A program made the translations under genes and the position numbers. 64,000 nucleotides of DNA from Myxococcales bacterium (lineage in GTDB: Bacteria > Desulfobacterota > Binatia > HRBIN30). Below, in pieces: positions 1-64,000 of the stretch. Where the stretch lies: positions 29,496-93,495 of the forward strand of contig JBBILD010000014.1 of NCBI GenBank assembly GCA_037445065.1. The letters are read 5' to 3'. The notes under the pieces are model-generated. The model saw nothing but the letters and a program-made list of their open reading frames with translations, did not search any database and was not told the DNA's origin. Positions within the stretch are counted from its first letter, which is position 1. Each line of letters opens with the position of its first letter.

Positions 1-209
1 CAGTCGAAACGACCCCGCCGCAATGCCCCCACGAGCAAGGTGGCGGCAAATGCCAACAAGCACAGCAGTAGCCCCAGCCCGAAGAGTGCAAACCCCCGCA
101 GCGGGGGCAGCCACTCGAGGTGCGCGAGCGTTGGCCCCGAGGCAAGCAGCCCGGTACCCGCGGCGAGAAGCATGCGGCAAGTGCGGCACGAGTTTGCGGA
201 AACCATCAT
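1..209 (-). CDS. Partial membrane protein running off the window (possibly a DUF1499-type N-terminus)
   Basis: Manual translation from ATG at 209/206 gives MMVSANSCRTCRMLLAAGTGLLASGPTLAHLEWLPPLRGFALFGLGLLLCLLAFAATLLVGALRRG..., with two hydrophobic helices and an open frame to the window edge. Confidence 0.55.
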   Translation of the reverse strand, partial: MMVSANSCRTCRMLLAAGTGLLASGPTLAHLEWLPPLRGFALFGLGLLLCLLAFAATLLVGALRRGRFD

Positions 210-543
210 TTCTGACACGAATTAGGCTCATACGTACAAGACGGGCCAGGGTCAAACTCTGCCATCCGGAGTTTTGGGACGCTTGGTCGCGCTTCGCGCG
301 GTAAAGCTGCGGGCGACGCTAGTTTTGTTCGCTTTGTCAGCACCGGCTTCCGGGGATGGAGCTTAGATCGTGAGCCGAGTGTCACCTGTTCTCGGACCGG
401 CTCGGCCAGCAAAAAAGTTCCATTGCTTGGCTTGTTGCCCAGGGTTAAGGATGAAATCACTGCCACTGATCCCAGGTGCGGGGTGGTGGAATCCGGAGGC
501 GGGAAAAGAAGGCACAGGAACCTTCGCTCGGTGGCCGGAACCG

Positions 544-1023
544 ATGAACCGACAACACAAGCACCAGGTGGAAAAAGCAGCGGTTGCAGCGCGCCTTCGG
601 CGCATGGGTTTTGATGTTCAAGAAGTGCCCCGCAACGGCAAGTACGATCTGCTGGTGGACGGGCATGTGCGAGTGGCGTTGCGTGTGGCCTTTCCTGGCA
701 GATACGCGCACACGGTGACGGTGAACGGACGGCGATACGCGTACGACTACAAAAGTTGGAACTTTAACTTCCACCGTCACGGGCGCTGGGACAAACGGTA
801 CTGCGACATTTTCGTTTGCATTGCCAAGCATCGCCGTGCGGAGGACGAGGTGTTTATCATCCCCGCCGAGGAAATTTCTGGTCCTACCTTTAGTCTGCAC
901 GGGGCGAGCAAGCCGTATCGGGGCCGGTATGCGCAATACCGAAACCGGTGGAGCTTGTTTTCCTCCTTCCCGCGTCGCGGGGAAGACTCCGGATCGAACC
1001 CGCAGGTCGCCGAAGTCGCCTGA
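544..1023 (+). CDS. PD-(D/E)XK-fold hypothetical protein with a degenerate catalytic motif
   Basis: Pattern E..V...L...GF.V......YDLLVDG..RVALRV, then W.F and CDIFVCIA...VFIIP, typical of small restriction-endonuclease-like folds; ATG at 544 within ORF 370..1023. Confidence 0.6.
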   Translation: MNRQHKHQVEKAAVAARLRRMGFDVQEVPRNGKYDLLVDGHVRVALRVAFPGRYAHTVTVNGRRYAYDYKSWNFNFHRHGRWDKRYCDIFVCIAKHRRAEDEVFIIPAEEISGPTFSLHGASKPYRGRYAQYRNRWSLFSSFPRRGEDSGSNPQVAEVA

Positions 1024-1546
1024 CGCCGAACTTCACCATGACCATGCTTCGCGTCGTGCCTGAGCGAACTAGCGGGTGAGCGTTCCGCCCACGTTTCCCG
1101 ATTCTGCGAGTGGGCATTTCCCGATCGGGGGCCGGATGTGTTCCCGCCCAGCGGGCGGAATCGCCGCCGCCCAGGGTGACGCATAAGCACCTGGCTCCAT
1201 TCGAATCTTCCGTTCGCCACGATCGTTCCGTTTCCGCGAGTCTGGTTGCGAGCAGAGCGCGGGGTGGTGCCGGAGCGCGGTGGGGGAGAAGTTCGTGTTC
1301 CGCATGCGGATGATTGGGTGGCCCGTTGAACCGCGACGGGCCACGCTGGGGGCGTCGGCCGCCCGGGCGTCGAGCGGCGAGCTCCTCGGGCATGACGTTC
1401 TCTGCCGACAACAGCAAAAAGTTTTCCTTGCAACCTGCCTTGTCATATGGCTTAATGAGTGGCCGTGGGGTGGGGCGCGGGACGCAAAAGGAACGCTGTG
1501 TCGGACGCGTTGGAGTTTTGAAAACAGCGAAACGGAGGGACGACGG

Positions 1547-3895
1547 ATGAAACGCTGCTTGATACGTACCGCTGGATTCCGATCGCCTTTTTGCGGGGTG
1601 GTCGTTTCCGTGTTGATTGGTACCCTCGTCATTCCACTCCTTGCTTTAGGAGATGATGGCGGGCTCCCATGGCCCTCTCGTTGGAATTCTGTCGGTGCTT
1701 GCGCCGAAGAGGAGGAAGAGGAGCCGGTAGGGGACAAGTCACCGAGGCGGGTAGATTTGGTCGGCGGCGCGGGGCAAGCAGCCGCGTTTTGGGCCGTAGA
1801 GCAGGGCTACGTCTTCTTCCGAGAGCGTGTCGTGCAGGAACCGTCCGGGCCTGGGGGTTTTGCGCAGTTTGTTTGGGCGGTGCTCCTGCAAACTCCGGAG
1901 GGTGATCCTCAGCAGTACCAGTGGTTGATTTCTCTCAATGGCAAGCGAGACAAGGTCGAGCTGTGGCAAAATACACGGGGAACACCTATCAGCTTCGATC
2001 CAATCTTCCGGGACCCCGCTGAGGTCCGGGTGGCCTCGCTACCCGCCACGCAATACGCGCGCCTCGTTCCGGCGGGCACTGCGTTCGGTGGCCAGGACAA
2101 CTTTTTCGTGGATTGGGCTTTTCCGATTCTATGCCGAGGGGAGAGCTCGGGAGATAGTTCGGGTTCCGGTGCATGCTTGGAGTCGCTCGGTGTCGATCCG
2201 CACACTGCCGCGTTTTGGTTTGTCACCAGTGCCAATGCCAACAATTTCAATAAGGATTGGTTGAATTGCCCGTTCTCCCCCGGCACTGAACTGGCCATTA
2301 CGAAGTCCGTGGCACCGTCGGTGATTCCGGCAGGAACGGGGAGTGCCGTCGAGTACACGGTTACGGTTCGAAACGGGGGTGTGCGGCGGGCGAACGGCAT
2401 TCAAGTTTGGGATTCGGACCTTCCGGGTTGGATTACTCCGAACAGTGTCTCTTCTTCGGCAGGAAGTGCCAACTTGGCGGCGGGTGGGTTCGAGGCGTCC
2501 CTGGCCTCTTTAGAGCCAGGGGCATCTCTGACGATTCGCTTGCTGGCGACCGCTTCCCCTCTGGCCGCGTCGAGCTTCGTCAACCGTGCTTCGGCGTTTG
2601 CCGTCAATGCAGCCCAGGTGGACGCGACGGCGCAACTCGAGGCGATCGCCGAAACGTTGACCCCTTCTCCGATTGCGACGCCGACCCCTACCGGACAGAG
2701 TGGATCGGTATCCCCGACCGCGGTAACAACCGCGATCCAACTTCCGACCCGGACGCCCACGGCAACCGCGACGATACCATCCTCGCCCTCCGCTACACCC
2801 ACTGCATCCTCTACGAACACGCAGACCTCCACTGCTACCCAAACGAGTACGCCCACGCCGACGGCTACGCGCACCTCGACTCCGCTGCCGAGCGCCACCC
2901 CAACTCCGACAACCTTGTGCGGCAACGGAGACTTGGATCCGGGTGAGAGCTGTGACGATGGGAACAACGTTGACGGAGACTGTTGTACAGGTGACTGCCG
3001 GGCCGAACCGCCCGGTGCCACGTGTGACGACGGCTTGGCTTGCACCGTCGGAGACGTATGCGACGGCTTTGGTGTGTGCCGTTCCGAACCATCCACCGGG
3101 CAGTACGCCATCTTACGGTGGTCGAGCGCCGAACCGCTGGGCAGCTTCACGACCGTCTTAGGCCAACGATCTCTGGTTTTGGGTCACGTTTGCACAGATA
3201 TCGTGCGGGCAAACGGCAGCGCGCGCGTGCTCGGAGACTTGGTGGGACTGATGACAAGCGGCAACGCGATCGTTTTCGGGAAGCGAACACAAGTAACAGG
3301 GGCGGTGGTCACCGGAGGCGGGTTTGTAGCCGGACTCGATAAGGCTCTGGTGGGGGAATTCAAAGGCGCAGACTCCCAAGGCGAAACTCCTGAAATGGTG
3401 CAGTGTGCAGACGCTCGCCAGCAAACCGCTGCGCTGCGTGGTGAACTTCTGAGTGCTGCCTCGGATCCCCAAAACAGGTTCGGAGCCGTTGTGATCAAGG
3501 CGCGTAAGATGCTTCGCTTGCCGGTCTCGGGAACGTTCGGTGCCGGTTCTGTGGTGCTGGATTTCGATGACCTCAAGATTTCTTCGAGTGGGAAACTCAT
3601 CTTGGCTGCGGGACCAGAAACAGAGGAAATCGTTCTGCGCATTGCGAACCGCTTCCGGGCGGCTCGCCGGGCGAAGATCGAGCTGGAAGGGCTGCAAGCG
3701 AATCAGGTGGTCCTTTTGGTTCAGGGCCCGGTCACGATCGGTGGGAGTGCCATCGTGCGCGGCACGTTGATCGGCTCCGACCGCATTGTCATGCGCCGCC
3801 GCGCACTTTTGGAAGGAGCGTTGTTTGGCCGCACGCTCTTGCTGAGTGGGAGTGCCCGAGTGCAGCGGGCGCCGTGGGTCGGCTGGTGTCGGTGA
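1547..3895 (+). CDS. Secreted multidomain protein: DUF11-like Ig domain, Thr/Pro linker, Myxococcus-type Cys-rich repeat, C-terminal beta-solenoid-like region
   Basis: RBS GGAGGGA before ATG 1547; hydrophobic N-terminus; LAITKSV...VEYTVTVRNGG (DUF11-like); TPTPT tract; CGNGDLDPGESCDDGNNVDGDCC..C and CDDGLACTVGDVC. Confidence 0.8.
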   Translation: MKRCLIRTAGFRSPFCGVVVSVLIGTLVIPLLALGDDGGLPWPSRWNSVGACAEEEEEEPVGDKSPRRVDLVGGAGQAAAFWAVEQGYVFFRERVVQEPSGPGGFAQFVWAVLLQTPEGDPQQYQWLISLNGKRDKVELWQNTRGTPISFDPIFRDPAEVRVASLPATQYARLVPAGTAFGGQDNFFVDWAFPILCRGESSGDSSGSGACLESLGVDPHTAAFWFVTSANANNFNKDWLNCPFSPGTELAITKSVAPSVIPAGTGSAVEYTVTVRNGGVRRANGIQVWDSDLPGWITPNSVSSSAGSANLAAGGFEASLASLEPGASLTIRLLATASPLAASSFVNRASAFAVNAAQVDATAQLEAIAETLTPSPIATPTPTGQSGSVSPTAVTTAIQLPTRTPTATATIPSSPSATPTASSTNTQTSTATQTSTPTPTATRTSTPLPSATPTPTTLCGNGDLDPGESCDDGNNVDGDCCTGDCRAEPPGATCDDGLACTVGDVCDGFGVCRSEPSTGQYAILRWSSAEPLGSFTTVLGQRSLVLGHVCTDIVRANGSARVLGDLVGLMTSGNAIVFGKRTQVTGAVVTGGGFVAGLDKALVGEFKGADSQGETPEMVQCADARQQTAALRGELLSAASDPQNRFGAVVIKARKMLRLPVSGTFGAGSVVLDFDDLKISSSGKLILAAGPETEEIVLRIANRFRAARRAKIELEGLQANQVVLLVQGPVTIGGSAIVRGTLIGSDRIVMRRRALLEGALFGRTLLLSGSARVQRAPWVGWCR

Positions 3896-4139
3896 TCTGA
3901 TCCTGGCCAGGGCGCACTGGCGCCGGCTGCATCGTGGCGAGGTGGAAGCTACAGACCCTCGGAGGGGTGGGTTTCGATTCGTCCAGACCTGGCTGTGCTC
4001 GACGAACCTTCCGAGGGGCCTAGTAGAGAAACCTGCGTCGTCGCTCCTTGACTTTGGCGTCGGGAAGGCGGACGAGGCGGGCCTTGTTCCACGCTCGTGC
4101 CCGGAGGCATCGAGTGAGCCGGATCAGTGGGAGCAGTAC

Positions 4140-7100
4140 TTAACGCCGTGAATGCAGGCGGTAATACACGAGCGGTACGACCCCGAGCGTAAAGAGTGTG
4201 GAGGCGCTGATCCCAAAGATGAAGCTCCAGGCCAGTCCGGAAAAGATGGGATCGAGAGTGATGACAATCGAGCCGAACATCGCTGCTCCCGCCGTGAGAA
4301 AAATCGGCCGCAGGCGTGTAGCCCCTGCTTCGATGATGGTTTCGGCCAGAGGCTTTTCCGGTGCTTGCGCCTGGATGTGCTGGATAAAGTCGATCAAAAT
4401 GATCGAGTTACGCACCACGATACCAGCGAGCGCAATCATGCCGATCATCCCCGTAGCGGTGAAAAAAATCGGGTTGGGGTAATCGCCCACCGGGCTAGTG
4501 AACAGCAGGTTCAGGAGCCAAAAGCCGGGCATGATCCCGATGAGGGTCAGAGGGATGGCGATCATAATGACCAGAGGGAGGACCAGTGACTGGGTTTGCG
4601 CCACAAGCAGGACGTAAATCATGATCAGTGCGGCGCCAAAGGCGAGCCCTAAGTCACGGAAAACGTCCACCGTGATTTTCCACTCGCCTTCGCCGGCGAG
4701 TTCTACATGATACCCTGGAGGTAGCGGCGAGCCGGCAAGCCATTTGTGGAGATCGAGCACGGCTTCAACGGGACTTCTGCCAGCCATTTCGCCGATCACG
4801 TACTGCAGTCTTCGTAAGTTCTTGTGAAAGATCGTTGCCTCCCCGTGGCTCTCCTGGACTTCGACCAACTCGCCCAACGGAATCAGTGCCCCCGTCTGAG
4901 TCCGCACAGGGAGGGATCGCAACTCTACAAGCGACGTTCGCTGCGGCCGAGGTACGCGGAGTTCAACGAGGAGGGGGACGCGTTCGTTCTCTTCTTGGAC
5001 TCGCCCGACGGGTACCCCGCGCACCGCGCCCTCGAGCGTGCGAGCAATCTGCTCGACGCTTACTCCGGTGAGCGCGGCTTTTTCTCGCAGCACGTGCAGC
5101 ACGATCTTTTCGTGATGCGCTTCCGCGAAATCGTCCACGTCAACCACACCGGTTGTGCGCTCCATGACGGCACGGACCTGCTTTGCCACAGCTGTCAGCT
5201 CCGCGTTACTCGCGTCGAGAGGGCCGTACACCTCGGCAACCAGCGTCGCGATTACCGGGGGGCCCGGCGGCACTTCGACGATCTTGACGTTCGCGCCATA
5301 CTGCCGCGCGATACGCTCCACCTGGGGGCGAATGCGCAGCGCGATCTCGTGTGATTGTTGCTGGCGTTCCTCCTTCGGAAGAAGAGAAATGCGTATGTCT
5401 GCGAGGTGACTCCCCAGCCTGAGATAATAGTGCCGCACCATGCCGTTGAAGTCCATTGGCGAGGGAACCCCAACGTAGGTGGTATACTCAGTCACTTCGG
5501 GAACGGTTGCCAAATAGGCGCCCAGAGCACGGGCGACCGCATCTGTGGTCTCGAGGGTAGAACCGCGCGGCATGTCAATCACCAGCGCAAGTTCGTTTTT
5601 GTTGTCGAAAGGCAGCATCTTCAGTGGCACGAGCCGCGTTGTCGCCAGCAACGCCGACGCTAGGAAGGCAACCGCAACGGCGCTTAGAAACCAGGTGCCT
5701 TTTCGGGGCTCGGTGAGGAGTGGGAGCAGCAGCCTGCGATACCACCGGTACGTGCGCGTTGTGGTGATCTCGAAGGGGGCCTCGTGGCCTTTGCCATATT
5801 CAGTTTTCAAAAGATGGTAACTGGCCCACGGCGTTACGGTGAAAGCGACCACCAAGGAGATCAGCATCGCGACGGGTACGTTAAACGCCATCGGCGCCAT
5901 GTACGGCCCCATCATGCCGGTGATGAAAAACATCGGGAGAAAGGACACGATGACGGTGAACGTGGCGAGGATCACCGGCGGACGGACCTCATCCACCGCA
6001 GTCAGCGTCGCCTGGAAGGGTGGTTCGCGGCGGAGTTGAAAGTGGCGGTATATGTTCTCGACGTCAACGATCGGGTCGTCGACGAGCAGTCCCAGCGAGA
6101 GGATCAGGGCAAAAAGGGTGACGCGGTTGATCGTGTATCCGAAAATCCAGTCGAGCACGAGAGTGAGCGCGAGCGTCATGGGCACGGCGAGCGCCACGAT
6201 CAGCGACTCTTTCGGCCCCAGTGCGATGGCCAGTAGGACCAGGATCGTTGCCACCGCGATGAAGAGGTGTTTGACCAACTCGTTGACTTTGTGATCGGCA
6301 GTCTCGCCGTAGTTGCGCGTTACGGTGACAACAACGTCGTCGGGCAATAAGATCCCACGCTGAGATTTGACCGCTTCGATAAGCTGCTCCGCAACTCGGA
6401 CCGCGTTGGTTCCCTTGCGCTTTGCGACCGCGATGGTCACCGCATCGCACTCAAAGCCCCCCTCTCCTTGGCACCAAGACTCCCTTGGTTGCTCCATCAG
6501 ATGGCTGGGAAGCCACAGGTGGTGGGCGTTCTCAAAAGCCGGCCCAAAGCCGATGCGAGTGTACGACTCGATTTCGGCGGGCCCATCGACCACCCGCGCA
6601 ACGTTGCGCAACAGGATCGGCCGTCCGTCCGTGGCGCTCAGCACGGTGTTCTCCACCTCCGCGCGGGAGCGGAAGAACGGTCCCACCTCCAAGAGCACGT
6701 CGCGATTGCCGCGCTCGAAGCGACCGGCGTGCACGTTCATGTTTGCAGCTTGAAGGCCCCTCACCACCTCGAGCAGGGTCAGCCCATGTGCCGCCAGCCG
6801 CGCTGGCTCGACGAAAACCGACAACCGCCGCGGCTCGCCTCCGACGACGGCACTGCGCCCCGTGTCCGGCACCCGAGTGAGTTTGTCGAGCAGTTCGTCG
6901 GCTAGGCGGCGAAGTTGTGCACTGTCGTAGCGGTTGCCCGGCGACCACAAGGTGAAGAGCACAATCGGCACGTCGTCGATTTCGACCGGCTTGACGATCC
7001 AGCTCGTCACACCTGGAGGCATCGCGTCCTGGTTGGACATGAGCTTGTTCCACACCTTCACCAAGCTGCGTTCGCGGTCCTCGCCGACGTAAAAGCGAAC

Positions 7101-7409
7101 TGTGGCGATTGCCTCTCCCGGACGAGACATCGAGTACACGTACTCGACCCCATCGATCTCCCACAGCTTCGATTCCAAGGGGGTCGAGACGAGCTTCTCT
7201 ACCTCTTCCGCCGTGGCCCCACGGAAGCGGACGAAGACATCCGCAAAAGGAACCACGATTTGTGGTTCCTCTTCGCGAGGGGTTACCAGAAGCGCCATGC
7301 CTCCGGCCAGCAAGGATGCGAGAAAGAACAGCGGAGAGAGATGGCCGCTAAGGAATTTCTCGACAATCCGAGCGGTCAGCTTCCTGCGCGCAGACCCATC
7401 AGCCTTCAT
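4140..7409 (-). CDS. RND efflux transporter permease subunit (AcrB/CusA superfamily)
   Basis: ~1090 aa; PREEEPQI, GLLVDDPIVDVENI, GIVVRNSIILIDF and RLRPIFLT motifs. Confidence 0.95.
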   Translation of the reverse strand: MKADGSARRKLTARIVEKFLSGHLSPLFFLASLLAGGMALLVTPREEEPQIVVPFADVFVRFRGATAEEVEKLVSTPLESKLWEIDGVEYVYSMSRPGEAIATVRFYVGEDRERSLVKVWNKLMSNQDAMPPGVTSWIVKPVEIDDVPIVLFTLWSPGNRYDSAQLRRLADELLDKLTRVPDTGRSAVVGGEPRRLSVFVEPARLAAHGLTLLEVVRGLQAANMNVHAGRFERGNRDVLLEVGPFFRSRAEVENTVLSATDGRPILLRNVARVVDGPAEIESYTRIGFGPAFENAHHLWLPSHLMEQPRESWCQGEGGFECDAVTIAVAKRKGTNAVRVAEQLIEAVKSQRGILLPDDVVVTVTRNYGETADHKVNELVKHLFIAVATILVLLAIALGPKESLIVALAVPMTLALTLVLDWIFGYTINRVTLFALILSLGLLVDDPIVDVENIYRHFQLRREPPFQATLTAVDEVRPPVILATFTVIVSFLPMFFITGMMGPYMAPMAFNVPVAMLISLVVAFTVTPWASYHLLKTEYGKGHEAPFEITTTRTYRWYRRLLLPLLTEPRKGTWFLSAVAVAFLASALLATTRLVPLKMLPFDNKNELALVIDMPRGSTLETTDAVARALGAYLATVPEVTEYTTYVGVPSPMDFNGMVRHYYLRLGSHLADIRISLLPKEERQQQSHEIALRIRPQVERIARQYGANVKIVEVPPGPPVIATLVAEVYGPLDASNAELTAVAKQVRAVMERTTGVVDVDDFAEAHHEKIVLHVLREKAALTGVSVEQIARTLEGAVRGVPVGRVQEENERVPLLVELRVPRPQRTSLVELRSLPVRTQTGALIPLGELVEVQESHGEATIFHKNLRRLQYVIGEMAGRSPVEAVLDLHKWLAGSPLPPGYHVELAGEGEWKITVDVFRDLGLAFGAALIMIYVLLVAQTQSLVLPLVIMIAIPLTLIGIMPGFWLLNLLFTSPVGDYPNPIFFTATGMIGMIALAGIVVRNSIILIDFIQHIQAQAPEKPLAETIIEAGATRLRPIFLTAGAAMFGSIVITLDPIFSGLAWSFIFGISASTLFTLGVVPLVYYRLHSRR

Positions 7410-8502
7410 GCTGTTCACCGTTTCGTCGGAGAGGAAGGTACACTTCGGTCCCGGGCTCGAGGCCGGAGAGTACCTCGAGCCAATCACCGTACTGCTTCCC
7501 TGTCCGCACCAGACGCAGTACCGCTCTTGAATTTTCCCGTACGTAGACCATCTCGAGCTGACCGCGGCGAACGACAGCGCCGGCCGGAACGAGGGTTGCG
7601 ATGCGCGTACCTACTGGCACCTCGAGCGTGCCGTACGCACCTGGAAGCAGCTTGGCCTCCTGGGGAAGCGACAGCTTGATCAGAATCGTTCGCGTGCTCG
7701 GCTCTGCCCGCGGGGCAATTTCTTCGATCTGCCCGTCTAACTGGAGCGGTGGGTTGTGAATGCGAATGGTGAGCTTGTCGGCCACCCGTAACCTTGCCCC
7801 AGCGCCCTCGGCAACGTGTGCTTCGAAGCGAAGAGCGCTGGGGTCGTGCACAATGACAAGCGGTCGGCCTGGTGTGGCGAGGTCCCCGGGGTCCACGAAT
7901 CGGGCGGCAACGACTCCCGAAAACGGTGCGAGCACCTGCGTGTCGGCAAGCACGGATTCAGCCTCGGCAAGGGCTTGCCGGGCACGGCCTCTGGCTGCCT
8001 CCGCGGCACGCGCGCGTGCCTCGGCAGCATCGCGCTCCTGCTTGGTTGCCGCTTCGCGCTCGAATAACGCGCGAATGCGCCGGAGCTCTATGTGTGCGTG
8101 CTGTGCTTCGGCCTCGGCCGCGGCGAGGGCTGCCCGCGCCTGGTCCGCCCTGGCGCGGATCTCGCGGTCGTCGAGGCGAACGAGGACTTGTCCGCGCTCG
8201 ACTGGGTCCCCCAACTGTACGCCAACGTCTTCGACTCTCGCGATCACCTTGGCGGCTACGTGGCCAACGAGGCGCGAACTCACCGCACCAGGCCAAGAGA
8301 CGGTTTCTACGACTGGCCGCTGTTCGACTTTGCTGACTGTACCCTCGATAACCCAGGCCGGTGCAGGCACAGAGCCAGGTTTGACTTTGTGGAAGTCCAG
8401 CGTCCCCGAGAGGTACAACAGGATTCCTATGAGGCTCGCGACCGCCGCCAATGTGGCCAGCGAGCGAGGAGACCAAAGCGAGATTGCGGTTCGTTCGCTC
8501 AT
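7399..8502 (-). CDS. RND efflux periplasmic adaptor (membrane fusion protein)
   Basis: N-terminal TM, lipoyl-like halves (GDPVERGQVLVRLD; APFSGVV...VDPGD), coiled coil, C-terminal VLSGL.PG. Confidence 0.93.
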   Translation of the reverse strand: MSERTAISLWSPRSLATLAAVASLIGILLYLSGTLDFHKVKPGSVPAPAWVIEGTVSKVEQRPVVETVSWPGAVSSRLVGHVAAKVIARVEDVGVQLGDPVERGQVLVRLDDREIRARADQARAALAAAEAEAQHAHIELRRIRALFEREAATKQERDAAEARARAAEAARGRARQALAEAESVLADTQVLAPFSGVVAARFVDPGDLATPGRPLVIVHDPSALRFEAHVAEGAGARLRVADKLTIRIHNPPLQLDGQIEEIAPRAEPSTRTILIKLSLPQEAKLLPGAYGTLEVPVGTRIATLVPAGAVVRRGQLEMVYVRENSRAVLRLVRTGKQYGDWLEVLSGLEPGTEVYLPLRRNGEQHEG

Positions 8503-9857
8503 GGGTGCTTACCCTCCTCTGCCCACTCTCCCATCGCTTTGCGCAGCGCCACCTCAGCGCGGCGGGCGTCGAAGCGGGCAGTCACGAACCGGGCACGGGC
8601 CTCCGTGCGGGCGGCTTCAGCTTCGAGGTATCTTGTGACCGTAACCACACCTTCCCGGTATTGCTCGTTGACGAGTCGCAACGCTTCCTCGGCGGCATCC
8701 AAGGCTACCCGTGAGACTTGCTCGCGTTCTTGCGTTTCTCGCCAGTCCAGATACGAGCGGTGGAGTTCGAGCTCGATAGCGAGTCGTGCCTTCTCGAGGT
8801 TCTCGCGAGCCTCTGCGAGCTTTTCTTGTGCGGCCCGAACTCGAGCAGTGGTTCGGAAGCCATTGAATAGGTCCCACTCCGCAGTTGCGCCGAAGAACCA
8901 GTTGTAGCGGCTTCGCGAAAGGTCGAGGTTGGTTGCATTTTGGCCGTAGGATCCCACTAAATCCACCCTGGGTAGAAGTGCAGCCTGCTCGGCGCGGAGC
9001 TCCGCTTCCCGGGCTGCAACCATCTCGCGGGCTGTACGCAACTCCGGGCGCATGGTTGCAGCGCGCGCCAGCGCCTCATCGAAGGTCACATCCAGAGATT
9101 GTGTTGCGGGCGCGGGGGGGATTACCTCCAGTGGTGCGCCGGCCGGAAAGGCCAGGATCGTGCGCAAGCTTGCCCGTGCCAGCTCCGTTGCATTGAGGGC
9201 TCGCAGTTTTGCCTCCTGAGCCGCGGCCAGGCGCGCTTCCAATGACAACACATCGGAGCGGAGTGCAACGCCTTCCGCACTGCGGCTTCGTGTCAGCCTT
9301 AAGGTGCTCTCGATGGCGGTCGCCGAGGCGTTGGCCGTTTCCACATGTTCAGGGGCGGACAGCAACGCCAAATAGGCCGCGGCTGCCATGTCTACCAAGG
9401 CATTCCGGGTCGCGGCAGCTTCTCCTTGCGACGCATACAGTAGGTGCCGAGCAGCACGAGCGCGGAAGTAATCTTGCCCCCCGCGAAAGAGGGGTAGCGT
9501 TGCGTTGATTTCGGGGCGGACGTCGTCGGTGGGACCAGGCCGGTTGATGTTTTGCCCAAACGCGAACCGCCGCTGAGCGACAATCATGGCGAATGCCTGC
9601 GCGGGGTTGTCCGTGCGGCTGTACTGCAGGCGAAGGCCAAGGTGCGGGTAAAAGGCGGCAAATGCCTCCTCGAGCCGCGCTTGCGCCTCGTCGATCCTGT
9701 GGGTCGCCGCGCGAAGGTCTGGGTTGCGCTGCAGGGCGAGGGCAATCACGGTCGCAAGATCGTAGGGCTCCTCCCCCCGTGCAAAAGTCGGCAAAGCGAG
9801 CGCCAGGCAGCAAACCAGCCACCGCAGAAGACGAGCAAATTGCATGGAGCGGCTCAT
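8499..9857 (-). CDS. TolC family outer membrane efflux protein
   Basis: Signal peptide; two OEP-like repeats (ALQRNPDL...YPHLGL; RPEL...LPRVDL); overlaps neighbouring operon genes. Confidence 0.92.
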   Translation of the reverse strand: MSRSMQFARLLRWLVCCLALALPTFARGEEPYDLATVIALALQRNPDLRAATHRIDEAQARLEEAFAAFYPHLGLRLQYSRTDNPAQAFAMIVAQRRFAFGQNINRPGPTDDVRPEINATLPLFRGGQDYFRARAARHLLYASQGEAAATRNALVDMAAAAYLALLSAPEHVETANASATAIESTLRLTRSRSAEGVALRSDVLSLEARLAAAQEAKLRALNATELARASLRTILAFPAGAPLEVIPPAPATQSLDVTFDEALARAATMRPELRTAREMVAAREAELRAEQAALLPRVDLVGSYGQNATNLDLSRSRYNWFFGATAEWDLFNGFRTTARVRAAQEKLAEARENLEKARLAIELELHRSYLDWRETQEREQVSRVALDAAEEALRLVNEQYREGVVTVTRYLEAEAARTEARARFVTARFDARRAEVALRKAMGEWAEEGKHP

Positions 9858-10039
9858 TTGGTTCCGAGTTTGCGCAGGACCTTCTCAGCCGGGCAAAACC
9901 CCGTGAAGGCGGACTGAATGAGGTTGAGCGAAACAAAAGCGGCGAGCAGAAACCAAGCTGGGTGCACGAAGTAGCCCAACGCCAGACTGACTCCTACGAG
10001 AGTACCGGCGAGTAGTCGCACGCCTCGTTCCGTTGTCAT
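9854..10039 (-). CDS. DUF2892 (YgaP-like) small membrane protein
   Basis: RBS AAGGAGGA; MTTERGVRLLAG...LNLIQSAFTGFCPAEKVL with the typical TGFCP motif. Confidence 0.85.
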   Translation of the reverse strand: MTTERGVRLLAGTLVGVSLALGYFVHPAWFLLAAFVSLNLIQSAFTGFCPAEKVLRKLGTK

Positions 10040-10341
10040 GTCATCCTCCTTTGCTTTTTGCTCCGTCTCGTTAGAGCCGGTGAGCGGAAAAAAGGTTTCA
10101 CTCCAGTTCCCCCATTCTTCTCCCAAAGGCAGTTCGCTTTTGCGCGGACCGGCGCTGGGAAGCAAGGAACGGTACGTCCCGCTTTCGGTCAGAGCAGGGC
10201 CAAAACCAATCCGCACAGGGAGGCATCGTGGGCGGGCGTGCGCCTTAGGTCGCGAGGCGGGCCGGCCACGGCTCCCCCGAAAAACAGCGATTGCGCCTGC
10301 CGGTTCATTGGCGTAGAACAGCGGGCGCGGGCAATGCAGTG

Positions 10342-11274
10342 ATGGGAAGACCCGTTTGCAAAGTGTTGGGTTGGTTGGTGGGAAGTTGGGCGTTGGCCTT
10401 TTGGGCCGGGCTTGCCCTTGCCGCCTCAGGTCCGCCCGTTCAGCGCGTTCCTGCAGCCTTGCTGATGTTCCCGTACATTGAATCCGGTGGAGGGCGGGAG
10501 ACTCGGATTGAACTAACCAACCTCAGCGGCTTCCCGATTCAGTTGGACTGTTTTTACGTGAGCGCCGAGAGCACGACCTGCACGGAGATTGGTTTTGTTT
10601 TGGCACTCACCCCGTATCAGCCGTTCACTTGGCTTGCCAGCGAAGGCATGAGTAACGTGGTGAACGGGACGGCAGCGCCGCCCTTCGGAGGTACCGGGGA
10701 ACTCAAGTGCGCGGTGGTGCCGCCGGAACCTGACCAGGCCTTGTACAACGTGGTTCAGGGTCGCGCGACGGTGTACGCGGACAATGGCGAGACGGTTTCG
10801 TACACTGCGTACGGTTTTCAGCGTTTTACGGGCGGGGAGTACGATGGGGTCCTGCGGCTCGATGGCCAGCAGTACGCACAGTGCCCGGACCGCCTCCAGT
10901 TCTTGGTACTCACCGACACTCCAGCCGGGCGCAGCGAGCTGATCTTACTACCCTGTTCGCAGGACTTGTTGCTGCAGTCCTTCGCGTCGGTTACGGCCCA
11001 ACTGCTGATTACCAATGAGTACGGGCAGACTCTGTCCAGTTCTTACAGCGTGGGTTGCTTTTCCAGGCGCTTTTTAGGGGACATTGCGGATTTCCTGAAC
11101 CGCGCCACAGCGGGTACCGACACCGCTCGCATCACCGTGCGCGGGGTGCGTGAACCTCTGATTGGGTTGGTCATTGACGCAGTTCCTTCTGGAGCGTCCT
11201 TCGGTTTGGCGGGCAACGAGCCGTTTTTCCAAGGAGGTCGGTCGGCCACCATTACCGTGCCGCGTACCCAGTAA
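10342..11274 (+). CDS. Secreted Cys-containing hypothetical protein
   Basis: Signal peptide ending ALA-A; domain clearly paralogous to the C-terminal domain of the next gene. Confidence 0.75.
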   Translation: MGRPVCKVLGWLVGSWALAFWAGLALAASGPPVQRVPAALLMFPYIESGGGRETRIELTNLSGFPIQLDCFYVSAESTTCTEIGFVLALTPYQPFTWLASEGMSNVVNGTAAPPFGGTGELKCAVVPPEPDQALYNVVQGRATVYADNGETVSYTAYGFQRFTGGEYDGVLRLDGQQYAQCPDRLQFLVLTDTPAGRSELILLPCSQDLLLQSFASVTAQLLITNEYGQTLSSSYSVGCFSRRFLGDIADFLNRATAGTDTARITVRGVREPLIGLVIDAVPSGASFGLAGNEPFFQGGRSATITVPRTQ

Positions 11275-11277
11275 ATC

Positions 11278-12807
11278 ATGACCGATTTTTTGCGCACGCT
11301 CGGGGCTTTTCTGTTCGCCTGGTTCAACCTGCTGATCCAGGGAAACCCCTCGTTGCCGACGCCACGGCCAACGGGAACGCCGACCATCATCGTTCGCTCG
11401 ACGCCGACGCTTTCGCCTTCACGCGAACCGACACGCTCGCCGACGCTCTTCGTTCCCTCACCGAGTCCCACCCGACCTGATGCGACCCGGTTCCCATCGC
11501 CCACCGCGACCGCGAGTTTATCGCCGAGGCCTCGTCCTTCCTTCGCGCCGACTGCCACGAGCCGCCCGCTGACGGCGACTCCCTCGCCGCGGCCGACTTT
11601 CACTGCCACTCCGACGCGAACAGAAAGTGCAACCAGAAGCGCGACTCCCACAAGGAGCCTCACGGCGACCCGAACACCCTCTCGCACCTCGAGCCCTACT
11701 TCTTCGGCCACGGAAACTCGTACCACCACGCCAACACGAACAGCCTCGCAGACCCGCACCCCGTCGGGGACTGCGACTTCGAGTGCGACCGCTACGAGGA
11801 CGCCAACCGCCTCTCCAACGCGGACGATCACCGCCACGCGGACACCGACCTCGACTCGACTCCCGACTGCGACGCCCCAGCCGAGTGCCACATTTACAGC
11901 TTCGCCCTCCCCGCGGCCGACGCTTCCGAGAGGGGAGCAAGACCCCCTCGGCGTGGTTGCCGCGGGCAATCCGCCTGCCCAAAAGCTTCCGGCGGCGGTG
12001 TTGATTTTCCCGTTGGTGCGCGCCACCGCAACGAGCGATACGCGCATCGAGATTGCGAATGCGTCCGGTAACGCCACGGTCGCGCGTTGTTTTTACGTGA
12101 CCGCGGATACCTGCAATGAGATCGGTTTTTACGCTTCGTTGCGTGCCTCTGGTGTGGCGATGCAAAGTGGTGGACCGCTTTCTTGGTTGGTCAGTTCCGG
12201 ACTTTCTGGTAACGGCGAGCGCATCGCGCCGCCGTTTTCGGGCGACGGTGAACTCAAGTGCTTCGTGAGCGACAATCAGTTGGTCGGTCGAGCGCTGGTG
12301 ATGGACGCCACCGGGGAACGCATTGGATACTCCGCCATTGCTTTCCGCAGGTTGGGGGCAGCGAGCATGACCCAGATTTCGCTGGACGGGGTGCAGTACG
12401 AAGCGTGCCCGGACCGTTTGCATTTCAATGTCCTCTCCCAAACCATAACTTCGAACAGCGAGTTGATTCTGGTGCCGTGCACGCAGAATCTGGAGGTTCA
12501 GACGTCTGTCACAACCGTGGTTCAGTACGCCGTGGTGAATGAATTCGAGCAAGTGTTCTCAGGGTCGAGTAACTTGCGCTGCATGGACCGCAGGAGATTC
12601 TCTACGATTGCCGCGCTCCGCAAATCCAGTATCGGGACAGACACTGCGCACTTGGTGGTCCGCGGGGTGGATGTTCCCGTCATTGGTTTGGTGATCGATC
12701 GTTTTGTTGTTCCCGGTTCCGGGGCAACTTCAGTGTCTAGTAACGAGCCGTACCTGGAGGGATCGCGCGCCGCGACGATCCAATTGCCCGAGCCAGATTT
12801 CCCGTGA
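11278..12807 (+). CDS. Secreted or membrane-anchored protein with a long Thr/Pro/Ser linker and the paralogous Cys domain
   Basis: Hydrophobic N-terminus, ~190 aa T/P/S/R low-complexity tract, then the PAAVLIFP...CFYV...GELKC...CPDRL domain. Confidence 0.8.
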   Translation: MTDFLRTLGAFLFAWFNLLIQGNPSLPTPRPTGTPTIIVRSTPTLSPSREPTRSPTLFVPSPSPTRPDATRFPSPTATASLSPRPRPSFAPTATSRPLTATPSPRPTFTATPTRTESATRSATPTRSLTATRTPSRTSSPTSSATETRTTTPTRTASQTRTPSGTATSSATATRTPTASPTRTITATRTPTSTRLPTATPQPSATFTASPSPRPTLPRGEQDPLGVVAAGNPPAQKLPAAVLIFPLVRATATSDTRIEIANASGNATVARCFYVTADTCNEIGFYASLRASGVAMQSGGPLSWLVSSGLSGNGERIAPPFSGDGELKCFVSDNQLVGRALVMDATGERIGYSAIAFRRLGAASMTQISLDGVQYEACPDRLHFNVLSQTITSNSELILVPCTQNLEVQTSVTTVVQYAVVNEFEQVFSGSSNLRCMDRRRFSTIAALRKSSIGTDTAHLVVRGVDVPVIGLVIDRFVVPGSGATSVSSNEPYLEGSRAATIQLPEPDFP

Positions 12808-12822
12808 ACGGGCGCCTGTTCC

Positions 12823-13605
12823 ATGGGGCTTGAGGAATTCGATCGCTTTGCCTTCGAATTCGGAGGCACCTCGCGCCTTGTGTACCGGGCTGGGCACGGT
12901 CCGGCGGTGGTCGTCATGCACGAGATCCCGGGTATCACTCCACAGGTCCTGCGCTTTGTGTGCGCCGTCCGTGACGCCGGTTTCACCGTGTACGTGCCGC
13001 ACCTGTTCGGTGTGGCGGGGAAGCCGTTTTCTCTACCGTACGCAGCGTTTGAGCTCGCTCGGGTCTGTGTAAGCCGGGAGTTTTGGGTGCTGGCTCGCAA
13101 TCGAGCCAGTCCAATCACCACTTGGTTGCGCGCGTTGTGTCGCCAGGCTCATCGCGAGTGCGGTGGCCCCGGCGTTGGTGCCCTGGGTATGTGTTTGACA
13201 GGCAACTTCGCCTTGGCGCTGATGGTTGATCCAGCGGTGCAGGCACCAGTCCTGAGCCAGCCCTCGCTTCCGTTCCCGATCAGCAAGAGCCACCGTGCCG
13301 CCTTGCATCTCGCGCCGCAGCAATTGGAGGTGGTGAAGGAGCGGGCAAAGTTAGGATGCCCCGTGTTGGGCTTGCGCTTTACCCATGATCCCCTCTGCCC
13401 GGGCGAAAGATTTGCGCGCCTTCGTCAAGAGTTGGGAGAGGCCTTCGAAGCCATCGAGATTGATTCTTCGCCCGGCAATCCCCATGGAATCCCACGTCGT
13501 GCCCATTCGGTTCTGACCTTGGACTTCGTAGATGAGGCCGGACACCCGACCCGGACTGCCCTGGAGAGAGTGCTATCGTTTTTTACAGAACGGCTGCGAA
13601 GCTGA
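12823..13605 (+). CDS. Dienelactone hydrolase family protein
   Basis: HEIPG, nucleophile motif GMCLTG, late AHSVLT His. Confidence 0.85.
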   Translation: MGLEEFDRFAFEFGGTSRLVYRAGHGPAVVVMHEIPGITPQVLRFVCAVRDAGFTVYVPHLFGVAGKPFSLPYAAFELARVCVSREFWVLARNRASPITTWLRALCRQAHRECGGPGVGALGMCLTGNFALALMVDPAVQAPVLSQPSLPFPISKSHRAALHLAPQQLEVVKERAKLGCPVLGLRFTHDPLCPGERFARLRQELGEAFEAIEIDSSPGNPHGIPRRAHSVLTLDFVDEAGHPTRTALERVLSFFTERLRS

Positions 13606-13661
13606 GAAGCCTCGGTCGTTGGACGACTGGCACGATTCCGTACGCGCATGCAGGAGTAGTG

Positions 13662-14348
13662 TCACCACTTTTCATACTGCACGGCTCGACGATCGTATCC
13701 GGCCTGCCGCAAAAGATCGCGAATCCGGTAAACATCCGGGCCGACCCCACACACAAAAAAGCGGGCGCTAGGGTCTCGCTCGCCTTCCACATAGCGTCCC
13801 TCGATGTAACGCACGGCATCCACGGAGAACAACGCCTCGTATTCGAAGTTGCGTTGCGTGCGCACGGCGCGCACGAATTCGTCGCGATAGAGCTGATGCG
13901 CGAGCTCGGGCACAAAGTGGTGCAAGCGCAACAAATGGCCTTGGGTCGTGCTCCAGGCTCGGTGTAGCATGGGTCGAATGGCGGCAATGCCCGTTCCCAA
14001 GGCAACAAAAATGCAAGCAGCCTTGAGTGCGTGGCGCAAGACAAAGCTGCCCCACGGGCCAGTGAAACGGAGCCGCGCTCCAGGCCTCAACGAAAACAGG
14101 TAGTGAGAACCAACTCCTCCGGGAACCAAGTCCAGGACAATCTCCAACGGGCCTGGTTGTTCAGGTGGCGAGGCGATTGTGTACGGGCGCACGATTTCGC
14201 CGTTCACAGGAAGAAGAAAGGAGAGGAACTGTCCGGGGGCGTAATCGAACGAGGAGGGGCGCTCGAAGGAAAGGAGCCGGGTGTTTGGAGCCACATCGGA
14301 GGCACCTAGTAGCTCGACTTCGTAAACCGTCCTGGGGTCTGCGCTCAT
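13662..14348 (-). CDS. FAD/NAD(P)-binding oxidoreductase (ferredoxin reductase-like)
   Basis: PGQF, RPYTIAS, GPWG, GTGIA and FVCG motifs; C-terminal aromatic residue (YEKW). Confidence 0.88.
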   Translation of the reverse strand: MSADPRTVYEVELLGASDVAPNTRLLSFERPSSFDYAPGQFLSFLLPVNGEIVRPYTIASPPEQPGPLEIVLDLVPGGVGSHYLFSLRPGARLRFTGPWGSFVLRHALKAACIFVALGTGIAAIRPMLHRAWSTTQGHLLRLHHFVPELAHQLYRDEFVRAVRTQRNFEYEALFSVDAVRYIEGRYVEGERDPSARFFVCGVGPDVYRIRDLLRQAGYDRRAVQYEKW

Positions 14349-14626
14349 CTCGGTGTTGCGATTCAGCAAAGCCGTGCGGCGGACCCCGGTCAAGGATACC
14401 CGTGGGATGCCACCGTGCGGTCTGGGCGCGTTTCCGAGGGTGCAAAGCGTTGCCACCGGGCTGAGCCAGGGGCCATTGCATAGCTTGCTTGCGGCAGCCG
14501 CGTGCCCGGTTAGGCTCTGCCGGTTGCCGAGGGCCGTGTGAGGTGGCTGCTGCGAGGTCGCTGCGGTGCTTGCTCCAATGGGCAGCCGTGAGTAAAGCCT
14601 CGTGGTACGTTGAGCGGAGATCGGCC

Positions 14627-14821
14627 ATGGCGGAAACGGTTCGGCTTGGGAAAAACGGGGAGGTCGTCCTGCCGCGCCGGATCCGTGCTGCCTTGAGCCT
14701 GCAACCAGGGGACGAATTGGAAATCGCTCTGGAAGGGGAAGTCGTCTTGCTGCGCCGCAAGGCCGGCAGCTTTCGCTCGTACCTGGAGCGCCTTACTCGT
14801 ACTCGCCCGCCCACACGCTGA
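14627..14821 (+). CDS. AbrB/MazE/SpoVT family DNA-binding protein
   Basis: MAETVRLGKNGEVVLPRRIRAALSLQPGDELEI swapped-hairpin signature; GGAG upstream. Confidence 0.85.
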   Translation: MAETVRLGKNGEVVLPRRIRAALSLQPGDELEIALEGEVVLLRRKAGSFRSYLERLTRTRPPTR

Positions 14822-14868
14822 GCAGCGCTTGCTCGCAGCCCCACCGCAAAGCTGCTAGCGACCTTTTG

Positions 14869-15222
14869 ATGCCGAAACTCAGGGTGATTTACGAGCGCGG
14901 TGACCCCGATCTCGAGATCGAGTTCGATCGCTCGCGCGCGCCGTTCCAGCACGATGGCAAGCCTGGCTCCATCCTCGACGTGATCTTGGGTCATGGAGGC
15001 CAGCTAGAGCACGCGTGCGGAGGAAACTGCGCCTGTACGACGTGTCACGTGATCGTGAAGCAGGGGTACGATCAGCTCTCCGAGCCTTCGGAGGAAGAGC
15101 TGGACCTTTTGGACAAGGCTCCCGGACTCACTCCGACCTCACGCCTCGGTTGCCAAGCCGTGATCGGAAGCGAGTGCGAGATTGTCGTCATTGTCCCGAA
15201 ATACACCGTAAATGTGGCTTGA
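14869..15222 (+). CDS. fdx: 2Fe-2S ferredoxin (ISC/adrenodoxin type)
   Basis: EHACGGNCACTTCHV...SRLGCQ. Confidence 0.9.
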   Translation: MPKLRVIYERGDPDLEIEFDRSRAPFQHDGKPGSILDVILGHGGQLEHACGGNCACTTCHVIVKQGYDQLSEPSEEELDLLDKAPGLTPTSRLGCQAVIGSECEIVVIVPKYTVNVA

Positions 15223-15352
15223 GCTGCCCGCGATTCCCAAGCCTGGGAGCCGCTTCGTGTGCCACGCTCGCGACGCCGGTAGGGACCGTTGGAGGAACGG
15301 GCACCGGGGCATGCCTTTGTGAGAGGCACGCTTTTGGAATACGCATTGGGCA

Positions 15353-16492
15353 ATGTTGCCGGCAGATTTTCGCAGCGGCCTTGCGGGAACGGGAGGGATC
15401 GATTTCCGACGAACCCCGTTTACGGTGATTTGGGAGGTCACCCGCGCTTGCGACTTGCGTTGCGTGCACTGCCGAGCCGACGCACAGAGACAACGCGACC
15501 CGCGTGAACTCAGCACGGCAGAGGGGCAGTCCCTCCTCGAGCAAGTCCGCGATCTCGGGTCTCCCGTGTTTGTGTTCACGGGCGGTGATCCACTGCGGCG
15601 GCCGGACCTACTCGACCTCATTCGGTTCGCCAGTCAGATTGGTGTGCGGGCGGCCGTAACACCGAGTGGCACGCCGTTGTTGACTCCCGAGGTTGTGCGC
15701 CAGTTCGCGCGAGCCGGTGTGCAGCGGATGGCGTTGAGCGTGGACGGACCGGACGCTGTGTCTCACGATGGATTCCGCCAGCAACCCGGCTCTTTTGAAA
15801 TTACCGTGCGTGCCTTGCGGGCGGCTCGCGAGTGTGGCCTTCCCGCGCAGATCAATACCACGGTCACTCGCCACAACTGGAGGCGACTCGCAGAGATTGC
15901 CGACCTCGTGGGCGAACTGGGAGCGGTCACCTGGAGTGCATTCTTCCTGGTCACCACAGGTCGAGCCCGAATGCGGGATCAACTGGAAGCCGAGGAGTTC
16001 GAGTGGGTATTCTCCCAGTTGTACGAGATCGCGCAGCGGGTCCCATTTGTGGTTCGTACCACGGCCGCTCCGCATTACCGGCGGTATCTCGTCCAGCGGC
16101 GAACGGAGGCGAAGCGCGCTGGTTCCTCGCCTGCGGCAAGCGAAGCTTTTGATCCGTTGCGTGCTCCGCAGGGGGTGACCGACGGCAATGGCCTCGTTTT
16201 TATCTCTCACACGGGGGACGTATTTCCGAGCGGTTTTCTTCCGCTTCGCGCTGGGAATCTCCGCCAACAGTCGTTGGCCGAGATCTACCGGGAGGCGCCG
16301 CTTTTCCGGGCTTTACGCGATACGAGCCAGTTTCGTGGGAAATGTGGGCAGTGCGAGTTCGTCCACCTCTGTGGAGGCTCGCGTGCGCGGGCGTACGCCG
16401 AAACCGGTGACTATTTGGCTGCCGAGCCACGGTGCAGTTACGTGCCTCGGTCATGGGCACGAACGGCGCCGACCGAAGCACCCGCTGGGTAA
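15353..16492 (+). CDS. Radical SAM/SPASM protein (NirJ/AhbD-like, TIGR04053-type)
   Basis: WEVTRACDLRCVHCRA (CxxxCxxC), FTGGDPL, C-terminal GKCGQCEF..LCGGSRARAY..GDYLA.EP.C. Confidence 0.88.
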   Translation: MLPADFRSGLAGTGGIDFRRTPFTVIWEVTRACDLRCVHCRADAQRQRDPRELSTAEGQSLLEQVRDLGSPVFVFTGGDPLRRPDLLDLIRFASQIGVRAAVTPSGTPLLTPEVVRQFARAGVQRMALSVDGPDAVSHDGFRQQPGSFEITVRALRAARECGLPAQINTTVTRHNWRRLAEIADLVGELGAVTWSAFFLVTTGRARMRDQLEAEEFEWVFSQLYEIAQRVPFVVRTTAAPHYRRYLVQRRTEAKRAGSSPAASEAFDPLRAPQGVTDGNGLVFISHTGDVFPSGFLPLRAGNLRQQSLAEIYREAPLFRALRDTSQFRGKCGQCEFVHLCGGSRARAYAETGDYLAAEPRCSYVPRSWARTAPTEAPAG

Positions 16493-16493
16493 G

Positions 16494-19046
16494 TCAGGTT
16501 CGCGCTGGATCCGGCTTGTCCGCATCGATGCCCCATTCCCGCTGAGCCTCTTCGAGCACATCCGGGCTGAGTTCTCCTCGGCGTGCCAGAACGTAAAGGG
16601 CAGCGAGCGCGATGCATTCGGCGTCAACCTCGAAGAAGCGGCGCAAGGGCTTTCGTTCGTCGCTTCTGCCAAAGCCGTCCGTGCCGAGGGCGAACAGCCC
16701 CGCTGGCACAAAGGGAGCAAGAGCGTCTCCGAGAACTTTCATATAGTCACTGGCGGTGATCACAGGGTAAGGTTCCTCTTCGAGCAACTGCTCCAGGTAA
16801 CTCTTACGGGGAGCGGCGCTCGGGTGGAGGAAATTCCAGCGCCGGACTGCGAGGGCGTCGCGCCGCAGCTCGGTCCAGCTCGTCACGCTCCAGACGTGGG
16901 CAGCTACCTGATGCTCCGCGAGGAGCTCTTGGGCGTGCAGCGCCTCGCGGACGATGGCTCCACTCGCAAATAGGTGCACCTGGGGCCAGTTGCCGAGCGG
17001 GTCGGCAGGTTGCAACTTATAACAACCGCGCACAATTCCCTCGCGCACGTCGCCGGGCATCGGTGGTTGGACGTACAGTTCGTTGGTGACCGTCAGGTAA
17101 TAGAAGCAGTCCTCTCGTTCTTCGAACATGCGCCGCAGCCCGTCTTCGATGATCACTGCGATCTCGTACGCAAATGCCGGATCGTAAGCGCGGACCGTGG
17201 GAACCGTACTAGCAAGCACGTGGCTGTGCCCGTCTTGGTGTTGGAGCCCCTCGCCGGCGAGGGTTGTGCGGCCTGAGGTGGCACCGATCAGAAAGCCCTT
17301 GCCGCGTGCATCTGCGTTCTGCCAAATCAGGTCGCCCACACGCTGAAAACCAAACATGGAATAGAAGAAGAAAAAGGGAATCGTAGGTACTTGGTGGGTC
17401 GAGTACGCCGTTCCCGCCGCCATAAAGGAGGCCATGGCCCCAGCTTCCGTGATGCCTTCCTCGAGCAGTTGCCCATCGCTGGCTTCGCGATAATAGGCGA
17501 CCACGTTGGAATCGACTGGCTCGTAGAGTTGACCCTTCGGAGAGTAAATTCCGAACTTGCGGAATAGAGCGTCCATTCCAAACGTTCGCGCTTCATCGGC
17601 GACAATGGGAACGATCCATTTGCCAAGCTCGGGGTCGCTCATGAGCTGGCGGAGCATGCGCACGAGCACCATTGTCGTCGCCACTTCCCGATTCCCAGAC
17701 CCCTGATAGTACTCCTCGAATAAGCTCCGTGGCGGAGCGGGCACGGAAACGATGTGCGGGCGACGCTGAGGGAGGAAACCTCCGAGGGCGCGCCGCCGTT
17801 CCAGCAGGTACTCGATTTCCTCGCTATCCTCCAGGGGTTTGTAGAAAGGAGTTTCGCTGAGTTCGGCGTCGCTGATGGGAATCCCGAGCCGATCGCGGAA
17901 GGAGCGCAGTTCGCGCTCATTGAGTTTTTTCTGCTGGTGGGTCACGTTGCGCCCTTCACCTGCTTCTCCCAAGCCGTAACCCTTGATGGTTTTGGCCAGG
18001 ATCACCGTCGGCTGCCCCCGGTGTTCGATGGCAGCCTTGTAGGCCGCGTAGATTTTTTCGGGATCGTGTCCGCCACGACGGAGTTTGCGCAAGCGCGCAT
18101 CGGTGAGGTCGGCCACCAGTGCCAGTAACTCCGGGTGGACGCCAAAGAAGTGCTGCCGGATATAAGCGCCCGATTCGACCGTGTACTTTTGGTATTGGCC
18201 ATCCACAACTTCGTTCATGCGCTGGACGAGGAGGCCCTTTTTGTCGCGCGCGAGGAGCGGGTCCCAATCGCTTCCCCAAATGACCTTGATGACATTCCAT
18301 CCGGCCCCGCGAAACAGAGCTTCGAGTTCTTGGATGATCTTGCCGTTGCCGCGGACTGGCCCATCCAGGCGCTGGAGATTGCAGTTCACCACCCAAATGA
18401 GGTTGTCCAGCTCTTCACGTGCGGCGAGCGTGAGTGCTCCCACTGCTTCCGGCTCGTCCATTTCCCCGTCACCAAGGAAGGCCCAGACCCGGCCACCGTC
18501 ATGTTCAATCAGCCCCCGTGCCCGCAGGTAGCGGTTGAAGCGAGCCTGATAAATCGAGGCAATCGGGGAGAGGCCCATCGAGACCGTCGGGAACTGCCAA
18601 AAATCCGGCATCAGCCATGGGTGCGGATAAGAGGATAAACCACCGCCAGGGGCCAGCTCGCGGCGGAAATTGAGTAGTTGTTGCTCTGAGATCCGCCCCT
18701 CCAGATAGCCACGTGCATAAATGCCCGGAGAAGCATGCCCTTGAAAGAACACTTGGTCGCCGGGGTAGTGCTCGGTAGGGGCACGCAAGAAGTGATGGAA
18801 CGCGACCTCGAACAGCGTGGCGGCCGATGCGTACGTTGAAATGTGGCCTCCGATCCCTGGGTAGTGCTTGTTCGCATGCACCACCATGGCCATCGCGTTC
18901 CAGCGGATGATGTTCCGGATTCGCCGTTCGATCTCGAGGTCACCCGGATACGGTGGTTGTGCTTCCGCCGGGATGGTGTTCACGTATGGGGTGTTCCACG
19001 GCGAAGGCAGGCGTACTGCCGGTCGCGAGACGTCCATGGCCTTCAT
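16494..19046 (-). CDS. aceE: Pyruvate dehydrogenase E1, homodimeric type
   Basis: GGHISTYAS, QFPTVSMGL, GDGEMDEPE..NCNLQRLDGPV (ThDP motif), EEGITEAG, GTDGFGRSD. Confidence 0.95.
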   Translation of the reverse strand: MKAMDVSRPAVRLPSPWNTPYVNTIPAEAQPPYPGDLEIERRIRNIIRWNAMAMVVHANKHYPGIGGHISTYASAATLFEVAFHHFLRAPTEHYPGDQVFFQGHASPGIYARGYLEGRISEQQLLNFRRELAPGGGLSSYPHPWLMPDFWQFPTVSMGLSPIASIYQARFNRYLRARGLIEHDGGRVWAFLGDGEMDEPEAVGALTLAAREELDNLIWVVNCNLQRLDGPVRGNGKIIQELEALFRGAGWNVIKVIWGSDWDPLLARDKKGLLVQRMNEVVDGQYQKYTVESGAYIRQHFFGVHPELLALVADLTDARLRKLRRGGHDPEKIYAAYKAAIEHRGQPTVILAKTIKGYGLGEAGEGRNVTHQQKKLNERELRSFRDRLGIPISDAELSETPFYKPLEDSEEIEYLLERRRALGGFLPQRRPHIVSVPAPPRSLFEEYYQGSGNREVATTMVLVRMLRQLMSDPELGKWIVPIVADEARTFGMDALFRKFGIYSPKGQLYEPVDSNVVAYYREASDGQLLEEGITEAGAMASFMAAGTAYSTHQVPTIPFFFFYSMFGFQRVGDLIWQNADARGKGFLIGATSGRTTLAGEGLQHQDGHSHVLASTVPTVRAYDPAFAYEIAVIIEDGLRRMFEEREDCFYYLTVTNELYVQPPMPGDVREGIVRGCYKLQPADPLGNWPQVHLFASGAIVREALHAQELLAEHQVAAHVWSVTSWTELRRDALAVRRWNFLHPSAAPRKSYLEQLLEEEPYPVITASDYMKVLGDALAPFVPAGLFALGTDGFGRSDERKPLRRFFEVDAECIALAALYVLARRGELSPDVLEEAQREWGIDADKPDPART

Positions 19047-19100
19047 TGTATCCGCGCGGTCGGGTGCCTGCTACCGGAATGTGGCCGGCCTTCGGTGTGC

Positions 19101-21644
19101 TCAGGCAGCGGCCCCCGCACGGGCGTTCCGGATTGCTTGGCACATAGTGGCGAACAGAGATGGGGCCTGGATGGGTTTGACAACGTACCCATCCACTCCA
19201 GCCGCAAGGCAGCGTTCTCGGTCTTCCTGCCAGGCTTGGGCTGTCACGACAACGATCGGCAGGTAACGGCCGGTCCTACACAGGCGCTGTCCCTTGGCCT
19301 CAGCCTCGCGGACTTGTCTTGCCACCTCGAGCCCGTCCACGCCCTCGAGCTTCAAGTCCAGGACGAGAATGTCAGCGGCTTGCTGCTTGAGCTCCCTGAT
19401 CACGCGGTTCCCGTCGGAGACTACCTGGACAGAACAGTGCAACCGTTCGAGGAGCCGCCGGAAGAGAAGTTGGTTGACCGGGTGATCTTCCGCGACGAGC
19501 ACATTGCATCCGACCAGAACCTGAGTGGTCTCTCCGGATGCTTGCGGCAATGTCGTGGCCTCGATGAGTTCTTCCTTGGGCGCTTCTAGGGGGACCACCA
19601 CGTGGAAGGTCGTGCCTCGGCCGGGCTCGCTTTCCGCCCAAATATGACCTCGAAGTAGACGGACGAGAGCGTTGCAGATGGCGAGACCAAGCCCGGTGCC
19701 GGGAGCTGCATGGTGCCCAGAACTGCTTTGTTCGAATGGTAAGAAAATCCGCTGCAAGTCTGCAGCTTCGATTCCCGGCCCTGTGTCTCGCACTGCAAAG
19801 TGGACGACGGCTGTACCACCGTGGTTCGACGCATTCGAGACTGCTCTCGCTTGCAGCTCCACCTCCCCTTGCTGGGTGAACTTGACGGCATTGCCCACCA
19901 GGTTGACCAAGATCTGCCGGAGTCGAGTGGGGTCGGACTTGACCGTTTTCGGTAGGCTCGGGTCAATGGAGAGGGATAAGCGCAGGTGTTTCCTTTGCGC
20001 TTGCAGCAGGAAGAGCTGATAGACCTGCTGGAGCAGCGGGCGGAGCCGGAATTCGCATTCGTGCAATTCGAGCTTGCCAGCTTCGATACGCGACAAATCG
20101 AGGATGTCCGTCAGGAGCGCGAGTAACGCTTCTCCGGAACTCAACGCTAGCTCAACGTACTCCCGCTGGCGTGCATCCAAGCGAGTGTCTCGGAGAAGCT
20201 CGATCATCCCGAGCACGCCAGTGAGAGGCGTGCGGATCTCATGGCTCATGTTGGCGAGGAAGGCGCTTTTCGCAGCGGTGGCTTTCTCTGCCGCTTCTTT
20301 GGCTTGGCGTAGTTCGCTTTCCAAGCGACGCCGTTCCGTGACGTCTTCGATGAGCGAGACGAAATGCACCGGAGCGCCACTCGAATCCCGGACCAGTCCG
20401 ACCAGCAGCCTCGCAAACACGATGGATCCGTCGGGGCGTAGATAGCGCTTGTCCATCTCGTAGGTGTCCCGCTCGCCCTGAAGACACTGGGACACAAGCT
20501 CGAGGCCCCTCTCGAGATCTTCAGGATGGGTAATCGACTGGAAATCGGTTGCCAGCAATTCGTCGGTGCTGTAGCCGAGCATGTTGCACAAAGCTGGATT
20601 CACGCGCAGAAAGCGGCCACTTGGTGCGACGAGGGCGATGCCGATCGGCGCTCGTTCGAACGCGCTGCGAAAGCGTTCCTCGCTGAGGCGAAGGGCTTCT
20701 TGTTGTTGCCGTTGCTCGGTGATGTCACGCGCCACAGCTTGAAAACCGACCCGCCGGTTGCCCTCCACCAGCAACTGCACATTTTGCGCAAGCCACCGAA
20801 CTTCTCCTGAGGAGCTTACCACCGGTACCTCACGGTAGGTGACCGGGATTCGCTCGCGGAATTGCTGCAAGTAGAAGCTAGCAACTTCCTCACGGGCCTC
20901 TGGGCACACAAAATCAAGGTAAGGGCGCCCGTAGTACTGTCGCGCTTGTTCGCTGAAAATCCTGGCGGCGGCTTTGTTTGCGTAAACGATCCGGCCATGT
21001 TCGTCTGCCCGGTACATCAGGTCGACCGAGTTCTCCACCAAGTTCGCGTAACGCTTTTCGCTCCCTTGCCACTGGCGTTCCCGCTCGATGGCGTCTCGAT
21101 GCGCCCTAGCCACATCGGCGGCAACGTATAGCGACGGCAGGAGTGCGGCGAATGAGAAAAAGGCGGCAGCAAGCGTGTCTCGGTTTGCTTCATGCGGGGC
21201 GTGAAGAGCATTCCAAACGAGCCACGGTAACATTGTCAGGATGGTGATGAGCTGCGCGCGCCAGCCCCAGGGGAGTAAGGCTGCCAGCGCCATGGCGAAC
21301 GTGGGGTAAAACAGGAGCGCTGTTAACGATTCCCCGTAAAGAGCGCTTTGCCAGGCCACGCTCGCATACAAGACGGCTCCGAATGCAAGACCCACAGCAG
21401 TGGAATGACCCCGGAAGAACTGATGGCGGAGTACCCGGAATTCGATCATCAGGACGCCGACCTGGAGAGCCTTGATCATCAGGTGCAAGCCGAGCTGTGC
21501 TGGGCGTATCCACGCGTCGAGTAGGGTAAGAGAGAGAAAAAACAGGCAGGCGATCGGTACGCCCGCGCGAATTCGCGCCGCAACGCGTTCGGCCAAGATG
21601 CGCCTGGTCTCTCTCAGATATGGCTCCTTTGCGTGACTTTGCAC
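19101..21644 (-). CDS. Membrane hybrid sensor kinase (TM-PAS-PAS-HisKA-HATPase-REC)
   Basis: About 5 TM segments, two PAS/PAC domains (RDITE, EDVTE), FLANMSHEIRTPL, NAVKFT, GTGLGL, receiver AEDHPVNQ...LDL; start codon uncertain. Confidence 0.9.
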   Translation of the reverse strand: MQSHAKEPYLRETRRILAERVAARIRAGVPIACLFFLSLTLLDAWIRPAQLGLHLMIKALQVGVLMIEFRVLRHQFFRGHSTAVGLAFGAVLYASVAWQSALYGESLTALLFYPTFAMALAALLPWGWRAQLITILTMLPWLVWNALHAPHEANRDTLAAAFFSFAALLPSLYVAADVARAHRDAIERERQWQGSEKRYANLVENSVDLMYRADEHGRIVYANKAAARIFSEQARQYYGRPYLDFVCPEAREEVASFYLQQFRERIPVTYREVPVVSSSGEVRWLAQNVQLLVEGNRRVGFQAVARDITEQRQQQEALRLSEERFRSAFERAPIGIALVAPSGRFLRVNPALCNMLGYSTDELLATDFQSITHPEDLERGLELVSQCLQGERDTYEMDKRYLRPDGSIVFARLLVGLVRDSSGAPVHFVSLIEDVTERRRLESELRQAKEAAEKATAAKSAFLANMSHEIRTPLTGVLGMIELLRDTRLDARQREYVELALSSGEALLALLTDILDLSRIEAGKLELHECEFRLRPLLQQVYQLFLLQAQRKHLRLSLSIDPSLPKTVKSDPTRLRQILVNLVGNAVKFTQQGEVELQARAVSNASNHGGTAVVHFAVRDTGPGIEAADLQRIFLPFEQSSSGHHAAPGTGLGLAICNALVRLLRGHIWAESEPGRGTTFHVVVPLEAPKEELIEATTLPQASGETTQVLVGCNVLVAEDHPVNQLLFRRLLERLHCSVQVVSDGNRVIRELKQQAADILVLDLKLEGVDGLEVARQVREAEAKGQRLCRTGRYLPIVVVTAQAWQEDRERCLAAGVDGYVVKPIQAPSLFATMCQAIRNARAGAAA

Positions 21645-21661
21645 CGTCAACACGCGAGCGA

Positions 21662-21678
21662 AGCAAGTTCCGGGCCGA
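21662..21678 (-). promoter_or_regulatory. Candidate sigma54 (-24/-12) promoter
   Basis: Minus strand reads TCGGCCCGGAACTTGCT (GG-N10-GC with TTGCT), just upstream of the hybrid kinase. Confidence 0.3.
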
Positions 21679-21850
21679 CACCTTGCCGTTGTGATCGTCA
21701 CGGATGGGTTGCACACAGGCCGAGCGGGAGAGTGACGATTCAAAGGCACTCCGGTTCATACGGGTGATGCAATCAACAACGGTAGCAGTGTGGGAGGCGA
21801 AGACAGGGTCAGGCCTTGCTGTTTGATACCTCGGCCCTTTTCGCCAACGA

Positions 21851-22612
21851 CTACGCTAGGCCGTAGCCGCCGTCTACGTGCAGACAAGTGCCGGTGATGT
21901 AGCTGCTCGCGTCGGAGGCGAGGAAAATGGCGGCCCCCTCCAGCTCGGTGAGTTCCCCCAGGCGTTGCATGGGTAGCTCGCGGATAAAACGTTGGCCCCG
22001 CTCGGTAGAGAAAAATTCGCGGTTCATGTCGGTAAGGAAGTAGCCGGGGCAAATGGCGTTGACCTGCACGTTGAAGCGGACCCATTCGAGGGCCAGGACA
22101 CGCGTGAATTGCACCAAAGCCGCCTTGCTCGCGCTGTATAGGGACATATACCGGGCCGGACGGGTGGCAAGAACAGAGGCTACATTGAGGACCTTGCCCT
22201 TGCGGCGCTCGATCATGTGCGGCCCAAGGTGCTTGCAGCACAGCATCGGGCCGAGGACATTGACGCTCATCACTTGCTGCCACTCTTGCGGATTGAGTTC
22301 CAGGAGCGGTCGGCTTGTTCCGACTCCAGCGTTGTTGACCAGGATGTCCACGTGTCCCATAGCCGCGAGCGTCTCCTGGACCAAACGGCGAACCTCGTCC
22401 TCGCGAGTGACGTCTGCGGTAATCGCGGCAGCGCGGCGGCCCAGGGCTTGGATTCCTTGCGCCACGGCGTTCAACTCACTGGAGGAACGGCTGCAGACGG
22501 CGACATCTGCTCCCGCGCGTGCCAGCGCAAGGGCGATGGTTTTGCCGATCCCGCGGCTTGCACCGGTGACCAAGGCGACTCGCCCGCTCAAGTCGAAGCA
22601 GTTCATGGTCAT
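21851..22612 (-). CDS. SDR family oxidoreductase (KduD/FabG-like)
   Basis: TGASRGIG, NNAG, YSASK, VNAICPG. Confidence 0.92.
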   Translation of the reverse strand: MTMNCFDLSGRVALVTGASRGIGKTIALALARAGADVAVCSRSSSELNAVAQGIQALGRRAAAITADVTREDEVRRLVQETLAAMGHVDILVNNAGVGTSRPLLELNPQEWQQVMSVNVLGPMLCCKHLGPHMIERRKGKVLNVASVLATRPARYMSLYSASKAALVQFTRVLALEWVRFNVQVNAICPGYFLTDMNREFFSTERGQRFIRELPMQRLGELTELEGAAIFLASDASSYITGTCLHVDGGYGLA

Positions 22613-22707
22613 ACAGGGCCGCTCTATACGGGCGAGCCACCCCGCCCGCAACCACGCACTTCGCTAGGACTTCGTTTCACCACGTTTCGCCAGCAGCGCG
22701 TTTCGCC

Positions 22708-22847
22708 AGGACACCCATCGCATGAAAGTACTTTGAAAGGACACCCATCGCTTTGCTCTCTTTGAAAGGACACCCATCGCAAGCACTAGGCCCGCTCCAT
22801 GTGGGGAGACCCATCGCAAGGGAGGCCCATGTGAGGACACCCATCGA
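22708..22847 (+). repeat. Array of five 14-bp direct repeats AGGACACCCATCGC
   Basis: Copies at 22708, 22738 and 22767 (exact), 22804 (2 mismatches) and 22834 (1 mismatch); spacers 16, 15, 23 and 16 nt. Confidence 0.9.
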
Positions 22848-23661
22848 AAGGGGAAGTCTTAGGGAGTACAACCAGCACTAGCAGCTTCAGAAACGACTAC
22901 TTAGTTGTCCGGGACGCCCCAAAGGGAGAGCTCGCCGCATCCATCCATGCCGGGAGGGGGCAGTTCAATTGGGCCCAGTCCAACCTACTGGGCGCCGGGA
23001 CGGAGTTTAGGAACACCCCGTGAAAATCTTGCGGGAGGTGTCGTGCCTCGAGATGCAGCAAGACCAGTAGAGCGCACTCAGTTCACGCTGCACAAGCCGA
23101 TACGTGCTCGCTCATTGGGCGTGCGCCAAGCGGCGACGTCATGGGCACCCGACGGGTCGATCCGCGTCTGCCCGCTTGGTGCCTGTTGGCGACGTGCGAT
23201 GTATCGCCGGACACGATGGCGCGCGAGATGTGCGGGAAATTGCGTGCAGACAGATTTTCAGGTTTTGTGTGCGATTGAGCCCGCCCCTGTCAGCAATAGT
23301 GACACGGGCGTCTCGCACCTGCGGGGATCCGGTTTTCGCAGGCCGCACGAGGCAGGGTTTCGCGGCTGAACCCAGCTAAAGAGTGCCGCCTTTGCCCGGG
23401 CTTCCTTATGAAACGGGCTAGTCTGACGGAAGCGCGGCGTGGGAGGAGTTCGTACGGAGGACGTTGAGGGCGCTGGGGATGGCAACCGTCTTGATCCGCC
23501 GGCGGGTTCGAGCGCGAAGTGCGGCGTTGCGAGGTGGGTCCGTCGGGCTCCGCGCAGCCAATATTTTTGCTAGTTTTTTTATTTGGTCGGCCTTGCCAGC
23601 CAGGTCGAACCTCTGCAACCGAGCCGCTTCTAGCGCACCACGTGCCGCTCTGGAGTCCGGC

Positions 23662-23901
23662 TCACTCCTGGCCTTCTTCGCCTCCGTTGACCGCTGCGTG
23701 CATCTGGAACATGAATTCCCGCAGCGTGTAGAGTGCGCGGGAAGGCCACTCGCCTCCCTCCAGGAGTGCCGCCAGCGACATCAGCATAGCAACGCGGATC
23801 AAGGGCTCGGCACGGTCGTCTTGCCAGACATCGAACGGCAAGGTTGTCAACACATCTACCTGGAAGAAATGGTCCCTGTCGCGAATGCACATGCGTTGCA
23901 T
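23662..23901 (-). CDS. Small hypothetical protein (79 aa)
   Basis: Strong RBS GGAGGAGG before ATG 23901; protein-like composition (MQRMCIRDRDHFFQVDVL...). Confidence 0.45.
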   Translation of the reverse strand: MQRMCIRDRDHFFQVDVLTTLPFDVWQDDRAEPLIRVAMLMSLAALLEGGEWPSRALYTLREFMFQMHAAVNGGEEGQE

Positions 23902-24838
23902 CGCCCTCCTCCCTTCAAGGAAGAATGCCCGCGGACTCATCAACTTTGATGCCACCACCTAGTTGGCAGCCTGCTCGTGGCCTCCCCCTGCGGTTCTACC
24001 CAGGGACAGCTCTTATTGAGCGCTGCTCTGACTCACAGTGAATCAAGGCGTGGCCGCGAGTCGTGCTGACTTTGTGGCTTCTGTTTGTACGCGTAACGCC
24101 CGCCTTATGGCCGGGGCAACTGCGGATGGCGAAACCCACTCAACCAATCGCACGCGAGTCGCTTGGGTCCCCGCACCGCCAGTGATCGAGCCCGGGGCGG
24201 CTTGTTTCATGCTGAGACCCAATAGTGTTGCTCACAAGACCTGCGGAGGTAGCTGGGTGTCCGCGAACGAGTCTCCAACGCCCCTACGTCGTGTCTCCGC
24301 AAGCTTCAGCTCGTGGCGGAGTGCCGAGCGGGTAAACTGGTCGCCACCGCTGGCAGCACGTGCAGCTACTCAACTTGATCTGCGCAGCAGCCCGTGCACT
24401 GCTGCTGCGACTTGGGGCATTCTGCGTCTGGGCGGTCCGTTCAGAGCATTCGCAGAACGCAATTTCGGTCCGAGGGTGCCCAGCGTGGGCCCGGGGGCGA
24501 CGCTGGGGCAATCACTGCCCTTTGTCGGGCTGGAACCGGCAAGGTGTCGCGTCAGCCGAAACAATCAGAGCTGGGGTGGGAGTGGTGCATCGAGCACGAG
24601 CGCTGTCTAAAAGGTCCGCTCGAAGCCTAACGCGACACCATGGGCTTCGCCGTGCAAGCGGCAGTGCCAGGAACGCGCGTTCGGGATGACGACTGGGCAG
24701 GGGACAAGGTTCACGACGCCGCTAGCGGGGCGGATTAGCGTCAGAGCATCAGGTGGTACCCCCCGTTTGTCCGCTACCACGTTCCGATTCTCGTGGTTCC
24801 CCCGATCGTTTACCGCCCGGTGTTACCAGCATCTTACG

Positions 24839-25024
24839 AGGACACCCATGATCTCAAAAGGTCATCTGAGAAGCATCCGAGAAGGACACCCATCGGGAGG
24901 AGATGCTTTTGAACCCCCCTGCAGGCCCTCCTTCCTCCCACAGTCCGCCCGCGGCATAATAAAAAGCTGGGCGTCTCAACCAGGGATACGCATTGGGAGC
25001 GGCACTTTCTTAAAAGGACAACCA
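24839..25024 (+). repeat. Cluster of AGGACACCCA motif copies
   Basis: AGGACACCCAT at 24839, AGGACACCCATCG at 24883, variant AGGACAACCA at 25015. Confidence 0.75.
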
Positions 25025-25459
25025 CCGCGGGGGGCGCCTTTAAAGTCCTCGCTGGTTCCCACTTCCTGCACCCGTGCGGCTTCGCCATAATGGCAAGCTA
25101 GGCACTCGTGGGAACTGAAGGGGCTCGGCCCTCTTGCAAGCCGCTGGCTCCGCTTTCGGCCCCTGCCGCCCGGCCTTCCTTCACCCCTCCTTTTCTTCCC
25201 TGAACGCTGGAACAGCGTACCGACATGGGCTCTCTTCAGCTCCACGGTGACAAATGGCGCGGCAGGGCAGGTTTCCCCCCGTCTTTGGAACGCGAGACCG
25301 GTAACCATAGTCAAAGGACATCGTTGGCCGGCGGGAGAAGGCCACGACGAGCAAAGGTTTCGATCGAGGCCCTGTTGCCTCAGTGTTTGCTGCCTCGGCT
25401 GGGATCATTAGGGCTTTCGCGGGGGCATCCCTTGTACAGGGATTAGGGATTCGCACCGA

Positions 25460-26302
25460 CTACGGGAGGGGAGGTGACCCTAGGATGGGGGCTCGTTGTC
25501 GCCAGATCCAAACACTTCGAGATCGCGCGACGATTCGTCCGTCCTTTCCAAGAACGCACTGAATCAGGCCCTTGGCACCAGCGTTACCGTCCGCAAGAGA
25601 CTCAGCGGGGTCCGGCCAGGTGAGAATCTCCAAAGTTTCCCCCACGCTTGCCTCGGAGACGTATTCGATGTCCAACACCTGAGGCCGAAGAGCTCGACCT
25701 TGTTCCAGCATTTTCCTCACGCTCCAACCGTATCTGTCCTCGAACCACTGGAGGGCCGCGTCTTCCAGAAAGTTCGCGTATTCGGCGTTGTTCACGTGAC
25801 CGACATGGTCGAGGTGGCTTGGAAGGACATCTCGTTCCATCCGGTGGGGATCGCCGTCGCCGTGGGTAGGTGGCGACGGAATCCGCGCAAAGCAGGCAGG
25901 CTCAGCGTTCCCTGCAAGCGCATGTGCCAGATCGGACGGTATGCGGGCTGGGCGCCACGAGGATAGGTCGCAATACACCCAGTCTGTGACCCCCTCCGCG
26001 ACGAGCAATCCCCGCGACTCGACACGGTACTCTCGTAGGGAACGAGCACGGCGAACATCAGCAACGCGTGTGGTCACTTGTAGTTCAGTTGTTCCGCCGG
26101 CAGGGCGGAAGCGAGCAACTAAGGTGCGGCGTACGAGCCATACTTTTCCTTCGTGGGCGTAGCGCTCGGCATCGTAACCCGCTGCAGCCGAGGCCTCCAC
26201 GGCGGCCCTTTCGAGCATTCCCAAGAAAGCGGACAGTTTCTGCTCTCCGACGAAGTCAACTTCTGCATGCGAAACGTGATGGGTCAACTGGTATGTGAAC
26301 AT
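25460..26302 (-). CDS. Acyl-ACP thioesterase (double hotdog)
   Basis: Two hotdog halves; DHVGHVNNAEYANFLED catalytic motif. Confidence 0.85.
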   Translation of the reverse strand: MFTYQLTHHVSHAEVDFVGEQKLSAFLGMLERAAVEASAAAGYDAERYAHEGKVWLVRRTLVARFRPAGGTTELQVTTRVADVRRARSLREYRVESRGLLVAEGVTDWVYCDLSSWRPARIPSDLAHALAGNAEPACFARIPSPPTHGDGDPHRMERDVLPSHLDHVGHVNNAEYANFLEDAALQWFEDRYGWSVRKMLEQGRALRPQVLDIEYVSEASVGETLEILTWPDPAESLADGNAGAKGLIQCVLGKDGRIVARSRSVWIWRQRAPILGSPPLP

Positions 26303-27090
26303 CGTGCTTGCCGTTCGTGCATTTTGCCCAAATGTTCGCGGCCGACTCTCTTAGCAGGAGGGGTGGACATATCGACGGGTGCTTCTTTTTGGTTTGGGAG
26401 AGAGGGCGGGTGCGATGGCTTTTGGTTGACGGGTCCCCTGGGGTGGAGCAACGTTCTTTCTGCACGACCCAGAGGCGCAACGCCGTGATTAAACGGACCC
26501 GCATCAGTGCCGTCGGCTTCACATTTGCAAGAGGGAAGTGGGCCTACGAGGGAGCGTGGCCCGCGGGCCGGCAGTGCGACTGGGAACTCTCACCGGTCGC
26601 TCCGATTTTCACGGGGATTTTTTGGGTGGCCTGTCTGGTCTCCTGTCTGGTCCTGGTCCCGTCAGGTCCGTTTGTTGCGTGCCCCATCTTTGCGCCGACA
26701 TCACGAACCATCACCTTCGATGAAGATGAAACGTACAGGTGCCCGATTTTCGCTCGTCCTTCTTTAAGCGAGAGAGAGGCTGAGGGAGCGGCGTCATCTC
26801 GTTGCTGCGCTAGCAGTGTGTCGGAGTATGCGCAGCCAAACCCTCGTACAAGCAGTGATCCCCAGGCAAATCGCTTTCGGGCGAGGAGATTTCCTTGTCA
26901 TGCGTTTATACGAACTTAAAAACCCTGGCTAGGTTTTTCTCCGACAGACTCGTAGGATCGTTCTCCAGAAAGTGGAGGCCGCAATCGCGAGAGTCTTCAC
27001 GTGCGAGTGTGGGAAGCAATTTTTCACCGCGAGCGCTGATTCGCGGGTCGGCACTCTGTAGGCGCCAAACCGGTTAAGTGTGCGAAGCCG

Positions 27091-28116
27091 TCAGGCGGCG
27101 CTTCGATAGAGCACACGAGCTGCCTCGCGGCCTCGGATCTTGCGCAACCCACGAGCCCGGCCAATGGCCAGAATTGCCTGCTCGTGACCGGCCATCGTCA
27201 AGAACGATCGGGAAAAGGTCCGTATCGCAGTCAGGAAACCTGCTTCGGTGAGGCCGAACCTCTGTAGAGCCTGGGATGCCCTGCCGGTACACCAGTTGAC
27301 ATCGCTGACCGGGAATCGCATCGCTTCTGCTGCGCCGTGGAGTAAGGCGATGTAATCGCCTCTTTCGATTGGCAGCCGTGGAAATCCGGTTACGGAAGGG
27401 CCTGACTCGTCTGCGAATGGCATCAGCCATCCTGTGTGAGACGCACCCGCAACGTCTGCATCATGGCTGGTTTGCGCACTACCGGCCTTCTCTCTCCCAT
27501 AATCGGTCGAACGCAGACGGTGATAGATCGAAGTGAAACGATCGCCTTCTAGTTCCGACGTCACACCAGCCCGAATGGGATTCAAATCCACGTAACTCAT
27601 GCATGTGAGAAGAGCGCCCTCATCAACAAGCGCTTGGGCGCGGAAACGACCCTCCCAGAAGCGGGCGGTGCAACCGTCTCCCCGGTTCGCCCGTCGGGCA
27701 ATCGCTTCATTGAGGCAGCGCATGAACCAACTTAGGTCGCTGAGGCGGCGCCGCCAGATTTCGATTTGCGCTTCTCGGTCTAGCCCAGTCACCCGCTGGA
27801 GTCGCTTGCGGCTTCTAGGGAATAGTTCGCTCCAGCGATCCAGCACTTCCTCGGCGTCCCATGAAGCGCTCCGCGCTTGGTCGATGAAAACGACCAAGTG
27901 AAAGTGATTGCTCATCACGGCGGAGCCGCAAACCTGGATGGCAAAAATCTCCGATAGAGTTCGGATGCGTTCAGTGAGCCAGCTCTTGCGATGGTCGCAA
28001 TTTTGGCCGGTTGCGCGGTCCTTCCCTCAGAGGAAAGCACGTCGCACGCATCGACTGATTACGTGATAGTAGGGAGTCACGCTAGTATCAACAATCAGTT
28101 TACGTGGCATGGTCAT
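27091..28116 (-). pseudogene. RAYT-like HUH/Y1 transposase (long form) interrupted by an in-frame TGA
   Basis: Translates MTMPRKLIVDTSVTPYYHVISRCVRRAFL*GKD...VMSNHFHL (HUH)...LSWFMRCLNEAIARRAN...FWEGRF...YVDLNPIRAG (catalytic Tyr); TGA at 28029-28027. Confidence 0.85.
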
Positions 28117-28390
28117 AGCCTAGGAATATACTTATTATTGAATCAGGTCAACGATGTCCGATTGAACCTGCAACAGTGCATGGGTCGGTACGGACCGCGA
28201 ACCACCCCACTTCGGCTGGAGACGGCGCTCCGTGTCCGCATCCAGGGCATTCTTTGCTCCCGAACGGGGCTGAGTTCCTCCCTGGGCGTTTTTTTTAGAT
28301 GGGAGGTCGCTCGTGGTTCGTAAGCGCAGAGGACAACTGCGAACACTGGTTCGCAACCCAGCCTCGCTTCAGGCCTGGGACGCGTACCGG

Positions 28391-29377
28391 CTACTCGGGC
28401 CGGTTCGCAGTTTGCGCCAGTTCGCCGATCTCATCAGGCTGCAGCACACGGTTCAAGATGCGAATATCAGCCATCTCGGCCGCTGCTGGGACACCTGAGG
28501 GAAGTTTGGAGCCAATGTAAACTTTCGGCTCCTCCCCAAAATTAGGGGCAAATTCGTGGGCTGCTTGCGAAACAAGCTTCCCGTTCACGTACAAGCGAAG
28601 CTGGCCTTGGGACCATACGCCGGTGACTTGGTGCCACTCACCCGGCTTCCAGTCGTCCAATGGCGCGCCTGCCCCTCGTTCGATTCCTTGGTCGTCGATA
28701 AACTCGAAGCGTAGAAAATTCACGTTTTTCGTGACACGGACGCCCCGCTCTCCTAACTGAACAAAGACGGCGTCGTTTTGGTCATCTGCTTGCCAGTCCG
28801 GCTTGACCCAAAGTGCGACCGTACCGGCCTCACCGCTAATCCTACCCACGTCGGTTAGTTCTACCTGAGTCTCAGTGAAAAACCTCCGGTCTTTACCTCC
28901 CTCGAATACGACCTCGGGCGGTACCTCGCCCTGGGCCGAGATCTCACTGCTCACCTCCAGGGCTTGACGCTGAACATTGGGATCCGGTTTGAGCTGTGCA
29001 ACTTTCTGATCCTTTGCTTCGCTTGGGGATCCAACCTCGAACTCGCTTTCTTCTCCAAGGTGTCCGCCGACACCCTCCCGCACCCTTGGCCGGAGCGCCT
29101 CACCCGTGGATCGAACCTCTGCACCCATGCCCCTCACACTTGCGGCGCTTCCTTCCGCGCTGCTCTCTCCGGGACGAGGACCACTTGGGTGCCGGTCCCT
29201 AGGTTGAGCCAAGAGCGGCCCTTTCTCCTGGTCCCGCGCTTCCCGACTTGCCCCCTTGGTGTCTGCGCCCAACTGACGCGACTCGTCTTGGGTTGTCGAA
29301 CCCCCAAAGAGGCGCAAGAGGCCAATGCCGACGACAATTCCGAGAAGCCCAAGCGCAACGATGACAGCCTTCCGCAT
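28391..29377 (-). CDS. Membrane-anchored LamG/ConA-like jelly-roll domain protein
   Basis: N-terminal TM, low-complexity linker, GTVALWVKP...WHQVTGVW...LRLYVNG...IRILNRVL..EI. Confidence 0.85.
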   Translation of the reverse strand: MRKAVIVALGLLGIVVGIGLLRLFGGSTTQDESRQLGADTKGASREARDQEKGPLLAQPRDRHPSGPRPGESSAEGSAASVRGMGAEVRSTGEALRPRVREGVGGHLGEESEFEVGSPSEAKDQKVAQLKPDPNVQRQALEVSSEISAQGEVPPEVVFEGGKDRRFFTETQVELTDVGRISGEAGTVALWVKPDWQADDQNDAVFVQLGERGVRVTKNVNFLRFEFIDDQGIERGAGAPLDDWKPGEWHQVTGVWSQGQLRLYVNGKLVSQAAHEFAPNFGEEPKVYIGSKLPSGVPAAAEMADIRILNRVLQPDEIGELAQTANRPE

Positions 29378-29474
29378 ACTTTGGGCATGCTGAACGTCCC
29401 TAGCGACACTGTCAACACCATCGCTGTGGTGGTTGATCTATTGCGCTTGCGGCCCAGCCTTTCTTTCAGGGGCA

Positions 29475-30334
29475 GACAGCAGGACACCCACGATAAGCAG
29501 CCGGAGAATACCAGGACACCCAGTGAGAACGGGGGGAACAACAGCACACACAACGAACGGTGACCAGAAGCAGTGAACAAGGCCGAGTAAGGACTGAACC
29601 CCCATCTTCCCATGCGAACGACGGTTGAGACCAAGGTGTGGGCGCACAAAAACACGACGAAACCAAGGGTCGGTTAGAGGTGCGCGCGGGGGACAACCGT
29701 TTGGCTGGGAGCAAGCGGTGCTGCGGTCTTCGCCCCTGACATCTCGGCTCGCCTCCTGAACAAATGTGGCGCACCTTGGGCGTGTCGAGACCAGTTGGAA
29801 CAGGCGCAAACCCAGTTGCCCGGCAGGCGATGCGCGCGGCCGGACCGGTTCGGTGGCAGGTGCGCAGCGCCTTCGCCGCTGGACGATATGCCAAGCCTGA
29901 GCACGGGACCGGAGCAAAGTGGACCACTCGCACGGCAGAAACAGGAGAACTCCCGAGAGAAGACACGCAGGCCCAACCTCTGCTTGCACCGGCGAGGCCT
30001 GCCGGTCGTGTGCTTGGTTCCGCCCCAGTACTTGAGACTGGGAGCCTAGAGTAACGGGTCAGGCCCTCCGTAAGCATATCCACTGAAGCCGCTGCTCTCC
30101 GGTTCAAGGTTTCCGGTCCTCTCAGGAAAGTCGACGGGCAAAGTGGGTGTTCTGCTGTCAGAATCAGAGTGTGCGTCCTTCTATGCAAGCTCAAAGTGGG
30201 TGTCCTGCTGTCATGCCTGTCCGCACCTTTGTCACGTCCTTGTCGTCCTCCCTCAGGGTGCACGGGCCGGGTCGGGAGCTTTGTATCGGTTCCGTCAAAG
30301 TGGGTGTCCTTCTATCGGTTGAAGTGGGTGTCCT
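29475..30334. repeat. Inverted clusters of the GGACACCCA motif
   Basis: GACAGCAGGACACCCAC at 29475-29491 has an exact reverse complement at 30196-30212; further forward copy at 29513; reverse copies at 30143 (1 mismatch), 30300 and 30324. Confidence 0.85.
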
Positions 30335-30461
30335 TGTGTGTTTTGGGCGGTGCGGGGTTGAGCACTGCAGTGCAGGAGGGGCATGGAGGCTGTCGAGCCG
30401 TTCGGCGAGTTCGAAGTTGGAGCCGCCCCCTGCCGTGCGCCCAGGCGCTCAAGGTGGCCTC

Positions 30462-30947
30462 TCAGTCGCGGAAGTTCATGAATTGTAGCGGTAGCCCAAA
30501 GTCGCGCTCGCGCAGCATTTGGATTACCGCCTGCAACTCGTCCTTTTTCTTGCCGCTGACTCGGACCTGGTCGCCTTGAATTTGCGCCTGGACTTTGAGC
30601 TTCGTGTCCTTGATGGCTTTCACGATCTCCTTGGCGCGCTCGGGGTCAATACCCTGTTGCACCCGGATCTGCTGCTTGGCGCGCCCGCCACTGGCGGGCT
30701 CAATGCGCCCGTACGACAACGCCTTGAGTGATACTCCGCGCCGTACCAGCTTGGACTGAAGGATGTCCACGACAGCTTTCACTTTATTTTCCGTATCGGA
30801 AATGATCGTGATCGCATCCTTGTCATCGAGAATTTCGGTCTGGGTCCCTTTGAAATCAAAGCGCTGAGCCACTTCCTTCCGAGTTTGGTTCAGCGCGTTG
30901 TCTACTTCTTGCCAGTTGACTTGGGAAACGATGTCAAACGACGGCAT
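30462..30947 (-). CDS. yajQ: YajQ family nucleotide/c-di-GMP-binding protein
   Basis: MPSFDIVS...RFDFKG...[18 protein letters not shown]...LQFMNFRD. Confidence 0.96.
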
Positions 30948-30956
30948 GACTCGCTT

Positions 30957-31643
30957 TTACTCCTGTGCGCCAGGTGCGTCGAGCACATCAACGCCGGGCG
31001 GAGGGTCGAAACGAAAGGTTTCCGCGGACACGCCGACATTGCGCCGCGCGTTCGCCAACCTCAGCCGGCTGAGGTTGCCAAGGGCATCTTCGACTTCAGC
31101 ACCCACGATATCGAAGGTTTGTGCATCCACGAGGAGGCGCAGCGTTCCCACCTCTGCCGCCCCCTTGTTCTTCGGAACGAGCACCAAAACAAGTGTGTCT
31201 CCCTGCGGATTCCCGAGCTGTGCCTCAAAATCGTCTTTGATCCGCCCGACCCCGGTAAGAAACGAGATCGGCGTGCTCGACCGAAAGGCGTGAGCGAACG
31301 GCATGCGAATCACCTGCTGGTCTTCGGGCCGATAGATCCACAGCGTGGTTCCGTCTGCGACGATGACCTCTTCGGTGGAGTTGCGCATCTCCCACCGCAT
31401 CTTGCCCGGCTTTTGAAACAGGACCGTGCCGCGCGCACGCACCGTCCTGCCTAGCTTTGCCATGGTGGTCTCTTGCTCCACCTCGGCTACCAAATCGCGG
31501 GTGGCGTCGTAACGCCGCTGTACCTGTTCCACCACTTCGGCGACCCGACCCGTCGGGCCTTGGGCTACGACCTGCCACACAAACGCATAAACGCTGGCAA
31601 GTGCGATCATCCAGGTTCGGCACGGATTGGGCCGCACCTGCAT
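30957..31643 (-). CDS. lolA: Outer membrane lipoprotein carrier protein
   Basis: KPGKMRWE...IVADGTTLWIY.P..QV, F.F.PP.GVDV; directly downstream of ftsK. Confidence 0.88.
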   Translation of the reverse strand: MQVRPNPCRTWMIALASVYAFVWQVVAQGPTGRVAEVVEQVQRRYDATRDLVAEVEQETTMAKLGRTVRARGTVLFQKPGKMRWEMRNSTEEVIVADGTTLWIYRPEDQQVIRMPFAHAFRSSTPISFLTGVGRIKDDFEAQLGNPQGDTLVLVLVPKNKGAAEVGTLRLLVDAQTFDIVGAEVEDALGNLSRLRLANARRNVGVSAETFRFDPPPGVDVLDAPGAQE

Positions 31644-31680
31644 CCGGAACCTCAAGACGTGGGCCATACTGGCAGAGCAA

Positions 31681-33933
31681 TCAATCGCTCGGCGGAGGCG
31701 GCACGAGGACTTCGCGGGGGCGGCCATTCTCACTTCGGCTCACAACCCCTTCTCGTTCCATGCGCTCGACCAAACGCGCCGCCCGGTTGTAACCGATGCG
31801 CAAGCAACGCTGCACATACGAGATAGAGGCCACCCGTTTTTCCGTAACAAGGCGCACGGCGCGATCGTAAAGTTCGTCGTCCTCACCCTCCAGCTCGAAG
31901 TCGTGTTCTAGATCCTCGTCTCTGCTGCCTTGGAGCAGAGCCAAATCGTACGTGGGAGGCCCCTGCTGTTTGATGAATTGCGTGAATCTGCCGATCTCGG
32001 CCTCGCTCACGTAGGCGCCATGAACCCGAATCGGTTTCGATAGTCCCGGGGCCCAATACAACATGTCTCCGTCGCCGAGCAGGTCCTCCGCGCCAGACTG
32101 ATCCAGAATGGTCTGCGAGTCGGCTCGCGCTGCTGTTTTCAAAGCCAGGCGTGCCGGGAAGTTTGCCTTGATTCGACCCGTGATCACATCCACCGACGGC
32201 CGCTGCGTTGCCAGCACTAGGTGGATACCACACGCCCTCGCTTTTTGCGCCAGCCGTACCGTGGGCTCCTCGACCTGCCGGTTTGCAGAGAGGATCAGGT
32301 CCCCGAATTCGTCAATGACGACGACGATCTTGGGCAGCGGATAGTGGTGGGACTCAGCCCCGCCGTCCTCGGCGTCTGCCTCAGCGTTCGGCGTGGGTGC
32401 CAGCAACTCGAGTACCGGCTGGTCCCCGTCCTCAACGATCCGCACCTGCGACAAGCCGCGACCTTCTTCCGCAAGCAGCCGGTTGTATTGCTCGATGCTT
32501 CGCACGCCCTTCTCGCGCATCAGCTGGTAGCGGCGATCCATTTCGCGGCACAAGTTGTTCAGAACGGCGATCGCCTGCTTCACATCGGTGATCACCGGTA
32601 CGAGCTGATGCGGGAGGTCCTCGTACAGCGAAAGCTCGAGCATCTTCGGGTCGATCATCACGAAGCGGACCTCCGCTGGCGTGGCGCGGCTCAAAATACT
32701 CATGATGATCGCGTTCAAGCACACCGATTTCCCGGAGCCCGTTGTTCCCGCAATGAGCAAGTGGGGCATTTGAGCGATGTCCGCGACTACGGGCGAGCCG
32801 GCAGTATCCTTCCCTAACGCAATCGTCAGTGTCGAACGCGACTCCTGGAACTCGTCGGCCTCCAAAATCTCGCGCAAGAAAATGCATTGTTTAGTATGGT
32901 TCGGGACCTCGATCCCGATCGCTTCCGTGCCCGGGAGCGGGTTTACGATGCGCAGCGCGGAGCCGCGAAGTGCAAGAGAGAGATCATTGCGAAGCTCCAC
33001 GATCCGCTTGACGCGGACGTGAGGTGCCGGCTGGATCTCGAACGTCGTGACCACGGGTCCTGGGTGCACTCCGATCACTTTGGCCTCTACACCGCACAAA
33101 CTCAGCTTCGACTCCAAGATCTGCGCACGGCGCAGCAGCTGAGCCTCGCTCACCATTCGGGGGGCTTGGGTGGGGCGGTCGAGCAAGCTCAGGGGCGGCA
33201 CCGTGTACTCACCGCCTTGGCGCAAAGGCAAGGGCACTTGTTCCCCGACGCGTGTTGCGGGACCTCGTAAGCCCGGCCGCTTGCTCGGAGGATTGGGTGG
33301 CGTTTCCTGCTGGGTGCCAGTGGGAACGGAACGCACACTCAGAGTCGTGTGCCGCGCTTGCCAATTCGAGCGCAAACTCTGCAAGGTAGTGCCCGCCGCA
33401 CGCCCCGTGCGCTGGCGAGCGGCCCTCAAGAACGCGCGGACCGACGCACCTGAAATGGCAGAAAGAGCCAATAACGTCCCCGTTACACAAACGACAACCC
33501 CGCCGAGTAGACCGCACCATTCCAACAGCAGATGACCGAGAAACCCGCCGAGCCACCCGCCGCGAAGCGAAGAACCAACTGGATCGAACAACCCAAAAAA
33601 CGCCGCACTCGACGTGAGAAGCAACCCACCTCCGAGTAGGCCGGCAGTGGGTATGCGCTCCAGCCCCGAACGCCAAATCGCCACCCCGGCGACTGCGAGC
33701 AGGAGCGGAAACACATATGCCGAAAAGCCGAACGCGCCAACCAGAATTTGGGCGAGCGTTTTGCCCATCAATCCTCCCACCTGGTACGCGGTCCCACTCT
33801 GATGCGCGATGAAAGTCGCCATCAAGAAGAGCGCGAACATCAGGAGGATCAAGCCGACCACCTCGTCGAGGCGCGAGTGGTTTTGGTCCTCGCGGTCAAT
33901 CCGCTGCGTTAGAACAATCACCTGCTGCGCCAT
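31681..33933 (-). CDS. ftsK: DNA translocase FtsK
   Basis: 4-TM N-terminus, [34 protein letters not shown], gamma domain [14 protein letters not shown]. Confidence 0.96.
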
Positions 33934-33941
33934 GGCCTCAC

Positions 33942-35606
33942 CTACATCTCCAAGACGTACGGTACGATGACCGGCCGCCGCTCCAGAGTGCGAGCAAAGA
34001 AGCGGCGGAGGGTCTTGCGAACTTCTTCTTGCACTTCGAGCGCGTCCCGCCGCGACTCTTCTGGCATTCCCTCGAGAACCTCCACCACCAGCCGCCGCGC
34101 TTGATCCAGGTATTCCTCTGTCCCTTGCTCAGGGATGAAACCGCGTGAGATCAAATCTGGCCCGGCGACCAAAGCGCCGTTCTGTTGGTCAATGGCAAGC
34201 ACGGCGAGCACGAGTCCGTCGGAGGACAAATGCCGACGGTCGCGCAGCACGACATCCACCACGTCGCCCACGCCTCGTCCATCCACGAACACGCGGCCCA
34301 CTTTTACCGGAGGGCCCAGCCGCGCCCCATCACGGTCGATCTCCAGCGTGTTGCCGTTCTCGAGCAAAAAAGCGTGCTCCTCAGGCACGCCTACTTCAAC
34401 CGCCAAACGCCGGTGCGCTGCGAGATGCCGATATTCGCCGTGGATGGGGACGAAATAGCGCGGGCGAACTAGCCGTAGGAGCAATTTCAGCTCCTCTTGG
34501 CTGGCGTGCCCAGAGACGTGCACGTCCGCATTGTGCGCATGGAACGCTTCCGCGCCGCGCCTCAACACATGATTGATCAGATTGCTGACTTGCCGCTCGT
34601 TTCCAGGAATCACGCGCGAAGACAGGATGACCGTGTCACCTCGGCCCATACTCACACTGGGCTGCCCACCCTCCGCAATGCGGATCAGCGCGGACATCGC
34701 CTCCCCCTGACTCCCCGTGGTCAAAAGTGTCTGCTGCCCGGGCTCGAGACCTTGCAGATCGCTGACATCTACGAAGACCGATGGTGGGTACTGTAGGTAA
34801 CCTAGTTGGGTCGCCACCTTGATACTGTTCAGCATACTGCGGCCGATGACCGCCACTTTCCGCCCGTACGCTACGGAAAGATCGATCACCTGAGCCAAAC
34901 GGTGCACGTGCGAAGCGAACGTCGAAAAGAAAATTTTCCCCGGCGTGGAGCGGAAGATTCGTTCGAGCGGTTCGCGGATCGATCTTTCGGACGGAGTGAT
35001 TCCGGGCCGTTCGGCGTTGGTCGAATCAGACAGCAAGAGGAGCACGCCTTCGTCGCCCAATTGCGCAAAACGCGCCAAATCCGGCGGTCGGCCATCGACC
35101 GGAGTGTGATCGATTTTGAAGTCCCCGCTGTGCACGACGATCCCGAGAGGGGTGCGGATCGCTAAGCCCACCGAATCCACGAGAGAATGCGTCACGTGGA
35201 TGGCTTCGATCGCGAAGGGGCCCATTTGCCAGCGGGCTCCGGGACGGAATACTTCGAGCCGAGTCCCAATCCCGTGCTCGCGTAAGCGCTCACGGACGAG
35301 CCCGTGCGTCATCGGGGTGGTGTGTACCGGTACCGAATGGTCACGCAGAGCAAAGGGAAGCGCCCCTTGGTGGTCTTCATGACCGTGCGTGAACACGAAC
35401 CCGAGAAACCGATCACCGAGGTCTTGCAAATAGGAGAGGTCCGGGATGACAAGGTCAATGCCCAGCATCGTAGGGTCCGGAAACATGACCCCGCAATCAA
35501 TGGCAATCGCGTAGCCGTCGTACTCGATCACCATACAGTTGAGGCCAATCTCGCCTAACCCTCCGAGCGGGACGATCCGAAGTGTGCCGCGACCACTACT
35601 CGTCAT
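33942..35606 (-). CDS. rnj: Ribonuclease J
   Basis: [41 protein letters not shown]. Confidence 0.95.
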
Positions 35607-35776
35607 TGCAATCAAGACTGCTCGAATTCTCCGTGCTCGGAAAACGTGCCGGTGCACTCGCTCTCGAGTTGAACCTGCTCCGCTCTGCGCTGCCACGCTG
35701 CTGGAGAGCAAGAGCGAAATGATCTTAACCCGATCGAGAGAGCAGGGCAAACGGAATTTTTGCCGCGCATCCGCTG

Positions 35777-37243
35777 TCAGTAGCGCAGCATCGGTACGGT
35801 TCCCGCTGGCAGACTGATGGACTTGGCTTCGAGAAATGCGGCTAGCCCTTCCGGACCGAGTTCCCGCCCCAACCCGCTAGCTTTGTAGCCGCCAAAAGGA
35901 GCACAGAATTCCAACGCGAAGCCGTTCACCGTATAGGTGCCCGTGCGCACTTGTCGGGCGATTTCAAGCCCGCGCTCGAGATCTCGTGTCCATACGGTGC
36001 CGGACAGCCCATATTCCGAATCGTTGGCGATTGAGACTGCTTCGGCCTCAGTGCTGTACGGGATCACGACCACTACAGGACCAAAAATCTCTTCCCGGGC
36101 AATCCGCATTGTGTTGTTTACCCTCGCAAAGACCGTCGGCTCGACGTACCAGCCGCAAGCAAGGTGGCGCGGGCGGCCGCCACCACAGACGAGTTGGGCT
36201 CCTTCTTCGAGGCCGATCTGAATGTATCCCTCGACGCGATCCCGCTGGCGGGCTGACACCAGGGGGCCGACGATCGTGGCTGGATCCGTAGGATCGCCTA
36301 CAGCAGCCGCGCGAAAGGCTGCTTCCAGCGCACCCACAAATTCAGCGTAACGCCGCTGCGGTACCAGCACCCGGCTCTGCGCCACACACGCTTGCCCGTT
36401 GTTCATTAAGATTGCCGGTACGAGGCCGGCAATCGTTGCCTCGAGTTCCGCATCCTCGAGTACAATCGCTGCCGATTTACCACCCAATTCGAGCGTCACC
36501 CGTTTAAGCCGCTCGCCGCAGAGCGCGGCGATCCGCCTCCCAGCCGCCGTGCTTCCTGTGAAGGCGACCTTGTCCACGCCGGGGTGGCACACCAGTGCTT
36601 CTCCGACCTCGCGGCCACCGAGCACCACGTTCACCACACCCGGCGGAAACTCGGCCCGTTCGATGAGCTCCGCCAGCACCAGGGCATCGAGTGGCGTTTC
36701 CGGCGCTGGCTTGAGGACGACGGTCGCTCCCGCTGCCAAAGCGGGCGCAAGCTTGAGCATGGTGGTGAATAGCGGCACGTTCCAGGGCACGATGCAAGCC
36801 GCCACTCCTACGGCTTCGCGCCGCACCAGCACCGGCCCTAGGAACCCGTCGCGGGTTTCTTCAAAGGGATACGCACGCGCCAAGCCAACATAGTACTCGA
36901 GTACCATGTTCGCGGCTAACGTTTGCCCGAGCTGAGAAAAAGTAATGGGAGAACCCATCTCGCGCGTAATGAGTTCCGCCAGCCCGTGCGCGTGTTCTTG
37001 GAGGAGGCGTAAAAGCCGCTCCATCACGGCTGCTCGTTCGCTCGCCGCCATGCGCGGCCACGGACCGGTGTCGAATGCCTGTCGCGCGGCGGCGACCGCC
37101 CGCTCTACGTCGGCCGCCTCTGCACTGGCCACCGTGGCGAGTGGCTCCTCGGTAAAGGGGCAGATCACCGTGATGCGCTCTGTTGACGAGGGCCGTACCC
37201 ATTGCCCTCCAATGAAAAGCCGGTCGAGATACTGCGGAAACAC
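35777..37243 (-). CDS. Aldehyde dehydrogenase
   Basis: PWN, FTGSTAAG, LELGGKS, catalytic GQAC, EEIFGPV; RBS AAGGAGG before GTG. Confidence 0.95.
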   Translation of the reverse strand: MFPQYLDRLFIGGQWVRPSSTERITVICPFTEEPLATVASAEAADVERAVAAARQAFDTGPWPRMAASERAAVMERLLRLLQEHAHGLAELITREMGSPITFSQLGQTLAANMVLEYYVGLARAYPFEETRDGFLGPVLVRREAVGVAACIVPWNVPLFTTMLKLAPALAAGATVVLKPAPETPLDALVLAELIERAEFPPGVVNVVLGGREVGEALVCHPGVDKVAFTGSTAAGRRIAALCGERLKRVTLELGGKSAAIVLEDAELEATIAGLVPAILMNNGQACVAQSRVLVPQRRYAEFVGALEAAFRAAAVGDPTDPATIVGPLVSARQRDRVEGYIQIGLEEGAQLVCGGGRPRHLACGWYVEPTVFARVNNTMRIAREEIFGPVVVVIPYSTEAEAVSIANDSEYGLSGTVWTRDLERGLEIARQVRTGTYTVNGFALEFCAPFGGYKASGLGRELGPEGLAAFLEAKSISLPAGTVPMLRY

Positions 37244-37271
37244 GAAAGCCTCCTTCTCTTGCTTTCCCGCG

Positions 37272-38363
37272 TTATTCCCCAAGAGCAGCAAGGGTTCGTT
37301 CCAAGGTGATCGAGGCTAGATTGTGGACATCCATGTCGGACTCTTGCGGGAACACCTCATAGTGTTTGAGCTGGGTGATCACACGCGCCATGATCGCTGT
37401 GAATTTGTAGAGGGCAAGAACCTCGTAGTATTCGATCCGGTCTGCACGTAGCCCGGTCGCGCGCTCCCATGCCGCGATGCTTTCCTCGCGTCCACCCAGA
37501 CCGGCGAGCGGTTGCACGCCGAGACCTTCGCTAAAACAGCGATCCAAAGCGAGAAACCAGGCGAGGTCCTGCTGTGGGTCTCCGATGCGCGCCATCTCCC
37601 AGTCGAGTAGCGCAACGCATTCGGTGTGGCGGAACAACTGATTGCCGATGCGGGCGTCTCCCCAACATAGCCCGACTTGCTCGCGCTCTGGCTCGTTTTT
37701 TCTCAACCACTGTTCGGTGCGGGCGAGCAGCGGATAACGCTCCGCTTGCAATCCCCAAGCGATGAATTGCCGGTATTCCTCGAGTTGTTCCTCGAGATAA
37801 GTCCGTGCATTCGGAGCGGTAGGGAAAATCGTGCCTAAGAGCGGCGCCACGTCGAGGGTGTGCACCGCCGCCATGGCTTGCAAACCGCTCATCCACAGTT
37901 GGCGGCGCTCCTCGGGGCGAAACTCGTGCAACCAACCGACGACGTGGTACGGCGGGTTGTCGGAGGGCACGCGCCCATCCACGTACCCCATGACGAAGAA
38001 CGGGCTCCCCAACACCTCGCGCGCGCCCTCGTACCAGTAGACCTTTGGCACGCGGATAGAACCTTGCTCGCTTAGCCAGCGCAGCAAGCGGAACTGCCTC
38101 TCCATGTCGTAACGCGGAAACACCGTCACCCCTTGCGGCTCGAGCCTTGCCACCATCGGTTGCCGGTGGAGGGTGCCGTCTTCCTCCCACTCGCAGTCGA
38201 ATAAGAGCGTGTCGCTAGAGAATCCGGTTTCGCTCGGGCCGCGCAGACCTTCGACGCGAAGCGAAGCGACCCTGGTCGAGTATTTGCCCGCTAGCCACCG
38301 CTCCAATCCCCGCTTGAGTTGTGCAAAATCTCGCCGAGGCGCAGGCATGGAACAACGCCTCAC
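37272..38363 (-). CDS. Phosphotransferase (APH/ACAD10-like) family protein
   Basis: WGDARIGN and LLDWEMA kinase-fold motifs. Confidence 0.88.
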   Translation of the reverse strand: MRRCSMPAPRRDFAQLKRGLERWLAGKYSTRVASLRVEGLRGPSETGFSSDTLLFDCEWEEDGTLHRQPMVARLEPQGVTVFPRYDMERQFRLLRWLSEQGSIRVPKVYWYEGAREVLGSPFFVMGYVDGRVPSDNPPYHVVGWLHEFRPEERRQLWMSGLQAMAAVHTLDVAPLLGTIFPTAPNARTYLEEQLEEYRQFIAWGLQAERYPLLARTEQWLRKNEPEREQVGLCWGDARIGNQLFRHTECVALLDWEMARIGDPQQDLAWFLALDRCFSEGLGVQPLAGLGGREESIAAWERATGLRADRIEYYEVLALYKFTAIMARVITQLKHYEVFPQESDMDVHNLASITLERTLAALGE

Positions 38364-39478
38364 ACGTTCTGCTTGCTCATAGCCCCCGAGAAGGCGTCGT
38401 GGAGACTGTAGCGCCGGAAGGGACCCCAGAACCCGAACTCATGCAAGCCATAGCCAACGTCGCCTCGGTTGGTCTCGAACCGCGCAACCTGATCCACGAT
38501 GGCGTATTGGCCAAGGGAGGCGATCTCGGACACGGGCTTGACGAAGCCTTCAACTTTGAGCGGCCCCTGATACATGCCGTGCCGCCAATCCGGATCGAGT
38601 CCATACCCGGTGCCGACAGCAATGTATGCGTCGAGCAACGGCGTCACGCGCACGCGAAGCTCCCCACCCGGGGCCTGCGGGAAGCGCAACACGGAGCGTG
38701 CAATACGCCGGGTTCCCGGCTCGAGTTCATGCTCGTGCTCCGGTCGCCCCAAATGCTCGGGCTCCCGATTCGCATCTGGCCAAATCCGAACCGCTTCTTC
38801 CAGCATGCGAACCCCTTCGTCAGTCTCGTTCACGATGTAGAGCAGGGAAAACCCGGGGAACTGCATCGGCGCGTAGTTCCAAAGGCCACTGAGCAGGAGT
38901 TCCCCTTCCCGAATTCCGGGTGGTTCAGGCTCTCCCACCGGTCGCACTCCCCAGGAACGATCCCGTGTGCCCCACCAGCGGTCCGCAGTGACGGAGAACT
39001 CTTCCTCGCCCACGCGTAGCCACCCAGACCAATAGCCGGTCTGCGCAAAACGCTGGGTGTCGAACAGCACCCGACCGTGGCGGCGCACGTACTGGCGAGG
39101 CTCCAAGTATGCCGGCACGGCCGCGTTCCACTCGAGGTCAAAGGCCAGCGAATAATCGCCTGGGTCGAGACGGACACGGAGTCGCCGGAGGCCCTCCACC
39201 ACCTGGATCGAGAATGGGCCCACTGTGGTATCTACCCGGTCGCCCAGGATGCGTGAGGCACGCACGACGTGGTGCTGTCCGGCACGGGTGGCGCAGGCAA
39301 ATGCGTCTTGGACCGCTAAGTTCGGGTATTGCCCCATGCCGAAAATGAGAAACACGGTGTCGTCGCAGGCATGCAGGTTGAAGTAGTAGCGGTCGTAAAA
39401 ATTCCGGTCGCTCGTACCGACGTGGCGGATCACCTCGGCAATTTGATGCAAGGGGTAATCATCCATCGCGGACAGCAT
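38360..39478 (-). CDS. Conserved hypothetical protein (actinobacterial type; possibly AttH/tocopherol-cyclase-like fold)
   Basis: DDYPLHQ...SDRNFYDRYYF...RDRSWGVRPVG; translationally coupled to the phosphotransferase. Confidence 0.7.
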   Translation of the reverse strand: MLSAMDDYPLHQIAEVIRHVGTSDRNFYDRYYFNLHACDDTVFLIFGMGQYPNLAVQDAFACATRAGQHHVVRASRILGDRVDTTVGPFSIQVVEGLRRLRVRLDPGDYSLAFDLEWNAAVPAYLEPRQYVRRHGRVLFDTQRFAQTGYWSGWLRVGEEEFSVTADRWWGTRDRSWGVRPVGEPEPPGIREGELLLSGLWNYAPMQFPGFSLLYIVNETDEGVRMLEEAVRIWPDANREPEHLGRPEHEHELEPGTRRIARSVLRFPQAPGGELRVRVTPLLDAYIAVGTGYGLDPDWRHGMYQGPLKVEGFVKPVSEIASLGQYAIVDQVARFETNRGDVGYGLHEFGFWGPFRRYSLHDAFSGAMSKQNV

Positions 39479-39574
39479 GGCTCCCAACCTCGCGTTGCCG
39501 AAACCACAGGCGGAGGCTCTGTGCAAGTGCGTTTCTCGCTGTGCCCGCCAGCGCCGCGTTCTCGGCGCGGCTGC

Positions 39575-40432
39575 TCAACCCTTGCTCGGCGAGGCAGAGG
39601 CAGAGCTTGGAAGCCGAGCCTCGAGGCCGCTCATGACTGCTCGTGCTGCACCGATGGCGGTAGCAAACTCCGCAAGCGGCGGTATGACGAACTGCTGCCC
39701 GAAGAGGCTACGCGTCCTCTGCACACGCTCGACAAAAGGGCCGACTCGCAGGAGCTTGCCGGTCAGCACGATAGTTTCCATCCTGGTGGCGCGCGCCGCT
39801 AAGACGCTGATTGCTACGACCACTTCGGCGATCATGTTGACGAGCGCCTTGGCTTTGTCTTCGGGCCGCGGGTCCCCGTCCAATTTGCCGAAGTTACTGG
39901 CAGTGGCGTCCGCTGGGAGGAAACCAACAGGACCGCCGGCGATGTCCCCCACCGTCAGGTCTACGTGCGAAAGCTCGCCGCGCGCGGCGAGCCGCTCGAT
40001 GGTTTCAATCCGCGAGACCTGCAGCAAGTGCTTGGAGAGGCCGAGTAAGGTCCCACCGCCGACCCCCGTTCCCCCGACATGAGAAATCCGCGTCCCATCC
40101 ACTGCTACCAAAGCGGTGCCGGTGCCGAGGGAAACGACTAGCGCCCGCTCGAGCCCTGCTTGGGTCGTGCCCCCGACACCGATGGCGGTAAATTCTGGCA
40201 CTACCCGCACGGGAATCCCGAGCAGGTGCGAGCCGAGGTGGCGCGCGCCGCCTCCAGTAGCAGCGAGGGTTTCGATCTGGTTGAGGCTGAGTCCGAGATC
40301 CGCAGTCAAACGAGCCAGCGCCCCGGCCGCTGCAGCGAGCGGATGATTGGCCTCCACCGTGACTACGTGCAGCTCCGGGCCGATCGCGACCGCGTCGGTG
40401 GTCGAACCGCCGATGTCAATTCCGATGACCAT
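39575..40432 (-). CDS. Type II-like pantothenate kinase (Fumble/ASKHA family)
   Basis: GIDIGGSTT, TGGGA, VPEFTA, GGTGVGGGTLLGL, VDLTVGDI...ASNFGK. Confidence 0.8.
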   Translation of the reverse strand: MVIGIDIGGSTTDAVAIGPELHVVTVEANHPLAAAAGALARLTADLGLSLNQIETLAATGGGARHLGSHLLGIPVRVVPEFTAIGVGGTTQAGLERALVVSLGTGTALVAVDGTRISHVGGTGVGGGTLLGLSKHLLQVSRIETIERLAARGELSHVDLTVGDIAGGPVGFLPADATASNFGKLDGDPRPEDKAKALVNMIAEVVVAISVLAARATRMETIVLTGKLLRVGPFVERVQRTRSLFGQQFVIPPLAEFATAIGAARAVMSGLEARLPSSASASPSKG

Positions 40433-40456
40433 GACCTCTGTGCCGACCCTTTCTGG

Positions 40457-41689
40457 TCACGCTTCCCCGGTTGCGTCGAGATCCTTGCGCAACACCAGCA
40501 CTCGTTTCTTTCTCGCCGGGTCGTAGCCCTTCCATTTAGCGGGCGGGACCTGTGCCGGAGTTACCACTCGAAATCCCTCTCGCTCAAAAAAAGCGCGTGC
40601 CTGGGGGGCCACCGTGCATGCAAAGAGGTACTCGAGTCCCAGGGCTCGTGCGTCTGCCGTCACCCGAGCGAGCAACTTCCGCCCGATGCCCTCGCCCTTG
40701 AAACGAGTGATCGTGTAGAGAGCAACCACTTCCCCGGCTCGCTCCGGAGCGTACCGTTCGGTTTCGAGCGAGCAAAAACCAGCGAGATGGCCACCGCCAA
40801 TGGTTGCCCCGTAACCATGTACGAGAATTCGCGCCAATTCGGGTAAGGAGCGGGGCTTCAGGACCCCCTCGCGTTCCCCGCGGCGCAATAGGCGCTCCAC
40901 CTCCGCAAAGTCGTCGATGCTTAACCGCTTTACCGCGCAGTAATCGCTCAGCGTAAATAGCGTGCCCGAACCGAGGTAGGTGAACAGTTCGCGCTCCAAC
41001 CCGCTCAGATCACAGACGTTCACGGAGGCGGCGCCGCCGCTGAGAGCACGATGCGCAGAGGCAAAAATCGCCCGCCGTTCGCCGAGCCCGGCCCACTCCG
41101 CTTGCCCGGCGGCCATGAGGGTTTCGAGCAACGCGCCATCCATGAAAGACAAGACCTCTCCGCTGCGATCGCGGATTCCACCCGCCGCGTCCACAATCAC
41201 CCACTTGTGAACCCGCAGGCGCGCAGCCAACTCCTCGGCGAGAAGCACGAGCTGCTCTGTCTCGCCCACGGGAAAGAGCACGATCGAAAACGGCCGCTGG
41301 CGCAGCCGGAGCCAAACCCCAATCAGGAATTCCGTGGCAAGGGGCGCCGCAGCGGGGGCAAGTTGAACATTCCCGCTCTCCGCTGCTCGGTCCTGCAGAC
41401 CAGGTAAGTACTCCTCTCCCTCTGTTGTTTGCGGCCAGCGTGCGCGTAACTCCTGCACCACCAGCGGCACCCTGTCCCGCTCAACCCCGAGGCAAAGGAT
41501 CACGCGCGTTCCATTGGTGATGAGTTCGTCTACCACCCGCTGGAGCTCGAACCAACGGGTTTTTTCTTCCACCTCGCACCAGGAAAGTGAAAGTAGGAGG
41601 GTGCGGTTGCGGAACTCGTCGAGGTAAAATTGTTTTTCCTCCCCAAAGCCCCCCGGATCATTGCTGTGGAGCACAGCGCGACGCTGCAT
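40457..41689 (-). CDS. argA: Amino-acid N-acetyltransferase, ArgA-like (degenerate AAK domain plus GNAT)
   Basis: ELFTYLGSGTLF linker; GNAT with RFKGEGIG and FFEREGF. Confidence 0.7.
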   Translation of the reverse strand: MQRRAVLHSNDPGGFGEEKQFYLDEFRNRTLLLSLSWCEVEEKTRWFELQRVVDELITNGTRVILCLGVERDRVPLVVQELRARWPQTTEGEEYLPGLQDRAAESGNVQLAPAAAPLATEFLIGVWLRLRQRPFSIVLFPVGETEQLVLLAEELAARLRVHKWVIVDAAGGIRDRSGEVLSFMDGALLETLMAAGQAEWAGLGERRAIFASAHRALSGGAASVNVCDLSGLERELFTYLGSGTLFTLSDYCAVKRLSIDDFAEVERLLRRGEREGVLKPRSLPELARILVHGYGATIGGGHLAGFCSLETERYAPERAGEVVALYTITRFKGEGIGRKLLARVTADARALGLEYLFACTVAPQARAFFEREGFRVVTPAQVPPAKWKGYDPARKKRVLVLRKDLDATGEA

Positions 41690-42032
41690 GGCCTCGCAGT
41701 TATCACAAGCGCCTACGTTGGTCGCAAGTTCACCCGCGTCTCGCGCCTGCAAGAGATTTCCGTGGTCGTGGACGGCACGCCAACGCCAGCGGCTCGCCCC
41801 AACTCCGCCGTCCGGCGCCCCATGCAAACGACTCCCGTGAGCTCCGGGCAGGTGGCTCAACGGTGCCTCAGACTAAGCGTTCGATTCTCAAGGCTGCGAA
41901 AGCGGAGGCGACCCCGCTCCGAAAGGGCAGATATGTACTGGGTGACTTGTGAATCTTTGTGCAGAGCAAAGCCGCGGTGCAGAAGTTGCTTGGGGCTATG
42001 CCTTTTCAGAACCGCCCGAGCTTGGAGCGAAG

Positions 42033-43553
42033 GTGAAGAAAAGACGGAGTCCCTCCCGAACCCCCCGCGATGCGCCCTTGCCGCGAGGAAGCAGTGCGAC
42101 CCTGTTCGCAGCGTGGAGCGCACTGGAAGAAGCGTACCTCTTGGTGGACGCCAGCGGCCGTATCGTGCTCGTCAGCGGTGGGGCGCGGCGCTGGGTGCCC
42201 TCGGCGGACCGTGGGGTTAAGCTTGCTCAGGCAGGATGCGAGCGTGCCCCCTGGTTGGAAGCGAGGGGCGAGGAAGACCTTACCTGGGAGGGAACCATCC
42301 TCTGGCGTTTTCCCGATGGAGCGATCCGAGAGGTGGCGGCTCGGGCCCGGGGAGTCCGTGTGGGGCGTAGCTTGGGTTGGCTGATCGGCTTGAGCGACTC
42401 GAACGAAAACCGGGACAGTGGGCACGATCGGGAGCTCGTCGAGTGCCGCGAGCGCTTCGCCACCTTCATGCGCCATTTGCCGGGGGTGGCGTATATGAAG
42501 GACTTGGATGGCCGCTACGTGTTCGTGAGCGAGAGCTTCGAGCGCCACTTCGGTCATCCACCCGAGTTTTACCTCGGCCGTTTGGACAGAGACGTGTGGC
42601 CAGCGGAGGTGATCGAGGAACTGCGACAAAGCGACCGGCTGGTGGCTGAGAGCGGCAAGGTGGTGCAAACCACGGAGCGGGTTTCACAAGCGGACGGAGT
42701 GCATTACTGGCTGACCACCAAGTTCCCGATCTTCGACGAGCACGGCCGGGTTCGGCTGGTCGGGGGTGTAGCCGTGGACGTCACTGAGGAGAGACGCGCT
42801 GTTGAGCACTTGCGCGAACTCACGCGTGTCTCCCAGCAACGCGAGCGCCTTGCCGACGTGGGTGCGATCACCGCGCAGATCCTGCACGACCTGGCCAATC
42901 CCGTTGCCGGCCTTTCCATGCAGGTGCAGTTACTGATTCGCCGCGCGAGCCGCGATCCGCATCAGCCGGTGGCAAACCTATGGCCAGCTGCACGCCAGAT
43001 TCTGGCTGAGGCGCAACGACTGGATGCGCTCTTACGCGAGTTCAAGGACTTCACGCGCGAGCAGCGACTCGAATTGCAGCTCCTCGATCTGCGTGCCTTC
43101 CTCAGCGACTGTGTGACGCACTGGCGCCCTTTGGCGCGGGCAAGAGAAGTGGCGTTACATGCAGAGCTGGGCGAGTCGCTGCCTCCGGTACGCGCCGATG
43201 GCGACAAGTTGCGGCGCGTGCTCGATAATCTCATCCGCAACTCGCTCGAAGCCATTGATCGTGGACCCGGGCAAATTTGGCTGCGGTCCGCTCACACCCT
43301 GCCCGAATGGGTACGTATTTCCGTGCTCGATGACGGGCCTGGGATTCCACATTCGGTGGAGCCGTTTCGCCTTTTCGAGACGACCAAACCGTATGGCACC
43401 GGTCTCGGTTTGCCGATCGCTCAACAGATCGTGCAGGCTCATGGCGGTAAAATTTGGTTTGAGCGGCTCGATCCACGCGGCGCCGCGTTTCACCTGGAAT
43501 TGCTTTGCGCTGGACCTCCGCTCGACTGGGGTGGCCGGGGCACGGTGGCGTAA
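42033..43553 (+). CDS. Cytoplasmic PAS-domain sensor histidine kinase
   Basis: PAS (YMKDLDGRY...DVTE), HDLANP, NSLEA, DDGPG, GTGLGL; start codon uncertain. Confidence 0.88.
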   Translation: MKKRRSPSRTPRDAPLPRGSSATLFAAWSALEEAYLLVDASGRIVLVSGGARRWVPSADRGVKLAQAGCERAPWLEARGEEDLTWEGTILWRFPDGAIREVAARARGVRVGRSLGWLIGLSDSNENRDSGHDRELVECRERFATFMRHLPGVAYMKDLDGRYVFVSESFERHFGHPPEFYLGRLDRDVWPAEVIEELRQSDRLVAESGKVVQTTERVSQADGVHYWLTTKFPIFDEHGRVRLVGGVAVDVTEERRAVEHLRELTRVSQQRERLADVGAITAQILHDLANPVAGLSMQVQLLIRRASRDPHQPVANLWPAARQILAEAQRLDALLREFKDFTREQRLELQLLDLRAFLSDCVTHWRPLARAREVALHAELGESLPPVRADGDKLRRVLDNLIRNSLEAIDRGPGQIWLRSAHTLPEWVRISVLDDGPGIPHSVEPFRLFETTKPYGTGLGLPIAQQIVQAHGGKIWFERLDPRGAAFHLELLCAGPPLDWGGRGTVA

Positions 43554-43593
43554 AGCCGTTGACCGTCTCTTGCCCGCTGCCTCGCTTGAGCCC

Positions 43594-44598
43594 TCAACTG
43601 AGTTCCAGCATGCGACGCAACGACCGTTCCGCCGCGGCGCGTGTCTCTTCGTCCAGCACGACCTCGTAGCGCGTGTGCTCGAGCGCCTGCAGGGTGGCAT
43701 CGAGGGTGATCATCTTCATGAACTGGCAGAGTTTACAAGCTTTGTAGAATTTCTTTTCGGGTACCTCGAGCAACAATCGGTCCGAGAGCCCGCACTCGGT
43801 CACCACCACGAACTCGGTTGCCTCGCTGCGCCGGGCATAGTCTACCATCCCGCTTGTACTGAGAACCGCGTCGGCCAGAGCAATCACGTCCGCTCGGCAT
43901 TCAGGGTGCACCAAAACCCGTGCCGCCGGCAGGGCTTCTTTGATGCGCTGGATATGTTCGGGGGTAATTTGGTGGTGGACGTAACAGTCGCCGTCCCAGG
44001 TCACGATGGTCTTGTGCGTGTTCCGCTGCACGTACTCGCCGAGGTGGCGATCGGGAATGAACAAGATGTGCTCGGTAGGTAGAGCGTTGACGATTTTGAC
44101 GGCGTTGGACGATGTGCAGCACACGTCCACCACGGCTTTGACCGCAGCCGTAGTGTTTACGTACGCAACCACCGCCAGGTCGGGATAAATGGAGCGCAGT
44201 TCCTCACGGCGCTCCACCACTTCCTCGGCAGTCACGCTATCTGCAAGGGAACAGCCGGCCCGCAGGTCGGGTAGAAGAACGGTTTTTGTCGGATTGAGAA
44301 TCTTGGCTGTCTCGGCCATGAAGTGGACGCCGCAAAACACGATCACCTCGGCATCCACGCTGGCAGCTTTCCGGGCCAACTCGAGGGAGTCACCGACGAA
44401 GTCTGCCACTTCGAAAATTTCGGGTCGCTGGTAGTTGTGCGCCAGTACGATGGCATTGCGGCGGCGCTTCCACTCGCGGATTTGCAAAATGGTCCGCGTA
44501 AGATGGCGGCACGTTTCAGCGTCGTATTCTTGCGGCATACCGAGCGCGGCAAAACGCTGGCGCAAGGCTTCGGCTGTGAGCTCCTGCGAAGGGTTCAT
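43594..44598 (-). CDS. nadA: Quinolinate synthase
   Basis: LAHNYQ, GDSL, FCGVHFMAE, AGCSLA, YVNT, CYVH, HPEC, CQFMK. Confidence 0.96.
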   Translation of the reverse strand: MNPSQELTAEALRQRFAALGMPQEYDAETCRHLTRTILQIREWKRRRNAIVLAHNYQRPEIFEVADFVGDSLELARKAASVDAEVIVFCGVHFMAETAKILNPTKTVLLPDLRAGCSLADSVTAEEVVERREELRSIYPDLAVVAYVNTTAAVKAVVDVCCTSSNAVKIVNALPTEHILFIPDRHLGEYVQRNTHKTIVTWDGDCYVHHQITPEHIQRIKEALPAARVLVHPECRADVIALADAVLSTSGMVDYARRSEATEFVVVTECGLSDRLLLEVPEKKFYKACKLCQFMKMITLDATLQALEHTRYEVVLDEETRAAAERSLRRMLELS

Positions 44599-44639
44599 GG
44601 TCAGTTGGCTTCTACACCTTGCACGAGGCTGTCGGTGGT

Positions 44640-45545
44640 TCAACCGCGCTGAACGAGCGGTTTAGAAGAAAGCAGCTCGTGCAAAATTTTTCGCGCGGGA
44701 AATGGGCGAGAACGCCGCCGAGCCGCCGGTAGTGAGCACACCACGACCGTTTCGTACGTCCACCATGGGAAGAGGTGCGAAAGGAACGATTCTATCCGGC
44801 ACAGCCAGGCTAAAGCCCGGCGGCGTTCGAGCTGGGAACCCGCACGTCGCAGCAGGGCGTACGGCCACCGCCAAGGATGCCGTTGCAGCCAGGCGTAACG
44901 TTCGGTTGCTCGCACGTCGTCTTCGGCAGCGAGCGGGTAGAATGGGCGGGCGAAGTAACTGAGACTACCGCACAAGCGGGCGCTGGTTCCAAAGACCCAT
45001 TGCATCTCGCGGCGGGAGAGAAGACTCAGGTGTCCGTGCGGGGTTTGATTCGAGTCTTTTTTCTCTCCCCGGCGTGCGTGCGGCAGACCCAAGATTACTA
45101 GGCAGCGCGCCACGCGGCACAGTTCGGCAAAGGCCGGCTCGACCCGTGGCAGGTGTTCGAGAGTGTTCAAGCTTACGGCAACATCCACGCTTTGGTCCGC
45201 AAAGGGCAAGTGTACCGCCTCCCCGCAGACGACGGGCAGGTTGATTCTGGCCGCACGCCGGCAGGCAGCCACGGCGAGGTCGAGTCCGATCACCTCTGCT
45301 CCAAAAACGCGCTGGATCATGCCCGCTAGGAAGCCCTCACCGGTGCCTACGTCGAGACAAGTTCGAAACTCGTAACGGGCTAGATGCTGGAGCACGAAGA
45401 AGACGTGGGCGTAGGTCCCGAGGAAGCGCGCGCAAGGTTCGAAGCCGTGCACCGGTGAGTGCGGGCGGTACTCGCCAAAGCCGGGCGGCGGGCCAGTGTA
45501 GATTTGTTCGAGCCACTGACGAGTACGGCGAGTGTATTCGTCCAT
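44640..45545 (-). CDS. Class I SAM-dependent methyltransferase
   Basis: LDVGTGEG, LPFADQSVD, LEHL. Confidence 0.85.
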   Translation of the reverse strand: MDEYTRRTRQWLEQIYTGPPPGFGEYRPHSPVHGFEPCARFLGTYAHVFFVLQHLARYEFRTCLDVGTGEGFLAGMIQRVFGAEVIGLDLAVAACRRAARINLPVVCGEAVHLPFADQSVDVAVSLNTLEHLPRVEPAFAELCRVARCLVILGLPHARRGEKKDSNQTPHGHLSLLSRREMQWVFGTSARLCGSLSYFARPFYPLAAEDDVRATERYAWLQRHPWRWPYALLRRAGSQLERRRALAWLCRIESFLSHLFPWWTYETVVVCSLPAARRRSRPFPARKILHELLSSKPLVQRG

Positions 45546-45585
45546 TGCGCGCGCCTTGCCGGCTATCGCGAGCGCAACCGGTGTT

Positions 45586-47487
45586 TCAAGGGCCCACGCG
45601 AATCATCAGCGCCGCGGGGGGACCGAGAGTTCCCGAGGTGTCCGCCACGCGCACAGTGACGAGGGTGTCGCCAGGCGGAAAGAGCATGGGAACGTCTACA
45701 AACCCGCAGAACTGCACTGTGGAATCTGAGCGCGCGAAGTCGAAGCCCCCGTCCGGCTTGAGAATGCAGGCGTCGTTGCGATTGCGACCGCGGGGTTGAC
45801 CAGCACCGTCGAGGAAGCGGCACCCAATGTCGTTCATGGCGGCCACGACTTCTGGGGCGTCAGTGAATTGGGGTGGGTCGATGCCGGGCACGCCGCCAGC
45901 GTTCGGAGGCAGGCGGTCGCACACCGCGCTGGAGCCGTCGCCGAGAGCACGGGAGACGAGCATTTGCAACGCAGGCCGCCCGCCTTCGCGAAACGTCTCG
46001 GTTCCCACCGGCCGCCCGTTACTCCCTGGCTTCGCTTCAATGACGAGAGAAAAACCTGCGCCTGCCGGGCGCTGATAGAGTGGAATCCCCGCCGCCGTTG
46101 TGCCGCTCGCGGAAGTGAGCGTGTCGTCCGCCCGTGTGAGCCCGAAAAAGGTGATCTGCGGCCCATCAGCAGCGCCCGCCACAGCCGTGCTCGTGGCAGT
46201 GCTCGTCGGAAGGGCTGTCCGCGTTGGTGTTCTCGTCGAGGTGCGAGTGGCACTGGCGGTTGAGGGGATAGGGGTGAAAGTCGGTGCGAGGGTACGCGTG
46301 CGCGACGGAGTCAGGGTTGGCGTCGGCGACGGCACTGTGGTGGCCAGAGTGGGTGCGGTGCTGCGCGTCGGGGACGGCGTGACCGTCGGCGCAGGTCGCG
46401 TGGCCGTTCGTGTCGGCGTCGCCGAGGCTATGCGGGGTGCCGTCCGGGTTGCACTGGCGGTTGGCGATGTTTCGCTCCCTGCCGTACGCGTTCCGCTTGG
46501 GCTCGAAGGCGCAGGAGAGGTGGGCGGAACCGGGGCAGTGAACGTGCGCGTAGGTGCAATCGTCACCGTCCGCGTGGGCGTCGGGGACGCGGGTATGGTG
46601 CGGCTTGCTGTCGGAGATGCGGGCCGCGTAGGGCTGGGCGACAGGGTGGGCGGTTGGGAGCCCACTTGCACGACGATGGACTCGATCGGTCCCAGGTTGC
46701 CAGAGAGATCGCGCAAACGCACTGCCACAATGGTCTCACCCGGAAGAAAAGCCAGGCTGCGCGAAATGGTGGCGCAATATTGGATTTGCGAGCCGTGCCC
46801 TGCAAAGGCGGCCCTTCCGAACGGATCGAGTGTGCAACTTCCTTGTCCAGAAAGGGTAAAGTTGCAGCCGAGGTCGTTGATCGCGCTGGAGACTCGGATG
46901 CCGGGAGCAAAATCCGGTGGGTCGATCCCCGGGACTCCGCCATTGCAAACTTCGGGACTTCCATCTCCGAGGGGGCGGTGCACGAGCACCTGCAAGTCTG
47001 GCCGCTGCTCCGGCCGGCGAGGGTCGAAAGCGAAGACGGTCGAGCCTGGGCGGTTTCCATTGCGCCCGGGACGGCCCTCGACGACGAGCTGGAAGCCTGA
47101 GCCGACCGGACGCCAAAACACTGCCCGGCCTCCTACAAATCCAGTCGGGACCAGGGCTTGGCCGTCTGGAGTGGCGAGCCCGAGGTACGAGACCACCGGC
47201 CCCTCCGCAGGGGGAGCAAAAATGCGGAGCACGGCGGTGAAGTCAGCGCTGCTCCAACGGCCGTCCTGGTTGGCATCGGCTCCCCCGCACTCCGGTACGG
47301 GCTCGCGTTCGAAGAGCACCGCCGTGAGAGCTGCGAGGTCGGCCGCGCCGACCGTGCCATCACAGTCGGCATCTCCGACCAGGGGCTGCGCGTGACTCGA
47401 GGCGACAAACCCGCCGGTGATCGCGGCAAACAGTACCCATGCAAGCGTCGCCCTTCGTCCCCGACCGTAAGCCACACCCAGCCGCAT
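45586..47487 (-). CDS. Secreted protein with a dockerin/EF-hand-like pair and two copies of an unrecognised Cys domain separated by a Thr/Pro linker
   Basis: Signal peptide; GDADCDGTVGAADL and DANQDGRWSSADF; duplicated LGDGS..VC...GGVPGIDPP.F...ND.GC.F domain. Confidence 0.8.
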   Translation of the reverse strand: MRLGVAYGRGRRATLAWVLFAAITGGFVASSHAQPLVGDADCDGTVGAADLAALTAVLFEREPVPECGGADANQDGRWSSADFTAVLRIFAPPAEGPVVSYLGLATPDGQALVPTGFVGGRAVFWRPVGSGFQLVVEGRPGRNGNRPGSTVFAFDPRRPEQRPDLQVLVHRPLGDGSPEVCNGGVPGIDPPDFAPGIRVSSAINDLGCNFTLSGQGSCTLDPFGRAAFAGHGSQIQYCATISRSLAFLPGETIVAVRLRDLSGNLGPIESIVVQVGSQPPTLSPSPTRPASPTASRTIPASPTPTRTVTIAPTRTFTAPVPPTSPAPSSPSGTRTAGSETSPTASATRTAPRIASATPTRTATRPAPTVTPSPTRSTAPTLATTVPSPTPTLTPSRTRTLAPTFTPIPSTASATRTSTRTPTRTALPTSTATSTAVAGAADGPQITFFGLTRADDTLTSASGTTAAGIPLYQRPAGAGFSLVIEAKPGSNGRPVGTETFREGGRPALQMLVSRALGDGSSAVCDRLPPNAGGVPGIDPPQFTDAPEVVAAMNDIGCRFLDGAGQPRGRNRNDACILKPDGGFDFARSDSTVQFCGFVDVPMLFPPGDTLVTVRVADTSGTLGPPAALMIRVGP

Positions 47488-47769
47488 GTGCGGGCCGCAG
47501 TGTACTGTGGTGAGAACAACGGGAGCAATATGCTTCTTCGTTTTCCGCTTGTGGGCCGGGTACGCGAGCGTGGAAGCGGCAGTGCTGCACGACCGCACAG
47601 CGCTGCACGGCAGGACGAGAATGCGGGCAAGGCCGGTGGCGTGTTGGCTGAGTGGGGGCCGCCAGAGGGGAGAGCCCCGTCTTGCTTCGCGGCGGCACTC
47701 TCGTAACATGCCAAACGCGACGGGGTAGCGAGCGGCTGCCCTGTCCTAGTTTTTTCTTGGAGGAGAAGC

Positions 47770-48999
47770 GTGAGCCAATATAGAAGCATGTCTGAAGAAG
47801 AACTGCGCGAGCGGGTGCGCCGTCTGAAAGCCGAGGTGCACCCAGACCAAACCGACATGTTCACCTTTCGCGGGGCCCAGTATGATCATGGCTTGGCATG
47901 GGTGCATTTTCCGGAGGGCTACGGCGGATTGGGCATCAACCCGAAGATGCAGGCCATCGTGAACGATGAGCTGAGGAAGGATGTACGCACCGTTTACGAT
48001 GACCTGATGATCAATCCAATCGGCATCGGGATGGGCGCGCCGACGCTCATGACTTATGGTTCCGAGGAACTCAAACGCGCCCTTTTGCGCAAGTGCTTCA
48101 CCGGGGAAGAAATTTGGTGCCAGTTGTTCAGCGAGCCGGGGGCCGGTTCCGACGTGGCCGGGCTGGCCACCCGTGCGGTGCGTGACGGGGACGACTGGGT
48201 GGTCAACGGCCAGAAGGTGTGGACCACGCTTGCCCACGTTGCCAAGTGGGGCCTGCTCGTTGCCCGAACGAACCCGGACGTGCCGAAACATGAGGGTCTG
48301 TCCTACTTCCTGCTTGATATGCACTCACCTGGGGTCGAAGTGCGACCTCTTTACCAGATCACGGGCGAGGCAGAATTCAATGAGGTGTTCCTCAACGATG
48401 TGCGCATCCCCCACCGCTACATGCTCGGGCAAGAAGGTCAGGGTTGGCAGGTGGCGATCACCACACTGATGAATGAGCGTACCGCCCTGGGCGGCGGCGC
48501 TGGGCAACGCGGTGGCGGGCCGATTGCCGTGCTGTTGCAGCTTTGGAGTGCCCGCGCTGCGGGCAGCCACTCGCCCGGCGAAGAGGCAGTTTTGCGCGAC
48601 CGAATCGCCCGTTTGTACATCGAATCCGAACTCCTGCGCCTGACGAGCTTGCGCGCCCGCGCCATGATGCGGGCCGGGAACCCTGGTCCGGAAGGTTCTG
48701 TCGGCAAGCTGGCGCAGGCCGAGCTGTACAAGAAGATCTGGGAGTGCGCGATGGACGTTCTTGGGGACAACGCGCTTGTGTACGAGCCGGGTTACGAGCT
48801 GCGGCGCCCGGCGGCGGAGGAGCGGCGCGACAAGGTCTTGCTCGCGAAGTACCAGTTCCTGCGTTCGCGCGCCAATTCGATCGAAGGGGGCACTTCCGAG
48901 ATCATGCGCAACATTTTGGGCGAGCGGGTGCTTGGTTTGCCGGGCGAGCCACGAAGCGACAAGGGGATTCCGTGGAAAGACATTCCGCGGGGTGGCTGA
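47770..48999 (+). CDS. Acyl-CoA dehydrogenase (catalytic subunit)
   Basis: WCQLFSEPGAGSD, NGQKVWTT, SIEGGTSEIMRN. Confidence 0.93.
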   Translation: MSQYRSMSEEELRERVRRLKAEVHPDQTDMFTFRGAQYDHGLAWVHFPEGYGGLGINPKMQAIVNDELRKDVRTVYDDLMINPIGIGMGAPTLMTYGSEELKRALLRKCFTGEEIWCQLFSEPGAGSDVAGLATRAVRDGDDWVVNGQKVWTTLAHVAKWGLLVARTNPDVPKHEGLSYFLLDMHSPGVEVRPLYQITGEAEFNEVFLNDVRIPHRYMLGQEGQGWQVAITTLMNERTALGGGAGQRGGGPIAVLLQLWSARAAGSHSPGEEAVLRDRIARLYIESELLRLTSLRARAMMRAGNPGPEGSVGKLAQAELYKKIWECAMDVLGDNALVYEPGYELRRPAAEERRDKVLLAKYQFLRSRANSIEGGTSEIMRNILGERVLGLPGEPRSDKGIPWKDIPRGG

Positions 49000-49041
49000 T
49001 TGCCCGACCGCAGATTCCGAACGATTCGAGGAGATTGGACG

Positions 49042-50160
49042 ATGGACTTTGCTTTTACACCCGAACATGAGGAACTCCGGCAAACGATTCGCCGGTTTTT
49101 GCAAGACCGTTCGCCGGAAGCGGTTGTGCGCCGTACCATGGTGACGGAACAAGGATACGAGCGAGACACATGGCAAGCGATGGCCGAGCAGTTGGGACTG
49201 CCCGGCTTGCTGGTGCCCGACCACCTTGGTGGCACGGGTTTAGGCGCAGTGGAGCTGGCTATTGCCTTCGAAGAAATGGGTCGAGCCTTGCTCTGCGCGC
49301 CGATGCTTTCCACGGCTGTTTTGGCTGTGTCGGCGTTGCGAGAAGCTGCGCGCACCGAGGTCCAAGAAGAACTCTTGCCTGCGCTGGCCACCGGCCAGAA
49401 AACGGCCGCCCTCGCTTGGGCCGAGCCTGGCAACGTGTGGGAGCCGCAACAAATCCGCATGAAGGCAGCGCGCGCCGGGAAAGGTTGGACGCTGAGCGGC
49501 GAGAAGGTCGCTGTGATCGATGGACACACGGCGGATGAACTCCTCGTGGTCGCCAGAGCAGGGAAGGCGCTTTCTCTGTTCCGGGTTGCTGGGGAGGCCG
49601 ATGGCGTGCAGCGAGCACTTTTGCCGACGTTGGATCTGACCCGCAAACTCGCTCGCGTCACCTTCACAAAGGCTCGTGCCGAGCAGATCGCCGCGAGCGA
49701 AGACGTCAGCGAGGCGTTGGCCCGGGTCTTTTACTTGGCGTTGATTGCCCTGGCGGCGGAACAGACGGGTGGGGCCCAATACTGCTTGGAGATGTCTACG
49801 CAACACGCCAAGACTCGCTGGCAATTTGGCCGCCCCATCGGCTCTTTCCAGGCGATCAAACATCGCTGTGCGGACATGCTCGTGGCCGTAGAGTTCGCCA
49901 AATCGGCGGCGTACCATGCCGCTTTCCGTGCCGCCGAGCAGGACGCCGCAGAACTGCCAGTAGCGGCCCGCATGGCTAAGGCGTACTGCTCGGAAGCGTT
50001 CTTTCAAGTCGCCAACGACACGATCCAAGTCCACGGCGGCATGGGCTTTACCTGGGAACATCCGGCACACTTGTACTTCAAGCGGGCGAAGAGCAGCGCT
50101 TTGCTGTTCGGGGATCCGATCCACCACCGTGAGCGCTTGGCGGCGCTGATCGGAGTCTGA
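49042..50160 (+). CDS. Acyl-CoA dehydrogenase (probable non-catalytic partner subunit)
   Basis: QFGRPIGSFQAIKH, HGGMGFTWE; LLFGDP lacks the C-terminal catalytic Glu. Confidence 0.9.
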   Translation: MDFAFTPEHEELRQTIRRFLQDRSPEAVVRRTMVTEQGYERDTWQAMAEQLGLPGLLVPDHLGGTGLGAVELAIAFEEMGRALLCAPMLSTAVLAVSALREAARTEVQEELLPALATGQKTAALAWAEPGNVWEPQQIRMKAARAGKGWTLSGEKVAVIDGHTADELLVVARAGKALSLFRVAGEADGVQRALLPTLDLTRKLARVTFTKARAEQIAASEDVSEALARVFYLALIALAAEQTGGAQYCLEMSTQHAKTRWQFGRPIGSFQAIKHRCADMLVAVEFAKSAAYHAAFRAAEQDAAELPVAARMAKAYCSEAFFQVANDTIQVHGGMGFTWEHPAHLYFKRAKSSALLFGDPIHHRERLAALIGV

Positions 50161-50171
50161 GGGTCTGTTAA

Positions 50172-50213
50172 ACGCGCCGCGCTCAGAAGCGACCCAGCTC
50201 GAGCGCGGCGCGT
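50172..50213. terminator. Hairpin between convergent genes (probable terminator)
   Basis: Perfect 13-bp inverted repeat ACGCGCCGCGCTC/GAGCGCGGCGCGT with a 16-nt loop, overlapping the TauE stop codon. Confidence 0.55.
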
Positions 50214-50938
50214 ACTAGGCCTGCGAGACCGAGCAACGCCAGGAGCCCGATGGCAACGATCCGGTAGCGCCGCGCCTCGGGCCGCCGCGTGAACAGGTGC
50301 TCACCCAGGGCGACACCGGCCCAAGCCGGCACCAGCCAAGTCACACCGTGCAGCACCGTGGTGCGGTGAAATAAGCCGGCCGCGTGCGCGGCGAACAGAG
50401 AGAACACGTCGACAACCGAGAAAAAGGCGATCAGGGATGCACGCGAGACCTCGGGTGCGAGCGCCGAGCCGAGATAGTACACAATGACCGGCGGCCCGCC
50501 GATCGCCGCACTGGAGTTGAGTAGGCCGGCGAGTGCTCCGGTTGCAAAAGTGACGATGGAACCCGGACGGCGCTTGAGCGTCCAACCACGGGCGAGCATC
50601 CACGCGGCTCCGCACACGATCGCGGAGACCCACAGCCGCATCACGGCGGCCGGGGCGAGAGCGAGGAGCGAGGCTCCGGGCAAAGTGCCCAGCGCTGCCC
50701 CCAACACGAGCCGGCGGAACGATTGCCAATGGATGTGGCGCCAGGCCTTGGGAAGCAACTGCAAGGAAGCGACGAGTTCCAGGACGAGGACCGCCGGTAC
50801 CACGTCTGCCGGCGAACGCAGCAACGACAATCCGGTGACCGCCACCATGGCAAAGCCGAAGCCGCTGAAACCGCGCACCGCTCCGGCAACGAATAGGACG
50901 AGCCAGTCGGCAGCGATCTGAACGGGAGCCAGCTCCAT
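50183..50938 (-). CDS. Sulfite exporter TauE/SafE family protein
   Basis: GAVRGFSGFGFAMV, GLLNSSAAIGGPP, ~8 TM segments. Confidence 0.88.
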   Translation of the reverse strand: MELAPVQIAADWLVLFVAGAVRGFSGFGFAMVAVTGLSLLRSPADVVPAVLVLELVASLQLLPKAWRHIHWQSFRRLVLGAALGTLPGASLLALAPAAVMRLWVSAIVCGAAWMLARGWTLKRRPGSIVTFATGALAGLLNSSAAIGGPPVIVYYLGSALAPEVSRASLIAFFSVVDVFSLFAAHAAGLFHRTTVLHGVTWLVPAWAGVALGEHLFTRRPEARRYRIVAIGLLALLGLAGLVRAALELGRF

Positions 50939-50981
50939 GTCGGTGACTCGGCGCCGGGTTCGAACCGAGGCCAAGGGAAAG

Positions 50982-51019
50982 AAAAAAAAGAGGCGCGCCC
51001 ACTTCCTGCAGGCGCGCCT
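50982..51019 (-). terminator. Rho-independent terminator
   Basis: Minus strand AGGCGCGCC-loop-GGCGCGCCT followed by a T tract, just after the beta-barrel gene. Confidence 0.8.
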
Positions 51020-51041
51020 GCTGACCACTGACGAACGCCGC

Positions 51042-51617
51042 TTATTGCGTGGGCAAGAGATACGTAAGGCCGATGCCAGTGGTGACAAATTCGACGTTGT
51101 TGGTCGGGTTGACCCTTTGGTCGAGCGTGTTGTAGCGGGCCCACACGCCGACGCTGGCGAGTTCATTGAGCTGCAAATTCAGGCCGCCACCGGTCGAGAA
51201 TCCCCAAGAGGTGCGGCTGATCGGCGTGTCGCCGGAAAGCCCGGAGAACACGCCCACTTGAAAGGTCCCGTACGCCTCGATGTCCATCCCGTTCCAGGAG
51301 ATTGGTTGCGCAAGCCGCGGCCCGCCGTGGAAAGCGAAGGCCCAAGTTGCGTCTTTGTCGCGAATGCCGGGACGGTTGTCGTTGGGGAAGCCGATGACCT
51401 GAGTTTGCGCCATGAGCCCCAGGTAGTCGTTCCACATGTAGGCCACGTACGGGCTGAAGGTCCCGCCGGTGTCGAGCCGATCCGTGCTCTTGTCGGTGGG
51501 GATTGCAGCGCCAAGGTCCAAGCCGGCGGACACCTTGCCTTGTGCGTGCACCGTTGGCACCAGCCCTAGGGCGGTTGCCAGCGTGGCCATACTGATCCAG
51601 CGTCCGAAGTTTCTCAT
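51042..51617 (-). CDS. Outer membrane beta-barrel protein (OmpA/OmpW-like 8-strand)
   Basis: RBS GAGGAGG, signal peptide ending VHA-Q, alternating amphipathic strands ending GIGLTY. Confidence 0.8.
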   Translation of the reverse strand: MRNFGRWISMATLATALGLVPTVHAQGKVSAGLDLGAAIPTDKSTDRLDTGGTFSPYVAYMWNDYLGLMAQTQVIGFPNDNRPGIRDKDATWAFAFHGGPRLAQPISWNGMDIEAYGTFQVGVFSGLSGDTPISRTSWGFSTGGGLNLQLNELASVGVWARYNTLDQRVNPTNNVEFVTTGIGLTYLLPTQ

Positions 51618-51906
51618 CGTAGCCACCTCCTCTTACTTCTTGTGTCGCGCCTGTACGTCGGGCCGCCTGAGCGGCGACCTCGGCGCGGCCGAGTACATAA
51701 CAACTTTTTTGCAGAAGACCAGGGTTCTGAGCGATGCAGCGGGGTAGGTCTTCGTACCGTACCTTTCGCATCCTGAGGTACGAGTTTCGCGGCTGGCGAT
51801 CTTGCTCCCCGCGATCTGGAACTGCGCCGCTCGGGATTGCCGCACCGCGGGCCTTTCGAACCGGTGGCGCTAGGTCGAGCGTACCGTTGCCACGCCTCGA
51901 GCGAAA

Positions 51907-51929
51907 CGCCCCCGTGGAAAGCGGGGGCG
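51907..51929 (-). terminator. GC hairpin downstream of sdhB, possible terminator
   Basis: 8-bp stem CGCCCCCG/CGGGGGCG followed by TTT on the minus strand. Confidence 0.35.
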
Positions 51930-52191
51930 ACCCCCGGCCCGGGTGGAGGCATCGGCTGGGCACGAATGTCCGCCCCTCCGGAGCGGTGTTGCCCATCGTG
52001 TCAGTGGCCCGGCTCAGCGCCGGCATCTTCTCTGCCAAGACGCAGCGCTGTCGTCGAGCCGGGAAAAGGCATCGGGCAGAAACACTGGGACGGCTGGGGA
52101 GGCCAGGTCCTACGGCGACGGCAAGGAGGTTTTGCGCTGGCCGCCTGAGTTTCCGGTCCCCCAGCGAACGTACGCCCGGACCGGCGCAATC

Positions 52192-52935
52192 TCATTCCAG
52201 GAACAGTGCCTTGAGGTACTCGCGATTCAACCGGGCAATGAAACGGACACTGATTTGCTTTGGGCAGACGGCTTCGCATTCGAAAGTGTTGGTACAGCCG
52301 CCGAAGCCTTCGCGGTCCATTTGCGCCACCATACTGCGCACGCGGCGGTACCGCTCTGGCTGGCCCTGCGGGAGCAGGGAGAGGTGCGACACCTTGGCTG
52401 CCACGAACAGCATGGCAGAGGCGTTTTTGCACGCCGCCACACAGGCGCCGCAACCAATGCAGGCCGCCGCGTCCATTGCCAGTTCCTGTGCGGGTTTTGG
52501 CACCGGGATGCTGTTGGCGTCCGGCGCTCCGCCGGTGTTCACCGAGATGAAACCACCTGCCTGCATGATGCGATCGAACGCACTGCGGTCGACAATCAAG
52601 TCGCGGATGATGGGAAACGGCTTGGCCCGAAAAGGCTCCACGGTGATCGTGTCGCCATCACGGAAGTGGCGCATGTACAACTGGCAGGAGGCTTTGCCCC
52701 GCCCCGGCCCGTGCGGGATCCCGTTGATCGTGAGCGAACAGGTACCACAGATGCCTTCGCGGCAGTCGCTCTCGAACGCCACCGGTTCTTCCCCTCGTTC
52801 GACGAGCTCGCGGTTGAGCGCATCGAGCATCTCGAGGAAGGACATGTCGGGCACCACGTTATCTTTTTGGTAGGTCACGAAGGTGCCCGGCGAGTGCGCG
52901 TCTTTTTGGCGCCAAATACGCAGGGTGACCCGCAT
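52192..52935 (-). CDS. sdhB: Succinate dehydrogenase/fumarate reductase Fe-S subunit
   Basis: [32 protein letters not shown]. Confidence 0.95.
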
Positions 52936-54848
52936 TACTTGTAACTCCTTGTGGCAAGCTGGACGAATTCGAAGCGCAGCGGCTCGATATGCCGCTCTGG
53001 TTTTTGCCCCGCGCCCCGGTACTCCCACGCGGCGACGTGGCAGAAGCGCTCGTCGTCCCGTTTTGCTTCACCATCCTCGGTTTGAAACTCCTCGCGGAAG
53101 TGGCCGCCGCACGACTCCCGCCGCTCGAGGGCATCCAGGCACATCAGTTCCGCGAATTCGAGGAAATCCGCAACCCGGCCCGCCCGTTCCAGCGCCAAGT
53201 TGATTTCCTCGGCTCCGCCGGTCACCCGTGCCTCGCGCCAAAAGCGCTCGCGGATGCGAGGGATTTGCTCGAGTGCGTGCTTGAGGCTTGCCTCGCTGCG
53301 GCTCATCCCACAGTTGTCCCACAGCAGTTTGCCGAGTTCGCGGTGAAACACGTCCACTGGGTGTTTACCTGGGATGTCGAGCAGACGGCGGACGCCGTCG
53401 CGCACGTCTTTCTCCACTTGCCGGAACGCGGCGCTCTCGGGGTCGGGCTTGGGTCGTTTGGCGCGCGCAAGGTAGTCTCCGATGGTGTAGGGTAGGATGA
53501 AGTACCCGTCAGCAAGACCCTGCATGAGCGCGCTGGCGCCGAGCCGGTTCGCGCCGTGATCGGAAAAGTTCGCCTCGCCGATCACAAACAGGCCAGGCAA
53601 ATTGCTCATGAGGTGGTAGTCCACCCACAGCCCACCCATGGTGTAGTGGACTGCCGGGTAAATGCGCATCGGCACTTGGTAGGGGTCCTCATCGGTAATT
53701 TCGCGGTACATGTCGAAGAGGTTGCCGTAACGCTCGCGTACCACGTCCACACCGAGCCGGCGAATGGCGTCGCGAAAGTCTAGGTACACTCCCAGGCCGC
53801 CCGGGCCCACGCCGCGGCCCTCGTCGCACACTCGCTTCGCGGCGCGTGAAGCGATATCGCGCGGTGCGAGGTTCCCATAACTGGGGTACATGCGCTCGAG
53901 GAAGTAGTCGCGCTCCTCGTCAGGGATCTCGTTTGGCGGTCGCTTGTCCCCCGGTTTTTTCGGAACCCAAACCCGGCCATCGTTGCGCAACGACTCCGAC
54001 ATGAGGGTGAGCTTGCTCTGGTGGTCGCCACTCACCGGAATGCAGGTCGGGTGAATCTGGGTGAAGCACGGATTGGCGAAGAATGCGCCGCGCTTGTACG
54101 CACGAAAGGTGGCGGTCACATTGGAGTTCACCGCATTGGTGGACAGGTAGAACACGTTGCCGTAACCGCCGGTGGCCAGCACCACGGCGTCGCCAGCGTG
54201 GCGCTGGATCTCGCCGGTGACCAAGTTGCGCGTGATGATACCCTTGGCGTGCCCGTCCACGACCACCAAGTCCAGCATCTCGGTGCGCGGATACATCTTG
54301 ACTTGCCCGAGCCCAATTTGCCGGCAAAGCGCCGAGTAAGCGCCGAGCAGCAACTGCTGACCTGTTTGGCCGCGCGCATAGAAGGTGCGCGACACTTGCG
54401 CTCCGCCAAAAGAGCGGTTCGCCAGTAGCCCCCCATACTCCCGTGCAAAGGGCACTCCCTGCGCCACGCATTGGTCAATGATATTCACCGACACCTGCGC
54501 CAGCCGGTACACGTTGGCTTCGCGCGAGCGGAAATCTCCGCCCTTGATCGTGTCGTAGAACAACCTCCACACGCTGTCGCCGTCGTTTTGGTAATTCTTG
54601 GCCGCGTTGATCCCCCCTTGTGCTGCGATGCTGTGCGCGCGCCGGGGGCTGTCGTGAAAGCAGAATGCCGAGACCTGGTAGCCCAGCTCGGCCAGGGAAG
54701 CTGCCGCCGAGGCGCCGGCGAGACCAGTGCCGACCACGAGGATGTGAAATTTGCGCTTATTGGCTGGGTTCACCAGCGCTAACTCGTTGCGCAAGCGGTC
54801 CCACTTTTGTTCTAGCGGCCCAGGAGGAACGCGTCCGTCCAATTCCAT
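52935..54848 (-). CDS. sdhA: Succinate dehydrogenase/fumarate reductase flavoprotein subunit
   Basis: [18 protein letters not shown] (FAD-His), HYTMGG, HGANRLG. Confidence 0.95.
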
Positions 54849-54850
54849 CG

Positions 54851-55546
54851 TCACGGCCCTCCCACCGGGTACGGAATCCAGCCGGCCAGCACCGCGAGGG
54901 GGATGGAGACGTTCCCGATAAAAACGACCCACGCGACCGCCGGACCAATCCCGCGCACAAAAGCATTCACTTTGGGATGGTTGATTCCGAACGTTTGGAA
55001 GATGCTCGACACTCCGTGCTGCAGGTGAAGCAGCAAGGGGATCATCGCCAGGATGTAAAAGAAAGAGACCAGTGGCTGGCGAAAGCCCATCACGACCATT
55101 CCGTAAACGTCGTGCCGGCCTTTGCTGTCGTGTAGCGCAAAGTGTTCGGGATGAGTGAGGCCGAAGGTAAAGTGGGCGAGGTGGTACAGGATGAAGGCAG
55201 TTAAGATTAAACCTCCCATGAACATGGTGCGTGCCGCGTAGGTGGTCACCTGCGGGCTCCACAGCTCGTACGGCTGCGGCCGTGCCGCTCGATTGAGGCG
55301 CGTTAGCCGCACTGCCGAGGCAATGTGCAACGCCACCGCGGCAAGCAGCACGAACCGCGCTCCCCACAGCAGTACCGGCACGTGGCGCAGGGATTCGGCG
55401 TAGGAGTTCAGTGCCTCCGGTCCCAAGTAAATCTGCAAGTTGCCGAGCATATGCACAACCACGAAGGCGGCGAGAATTACACCCGTGGCCCCCATGATAA
55501 CCTTGGTGCCAACGGTGGAGCGAAACACTGTCAGAGGTCCACTCAT
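54851..55546 (-). CDS. sdhC: Succinate dehydrogenase cytochrome b558 subunit
   Basis: 5 TM segments with His ligands (HMLGNL, LHI, YHLAHF, HLQHG). Confidence 0.92.
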
Positions 55547-55654
55547 CTCGGCTCGATCACAACGAGGGTACCTACCAAACGAAAACCCTCGATCAATCAC
55601 AAGGAAGCATCAATCTTTTCATGCCCTCGATAAGAAACGCTGACGGGCTCGACT

Positions 55655-56890
55655 TCACGCTTCCGGGTGGCGCACGAGAAGGAAGCTGTTCATCCCGCCG
55701 TAGCCGTAACTACTGATCAGGACGTGCTCGAGCGTGGCCGGGCGGGGAGTGAGCGGCACATAATCGAGGTCGCACCCTTCTGCCGGCTCTTTCAAGTGGT
55801 GCGTTGGCGGGATGATTTGATGGCGCAGGGCGAGGCAGGCCACCGCCGTTTGAAACGCCCCAGAGGCGCCAAAGGGGTGCCCGAGAATGGCCTTGATCGA
55901 ACTCACCGGGATCCGCGCGGCCCACTCGCCAAAGGCCGCCTTGGCAACGGCGGTTTCTTTGCGGTCGAACAGCGGTGAGGCGTTGGCGTGCGCGCAAAGC
56001 CAGGAAACGTGCTTTGCCTCGAGCCCCTGGTTTGCGAGCAGCGCGCGTATGGTCGCACCGGCAGTCGCGCCGCTGGCCTCGCTCCGGAACAAGCCTTGGG
56101 CATCGCAAGAACTTGCCCCACCGAGCACTTCAGCGTAGATGTGCGCCCCACGCGCCCGCGCGTGCTCGCGCTCCTCGAGCACCAGGAAGCAAGCTCCTTC
56201 GCTCAGCACCATGCCATTGTGGCGGCGATCGAACGGCCGGCAGGCGCGCGGTGGGTCGCTGTCGTCACGCGCGAGCTCCATCGTCCGACCCATGCTGGCG
56301 AATACCGTCAGCGCCAGTGGGCTTTCTGTGCCGCCAGCGAGCACAAGATCTACGTCGCCGCTGGCGATGAGCATGCGCCCTAACGCCAGTGCCTGGGTGC
56401 TCGCAGTGCAGCCCGAGGTAATTGCTGTCGTGTAACCGCGCGCGCCGGCGGCCGCTGCCAGTTCCCCGGCGCTCGCCAAAGGGAGGGAGCTGTTGGCCAC
56501 GAAGGGATTCACTCGTCTTGCCCCCCGTTCGTAAAGAATGCCGAACTGTTGCTCCGTGTTTTTGAGTCCCGCAATGGCGGATCCCACGAGGAGAGCAATC
56601 CGTTCCGGCGCTACCCCAGCGGGTTCTTGGTGACGTTTGAGCAGCGACAGCGCAGCGACTCCGAGCTGCGTGGCGTGGCTTGCTGTCCGTAGCAGCGCGG
56701 GGTCAATAAGTGCCGCGACGACAGCGTCGTCAATTTCGCCCGCCACCGAGCAAGCGTAACCGGCAGGGTCGAAACGGGTGATCCGCCGGACTCCGGAGCG
56801 CCCTTCGAGTACGGCTTGCCAGAGTGTGTCCGGGTCGTTGCCGCAGGGAGACACAAGGCCGATGCCAGTGATCACCACGCGCCGTTGCAT
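55655..56890 (-). CDS. Beta-ketoacyl-ACP synthase (FabF/KS-alpha-like)
   Basis: RRVVITGIG, catalytic SGCT, AHANAS, SIKAILGHPFGASG (Cys-His-His), SSYGYGG. Confidence 0.92.
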   Translation of the reverse strand: MQRRVVITGIGLVSPCGNDPDTLWQAVLEGRSGVRRITRFDPAGYACSVAGEIDDAVVAALIDPALLRTASHATQLGVAALSLLKRHQEPAGVAPERIALLVGSAIAGLKNTEQQFGILYERGARRVNPFVANSSLPLASAGELAAAAGARGYTTAITSGCTASTQALALGRMLIASGDVDLVLAGGTESPLALTVFASMGRTMELARDDSDPPRACRPFDRRHNGMVLSEGACFLVLEEREHARARGAHIYAEVLGGASSCDAQGLFRSEASGATAGATIRALLANQGLEAKHVSWLCAHANASPLFDRKETAVAKAAFGEWAARIPVSSIKAILGHPFGASGAFQTAVACLALRHQIIPPTHHLKEPAEGCDLDYVPLTPRPATLEHVLISSYGYGGMNSFLLVRHPEA

Positions 56891-56910
56891 GATTCTTTTG
56901 TGCAGGCTGC

Positions 56911-58056
56911 TCAGAGCCGTAAGTGTCCTGCGACCAGGTCCTTCATGAGTTCGGAGACACCACCGCCAATCGTAAACATGCGCACATCCCGATACGCGCG
57001 CGCTACCCAATGGTCTTCCAAATAGCCTTCGGCTCCGTGCAGTTGCGCGCACTGCTCGACCACTTTTTGCACGGTTTCCATAACCAAAAATTTGATCATG
57101 CAAATTTCTTTGCTTTCGACCTGCCCGTCGCGGAACGACTCCGCCACCGAGTGCACGAAGCGACGGCAGCACTCCACTTGGGCCGCCATCTCGGCGATGC
57201 GATGGCGAACCGCTTGCAACTTCCCGAGCGGTTGCTCGTAGAGCTGGCGGTTCTGTACCCTGCGGATGGTCTCTTCGAGGATGAGCCTGGCGAGGGAAAT
57301 GGCGCTCGCCGAAGTGACCAGCCGCTCCCGCTGCAGCCCGTTCATGAGATAAACCAAGCCGAGGTGTGGCCTACCGATGGTAAGAGTTTTGGGTACCCGG
57401 CAATCGTTAAAGCGTAGCCAACCGGTAGGCGAAGAACGCATGCCCATGGTGCGCAGCGTCTCCACGACTTCGAAGCCGGGGGTATCTGTCGGCACGAGGA
57501 CCAAAGCGAAGCCGGCAGTGCCTCTTCCGGACGGGCCCGTGCGCACCAAGGTGAGCACGTAATCGGCAATGGGGCCGTTGGTGATGAATTTCTTTTCTCC
57601 CGAGATCACCCAGAAGTCGCCTTCGTCACGGGCGGTGCACTGAACGGAGCGAACCAAATCGGTCCCGCCAGTTGGTTCCGTGGCGGCGAGTGCCGCCACT
57701 TTCTCCCCCGAAAGAAGCGCTGGAAGAAACCTGCGACGGTGCTCCTCGGTTCCCTGGTGCACCAGAAATGGGATGACGAAGTGGGCTTGCGCTGCGAAAC
57801 TCAGCGGTAAGCCCATCATCCGCGAGCGCGGGAGTTCCTCGACCAGCACGATTTCATAAGCAAAGTCCAAGCCCTGCCCGCCGTACTGCGGCGGGATGGA
57901 TAACCCCAGCCAGCCGTGTCGTCCGAAGATCTGGAACACGTCTTTGGTGAGGGCGCCCCACTGTTCCCACTCGTGGGCCCGCGGTGCGAGTTCGCGCTCG
58001 ATCACTGCGCGAACTTCGCGACGGAAGGCCTCATGCGCGGCTGTGAAAAGACTCAC
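56911..58056 (-). CDS. Acyl-CoA/acyl-ACP dehydrogenase (LCAD-like)
   Basis: ATEPTGGTD, GEKKFITNG, LQRERL, TIGGGVSE; overlaps the ACP stop codon. Confidence 0.92.
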   Translation of the reverse strand: MSLFTAAHEAFRREVRAVIERELAPRAHEWEQWGALTKDVFQIFGRHGWLGLSIPPQYGGQGLDFAYEIVLVEELPRSRMMGLPLSFAAQAHFVIPFLVHQGTEEHRRRFLPALLSGEKVAALAATEPTGGTDLVRSVQCTARDEGDFWVISGEKKFITNGPIADYVLTLVRTGPSGRGTAGFALVLVPTDTPGFEVVETLRTMGMRSSPTGWLRFNDCRVPKTLTIGRPHLGLVYLMNGLQRERLVTSASAISLARLILEETIRRVQNRQLYEQPLGKLQAVRHRIAEMAAQVECCRRFVHSVAESFRDGQVESKEICMIKFLVMETVQKVVEQCAQLHGAEGYLEDHWVARAYRDVRMFTIGGGVSELMKDLVAGHLRL

Positions 58057-58340
58057 GGTGACCCTCCTGAGGTGGTTGCCGCTACGGCCCGCTCGTAGAT
58101 GTAGTCCACGATGTCACCAAAGCGGTTGCGTTCGATCATTTCGAGCGCATCGAGTTCGGTACCGAACTCGTCTTCGAGGGCCACGACCAACTCGACGAGT
58201 TGCACCGACTCGATCACGATGGCGGTATCGAACGATGCATCCTCGTTGATGTCCTCCAACGGCACTTTCGCGATCTCGTGCAGGAGTTGTTTGGCGCGCT
58301 CGGCAACGTAGTCGCGTGAAAAGGGAAGCGAGTGGGTCAA
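58053..58340 (-). CDS. Acyl carrier protein
   Basis: RBS GGAGGAG before TTG 58340; acidic ~95 aa; IESVQLVELVVALEDEF helix II with the Ppant Ser. Confidence 0.85.
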   Translation of the reverse strand: MTHSLPFSRDYVAERAKQLLHEIAKVPLEDINEDASFDTAIVIESVQLVELVVALEDEFGTELDALEMIERNRFGDIVDYIYERAVAATTSGGSP

Positions 58341-58358
58341 CGTTGGCGTCTCCTCCGT

Positions 58359-58372
58359 CGAAAACGTTTTCG
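58359..58372. promoter_or_regulatory. Palindromic operator candidate in the divergent promoter region
   Basis: Perfect 14-bp palindrome CGAAAACGTTTTCG in an AT-rich ~100-bp intergenic gap. Confidence 0.5.
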
Positions 58373-58438
58373 TCAATCAGCAAAAAGCACTTGACTTGCA
58401 AGCATTAACTCGCTGAAAGGAGCTTGGTCAATCGAGTC

Positions 58439-59026
58439 ATGCCCGAGCCGCGTTCCGACCCGCAAACCCGTGCCGGCGTCGCCCGCCAGCGTGGCCTGGT
58501 GGTGAAAGTGGCGGATGCCCGCGAACGCGAAGTCGCGCTAGCGCGGCGCGCGGAGATTTACACGCGCGAACTCGGTTACCACGGGCTCGACGAGTACGAC
58601 AAAATCGCCATCCACTTGGTGGCCATTGACGATCAGCACGGTATCGTAGGGGCAGTGCGGCTGCTCGGACCGAAACCGCTGCCGTTGGAAGTTGCTTCGT
58701 TTCTTCCATCGCAAGTTTTGGCGAATCTTGAGGGAAGAATAGGGCAAATCGGCGGACTGTGGGTCACAAGAGAGGGGCGCCGGGTGATCCACACCACTGT
58801 GTCGCTAGCCCTGCTGGATTTTTCCTTGTCGGTGGCCGCTCGCCTGCGTCTCACCGCCTTGGTGCTACGCACTGTCCCCAGCCTGCAAGATTACTATCGC
58901 ATGGTCCGCTTTCGCTCCCTGGGCCGCGGCATCTTCCCCGATCCGCATTGGGGAGAAGTGGCAGTCATGGTCCGCGGCATCCCCGAGAGTTGCGGCAGCG
59001 AGGCAACCGGGAGCGTTGCCGCTTGA
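58439..59026 (+). CDS. GNAT-fold acyltransferase, LuxI/FeeM (N-acyl amino acid synthase)-like
   Basis: R.EIY..ELGY..LDEYD....HL.......VGAVRL....PLE...IGGLWV..R resembles the N-terminal block of acyl-ACP-dependent autoinducer and N-acyl synthases. Confidence 0.7.
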   Translation: MPEPRSDPQTRAGVARQRGLVVKVADAREREVALARRAEIYTRELGYHGLDEYDKIAIHLVAIDDQHGIVGAVRLLGPKPLPLEVASFLPSQVLANLEGRIGQIGGLWVTREGRRVIHTTVSLALLDFSLSVAARLRLTALVLRTVPSLQDYYRMVRFRSLGRGIFPDPHWGEVAVMVRGIPESCGSEATGSVAA

Positions 59027-59040
59027 GGGAGGCGCCACTC

Positions 59041-61329
59041 ATGGAACGGTTGGCTTCCCATTTCTTTACCGCGAGTTTCCCGCTGTTTGGGACTCTTGCT
59101 GCACTGGTCCTAGGCTCCGTCGTGGCAGTTTTTCGGCGCGATGTTGTGGGCCGCAGCTTTGTTCTCCTTTGCGGCTTACTTGCGGTTTGGAACTTCTACT
59201 TCTTTTTGTCCTATTCGCTGCCCTGCACTGCGGACGCGTTGGCGATTCTGACGCCGTTACGGGTGGGTCCTATTTTGCTCCCCGTCGCCATCTTCAACTT
59301 GGCGGTGGTGGTTGGAGGGCAGCGAGGCAGGAGGACTGAATCCCTCCTGGGACTAACGACCGCCGTTGCTCTGGTGGTAATCGGGAGCAATGCCCTCGGA
59401 CAGGCAGTCGTCGGGCTGCGCGAGTTCTCATTCGGGTGTTACTCGGCGCCCGGCCCCCTTTATCACCTTTACACTCTGGAAGTCGCTGTCTGCTTCATGG
59501 CTGCTAGTGCCCTCTGGCTCAACGACCTTCGTCACGCGCAGAACCCTGAACAACGCACGGTTGCCAAGTTCTGGTTTCTTGGTGCTGCAGTCGCCCTGCC
59601 CTTGGGACTGACCCATTTGCTTCCTGCCTATGGCATCCCCATGTATCCGCTAGGCAACTTGGGCAGTGCGGTGTGGGTGGCGCTGATTGCGTACGCCATC
59701 CTCCGGCACCGGCTGCTCGACATTGACGCCATCCTTTCGCGCGGGCTGGCGATCGTTCTGAGTGGACTTGCTGTGGCTTTGCCCGCCCTGTTGGTGGTGG
59801 TGCTCGTGCAGCGCGTCTCCTTCAACGAGGTGCACGCGGATTTCACGGGGGTGGTGATCGTGTTGTTGTTGCTGGCCTCGGCTGGAGTGCATTGGGTACA
59901 CGGCCAGGCCCTCAAGGCAGCGGAGAAGAGGGCCGCGGAGCGCAAGGTGGAGCAGCGGGTGACGTTGGACGTCATTGCGCGTTTGGCCCTGCAGCACCAG
60001 AGCCGTGACCGTTTGTTCGAGGCCGCTGCGAGCGCCATCCAACTGGTCTTCGACCCGCCCACCATCGTCATCGGTTACCGCCCCAACCGTAAGGAGCGGG
60101 TGGACCTGAGCTTGAAGCGGGGTGTGCCGCCCGCCGAGCCGTATGTGGCAGCCGACTCACCCCTGCTGACTTGGCTCGAGAAGTGCGAGACCTCGCTTTT
60201 GCCGGCGGAACTCGAAGAGATTGGAGATGCTAGTGCCCTCGCTGCCGCGCAGATCATGCGCAGGAACCAATGGGCGGTGTGCGTTCCCTTCAAGACCAGC
60301 CGTTCCGTCCTTGGCTTTCTCGCCGCGGGTCTGAAGAACGGGATTGACTTTTACTCAGCTAGCGAACTCGAGGCTCTGGAACGCGTGGGGTGCGAACTCA
60401 CTCTGGCCCTTGATAACTTGCACATGCGCGACGAAGTCGGCATCGCCCAGGAAGCCGTGTTTCGCTCCGAGCGGCTGAGCTCGCTCGGCACCATGGTCGC
60501 GGCGGTGGTACACGAAGTCCGCAACCCGCTGGTGTCTCTTAGTACCTTTGTGCAACTGGTGGAGGACCGGGTCGGCGATCGGCAGTTCTTTCAGTCGGCG
60601 ATGCCAGTGGTGAAGGCAGAACTCGACCGTGTCGGCAAAATGCTGGAGACCTTGCTCAGCTATACCCACGTGAACAAAGCTGTGCTCGGGCCGGTTTACT
60701 TCGACGTGATCTTCGAGCGCGTGCGGCTGTTGCTCGAGCCGCACGCCAAACGCTTCGGTGTGAAACTGTTTGTGGATCATCGCACCGATGGGCCGGTGGT
60801 GCGTGGCGACGAAGATCGCTTGATGCAAGTGGTCTTCAACCTGGTCATGAACGCCGTCGAAGCGAGCCCGCCCGGAGGTACGGTGAAGGTGGAGTGGGAT
60901 CGCATCTTTCGCGGCGGCGAGTACTACGGCGCAGTGCGGGTAACGGATCAGGGCCCCGGAATTCCGGCTGCCGATCGCAGCCATATTTTTCTGCCGTTTT
61001 TCACCACCAAGGCAAATGGCAGTGGCCTCGGGCTCTCCGTGTCGTTGCAAATCGTGGAAGAGCACCACGGCTTTCTCGAGGTCAGCGATAACCCGGGAGG
61101 GGGCGCGGTGTTTACGATGGGCATCCCGGTGTATCTGGAGACGCGCAAAAGTCTCGAGCTGCGTGATCCGCTCTCCGAGCCAGGAGTGATTGGCGGGAGC
61201 AGCAAAGCGACCGCGCCCCAGCAGGCCGCGGAAGGCAACCCGGCAGTGGGCGACGCGATTCCGCTGCTTGCTGAGCGTGGCCATCCCCCCGAAGTGGTTG
61301 AGTTCGACAAACCTCGCGAAGACCACTGA
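59041..61329 (+). CDS. Multi-TM (HisKA_7TM-like) GAF sensor histidine kinase
   Basis: RBS GGGAGG; ~9 hydrophobic segments, YAILRHRLLDI, GAF-like region, HEVRNPL, NAVEA, DQGPG, FFTTK..GSGLGL. Confidence 0.9.
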   Translation: MERLASHFFTASFPLFGTLAALVLGSVVAVFRRDVVGRSFVLLCGLLAVWNFYFFLSYSLPCTADALAILTPLRVGPILLPVAIFNLAVVVGGQRGRRTESLLGLTTAVALVVIGSNALGQAVVGLREFSFGCYSAPGPLYHLYTLEVAVCFMAASALWLNDLRHAQNPEQRTVAKFWFLGAAVALPLGLTHLLPAYGIPMYPLGNLGSAVWVALIAYAILRHRLLDIDAILSRGLAIVLSGLAVALPALLVVVLVQRVSFNEVHADFTGVVIVLLLLASAGVHWVHGQALKAAEKRAAERKVEQRVTLDVIARLALQHQSRDRLFEAAASAIQLVFDPPTIVIGYRPNRKERVDLSLKRGVPPAEPYVAADSPLLTWLEKCETSLLPAELEEIGDASALAAAQIMRRNQWAVCVPFKTSRSVLGFLAAGLKNGIDFYSASELEALERVGCELTLALDNLHMRDEVGIAQEAVFRSERLSSLGTMVAAVVHEVRNPLVSLSTFVQLVEDRVGDRQFFQSAMPVVKAELDRVGKMLETLLSYTHVNKAVLGPVYFDVIFERVRLLLEPHAKRFGVKLFVDHRTDGPVVRGDEDRLMQVVFNLVMNAVEASPPGGTVKVEWDRIFRGGEYYGAVRVTDQGPGIPAADRSHIFLPFFTTKANGSGLGLSVSLQIVEEHHGFLEVSDNPGGGAVFTMGIPVYLETRKSLELRDPLSEPGVIGGSSKATAPQQAAEGNPAVGDAIPLLAERGHPPEVVEFDKPREDH

Positions 61330-61448
61330 GCCGCCGCGCTGGGCCCGGCTGCACCGATCCCGACTCGCTTTTGCCGGTGGACCGCGCTGAGCACGAGCAG
61401 GCCGTGGCACGGTTGACGCTCGGCCTGCAATGCGGTTCACTACGAGCC

Positions 61449-62333
61449 ATGCCGCGCGCACGCGCCAACGGGATCGAAATCGAATACGAAGAGTTCGGGT
61501 CGCCACAGAGCCCCGCCATGCTGCTGATCATGGGGCTGGGCGCGCAAATGATTTTGTGGCGAGACGATTTTTGCCGTCTCCTCGTGGAGCGGGGTTTCCG
61601 CGTGGTCCGCTTCGACAATCGCGACGTTGGCCGCTCCACCTGGCTCGATCACTTGGGAGTCCCGAACATCATGCAGGCGATGGCAGCGGCCGTGAGCGGG
61701 CAGCCCTTCGATGCCCCATATCGGCTGAGCGACATGGCGGCCGACGCCGCCGGGCTGCTCGATGCACTGGGCATTGCCAAGGCCCATGTGGTCGGTGCCT
61801 CGATGGGCGGTATGATTGCGCAAACCCTGGCCATCGAACATCCCGAACGCGTGGCCAGCCTGACCTCGATCATGTCGAGCACGGGCGAGCCGGGCCTCCC
61901 GCCGCCAGAGCCGCAAGCCATGAGCGTGCTGCTGGCCCCGCAACCGAACACTCTTGAAGCGGCCATCGAGCGCGGGGTGCAGGTGTTTCGCACCATCGGT
62001 AGCCCAAAGTATTTCGACGAGCAGGAAGTGCGCGAACTTGCCGGGAAGGCATTCGACCGCGGCTTCAACCCGGCTGGTGTGATGCGCCAGCTGGCCGCGA
62101 TTCTGGCCTCGGGAAGCCGCAAGGAAGCCTTGGCAAACGTGCGTGTGCCGGCGCTGGTGATCCACGGTCGGATCGATCCGCTCGTGCCCTTTGCCGCAGG
62201 GGAGGCCACCGCGCGCGCCATCCCGGGAGCTGAGTTGCTGGCTTTCGAAGACATGGGTCATGACATGCCGCGTCCCTTGTGGCCTTCCATGATCAGGGCG
62301 ATCGAAGCCACTGCGCGCCGTGCCCGGCTGTGA
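61449..62333 (+). CDS. Alpha/beta hydrolase
   Basis: IMGLG, FDNRDVG, GASMGG nucleophile, HGRIDP, MGHD. Confidence 0.92.
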   Translation: MPRARANGIEIEYEEFGSPQSPAMLLIMGLGAQMILWRDDFCRLLVERGFRVVRFDNRDVGRSTWLDHLGVPNIMQAMAAAVSGQPFDAPYRLSDMAADAAGLLDALGIAKAHVVGASMGGMIAQTLAIEHPERVASLTSIMSSTGEPGLPPPEPQAMSVLLAPQPNTLEAAIERGVQVFRTIGSPKYFDEQEVRELAGKAFDRGFNPAGVMRQLAAILASGSRKEALANVRVPALVIHGRIDPLVPFAAGEATARAIPGAELLAFEDMGHDMPRPLWPSMIRAIEATARRARL

Positions 62334-63187
62334 GAGCCGCTGTCCCGCTGCTGCTCTGCGCCGCGTTATCGGCCTGTGCCTCCCCTGCCGGAGAGCGCTT
62401 GCGTTTGGCAACGACGACCAGCGTGGAAAACTCGGGTTTGCTGGGGCATCTCGTGCCGCTCTTCGAACGAGCGAGTGGGATTCGGGTGGAGGTCATCCCC
62501 ACCGGCAGCGGAAAGGCACTCAAGCTGGCAGAAAACGGCGATGCCGACTGCGTGTTGTCGCACGCCCCTGGCCTCGAACGAGCATTCCTGGACCGGCAAG
62601 CCGTCATCGAACCCGCCCCCATCATGTACAACGAATTCGTGCTGGTGGGTCCGCCGGAAGACCCGGCTCGCGTGCGCGAGGCCACTTCGCTCGCCCAGGC
62701 GTTGCGCCTGATTGCGGCGGCGCAAGGCTTCTTTTTTTCTCGCGGTGACGACTCCGGCACGCACGAAATGGAACGAACGCTGTGGCAGGAAGCCGGAATT
62801 GCGCCGAGCGGCCGCTGGTATTTCCAGACCGGCCAGGGGATGGGCGCCACGCTCCGCATTGCCTACGAGCGGCGAGGGTACACGTTGTCGGACACTGCCA
62901 CCTTCGCCCAGTTCGCAGGTCGCGGGGACCTGCAAGTTTTGGCGAGGGACACCCCGCCGCGTCGCAACGTTTACTCGGTCATGGCGACCAATCCGCAACG
63001 TTATCCGAGCGCTCGATACGCGCAGGCACGTAAGCTCATCGCCTGGCTCGCTTCGGCGGATGGCCAGCGCGCGATTGCATCCTTCCGGCCGAAAGGAGAG
63101 GAACTGTTTCACCCACTGTCTCTGAGCGCGCCTCCCCTGGGGTCTTGCACCCCCGAATTGGGCCGGGGCTGCGTTCCCGCTCCGTGA
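62330..63187 (+). CDS. tupA: Tungstate ABC transporter substrate-binding lipoprotein
   Basis: Lipobox LSAC, LATTTS signature, SRGDDSGTH, GQGMG. Confidence 0.88.
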   Translation: MRAAVPLLLCAALSACASPAGERLRLATTTSVENSGLLGHLVPLFERASGIRVEVIPTGSGKALKLAENGDADCVLSHAPGLERAFLDRQAVIEPAPIMYNEFVLVGPPEDPARVREATSLAQALRLIAAAQGFFFSRGDDSGTHEMERTLWQEAGIAPSGRWYFQTGQGMGATLRIAYERRGYTLSDTATFAQFAGRGDLQVLARDTPPRRNVYSVMATNPQRYPSARYAQARKLIAWLASADGQRAIASFRPKGEELFHPLSLSAPPLGSCTPELGRGCVPAP

Positions 63188-63262
63188 GTGGAGAACATCA
63201 GCCAGCGCGCGGGGGAACTTGTTGCTCGAGAAGCCGCGTGCTTGCCTGTTGCGCTGGCGAAC

Positions 63263-63958
63263 ATGTCCCTGCTGGAAGCATTCCTCACTGCGATTCGCTT
63301 GCTCGTGGGATTCGATCCGCAGGTGTGGGGCGCGGCTTGGATGACCCTGTACGTCTCGGTGGTGGCAACGGTCTGTGCGATGAGTTTCGGCGTTCCGGTT
63401 GGATTTCTGCTGGCGCGCCGAAAAGGGGGCGGGCAACAGGTCCTTGCGGTGTTCCTGAGAACCCTGACTGCCCTCCCCACTGTGGTGGTCGGGCTCGTGG
63501 TGTATGCCTTGCTGTCACGCAGCGGCCCGCTTGGTTTCTTGGGTTTGCTCTACACGCCAGCGGCCATGATTGTGGGCGAGACTCTGCTGGTGACACCACT
63601 TGTGGCGGCGTTGACCTTCGGCTTGGTCCGCAGCGCGGATCCGCGCATCGAGGAGACGGCGCTCACCTTGGGAGCCACGCCCCTGCGCGCCGCCTGGATG
63701 CTGGTGCACGAACTCCGAACTGGGTTCGCGATGGTGCTTGCGACCGCCTTTGGGCGTTTGGTGTCGGAGTTGGGGGTCGCCCTCATGGTCGGAGGCAACA
63801 TCTTGGGTGCCACCCGCACCCTGACCACGGCGATTGCCCTGGAAACAGGCAAAGGCGAGTTTGCGCTGGCCTTAGCACTCGGGATCGTCCTCTTGGCCGT
63901 AGCGCTCCTGGTGAACTTGGCGGTCTCCTGGTCCACCGCCTCGGCGCGACTCCCATGA
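63263..63958 (+). CDS. tupB: Tungstate ABC transporter permease
   Basis: LPTVVVGL..Y..LSRSGPLG, EAA-like loop, VGGNI..TRTLTTAIALET.KG. Confidence 0.9.
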   Translation: MSLLEAFLTAIRLLVGFDPQVWGAAWMTLYVSVVATVCAMSFGVPVGFLLARRKGGGQQVLAVFLRTLTALPTVVVGLVVYALLSRSGPLGFLGLLYTPAAMIVGETLLVTPLVAALTFGLVRSADPRIEETALTLGATPLRAAWMLVHELRTGFAMVLATAFGRLVSELGVALMVGGNILGATRTLTTAIALETGKGEFALALALGIVLLAVALLVNLAVSWSTASARLP

Positions 63959-64000
63959 CAGCCAACTCCCAACTCGCCTACTTGGTTCGCGGGCTCGAAT
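63955..64000 (+). CDS. Partial CDS, probably the tungstate ABC ATPase
   Basis: ATG overlaps the tupB stop (ATGA) and the frame is open to the window edge; identity inferred from operon context only. Confidence 0.5.
   Translation, partial: MTANSQLAYLVRGLE

What the first reader, a model, noticed from the sequence alone, without database searches (positions are those of the whole stretch)
55655..62333. Candidate lipid-signal synthesis and sensing system: ACP-ACAD-KS divergent from a LuxI/FeeM-like synthase, a 9-TM kinase and a hydrolase
Seen: one arm encodes a dedicated ACP, an acyl dehydrogenase and a lone ketosynthase. Across a ~100-bp gap, a GNAT acyltransferase with LuxI/FeeM-like residues lies 14 nt upstream of a ~9-TM GAF histidine kinase, and an alpha/beta hydrolase follows. 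No LuxR and no response regulator are adjacent. Established: LuxI and FeeM-type enzymes transfer acyl groups from acyl-ACP to amine acceptors, and synthase/membrane-kinase pairs (LuxM-LuxN, CqsA-CqsS) form quorum-sensing circuits. Inference: the locus builds a tailored (elongated or desaturated) acyl chain on its own ACP, amidates it into a signal, senses it with the kinase and may degrade it with the hydrolase. I do not recognise this combination as a described system.
Basis: partly seen in the sequence, partly recalled or inferred. Interest (0 to 1): 0.85.

Follow-up and report, generated by a model that had tools for sequence, protein, structure and literature searches.

The report
FeeM-like acyltransferase paired with membrane kinase
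A rare FeeM/LuxI-like acyltransferase gene sits directly in front of a nine-helix membrane sensor kinase and opposite a small operon for making a special fatty acyl chain, which makes it a reasonable but unproven candidate for a lipid signal-and-receptor pair.

Summary
One operon on the minus strand encodes an ACP, an IVD/LCAD-type acyl dehydrogenase and a FabF-like ketosynthase with an intact Cys-His-His triad. It faces a 195-aa GNAT whose stop lies 14 nt before a 762-aa, 9-TM HisKA_7TM histidine kinase.

The GNAT belongs to a small family with no NCBIfam model that claims it: 133 representative clusters among 1.84 billion proteins. Family members match Pfam Acetyltransf_5 (57 of 79), FeeM (44 of 79) and Autoind_synth (8 of 79). 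The best fold match of the model is FeeM. It is not a canonical LuxI, not OlsB, and not a member of the exosortase-linked NAS family TIGR03694.

The GAF domain is only weakly supported. The hydrolase is the weak part of the claim. It starts 119 nt after the kinase, its stop overlaps the start of a TupA-like transporter gene, and it resembles ester/lactone hydrolases.

The biosynthetic reading (tailored acyl-ACP converted to an N-acyl amide) is plausible. The signal-and-receptor loop rests on adjacency in one genome. I rate it a new variant of known kinds, of moderate interest.

The parts
55586..55605 (-). Terminator-like hairpin plus T-run just after the KS stop; separates the acp-acad-ks operon from sdhCAB
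   Evidence: consensus scan; 8 such sites in the region against 7.7 expected, so the site alone is weak. One search shows sdhC starting about 55546.
55655..56890 (-). FabF-like beta-ketoacyl-ACP synthase, 411 aa; a diverged paralogue of the elongating type
   Evidence: Pfam ketoacyl-synt 4.4e-36 and Ketoacyl-synt_C 1.2e-22. NCBIfam fabF 355 bits, below its cut-off of 494. In the alignment to B. subtilis FabF 4ls5 (281 bits) the Cys, both His and the Lys are in place. Start ATG 56890, 20 nt after the ACAD stop.
56911..58056 (-). Acyl-CoA/acyl-ACP dehydrogenase, 381 aa, IVD/LCAD type
   Evidence: All three ACAD Pfam domains. Best solved relatives are 2pg0, LCAD 8w0t and IVD 1ivh. Glu in 'QRERLV' aligns with the Glu of 2pg0 'LQQERLV'; 'IGGGVSE' stands where MCAD has its Glu (the residue roles are recalled). 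Its start overlaps the ACP stop by 4 nt.
58053..58376 (-). Dedicated acyl carrier protein (107 aa from TTG 58376; more likely 95 aa from TTG 58340)
   Evidence: PP-binding 2.7e-10. Below every NCBIfam ACP cut-off (best 36.5 bits against 71). Ser kept: 'ESV' aligned on 'DSL' of solved ACPs. GGAGGAG lies 9 nt before TTG 58340.
58359..58372 (.). Perfect 14-bp palindrome CGAAAACGTTTTCG in the divergent control region (or in the first codons of the ACP if it starts at 58376); a candidate operator
   Evidence: It is the only 0-mismatch copy in the window. No function has been tested.
58439..59026 (+). FeeM/LuxI-like GNAT N-acyltransferase, 195 aa; member of a small family that no NCBIfam model claims
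   Evidence: Pfam Acetyltransf_5 25 bits against a cut-off of 22.4. Family of 133 representatives. Of 79 members, 57 match Acetyltransf_5, 44 FeeM and 8 Autoind_synth, and 41 match TIGR03694 weakly. AF2 model pLDDT 87. Best fold match is FeeM 2g0b, TMq 0.67-0.71. The family profile matches AHL synthases TofI at 4.5e-6 and 6wns at 1.4e-5.
59041..61329 (+). Sensor histidine kinase, 762 aa: 9 TM (HisKA_7TM plus two helices), an alpha/beta GAF-like linker domain, HisKA and HATPase_c; no receiver domain
   Evidence: Pfam HisKA_7TM 5e-9, HisKA 1.9e-7, HATPase_c 3.6e-25, GAF_3 only 0.059. Hydropathy. H-box 'HEVRNPL' and the N, G1, F and G2 boxes are visible in the translation. The core is nearest AtoS, ZraS, VirA-like and PrsK, all below their cut-offs.
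61449..62333 (+). Alpha/beta-fold esterase, 294 aa; doubtful member of the system
   Evidence: Abhydrolase_1 1.7e-26. Nearest are the macrolide esterase families (203 bits against a cut-off of 420) and PcaD. Among solved structures: 8pzg 'ORF17' 243 bits, EstT/EstX, RdmC. A 119-nt gap follows the kinase; stop TGA 62331-62333 overlaps GTG 62330 of a TupA-like lipoprotein.

Best explanation
The locus consists of two divergently transcribed operons that most likely form one small lipid-amide module.

Left arm (acp-acad-ks). A dedicated ACP is loaded with a fatty acyl or malonyl group from the housekeeping pool. The FabF-like KS extends a primer by one malonyl unit, and/or the IVD/LCAD-type flavoenzyme introduces a 2,3-double bond into the ACP-bound chain. 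The result is an acyl-ACP that ordinary fatty-acid synthesis does not supply. This is the logic of NodF/NodE and of MbtL/MbtN.

Right arm (GNAT-kinase). The FeeM/LuxI-like GNAT transfers that chain from the ACP to an amine, giving an N-acyl amide. The acceptor is more likely an amino acid or another small amine than SAM. The co-transcribed kinase has an input part that lies almost wholly in the membrane. It is the best candidate receptor for this amphipathic product, and it would signal to a response regulator encoded elsewhere. The kinase core is of the kind that pairs with NtrC-type regulators.

The esterase is probably not part of the module.

What is shown: gene identities, intact catalytic residues, operon geometry, and the family placement of the GNAT.

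What is inferred, with my rough odds:
- An acyl-ACP donor for the GNAT, about 0.6.
- Supply of the chain by the divergent arm, about 0.45.
- The kinase as receptor of the product, about 0.2.
For: - GNAT family placement: 57 of 79 members match Acetyltransf_5, 44 of 79 FeeM and 8 of 79 Autoind_synth. 41 of 79 match the NAS family TIGR03694 weakly, against 12 of 79 for OlsB.
- The confident model (pLDDT 87) has FeeM as its best fold match by both E-value and TMq.
- The family profile matches three LuxI-type synthases in the PDB.
- All listed nearest clusters in the language-model search carry FeeM, Acetyltransf_5 or Autoind_synth, or no common family.
- Left-arm operon geometry: ACP/ACAD 4-nt overlap, ACAD/KS 20-nt gap, terminator-like site after the KS.
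- Right-arm geometry: GNAT/kinase 14-nt gap, with the kinase ribosome-binding site immediately after the GNAT stop codon.
- Catalytic residues are kept in the ACP, the KS and the kinase, and the expected Glu is kept in the ACAD.
- The kinase has nine membrane helices and no periplasmic domain of any size.
- Precedents: NodE/NodF make alpha,beta-unsaturated chains for N-acylation of Nod factors (passages in PMC9048898). MbtN is an acyl-ACP dehydrogenase (title in the reference list of PMC5302061; the roles of MbtK and MbtL are recalled). LuxN and CqsS are membrane kinases that detect HAI-1 and CAI-1 (passages in PMC8895600). PhcS senses methyl 3-hydroxymyristate (abstract listing of PMC11960443).
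Against: - There is no evidence that the arrangement recurs anywhere else. The only genome scan returned one spurious locus.
- The contig lengths of six kinase relatives and seven GNAT relatives do not coincide. This is a very incomplete test.
- The window's own GNAT matches only Acetyltransf_5, at 25 bits. It matches neither FeeM nor Autoind_synth at E<=0.01.
- General acetyl-CoA GNATs follow FeeM closely in Foldseek E-value, and the best profile-to-sequence hit is the ElaA-like PA0115.
- The window's subtype has Gln and Gly where TofI has the Glu and Arg of 'ELSR'.
- No acyl-activating enzyme, malonyl transferase, reductase, PPTase, exporter or response regulator lies in the locus.
- The ACAD cannot be told from a CoA-dependent enzyme by sequence.
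- Divergent neighbours are often unrelated.
Confidence: 0.35

Rival explanations
1. The GNAT and the left arm make an N-acyl amino acid or aminolipid that serves as a membrane lipid, surfactant or antibiotic, not as a signal. The kinase sits in the operon only to regulate production in response to some other cue (envelope or membrane state), or it controls unrelated genes.
For: - Characterised NAS products are described as antibacterial or surface-active and as tied to biofilm and exopolysaccharide loci, not as autoinducers (passages in PMC7293339).
- The nearest NCBIfam family is the exosortase-linked acyltransferase (41 of 79 members).
- HisKA_7TM is a widespread input domain. No ligand is stated for it in the passages seen.
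Against: A 14-nt synthase-kinase junction is the arrangement recalled for known signal/receptor pairs. The kinase has no input domain apart from its membrane helices and one cytoplasmic linker domain.
Confidence: 0.27
2. The two arms are unrelated neighbours. acp-acad-ks makes a specialised fatty acid or small polyketide for another purpose. The GNAT draws on housekeeping acyl-ACP or acyl-CoA, and the esterase belongs to the transporter operon.
For: - No conservation of the arrangement could be shown.
- The locus is wedged between sdhCAB and a TupA-like ABC transporter, that is, in ordinary chromosomal context.
- The esterase is coupled to the transporter gene.
Against: - A dedicated ACP beside an acyl-ACP-type transferase is the FeeL/FeeM and MbtL/MbtK pattern (recalled).
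- The divergent region is short (62-98 bp) and carries a unique perfect palindrome.
Confidence: 0.22
3. The GNAT is an acetyl- or short-acyl-CoA transferase acting on a small molecule or on a protein, possibly the kinase itself. It is not a lipid-amide synthase.
For: - The best profile-to-sequence PDB hit is PA0115 (1xeb, E=2.2e-6), followed closely by SACOL1063.
- Many acetyl-CoA GNATs score within tenfold of FeeM in Foldseek.
- 6 of 79 members also match Acetyltransf_1.
Against: - Far more members match FeeM (44 of 79) and TIGR03694 (41 of 79).
- FeeM aligns over nearly the whole length (172-181 columns, TMq about 0.7), while the small GNATs reach TMq 0.64 or less.
Confidence: 0.1
4. It is a true acyl-homoserine-lactone synthase, with the alpha/beta hydrolase acting as an AHL lactonase and the kinase taking the role of LuxN.
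For: - The family profile matches TofI, 6wns and RpaI.
- D51, D54 and R74 align with the TofI Asp, Asp and Arg.
- The hydrolase's nearest families open lactones or esters (EstT/EstX, PcaD).
Against: - The window's protein has no Autoind_synth hit, and only 8 of 79 relatives do.
- Q103 and G106 replace the Glu and Arg of TofI 'ELSR'.
- The hydrolase is coupled to the transporter gene, not to the kinase.
Confidence: 0.05

Closest known systems
[quoted passage not shown]
   Same: - Same fold: the best Foldseek match is 2g0b, TMq 0.67-0.71.
- 44 of 79 family members match the FeeM model, and 41 of 79 match TIGR03694.
- A dedicated ACP gene lies next door. That FeeM works with FeeL is recalled, together with the title of Van Wagoner and Clardy 2006 seen in the reference list of PMC7293339.
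   Different: - The window's protein scores 16.9 bits against the TIGR03694 cut-off of 112 and does not reach the FeeM model at E<=0.01.
- It shares 13-15% identity with FeeM.
- No PEP-CTERM protein or exosortase was seen in the window.
- It is paired with a kinase, an ACAD and a KS, none of which appears in the NAS passages I read.
LuxI-type acyl-homoserine-lactone synthases (PF00765)
   Same: - GNAT-derived acyl-ACP transferases.
- The family profile matches TofI 3p2f (E=4.5e-6), 6wns (1.4e-5) and RpaI 6wn0 (4e-3).
- The Asp-x-x-Asp and Arg positions align.
   Different: - The window's protein has no Autoind_synth hit.
- Gln and Gly stand where TofI has Glu and Arg.
- There is no LuxR nearby.
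Synthase plus membrane-kinase signalling pairs: LuxM-LuxN, AinS-AinR, CqsA-CqsS, PhcB-PhcS
   Same: A gene for a lipid-derived signal synthase lies next to a polytopic membrane histidine kinase. LuxN and CqsS as autoinducer-detecting kinases: passages in PMC8895600. PhcS: abstract listing. The gene adjacency in those systems is recalled.
   Different: - The synthase is of another family. LuxM, CqsA and PhcB are not GNATs (recalled).
- This kinase is not a hybrid, whereas LuxN and CqsS are.
- Its input domain is HisKA_7TM.
- No phosphorelay partner is nearby.
NodF-NodE-NodA of rhizobia
   Same: A special ACP and a lone FabF-like KS make an unusual (alpha,beta-unsaturated) chain that an N-acyltransferase puts on a signal molecule (passages in PMC9048898).
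   Different: - NodA is not a GNAT, and its acceptor is a chitin oligomer (recalled).
- There is no ACAD in that system.
- No NCBIfam NodE or NodF model appeared among the hits listed for the KS or the ACP.
MbtK-MbtL-MbtN of mycobactin synthesis
   Same: ACP, an ACAD acting on acyl-ACP, and a GNAT that N-acylates an amine. MbtN as an acyl-ACP dehydrogenase: title seen. The roles of MbtK and MbtL are recalled.
   Different: - The ACAD here scores 107 bits against the MbtN cut-off of 700.
- There is a KS in place of the acyl-AMP ligase MbtM.
- There is no siderophore context.
PrsK, the PEP-CTERM system kinase (TIGR02916)
   Same: - A polytopic membrane kinase with a cytoplasmic domain before the kinase core.
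- Model positions 308-679 align, at 105 bits.
- Its stimulus is stated to be unknown (passage in PMC1569441).
   Different: - The score is below the cut-off of 300.
- The membrane part does not align.
- There is no PrsR or PrsT next to it; in the paper 12 of 13 PrsK/PrsR pairs are tandem.

Membership tests
Pfam Acetyltransf_5 (PF13444) | Score at or above the gathering cut-off | tested here: met
   25.1 bits against 22.4, E=2.9e-5; 57 of 79 relatives also match.
LuxI-type AHL synthase (PF00765) | Match to the Autoind_synth model | tested here: not met
   No hit at E<=0.01 for the window's protein; 8 of 79 relatives match.
LuxI-type AHL synthase (PF00765) | Conserved acidic and basic residues of the N-terminal half and of the 'ELSR' strand (that these are the signature residues is recalled) | tested here: inconclusive
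   In the profile alignment to TofI, D51, D54, R74 and P82 fall on the TofI Asp, Asp, Arg and Pro. Q103 and G106 fall on the Glu and Arg. Family-wide, column 103 has Q in 30, L in 22 and E in 13 of 79; column 106 has R in 42 and G in 26 of 79.
LuxI-type AHL synthase (PF00765) | Cognate LuxR-type receptor gene nearby (usual, not obligatory) | tested here: not met
   No Autoind_bind or GerE domain in any ORF scanned.
FeeM / N-acyl amino acid synthase | Match to Pfam FeeM (PF21926) or NCBIfam TIGR03694 above the cut-off | tested here: not met
   No FeeM hit at E<=0.01. TIGR03694 scores 16.9 bits against 111.95. Relatives: 44 of 79 match FeeM, and 41 of 79 match TIGR03694 at E<=0.1.
FeeM / N-acyl amino acid synthase | FeeM-like fold over the whole length | tested here: met
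   2g0b chains hold ranks 1 and 3-6, with TMq 0.67-0.71, TMt 0.71-0.76 and 172-181 aligned columns. The model has pLDDT 87.
FeeM / N-acyl amino acid synthase | Forms N-acyl amino acids from acyl-ACP | not testable with these tools
   This needs enzyme assays. The GNAT+ACP complex prediction gave no verdict.
FeeM / N-acyl amino acid synthase | Linkage to PEP-CTERM/exosortase genes (Craig et al. 2011, as quoted in PMC7293339) | tested here: not met
   No ORF in the window has a PEP motif followed by a membrane anchor (1 weak motif hit, no anchor). No exosortase appeared among the Pfam hits. Only 64 kb were seen.
OlsB ornithine-lipid acyltransferase | Match to the OlsB models | tested here: not met
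   No hit for the window's protein; 12 of 79 relatives hit weakly, best E=4.3e-4.
Signal synthase / receptor-kinase pair (LuxM-LuxN, CqsA-CqsS type) | Synthase gene adjacent to a polytopic membrane kinase gene | tested here: met
   14-nt gap; 9 predicted helices.
Signal synthase / receptor-kinase pair (LuxM-LuxN, CqsA-CqsS type) | Hybrid kinase with a receiver domain feeding a phosphorelay | tested here: not met
   No Response_reg domain in the 762-aa protein.
Signal synthase / receptor-kinase pair (LuxM-LuxN, CqsA-CqsS type) | The kinase responds to the synthase's product | not testable with these tools
   Needs biochemistry or genetics.
Signal synthase / receptor-kinase pair (LuxM-LuxN, CqsA-CqsS type) | The pairing is conserved among relatives | tested here: inconclusive
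   The genome scan found no true relative. 0 of 4 plasmid searches matched. The contig lengths of kinase and GNAT relatives never coincide, but only 7 GNAT relatives and 6 kinase relatives were listed.
HisKA_7TM kinases (PF16927) | Score above the gathering cut-off | tested here: met
   36.8 bits against 28.6, residues 20-228. The nearest Atlas clusters are 66-80% HisKA_7TM.
PrsK (TIGR02916) | Score above the cut-off, with the whole model aligned | tested here: not met
   104.9 bits against 300; only model positions 308-679 aligned.
FabF, housekeeping KAS II (TIGR03150) | Score above the cut-off; Cys-His-His triad | tested here: not met
   355 bits against 493.75. The triad and the Lys are present, so this is an active-looking paralogue, not the housekeeping enzyme.
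MbtN-type acyl-ACP dehydrogenase (NF037942) | Score above the cut-off | tested here: not met
   107 bits against 700. Use of acyl-ACP is inferred only from the 4-nt overlap with the ACP gene.

The most novel reading that the evidence does not exclude
The GNAT and the kinase form a new kind of autoinducer circuit. A FeeM-like synthase makes a tailored N-acyl amide on a private ACP, and a HisKA_7TM kinase detects it within the membrane. If so, this would give the first ligand class for the widespread HisKA_7TM input domain.

It would also bear on an older question. The nearest named relatives of both proteins belong to the PEP-CTERM/exosortase world: the NAS family TIGR03694, and PrsK, whose stimulus is stated to be unknown. 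The pair would therefore suggest that N-acyl amino acids are the missing signal of PrsK-type kinases.
Probability: 0.15. Interest if true: 0.8.

Novelty: new variant of a known kind. Interest (0 to 1): 0.45.

Why it matters
Lipid-amide synthases of the FeeM/NAS type are widespread in soil and water bacteria, but in the papers I saw their physiological role is unsettled. Polytopic kinases of the HisKA_7TM and PrsK types have no known ligands in the passages I read. A synthase and a kinase in one operon, with a private acyl-chain workshop across the promoter, is a compact five-gene system that can be cloned to test whether such amides are self-made signals. If the pairing is not conserved, the locus is just one more unnamed GNAT beside a kinase.

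Tried and rejected
- **Synteny survey.** The five-sequence alignment A5 matched 33 stretches, of which 1 passed tblastn. That one is a 39-residue match inside a 618-aa ORF of Noviluteimonas, so it is spurious.
- **Plasmids.** tblastn of four family members (P0001, P0017, P0007, P0030): 0 of 4 matched.
- **Contig-length matching.** Kinase relatives sit on contigs of 13048, 76491, 2484, 7372, 73266 and 33965 bp. GNAT relatives sit on contigs of 1297, 5634, 1628, 118326, 4428, 767562 and 1170 bp. None coincide, but the lists are too incomplete for this to count either way.
- **Complex prediction of GNAT with ACP.** No verdict: score 0.01 against a mark of 0.32; controls were not run.
- **Kinase fold search.** The model was poor (pLDDT 59.9). 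The search returned only kinase cores and phytochromes, so the input domain stays unexplained.
- **Fused forms.** Among the eight longer or N-terminally extended family members scanned, I found tandem GNATs (P0125, P0136) and an unnamed N-terminal extension of about 230 aa (P0115, P0135), but no kinase or ACP fusion.
- **Sigma-54 promoter.** The pattern is not enriched (90 matches against 80.5 expected), and the divergent region has none with the GG.
- **Other scans.** 0 sigma-70-type sites were found, and terminator-like sites are at the chance level. Rfam gave 0 matches. No PEP-CTERM tail was found.
- **Considered and rejected.** A prolyl-carrier-protein oxidation cassette of the RedW/PigA type: the ACAD scores 206 and 170 bits, far below the cut-offs of 650 and 500, and no adenylation enzyme is present.
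- **Literature.** Five searches found no description of this gene combination. Craig et al. 2011 is not held, and bioRxiv supplements are closed.

Full report
**Observation**

The window has 60-65% G+C around the locus.

On the minus strand three genes are tightly packed.
- The ACP (PP-binding E=2.7e-10) ends 4 nt inside the start of the dehydrogenase gene.
- The dehydrogenase carries all three ACAD domains.
- The ketosynthase starts at ATG 56890 (MQRRVVITGIG), 20 nt after the dehydrogenase stop.
- A terminator-like hairpin follows the KS at 55605-55586. The succinate dehydrogenase operon sdhCAB comes next.

On the plus strand the GNAT (58439-59026) stops 14 nt before the kinase ATG (59041), and GGGAGG lies between them. 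The ACP probably starts at TTG 58340, which has GGAGGAG 9 nt upstream.

No receiver or LuxR-type domain was found in any ORF scanned from 47.8 kb to the window end. This includes 0 of 45 alternative ORFs in 55.3-64 kb. The window ends only 2.7 kb past the kinase, so a regulator further downstream cannot be excluded.

**The enzymes of the left arm look active**
- In the alignment to B. subtilis FabF (4ls5, 281 bits) the Cys, the two His and the Lys of elongating synthases are in place. The protein nevertheless falls below the NCBIfam FabF cut-offs (355 against 494 bits, and 350 against 387). It is therefore a diverged paralogue.
- The nearest solved relatives of the dehydrogenase are 2pg0, human LCAD and IVD. 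It has Glu in 'QRERLV' aligned with the Glu of 2pg0. It has Gly where I recall MCAD carrying its catalytic Glu, so it is of the IVD/LCAD type.
- The ACP keeps its Ser ('ESV' aligned on 'DSL') but lies below every NCBIfam ACP cut-off.
- Sequence does not show whether the dehydrogenase acts on ACP or CoA thioesters. The 4-nt overlap with the ACP gene is the only hint.

**The GNAT**

A word-based search found only two close relatives, at 60% and 51% identity. An exhaustive profile search of 1.84 billion representatives found 133 proteins at E<=0.001, of which 88 are at E<=1e-10 and 16 at E<=1e-30. Nearly all are 170-240 aa long.

I aligned 79 sequences: the window's protein, the two close relatives, and 76 of the 88 hits at E<=1e-10. 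I left out twelve that were truncated or shorter (P0023, P0047, P0050, P0066, P0072, P0076, P0078, P0081, P0088-P0091).
- Of the 79, 57 match Acetyltransf_5, 44 FeeM, 8 Autoind_synth and 6 Acetyltransf_1.
- In NCBIfam, 41 match the exosortase-associated acyltransferase TIGR03694. Twelve match an OlsB model, and 5 and 4 match the two TraI models. All of these hits are weak.
- The window's own protein reaches only Acetyltransf_5 (25 bits, cut-off 22.4). It scores 16.9 bits on TIGR03694 (cut-off 112).

The AlphaFold model built on this alignment is confident (pLDDT 87, pTM 0.82). Its best PDB matches are chains of FeeM (2g0b: E=1.9e-8, TMq 0.67-0.71, 172-181 columns). Small acetyl-CoA GNATs follow closely in E-value but cover less of the model.

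The family profile searched against PDB sequences gives PA0115 (2.2e-6), the AHL synthases TofI (4.5e-6) and 6wns (1.4e-5), RpaI (4e-3) and FeeM (0.12). In the TofI alignment, D51, D54, R74 and P82 fall on the TofI Asp, Asp, Arg and Pro. The Glu and Arg of TofI 'ELSR' correspond to Q103 and G106.

The family splits into two motif types at these positions. In the G-R-x-C type, 42 of 79 have Arg and 35 of 79 have Cys. In the G-G-x-W type, to which the window's protein belongs, 26 of 79 have Gly and 27 of 79 have Trp.

A language-model search places the protein among clusters that carry FeeM, Acetyltransf_5 and Autoind_synth.

Taken together, this is a distinct small family in the FeeM/LuxI/NAS neighbourhood. 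It is not a canonical LuxI, not OlsB, and not a member of TIGR03694.

**The kinase**

It has 762 residues. Nine hydrophobic segments lie between residues 10 and 288. The first seven match HisKA_7TM (36.8 bits, cut-off 28.6), and HisKA and HATPase_c are clear. The H, N, G1, F and G2 boxes can be read in the translation. There is no receiver domain.

GAF is only hinted at:
- GAF_3 scores E=0.059.
- One relative has a precomputed GAF_3 domain.
- The PrsK model aligns from its position 308 onward.
- An alpha/beta domain at 320-430 has pLDDT 72-89 in an otherwise poor model (pLDDT 59.9).

The kinase core is nearest AtoS, ZraS, a VirA-like kinase and PrsK, all far below their cut-offs. As I recall, kinases of those kinds work with NtrC-type regulators.

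The sensor part has four closer relatives, at 79% (partial), 72%, 63% and 39% identity, and two distant ones at 27%. Its nearest Atlas clusters are HisKA_7TM proteins of Chloroflexota and Rokuibacteriota. In the passages I saw, the domain is listed as a sensor domain without a stated ligand (PMC5847659).

**The hydrolase**

Its true start is ATG 61449 (MPRARANGIEIEYEEFG), 119 nt after the kinase stop. Its stop codon overlaps the GTG of a lipoprotein with a 'LSAC' lipobox. That protein is a TupA-like binding protein: PBP_like_2 at 2.5e-31, and 199 bits on the TupA model against a cut-off of 400. An ABC-permease-like ORF follows directly.

The hydrolase's nearest families are macrolide esterases (203 bits against 420) and 3-oxoadipate enol-lactonase. 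The nearest solved structures are 8pzg 'ORF17', EstT/EstX and the methylesterase RdmC. These are ester and lactone hydrolases, not amidases.

I therefore do not count the hydrolase as part of the system. Co-transcription with the kinase cannot be excluded, because no terminator lies between them.

**Conservation: the decisive test, which I could not make**

It returned one locus, which is a chance match.

As a substitute I compared the contig lengths reported for kinase relatives and GNAT relatives. None coincide. With six and seven relatives listed, several of them on contigs under 3 kb, this says little. Whether the pairing recurs therefore stays unchecked.

**Mechanism**

I favour a lipid-amide module. 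A private ACP carries a chain that the KS lengthens and/or the flavoenzyme desaturates. The GNAT transfers that chain to an amine. The co-transcribed, almost purely membrane-embedded kinase is the best candidate to sense the amphipathic product.

Each half has a precedent:
- NodF/NodE make alpha,beta-unsaturated chains for N-acylation of Nod factors (passages, PMC9048898).
- MbtN is an acyl-ACP dehydrogenase (title only). The partner roles of the ACP MbtL and the GNAT MbtK are recalled.
- LuxN and CqsS detect HAI-1 and CAI-1 (passages, PMC8895600).
- PhcS senses methyl 3-hydroxymyristate (abstract listing).

My odds are about 0.6 that the GNAT uses acyl-ACP, about 0.45 that the divergent arm supplies the chain, and about 0.2 that the kinase senses the product.

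The rivals are these:
- A structural or surfactant lipid, with the kinase as an unrelated or upstream regulator.
- Unrelated neighbouring operons.
- An acetyl-CoA-type GNAT.
- A true AHL system.

**Comparison with the exosortase systems**

NAS genes are reported to lie next to PEP-CTERM/exosortase genes. I have this from Craig et al. 2011 as quoted in PMC7293339; the original paper is not held. The stimulus of the PEP-CTERM kinase PrsK is stated to be unknown (PMC1569441).

Here, distant relatives of both protein types are fused into one operon. However, no PEP-CTERM protein or exosortase was seen in these 64 kb. This is the basis of the boldest reading, that N-acyl amides are ligands of such kinases. 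I hold that at about 0.15.

**Novelty and verdict**

Five full-text searches found no description of this combination. The library lacks most subscription journals, and bioRxiv supplements were closed.

The parts are known kinds. The GNAT family has no NCBIfam model that claims it, and the arrangement is a new variant. The finding is a sound candidate that now hinges on one simple neighbourhood survey. Interest 0.45.

Noticed in passing
window 62330-63958: A TupA-like lipoprotein binding protein (GTG 62330, lipobox LSAC) whose start overlaps the esterase stop. It is followed at once by an ABC-permease-like ORF (63188-63958) that has an EAA-loop-like 'EETALTLGATPLR' but no Pfam hit.
   Followed up: partly
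window 58359-58372: A perfect 14-bp palindrome, CGAAAACGTTTTCG, between the ACP and GNAT genes. It is the only exact copy in the window and a possible operator; it is A+T-rich in a G+C-rich genome.
   Followed up: partly
window 61405-61419: A -24/-12-like sequence, TGGCACGGTTGACGC, 30 nt before the esterase ATG. The pattern is not enriched in the window (90 matches against 80.5 expected), so this is only a lead.
   Followed up: partly
window 47770-50160: Two adjacent acyl-CoA dehydrogenase genes (pimC/pimD- or IpdE2-like, below the cut-offs), followed by a TauE/SafE-family exporter on the other strand (50183-51166).
   Followed up: no
alignment A2 (GNAT family), window protein positions 103-108: The family splits into two motif types, G-R-x-C (42 of 79 Arg, 35 of 79 Cys) and G-G-x-W (26 of 79 Gly, 27 of 79 Trp). 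These may mark different acceptors or donors.
   Followed up: partly
proteins P0115, P0135, P0125, P0136: Longer family members. Two have an N-terminal extension of about 230 aa with no significant Pfam match; two are tandem FeeM/Autoind_synth-like duplications of about 500 aa.
   Followed up: partly
window 19101-21749 (-) and 41949-43553 (+): Two further sensor kinases: a PAS-rich hybrid kinase with a receiver domain, and a PAS kinase. Neither has an adjacent response regulator among the ORFs scanned.
   Followed up: no
window 21851-22651 (-), 25460-26302 (-), 15353-16492 (+): A FabG-like short-chain dehydrogenase, an acyl-ACP-thioesterase-like protein and a radical SAM/SPASM enzyme lie 30-40 kb upstream. 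No link to the locus was examined.
   Followed up: no
window 1280-3895 (+) and 28391-29377 (-): Large secreted-looking proteins (DUF11 with an ice-binding-like domain; Laminin_G_3). No PEP-CTERM tail was found in them by the motif scan.
   Followed up: partly
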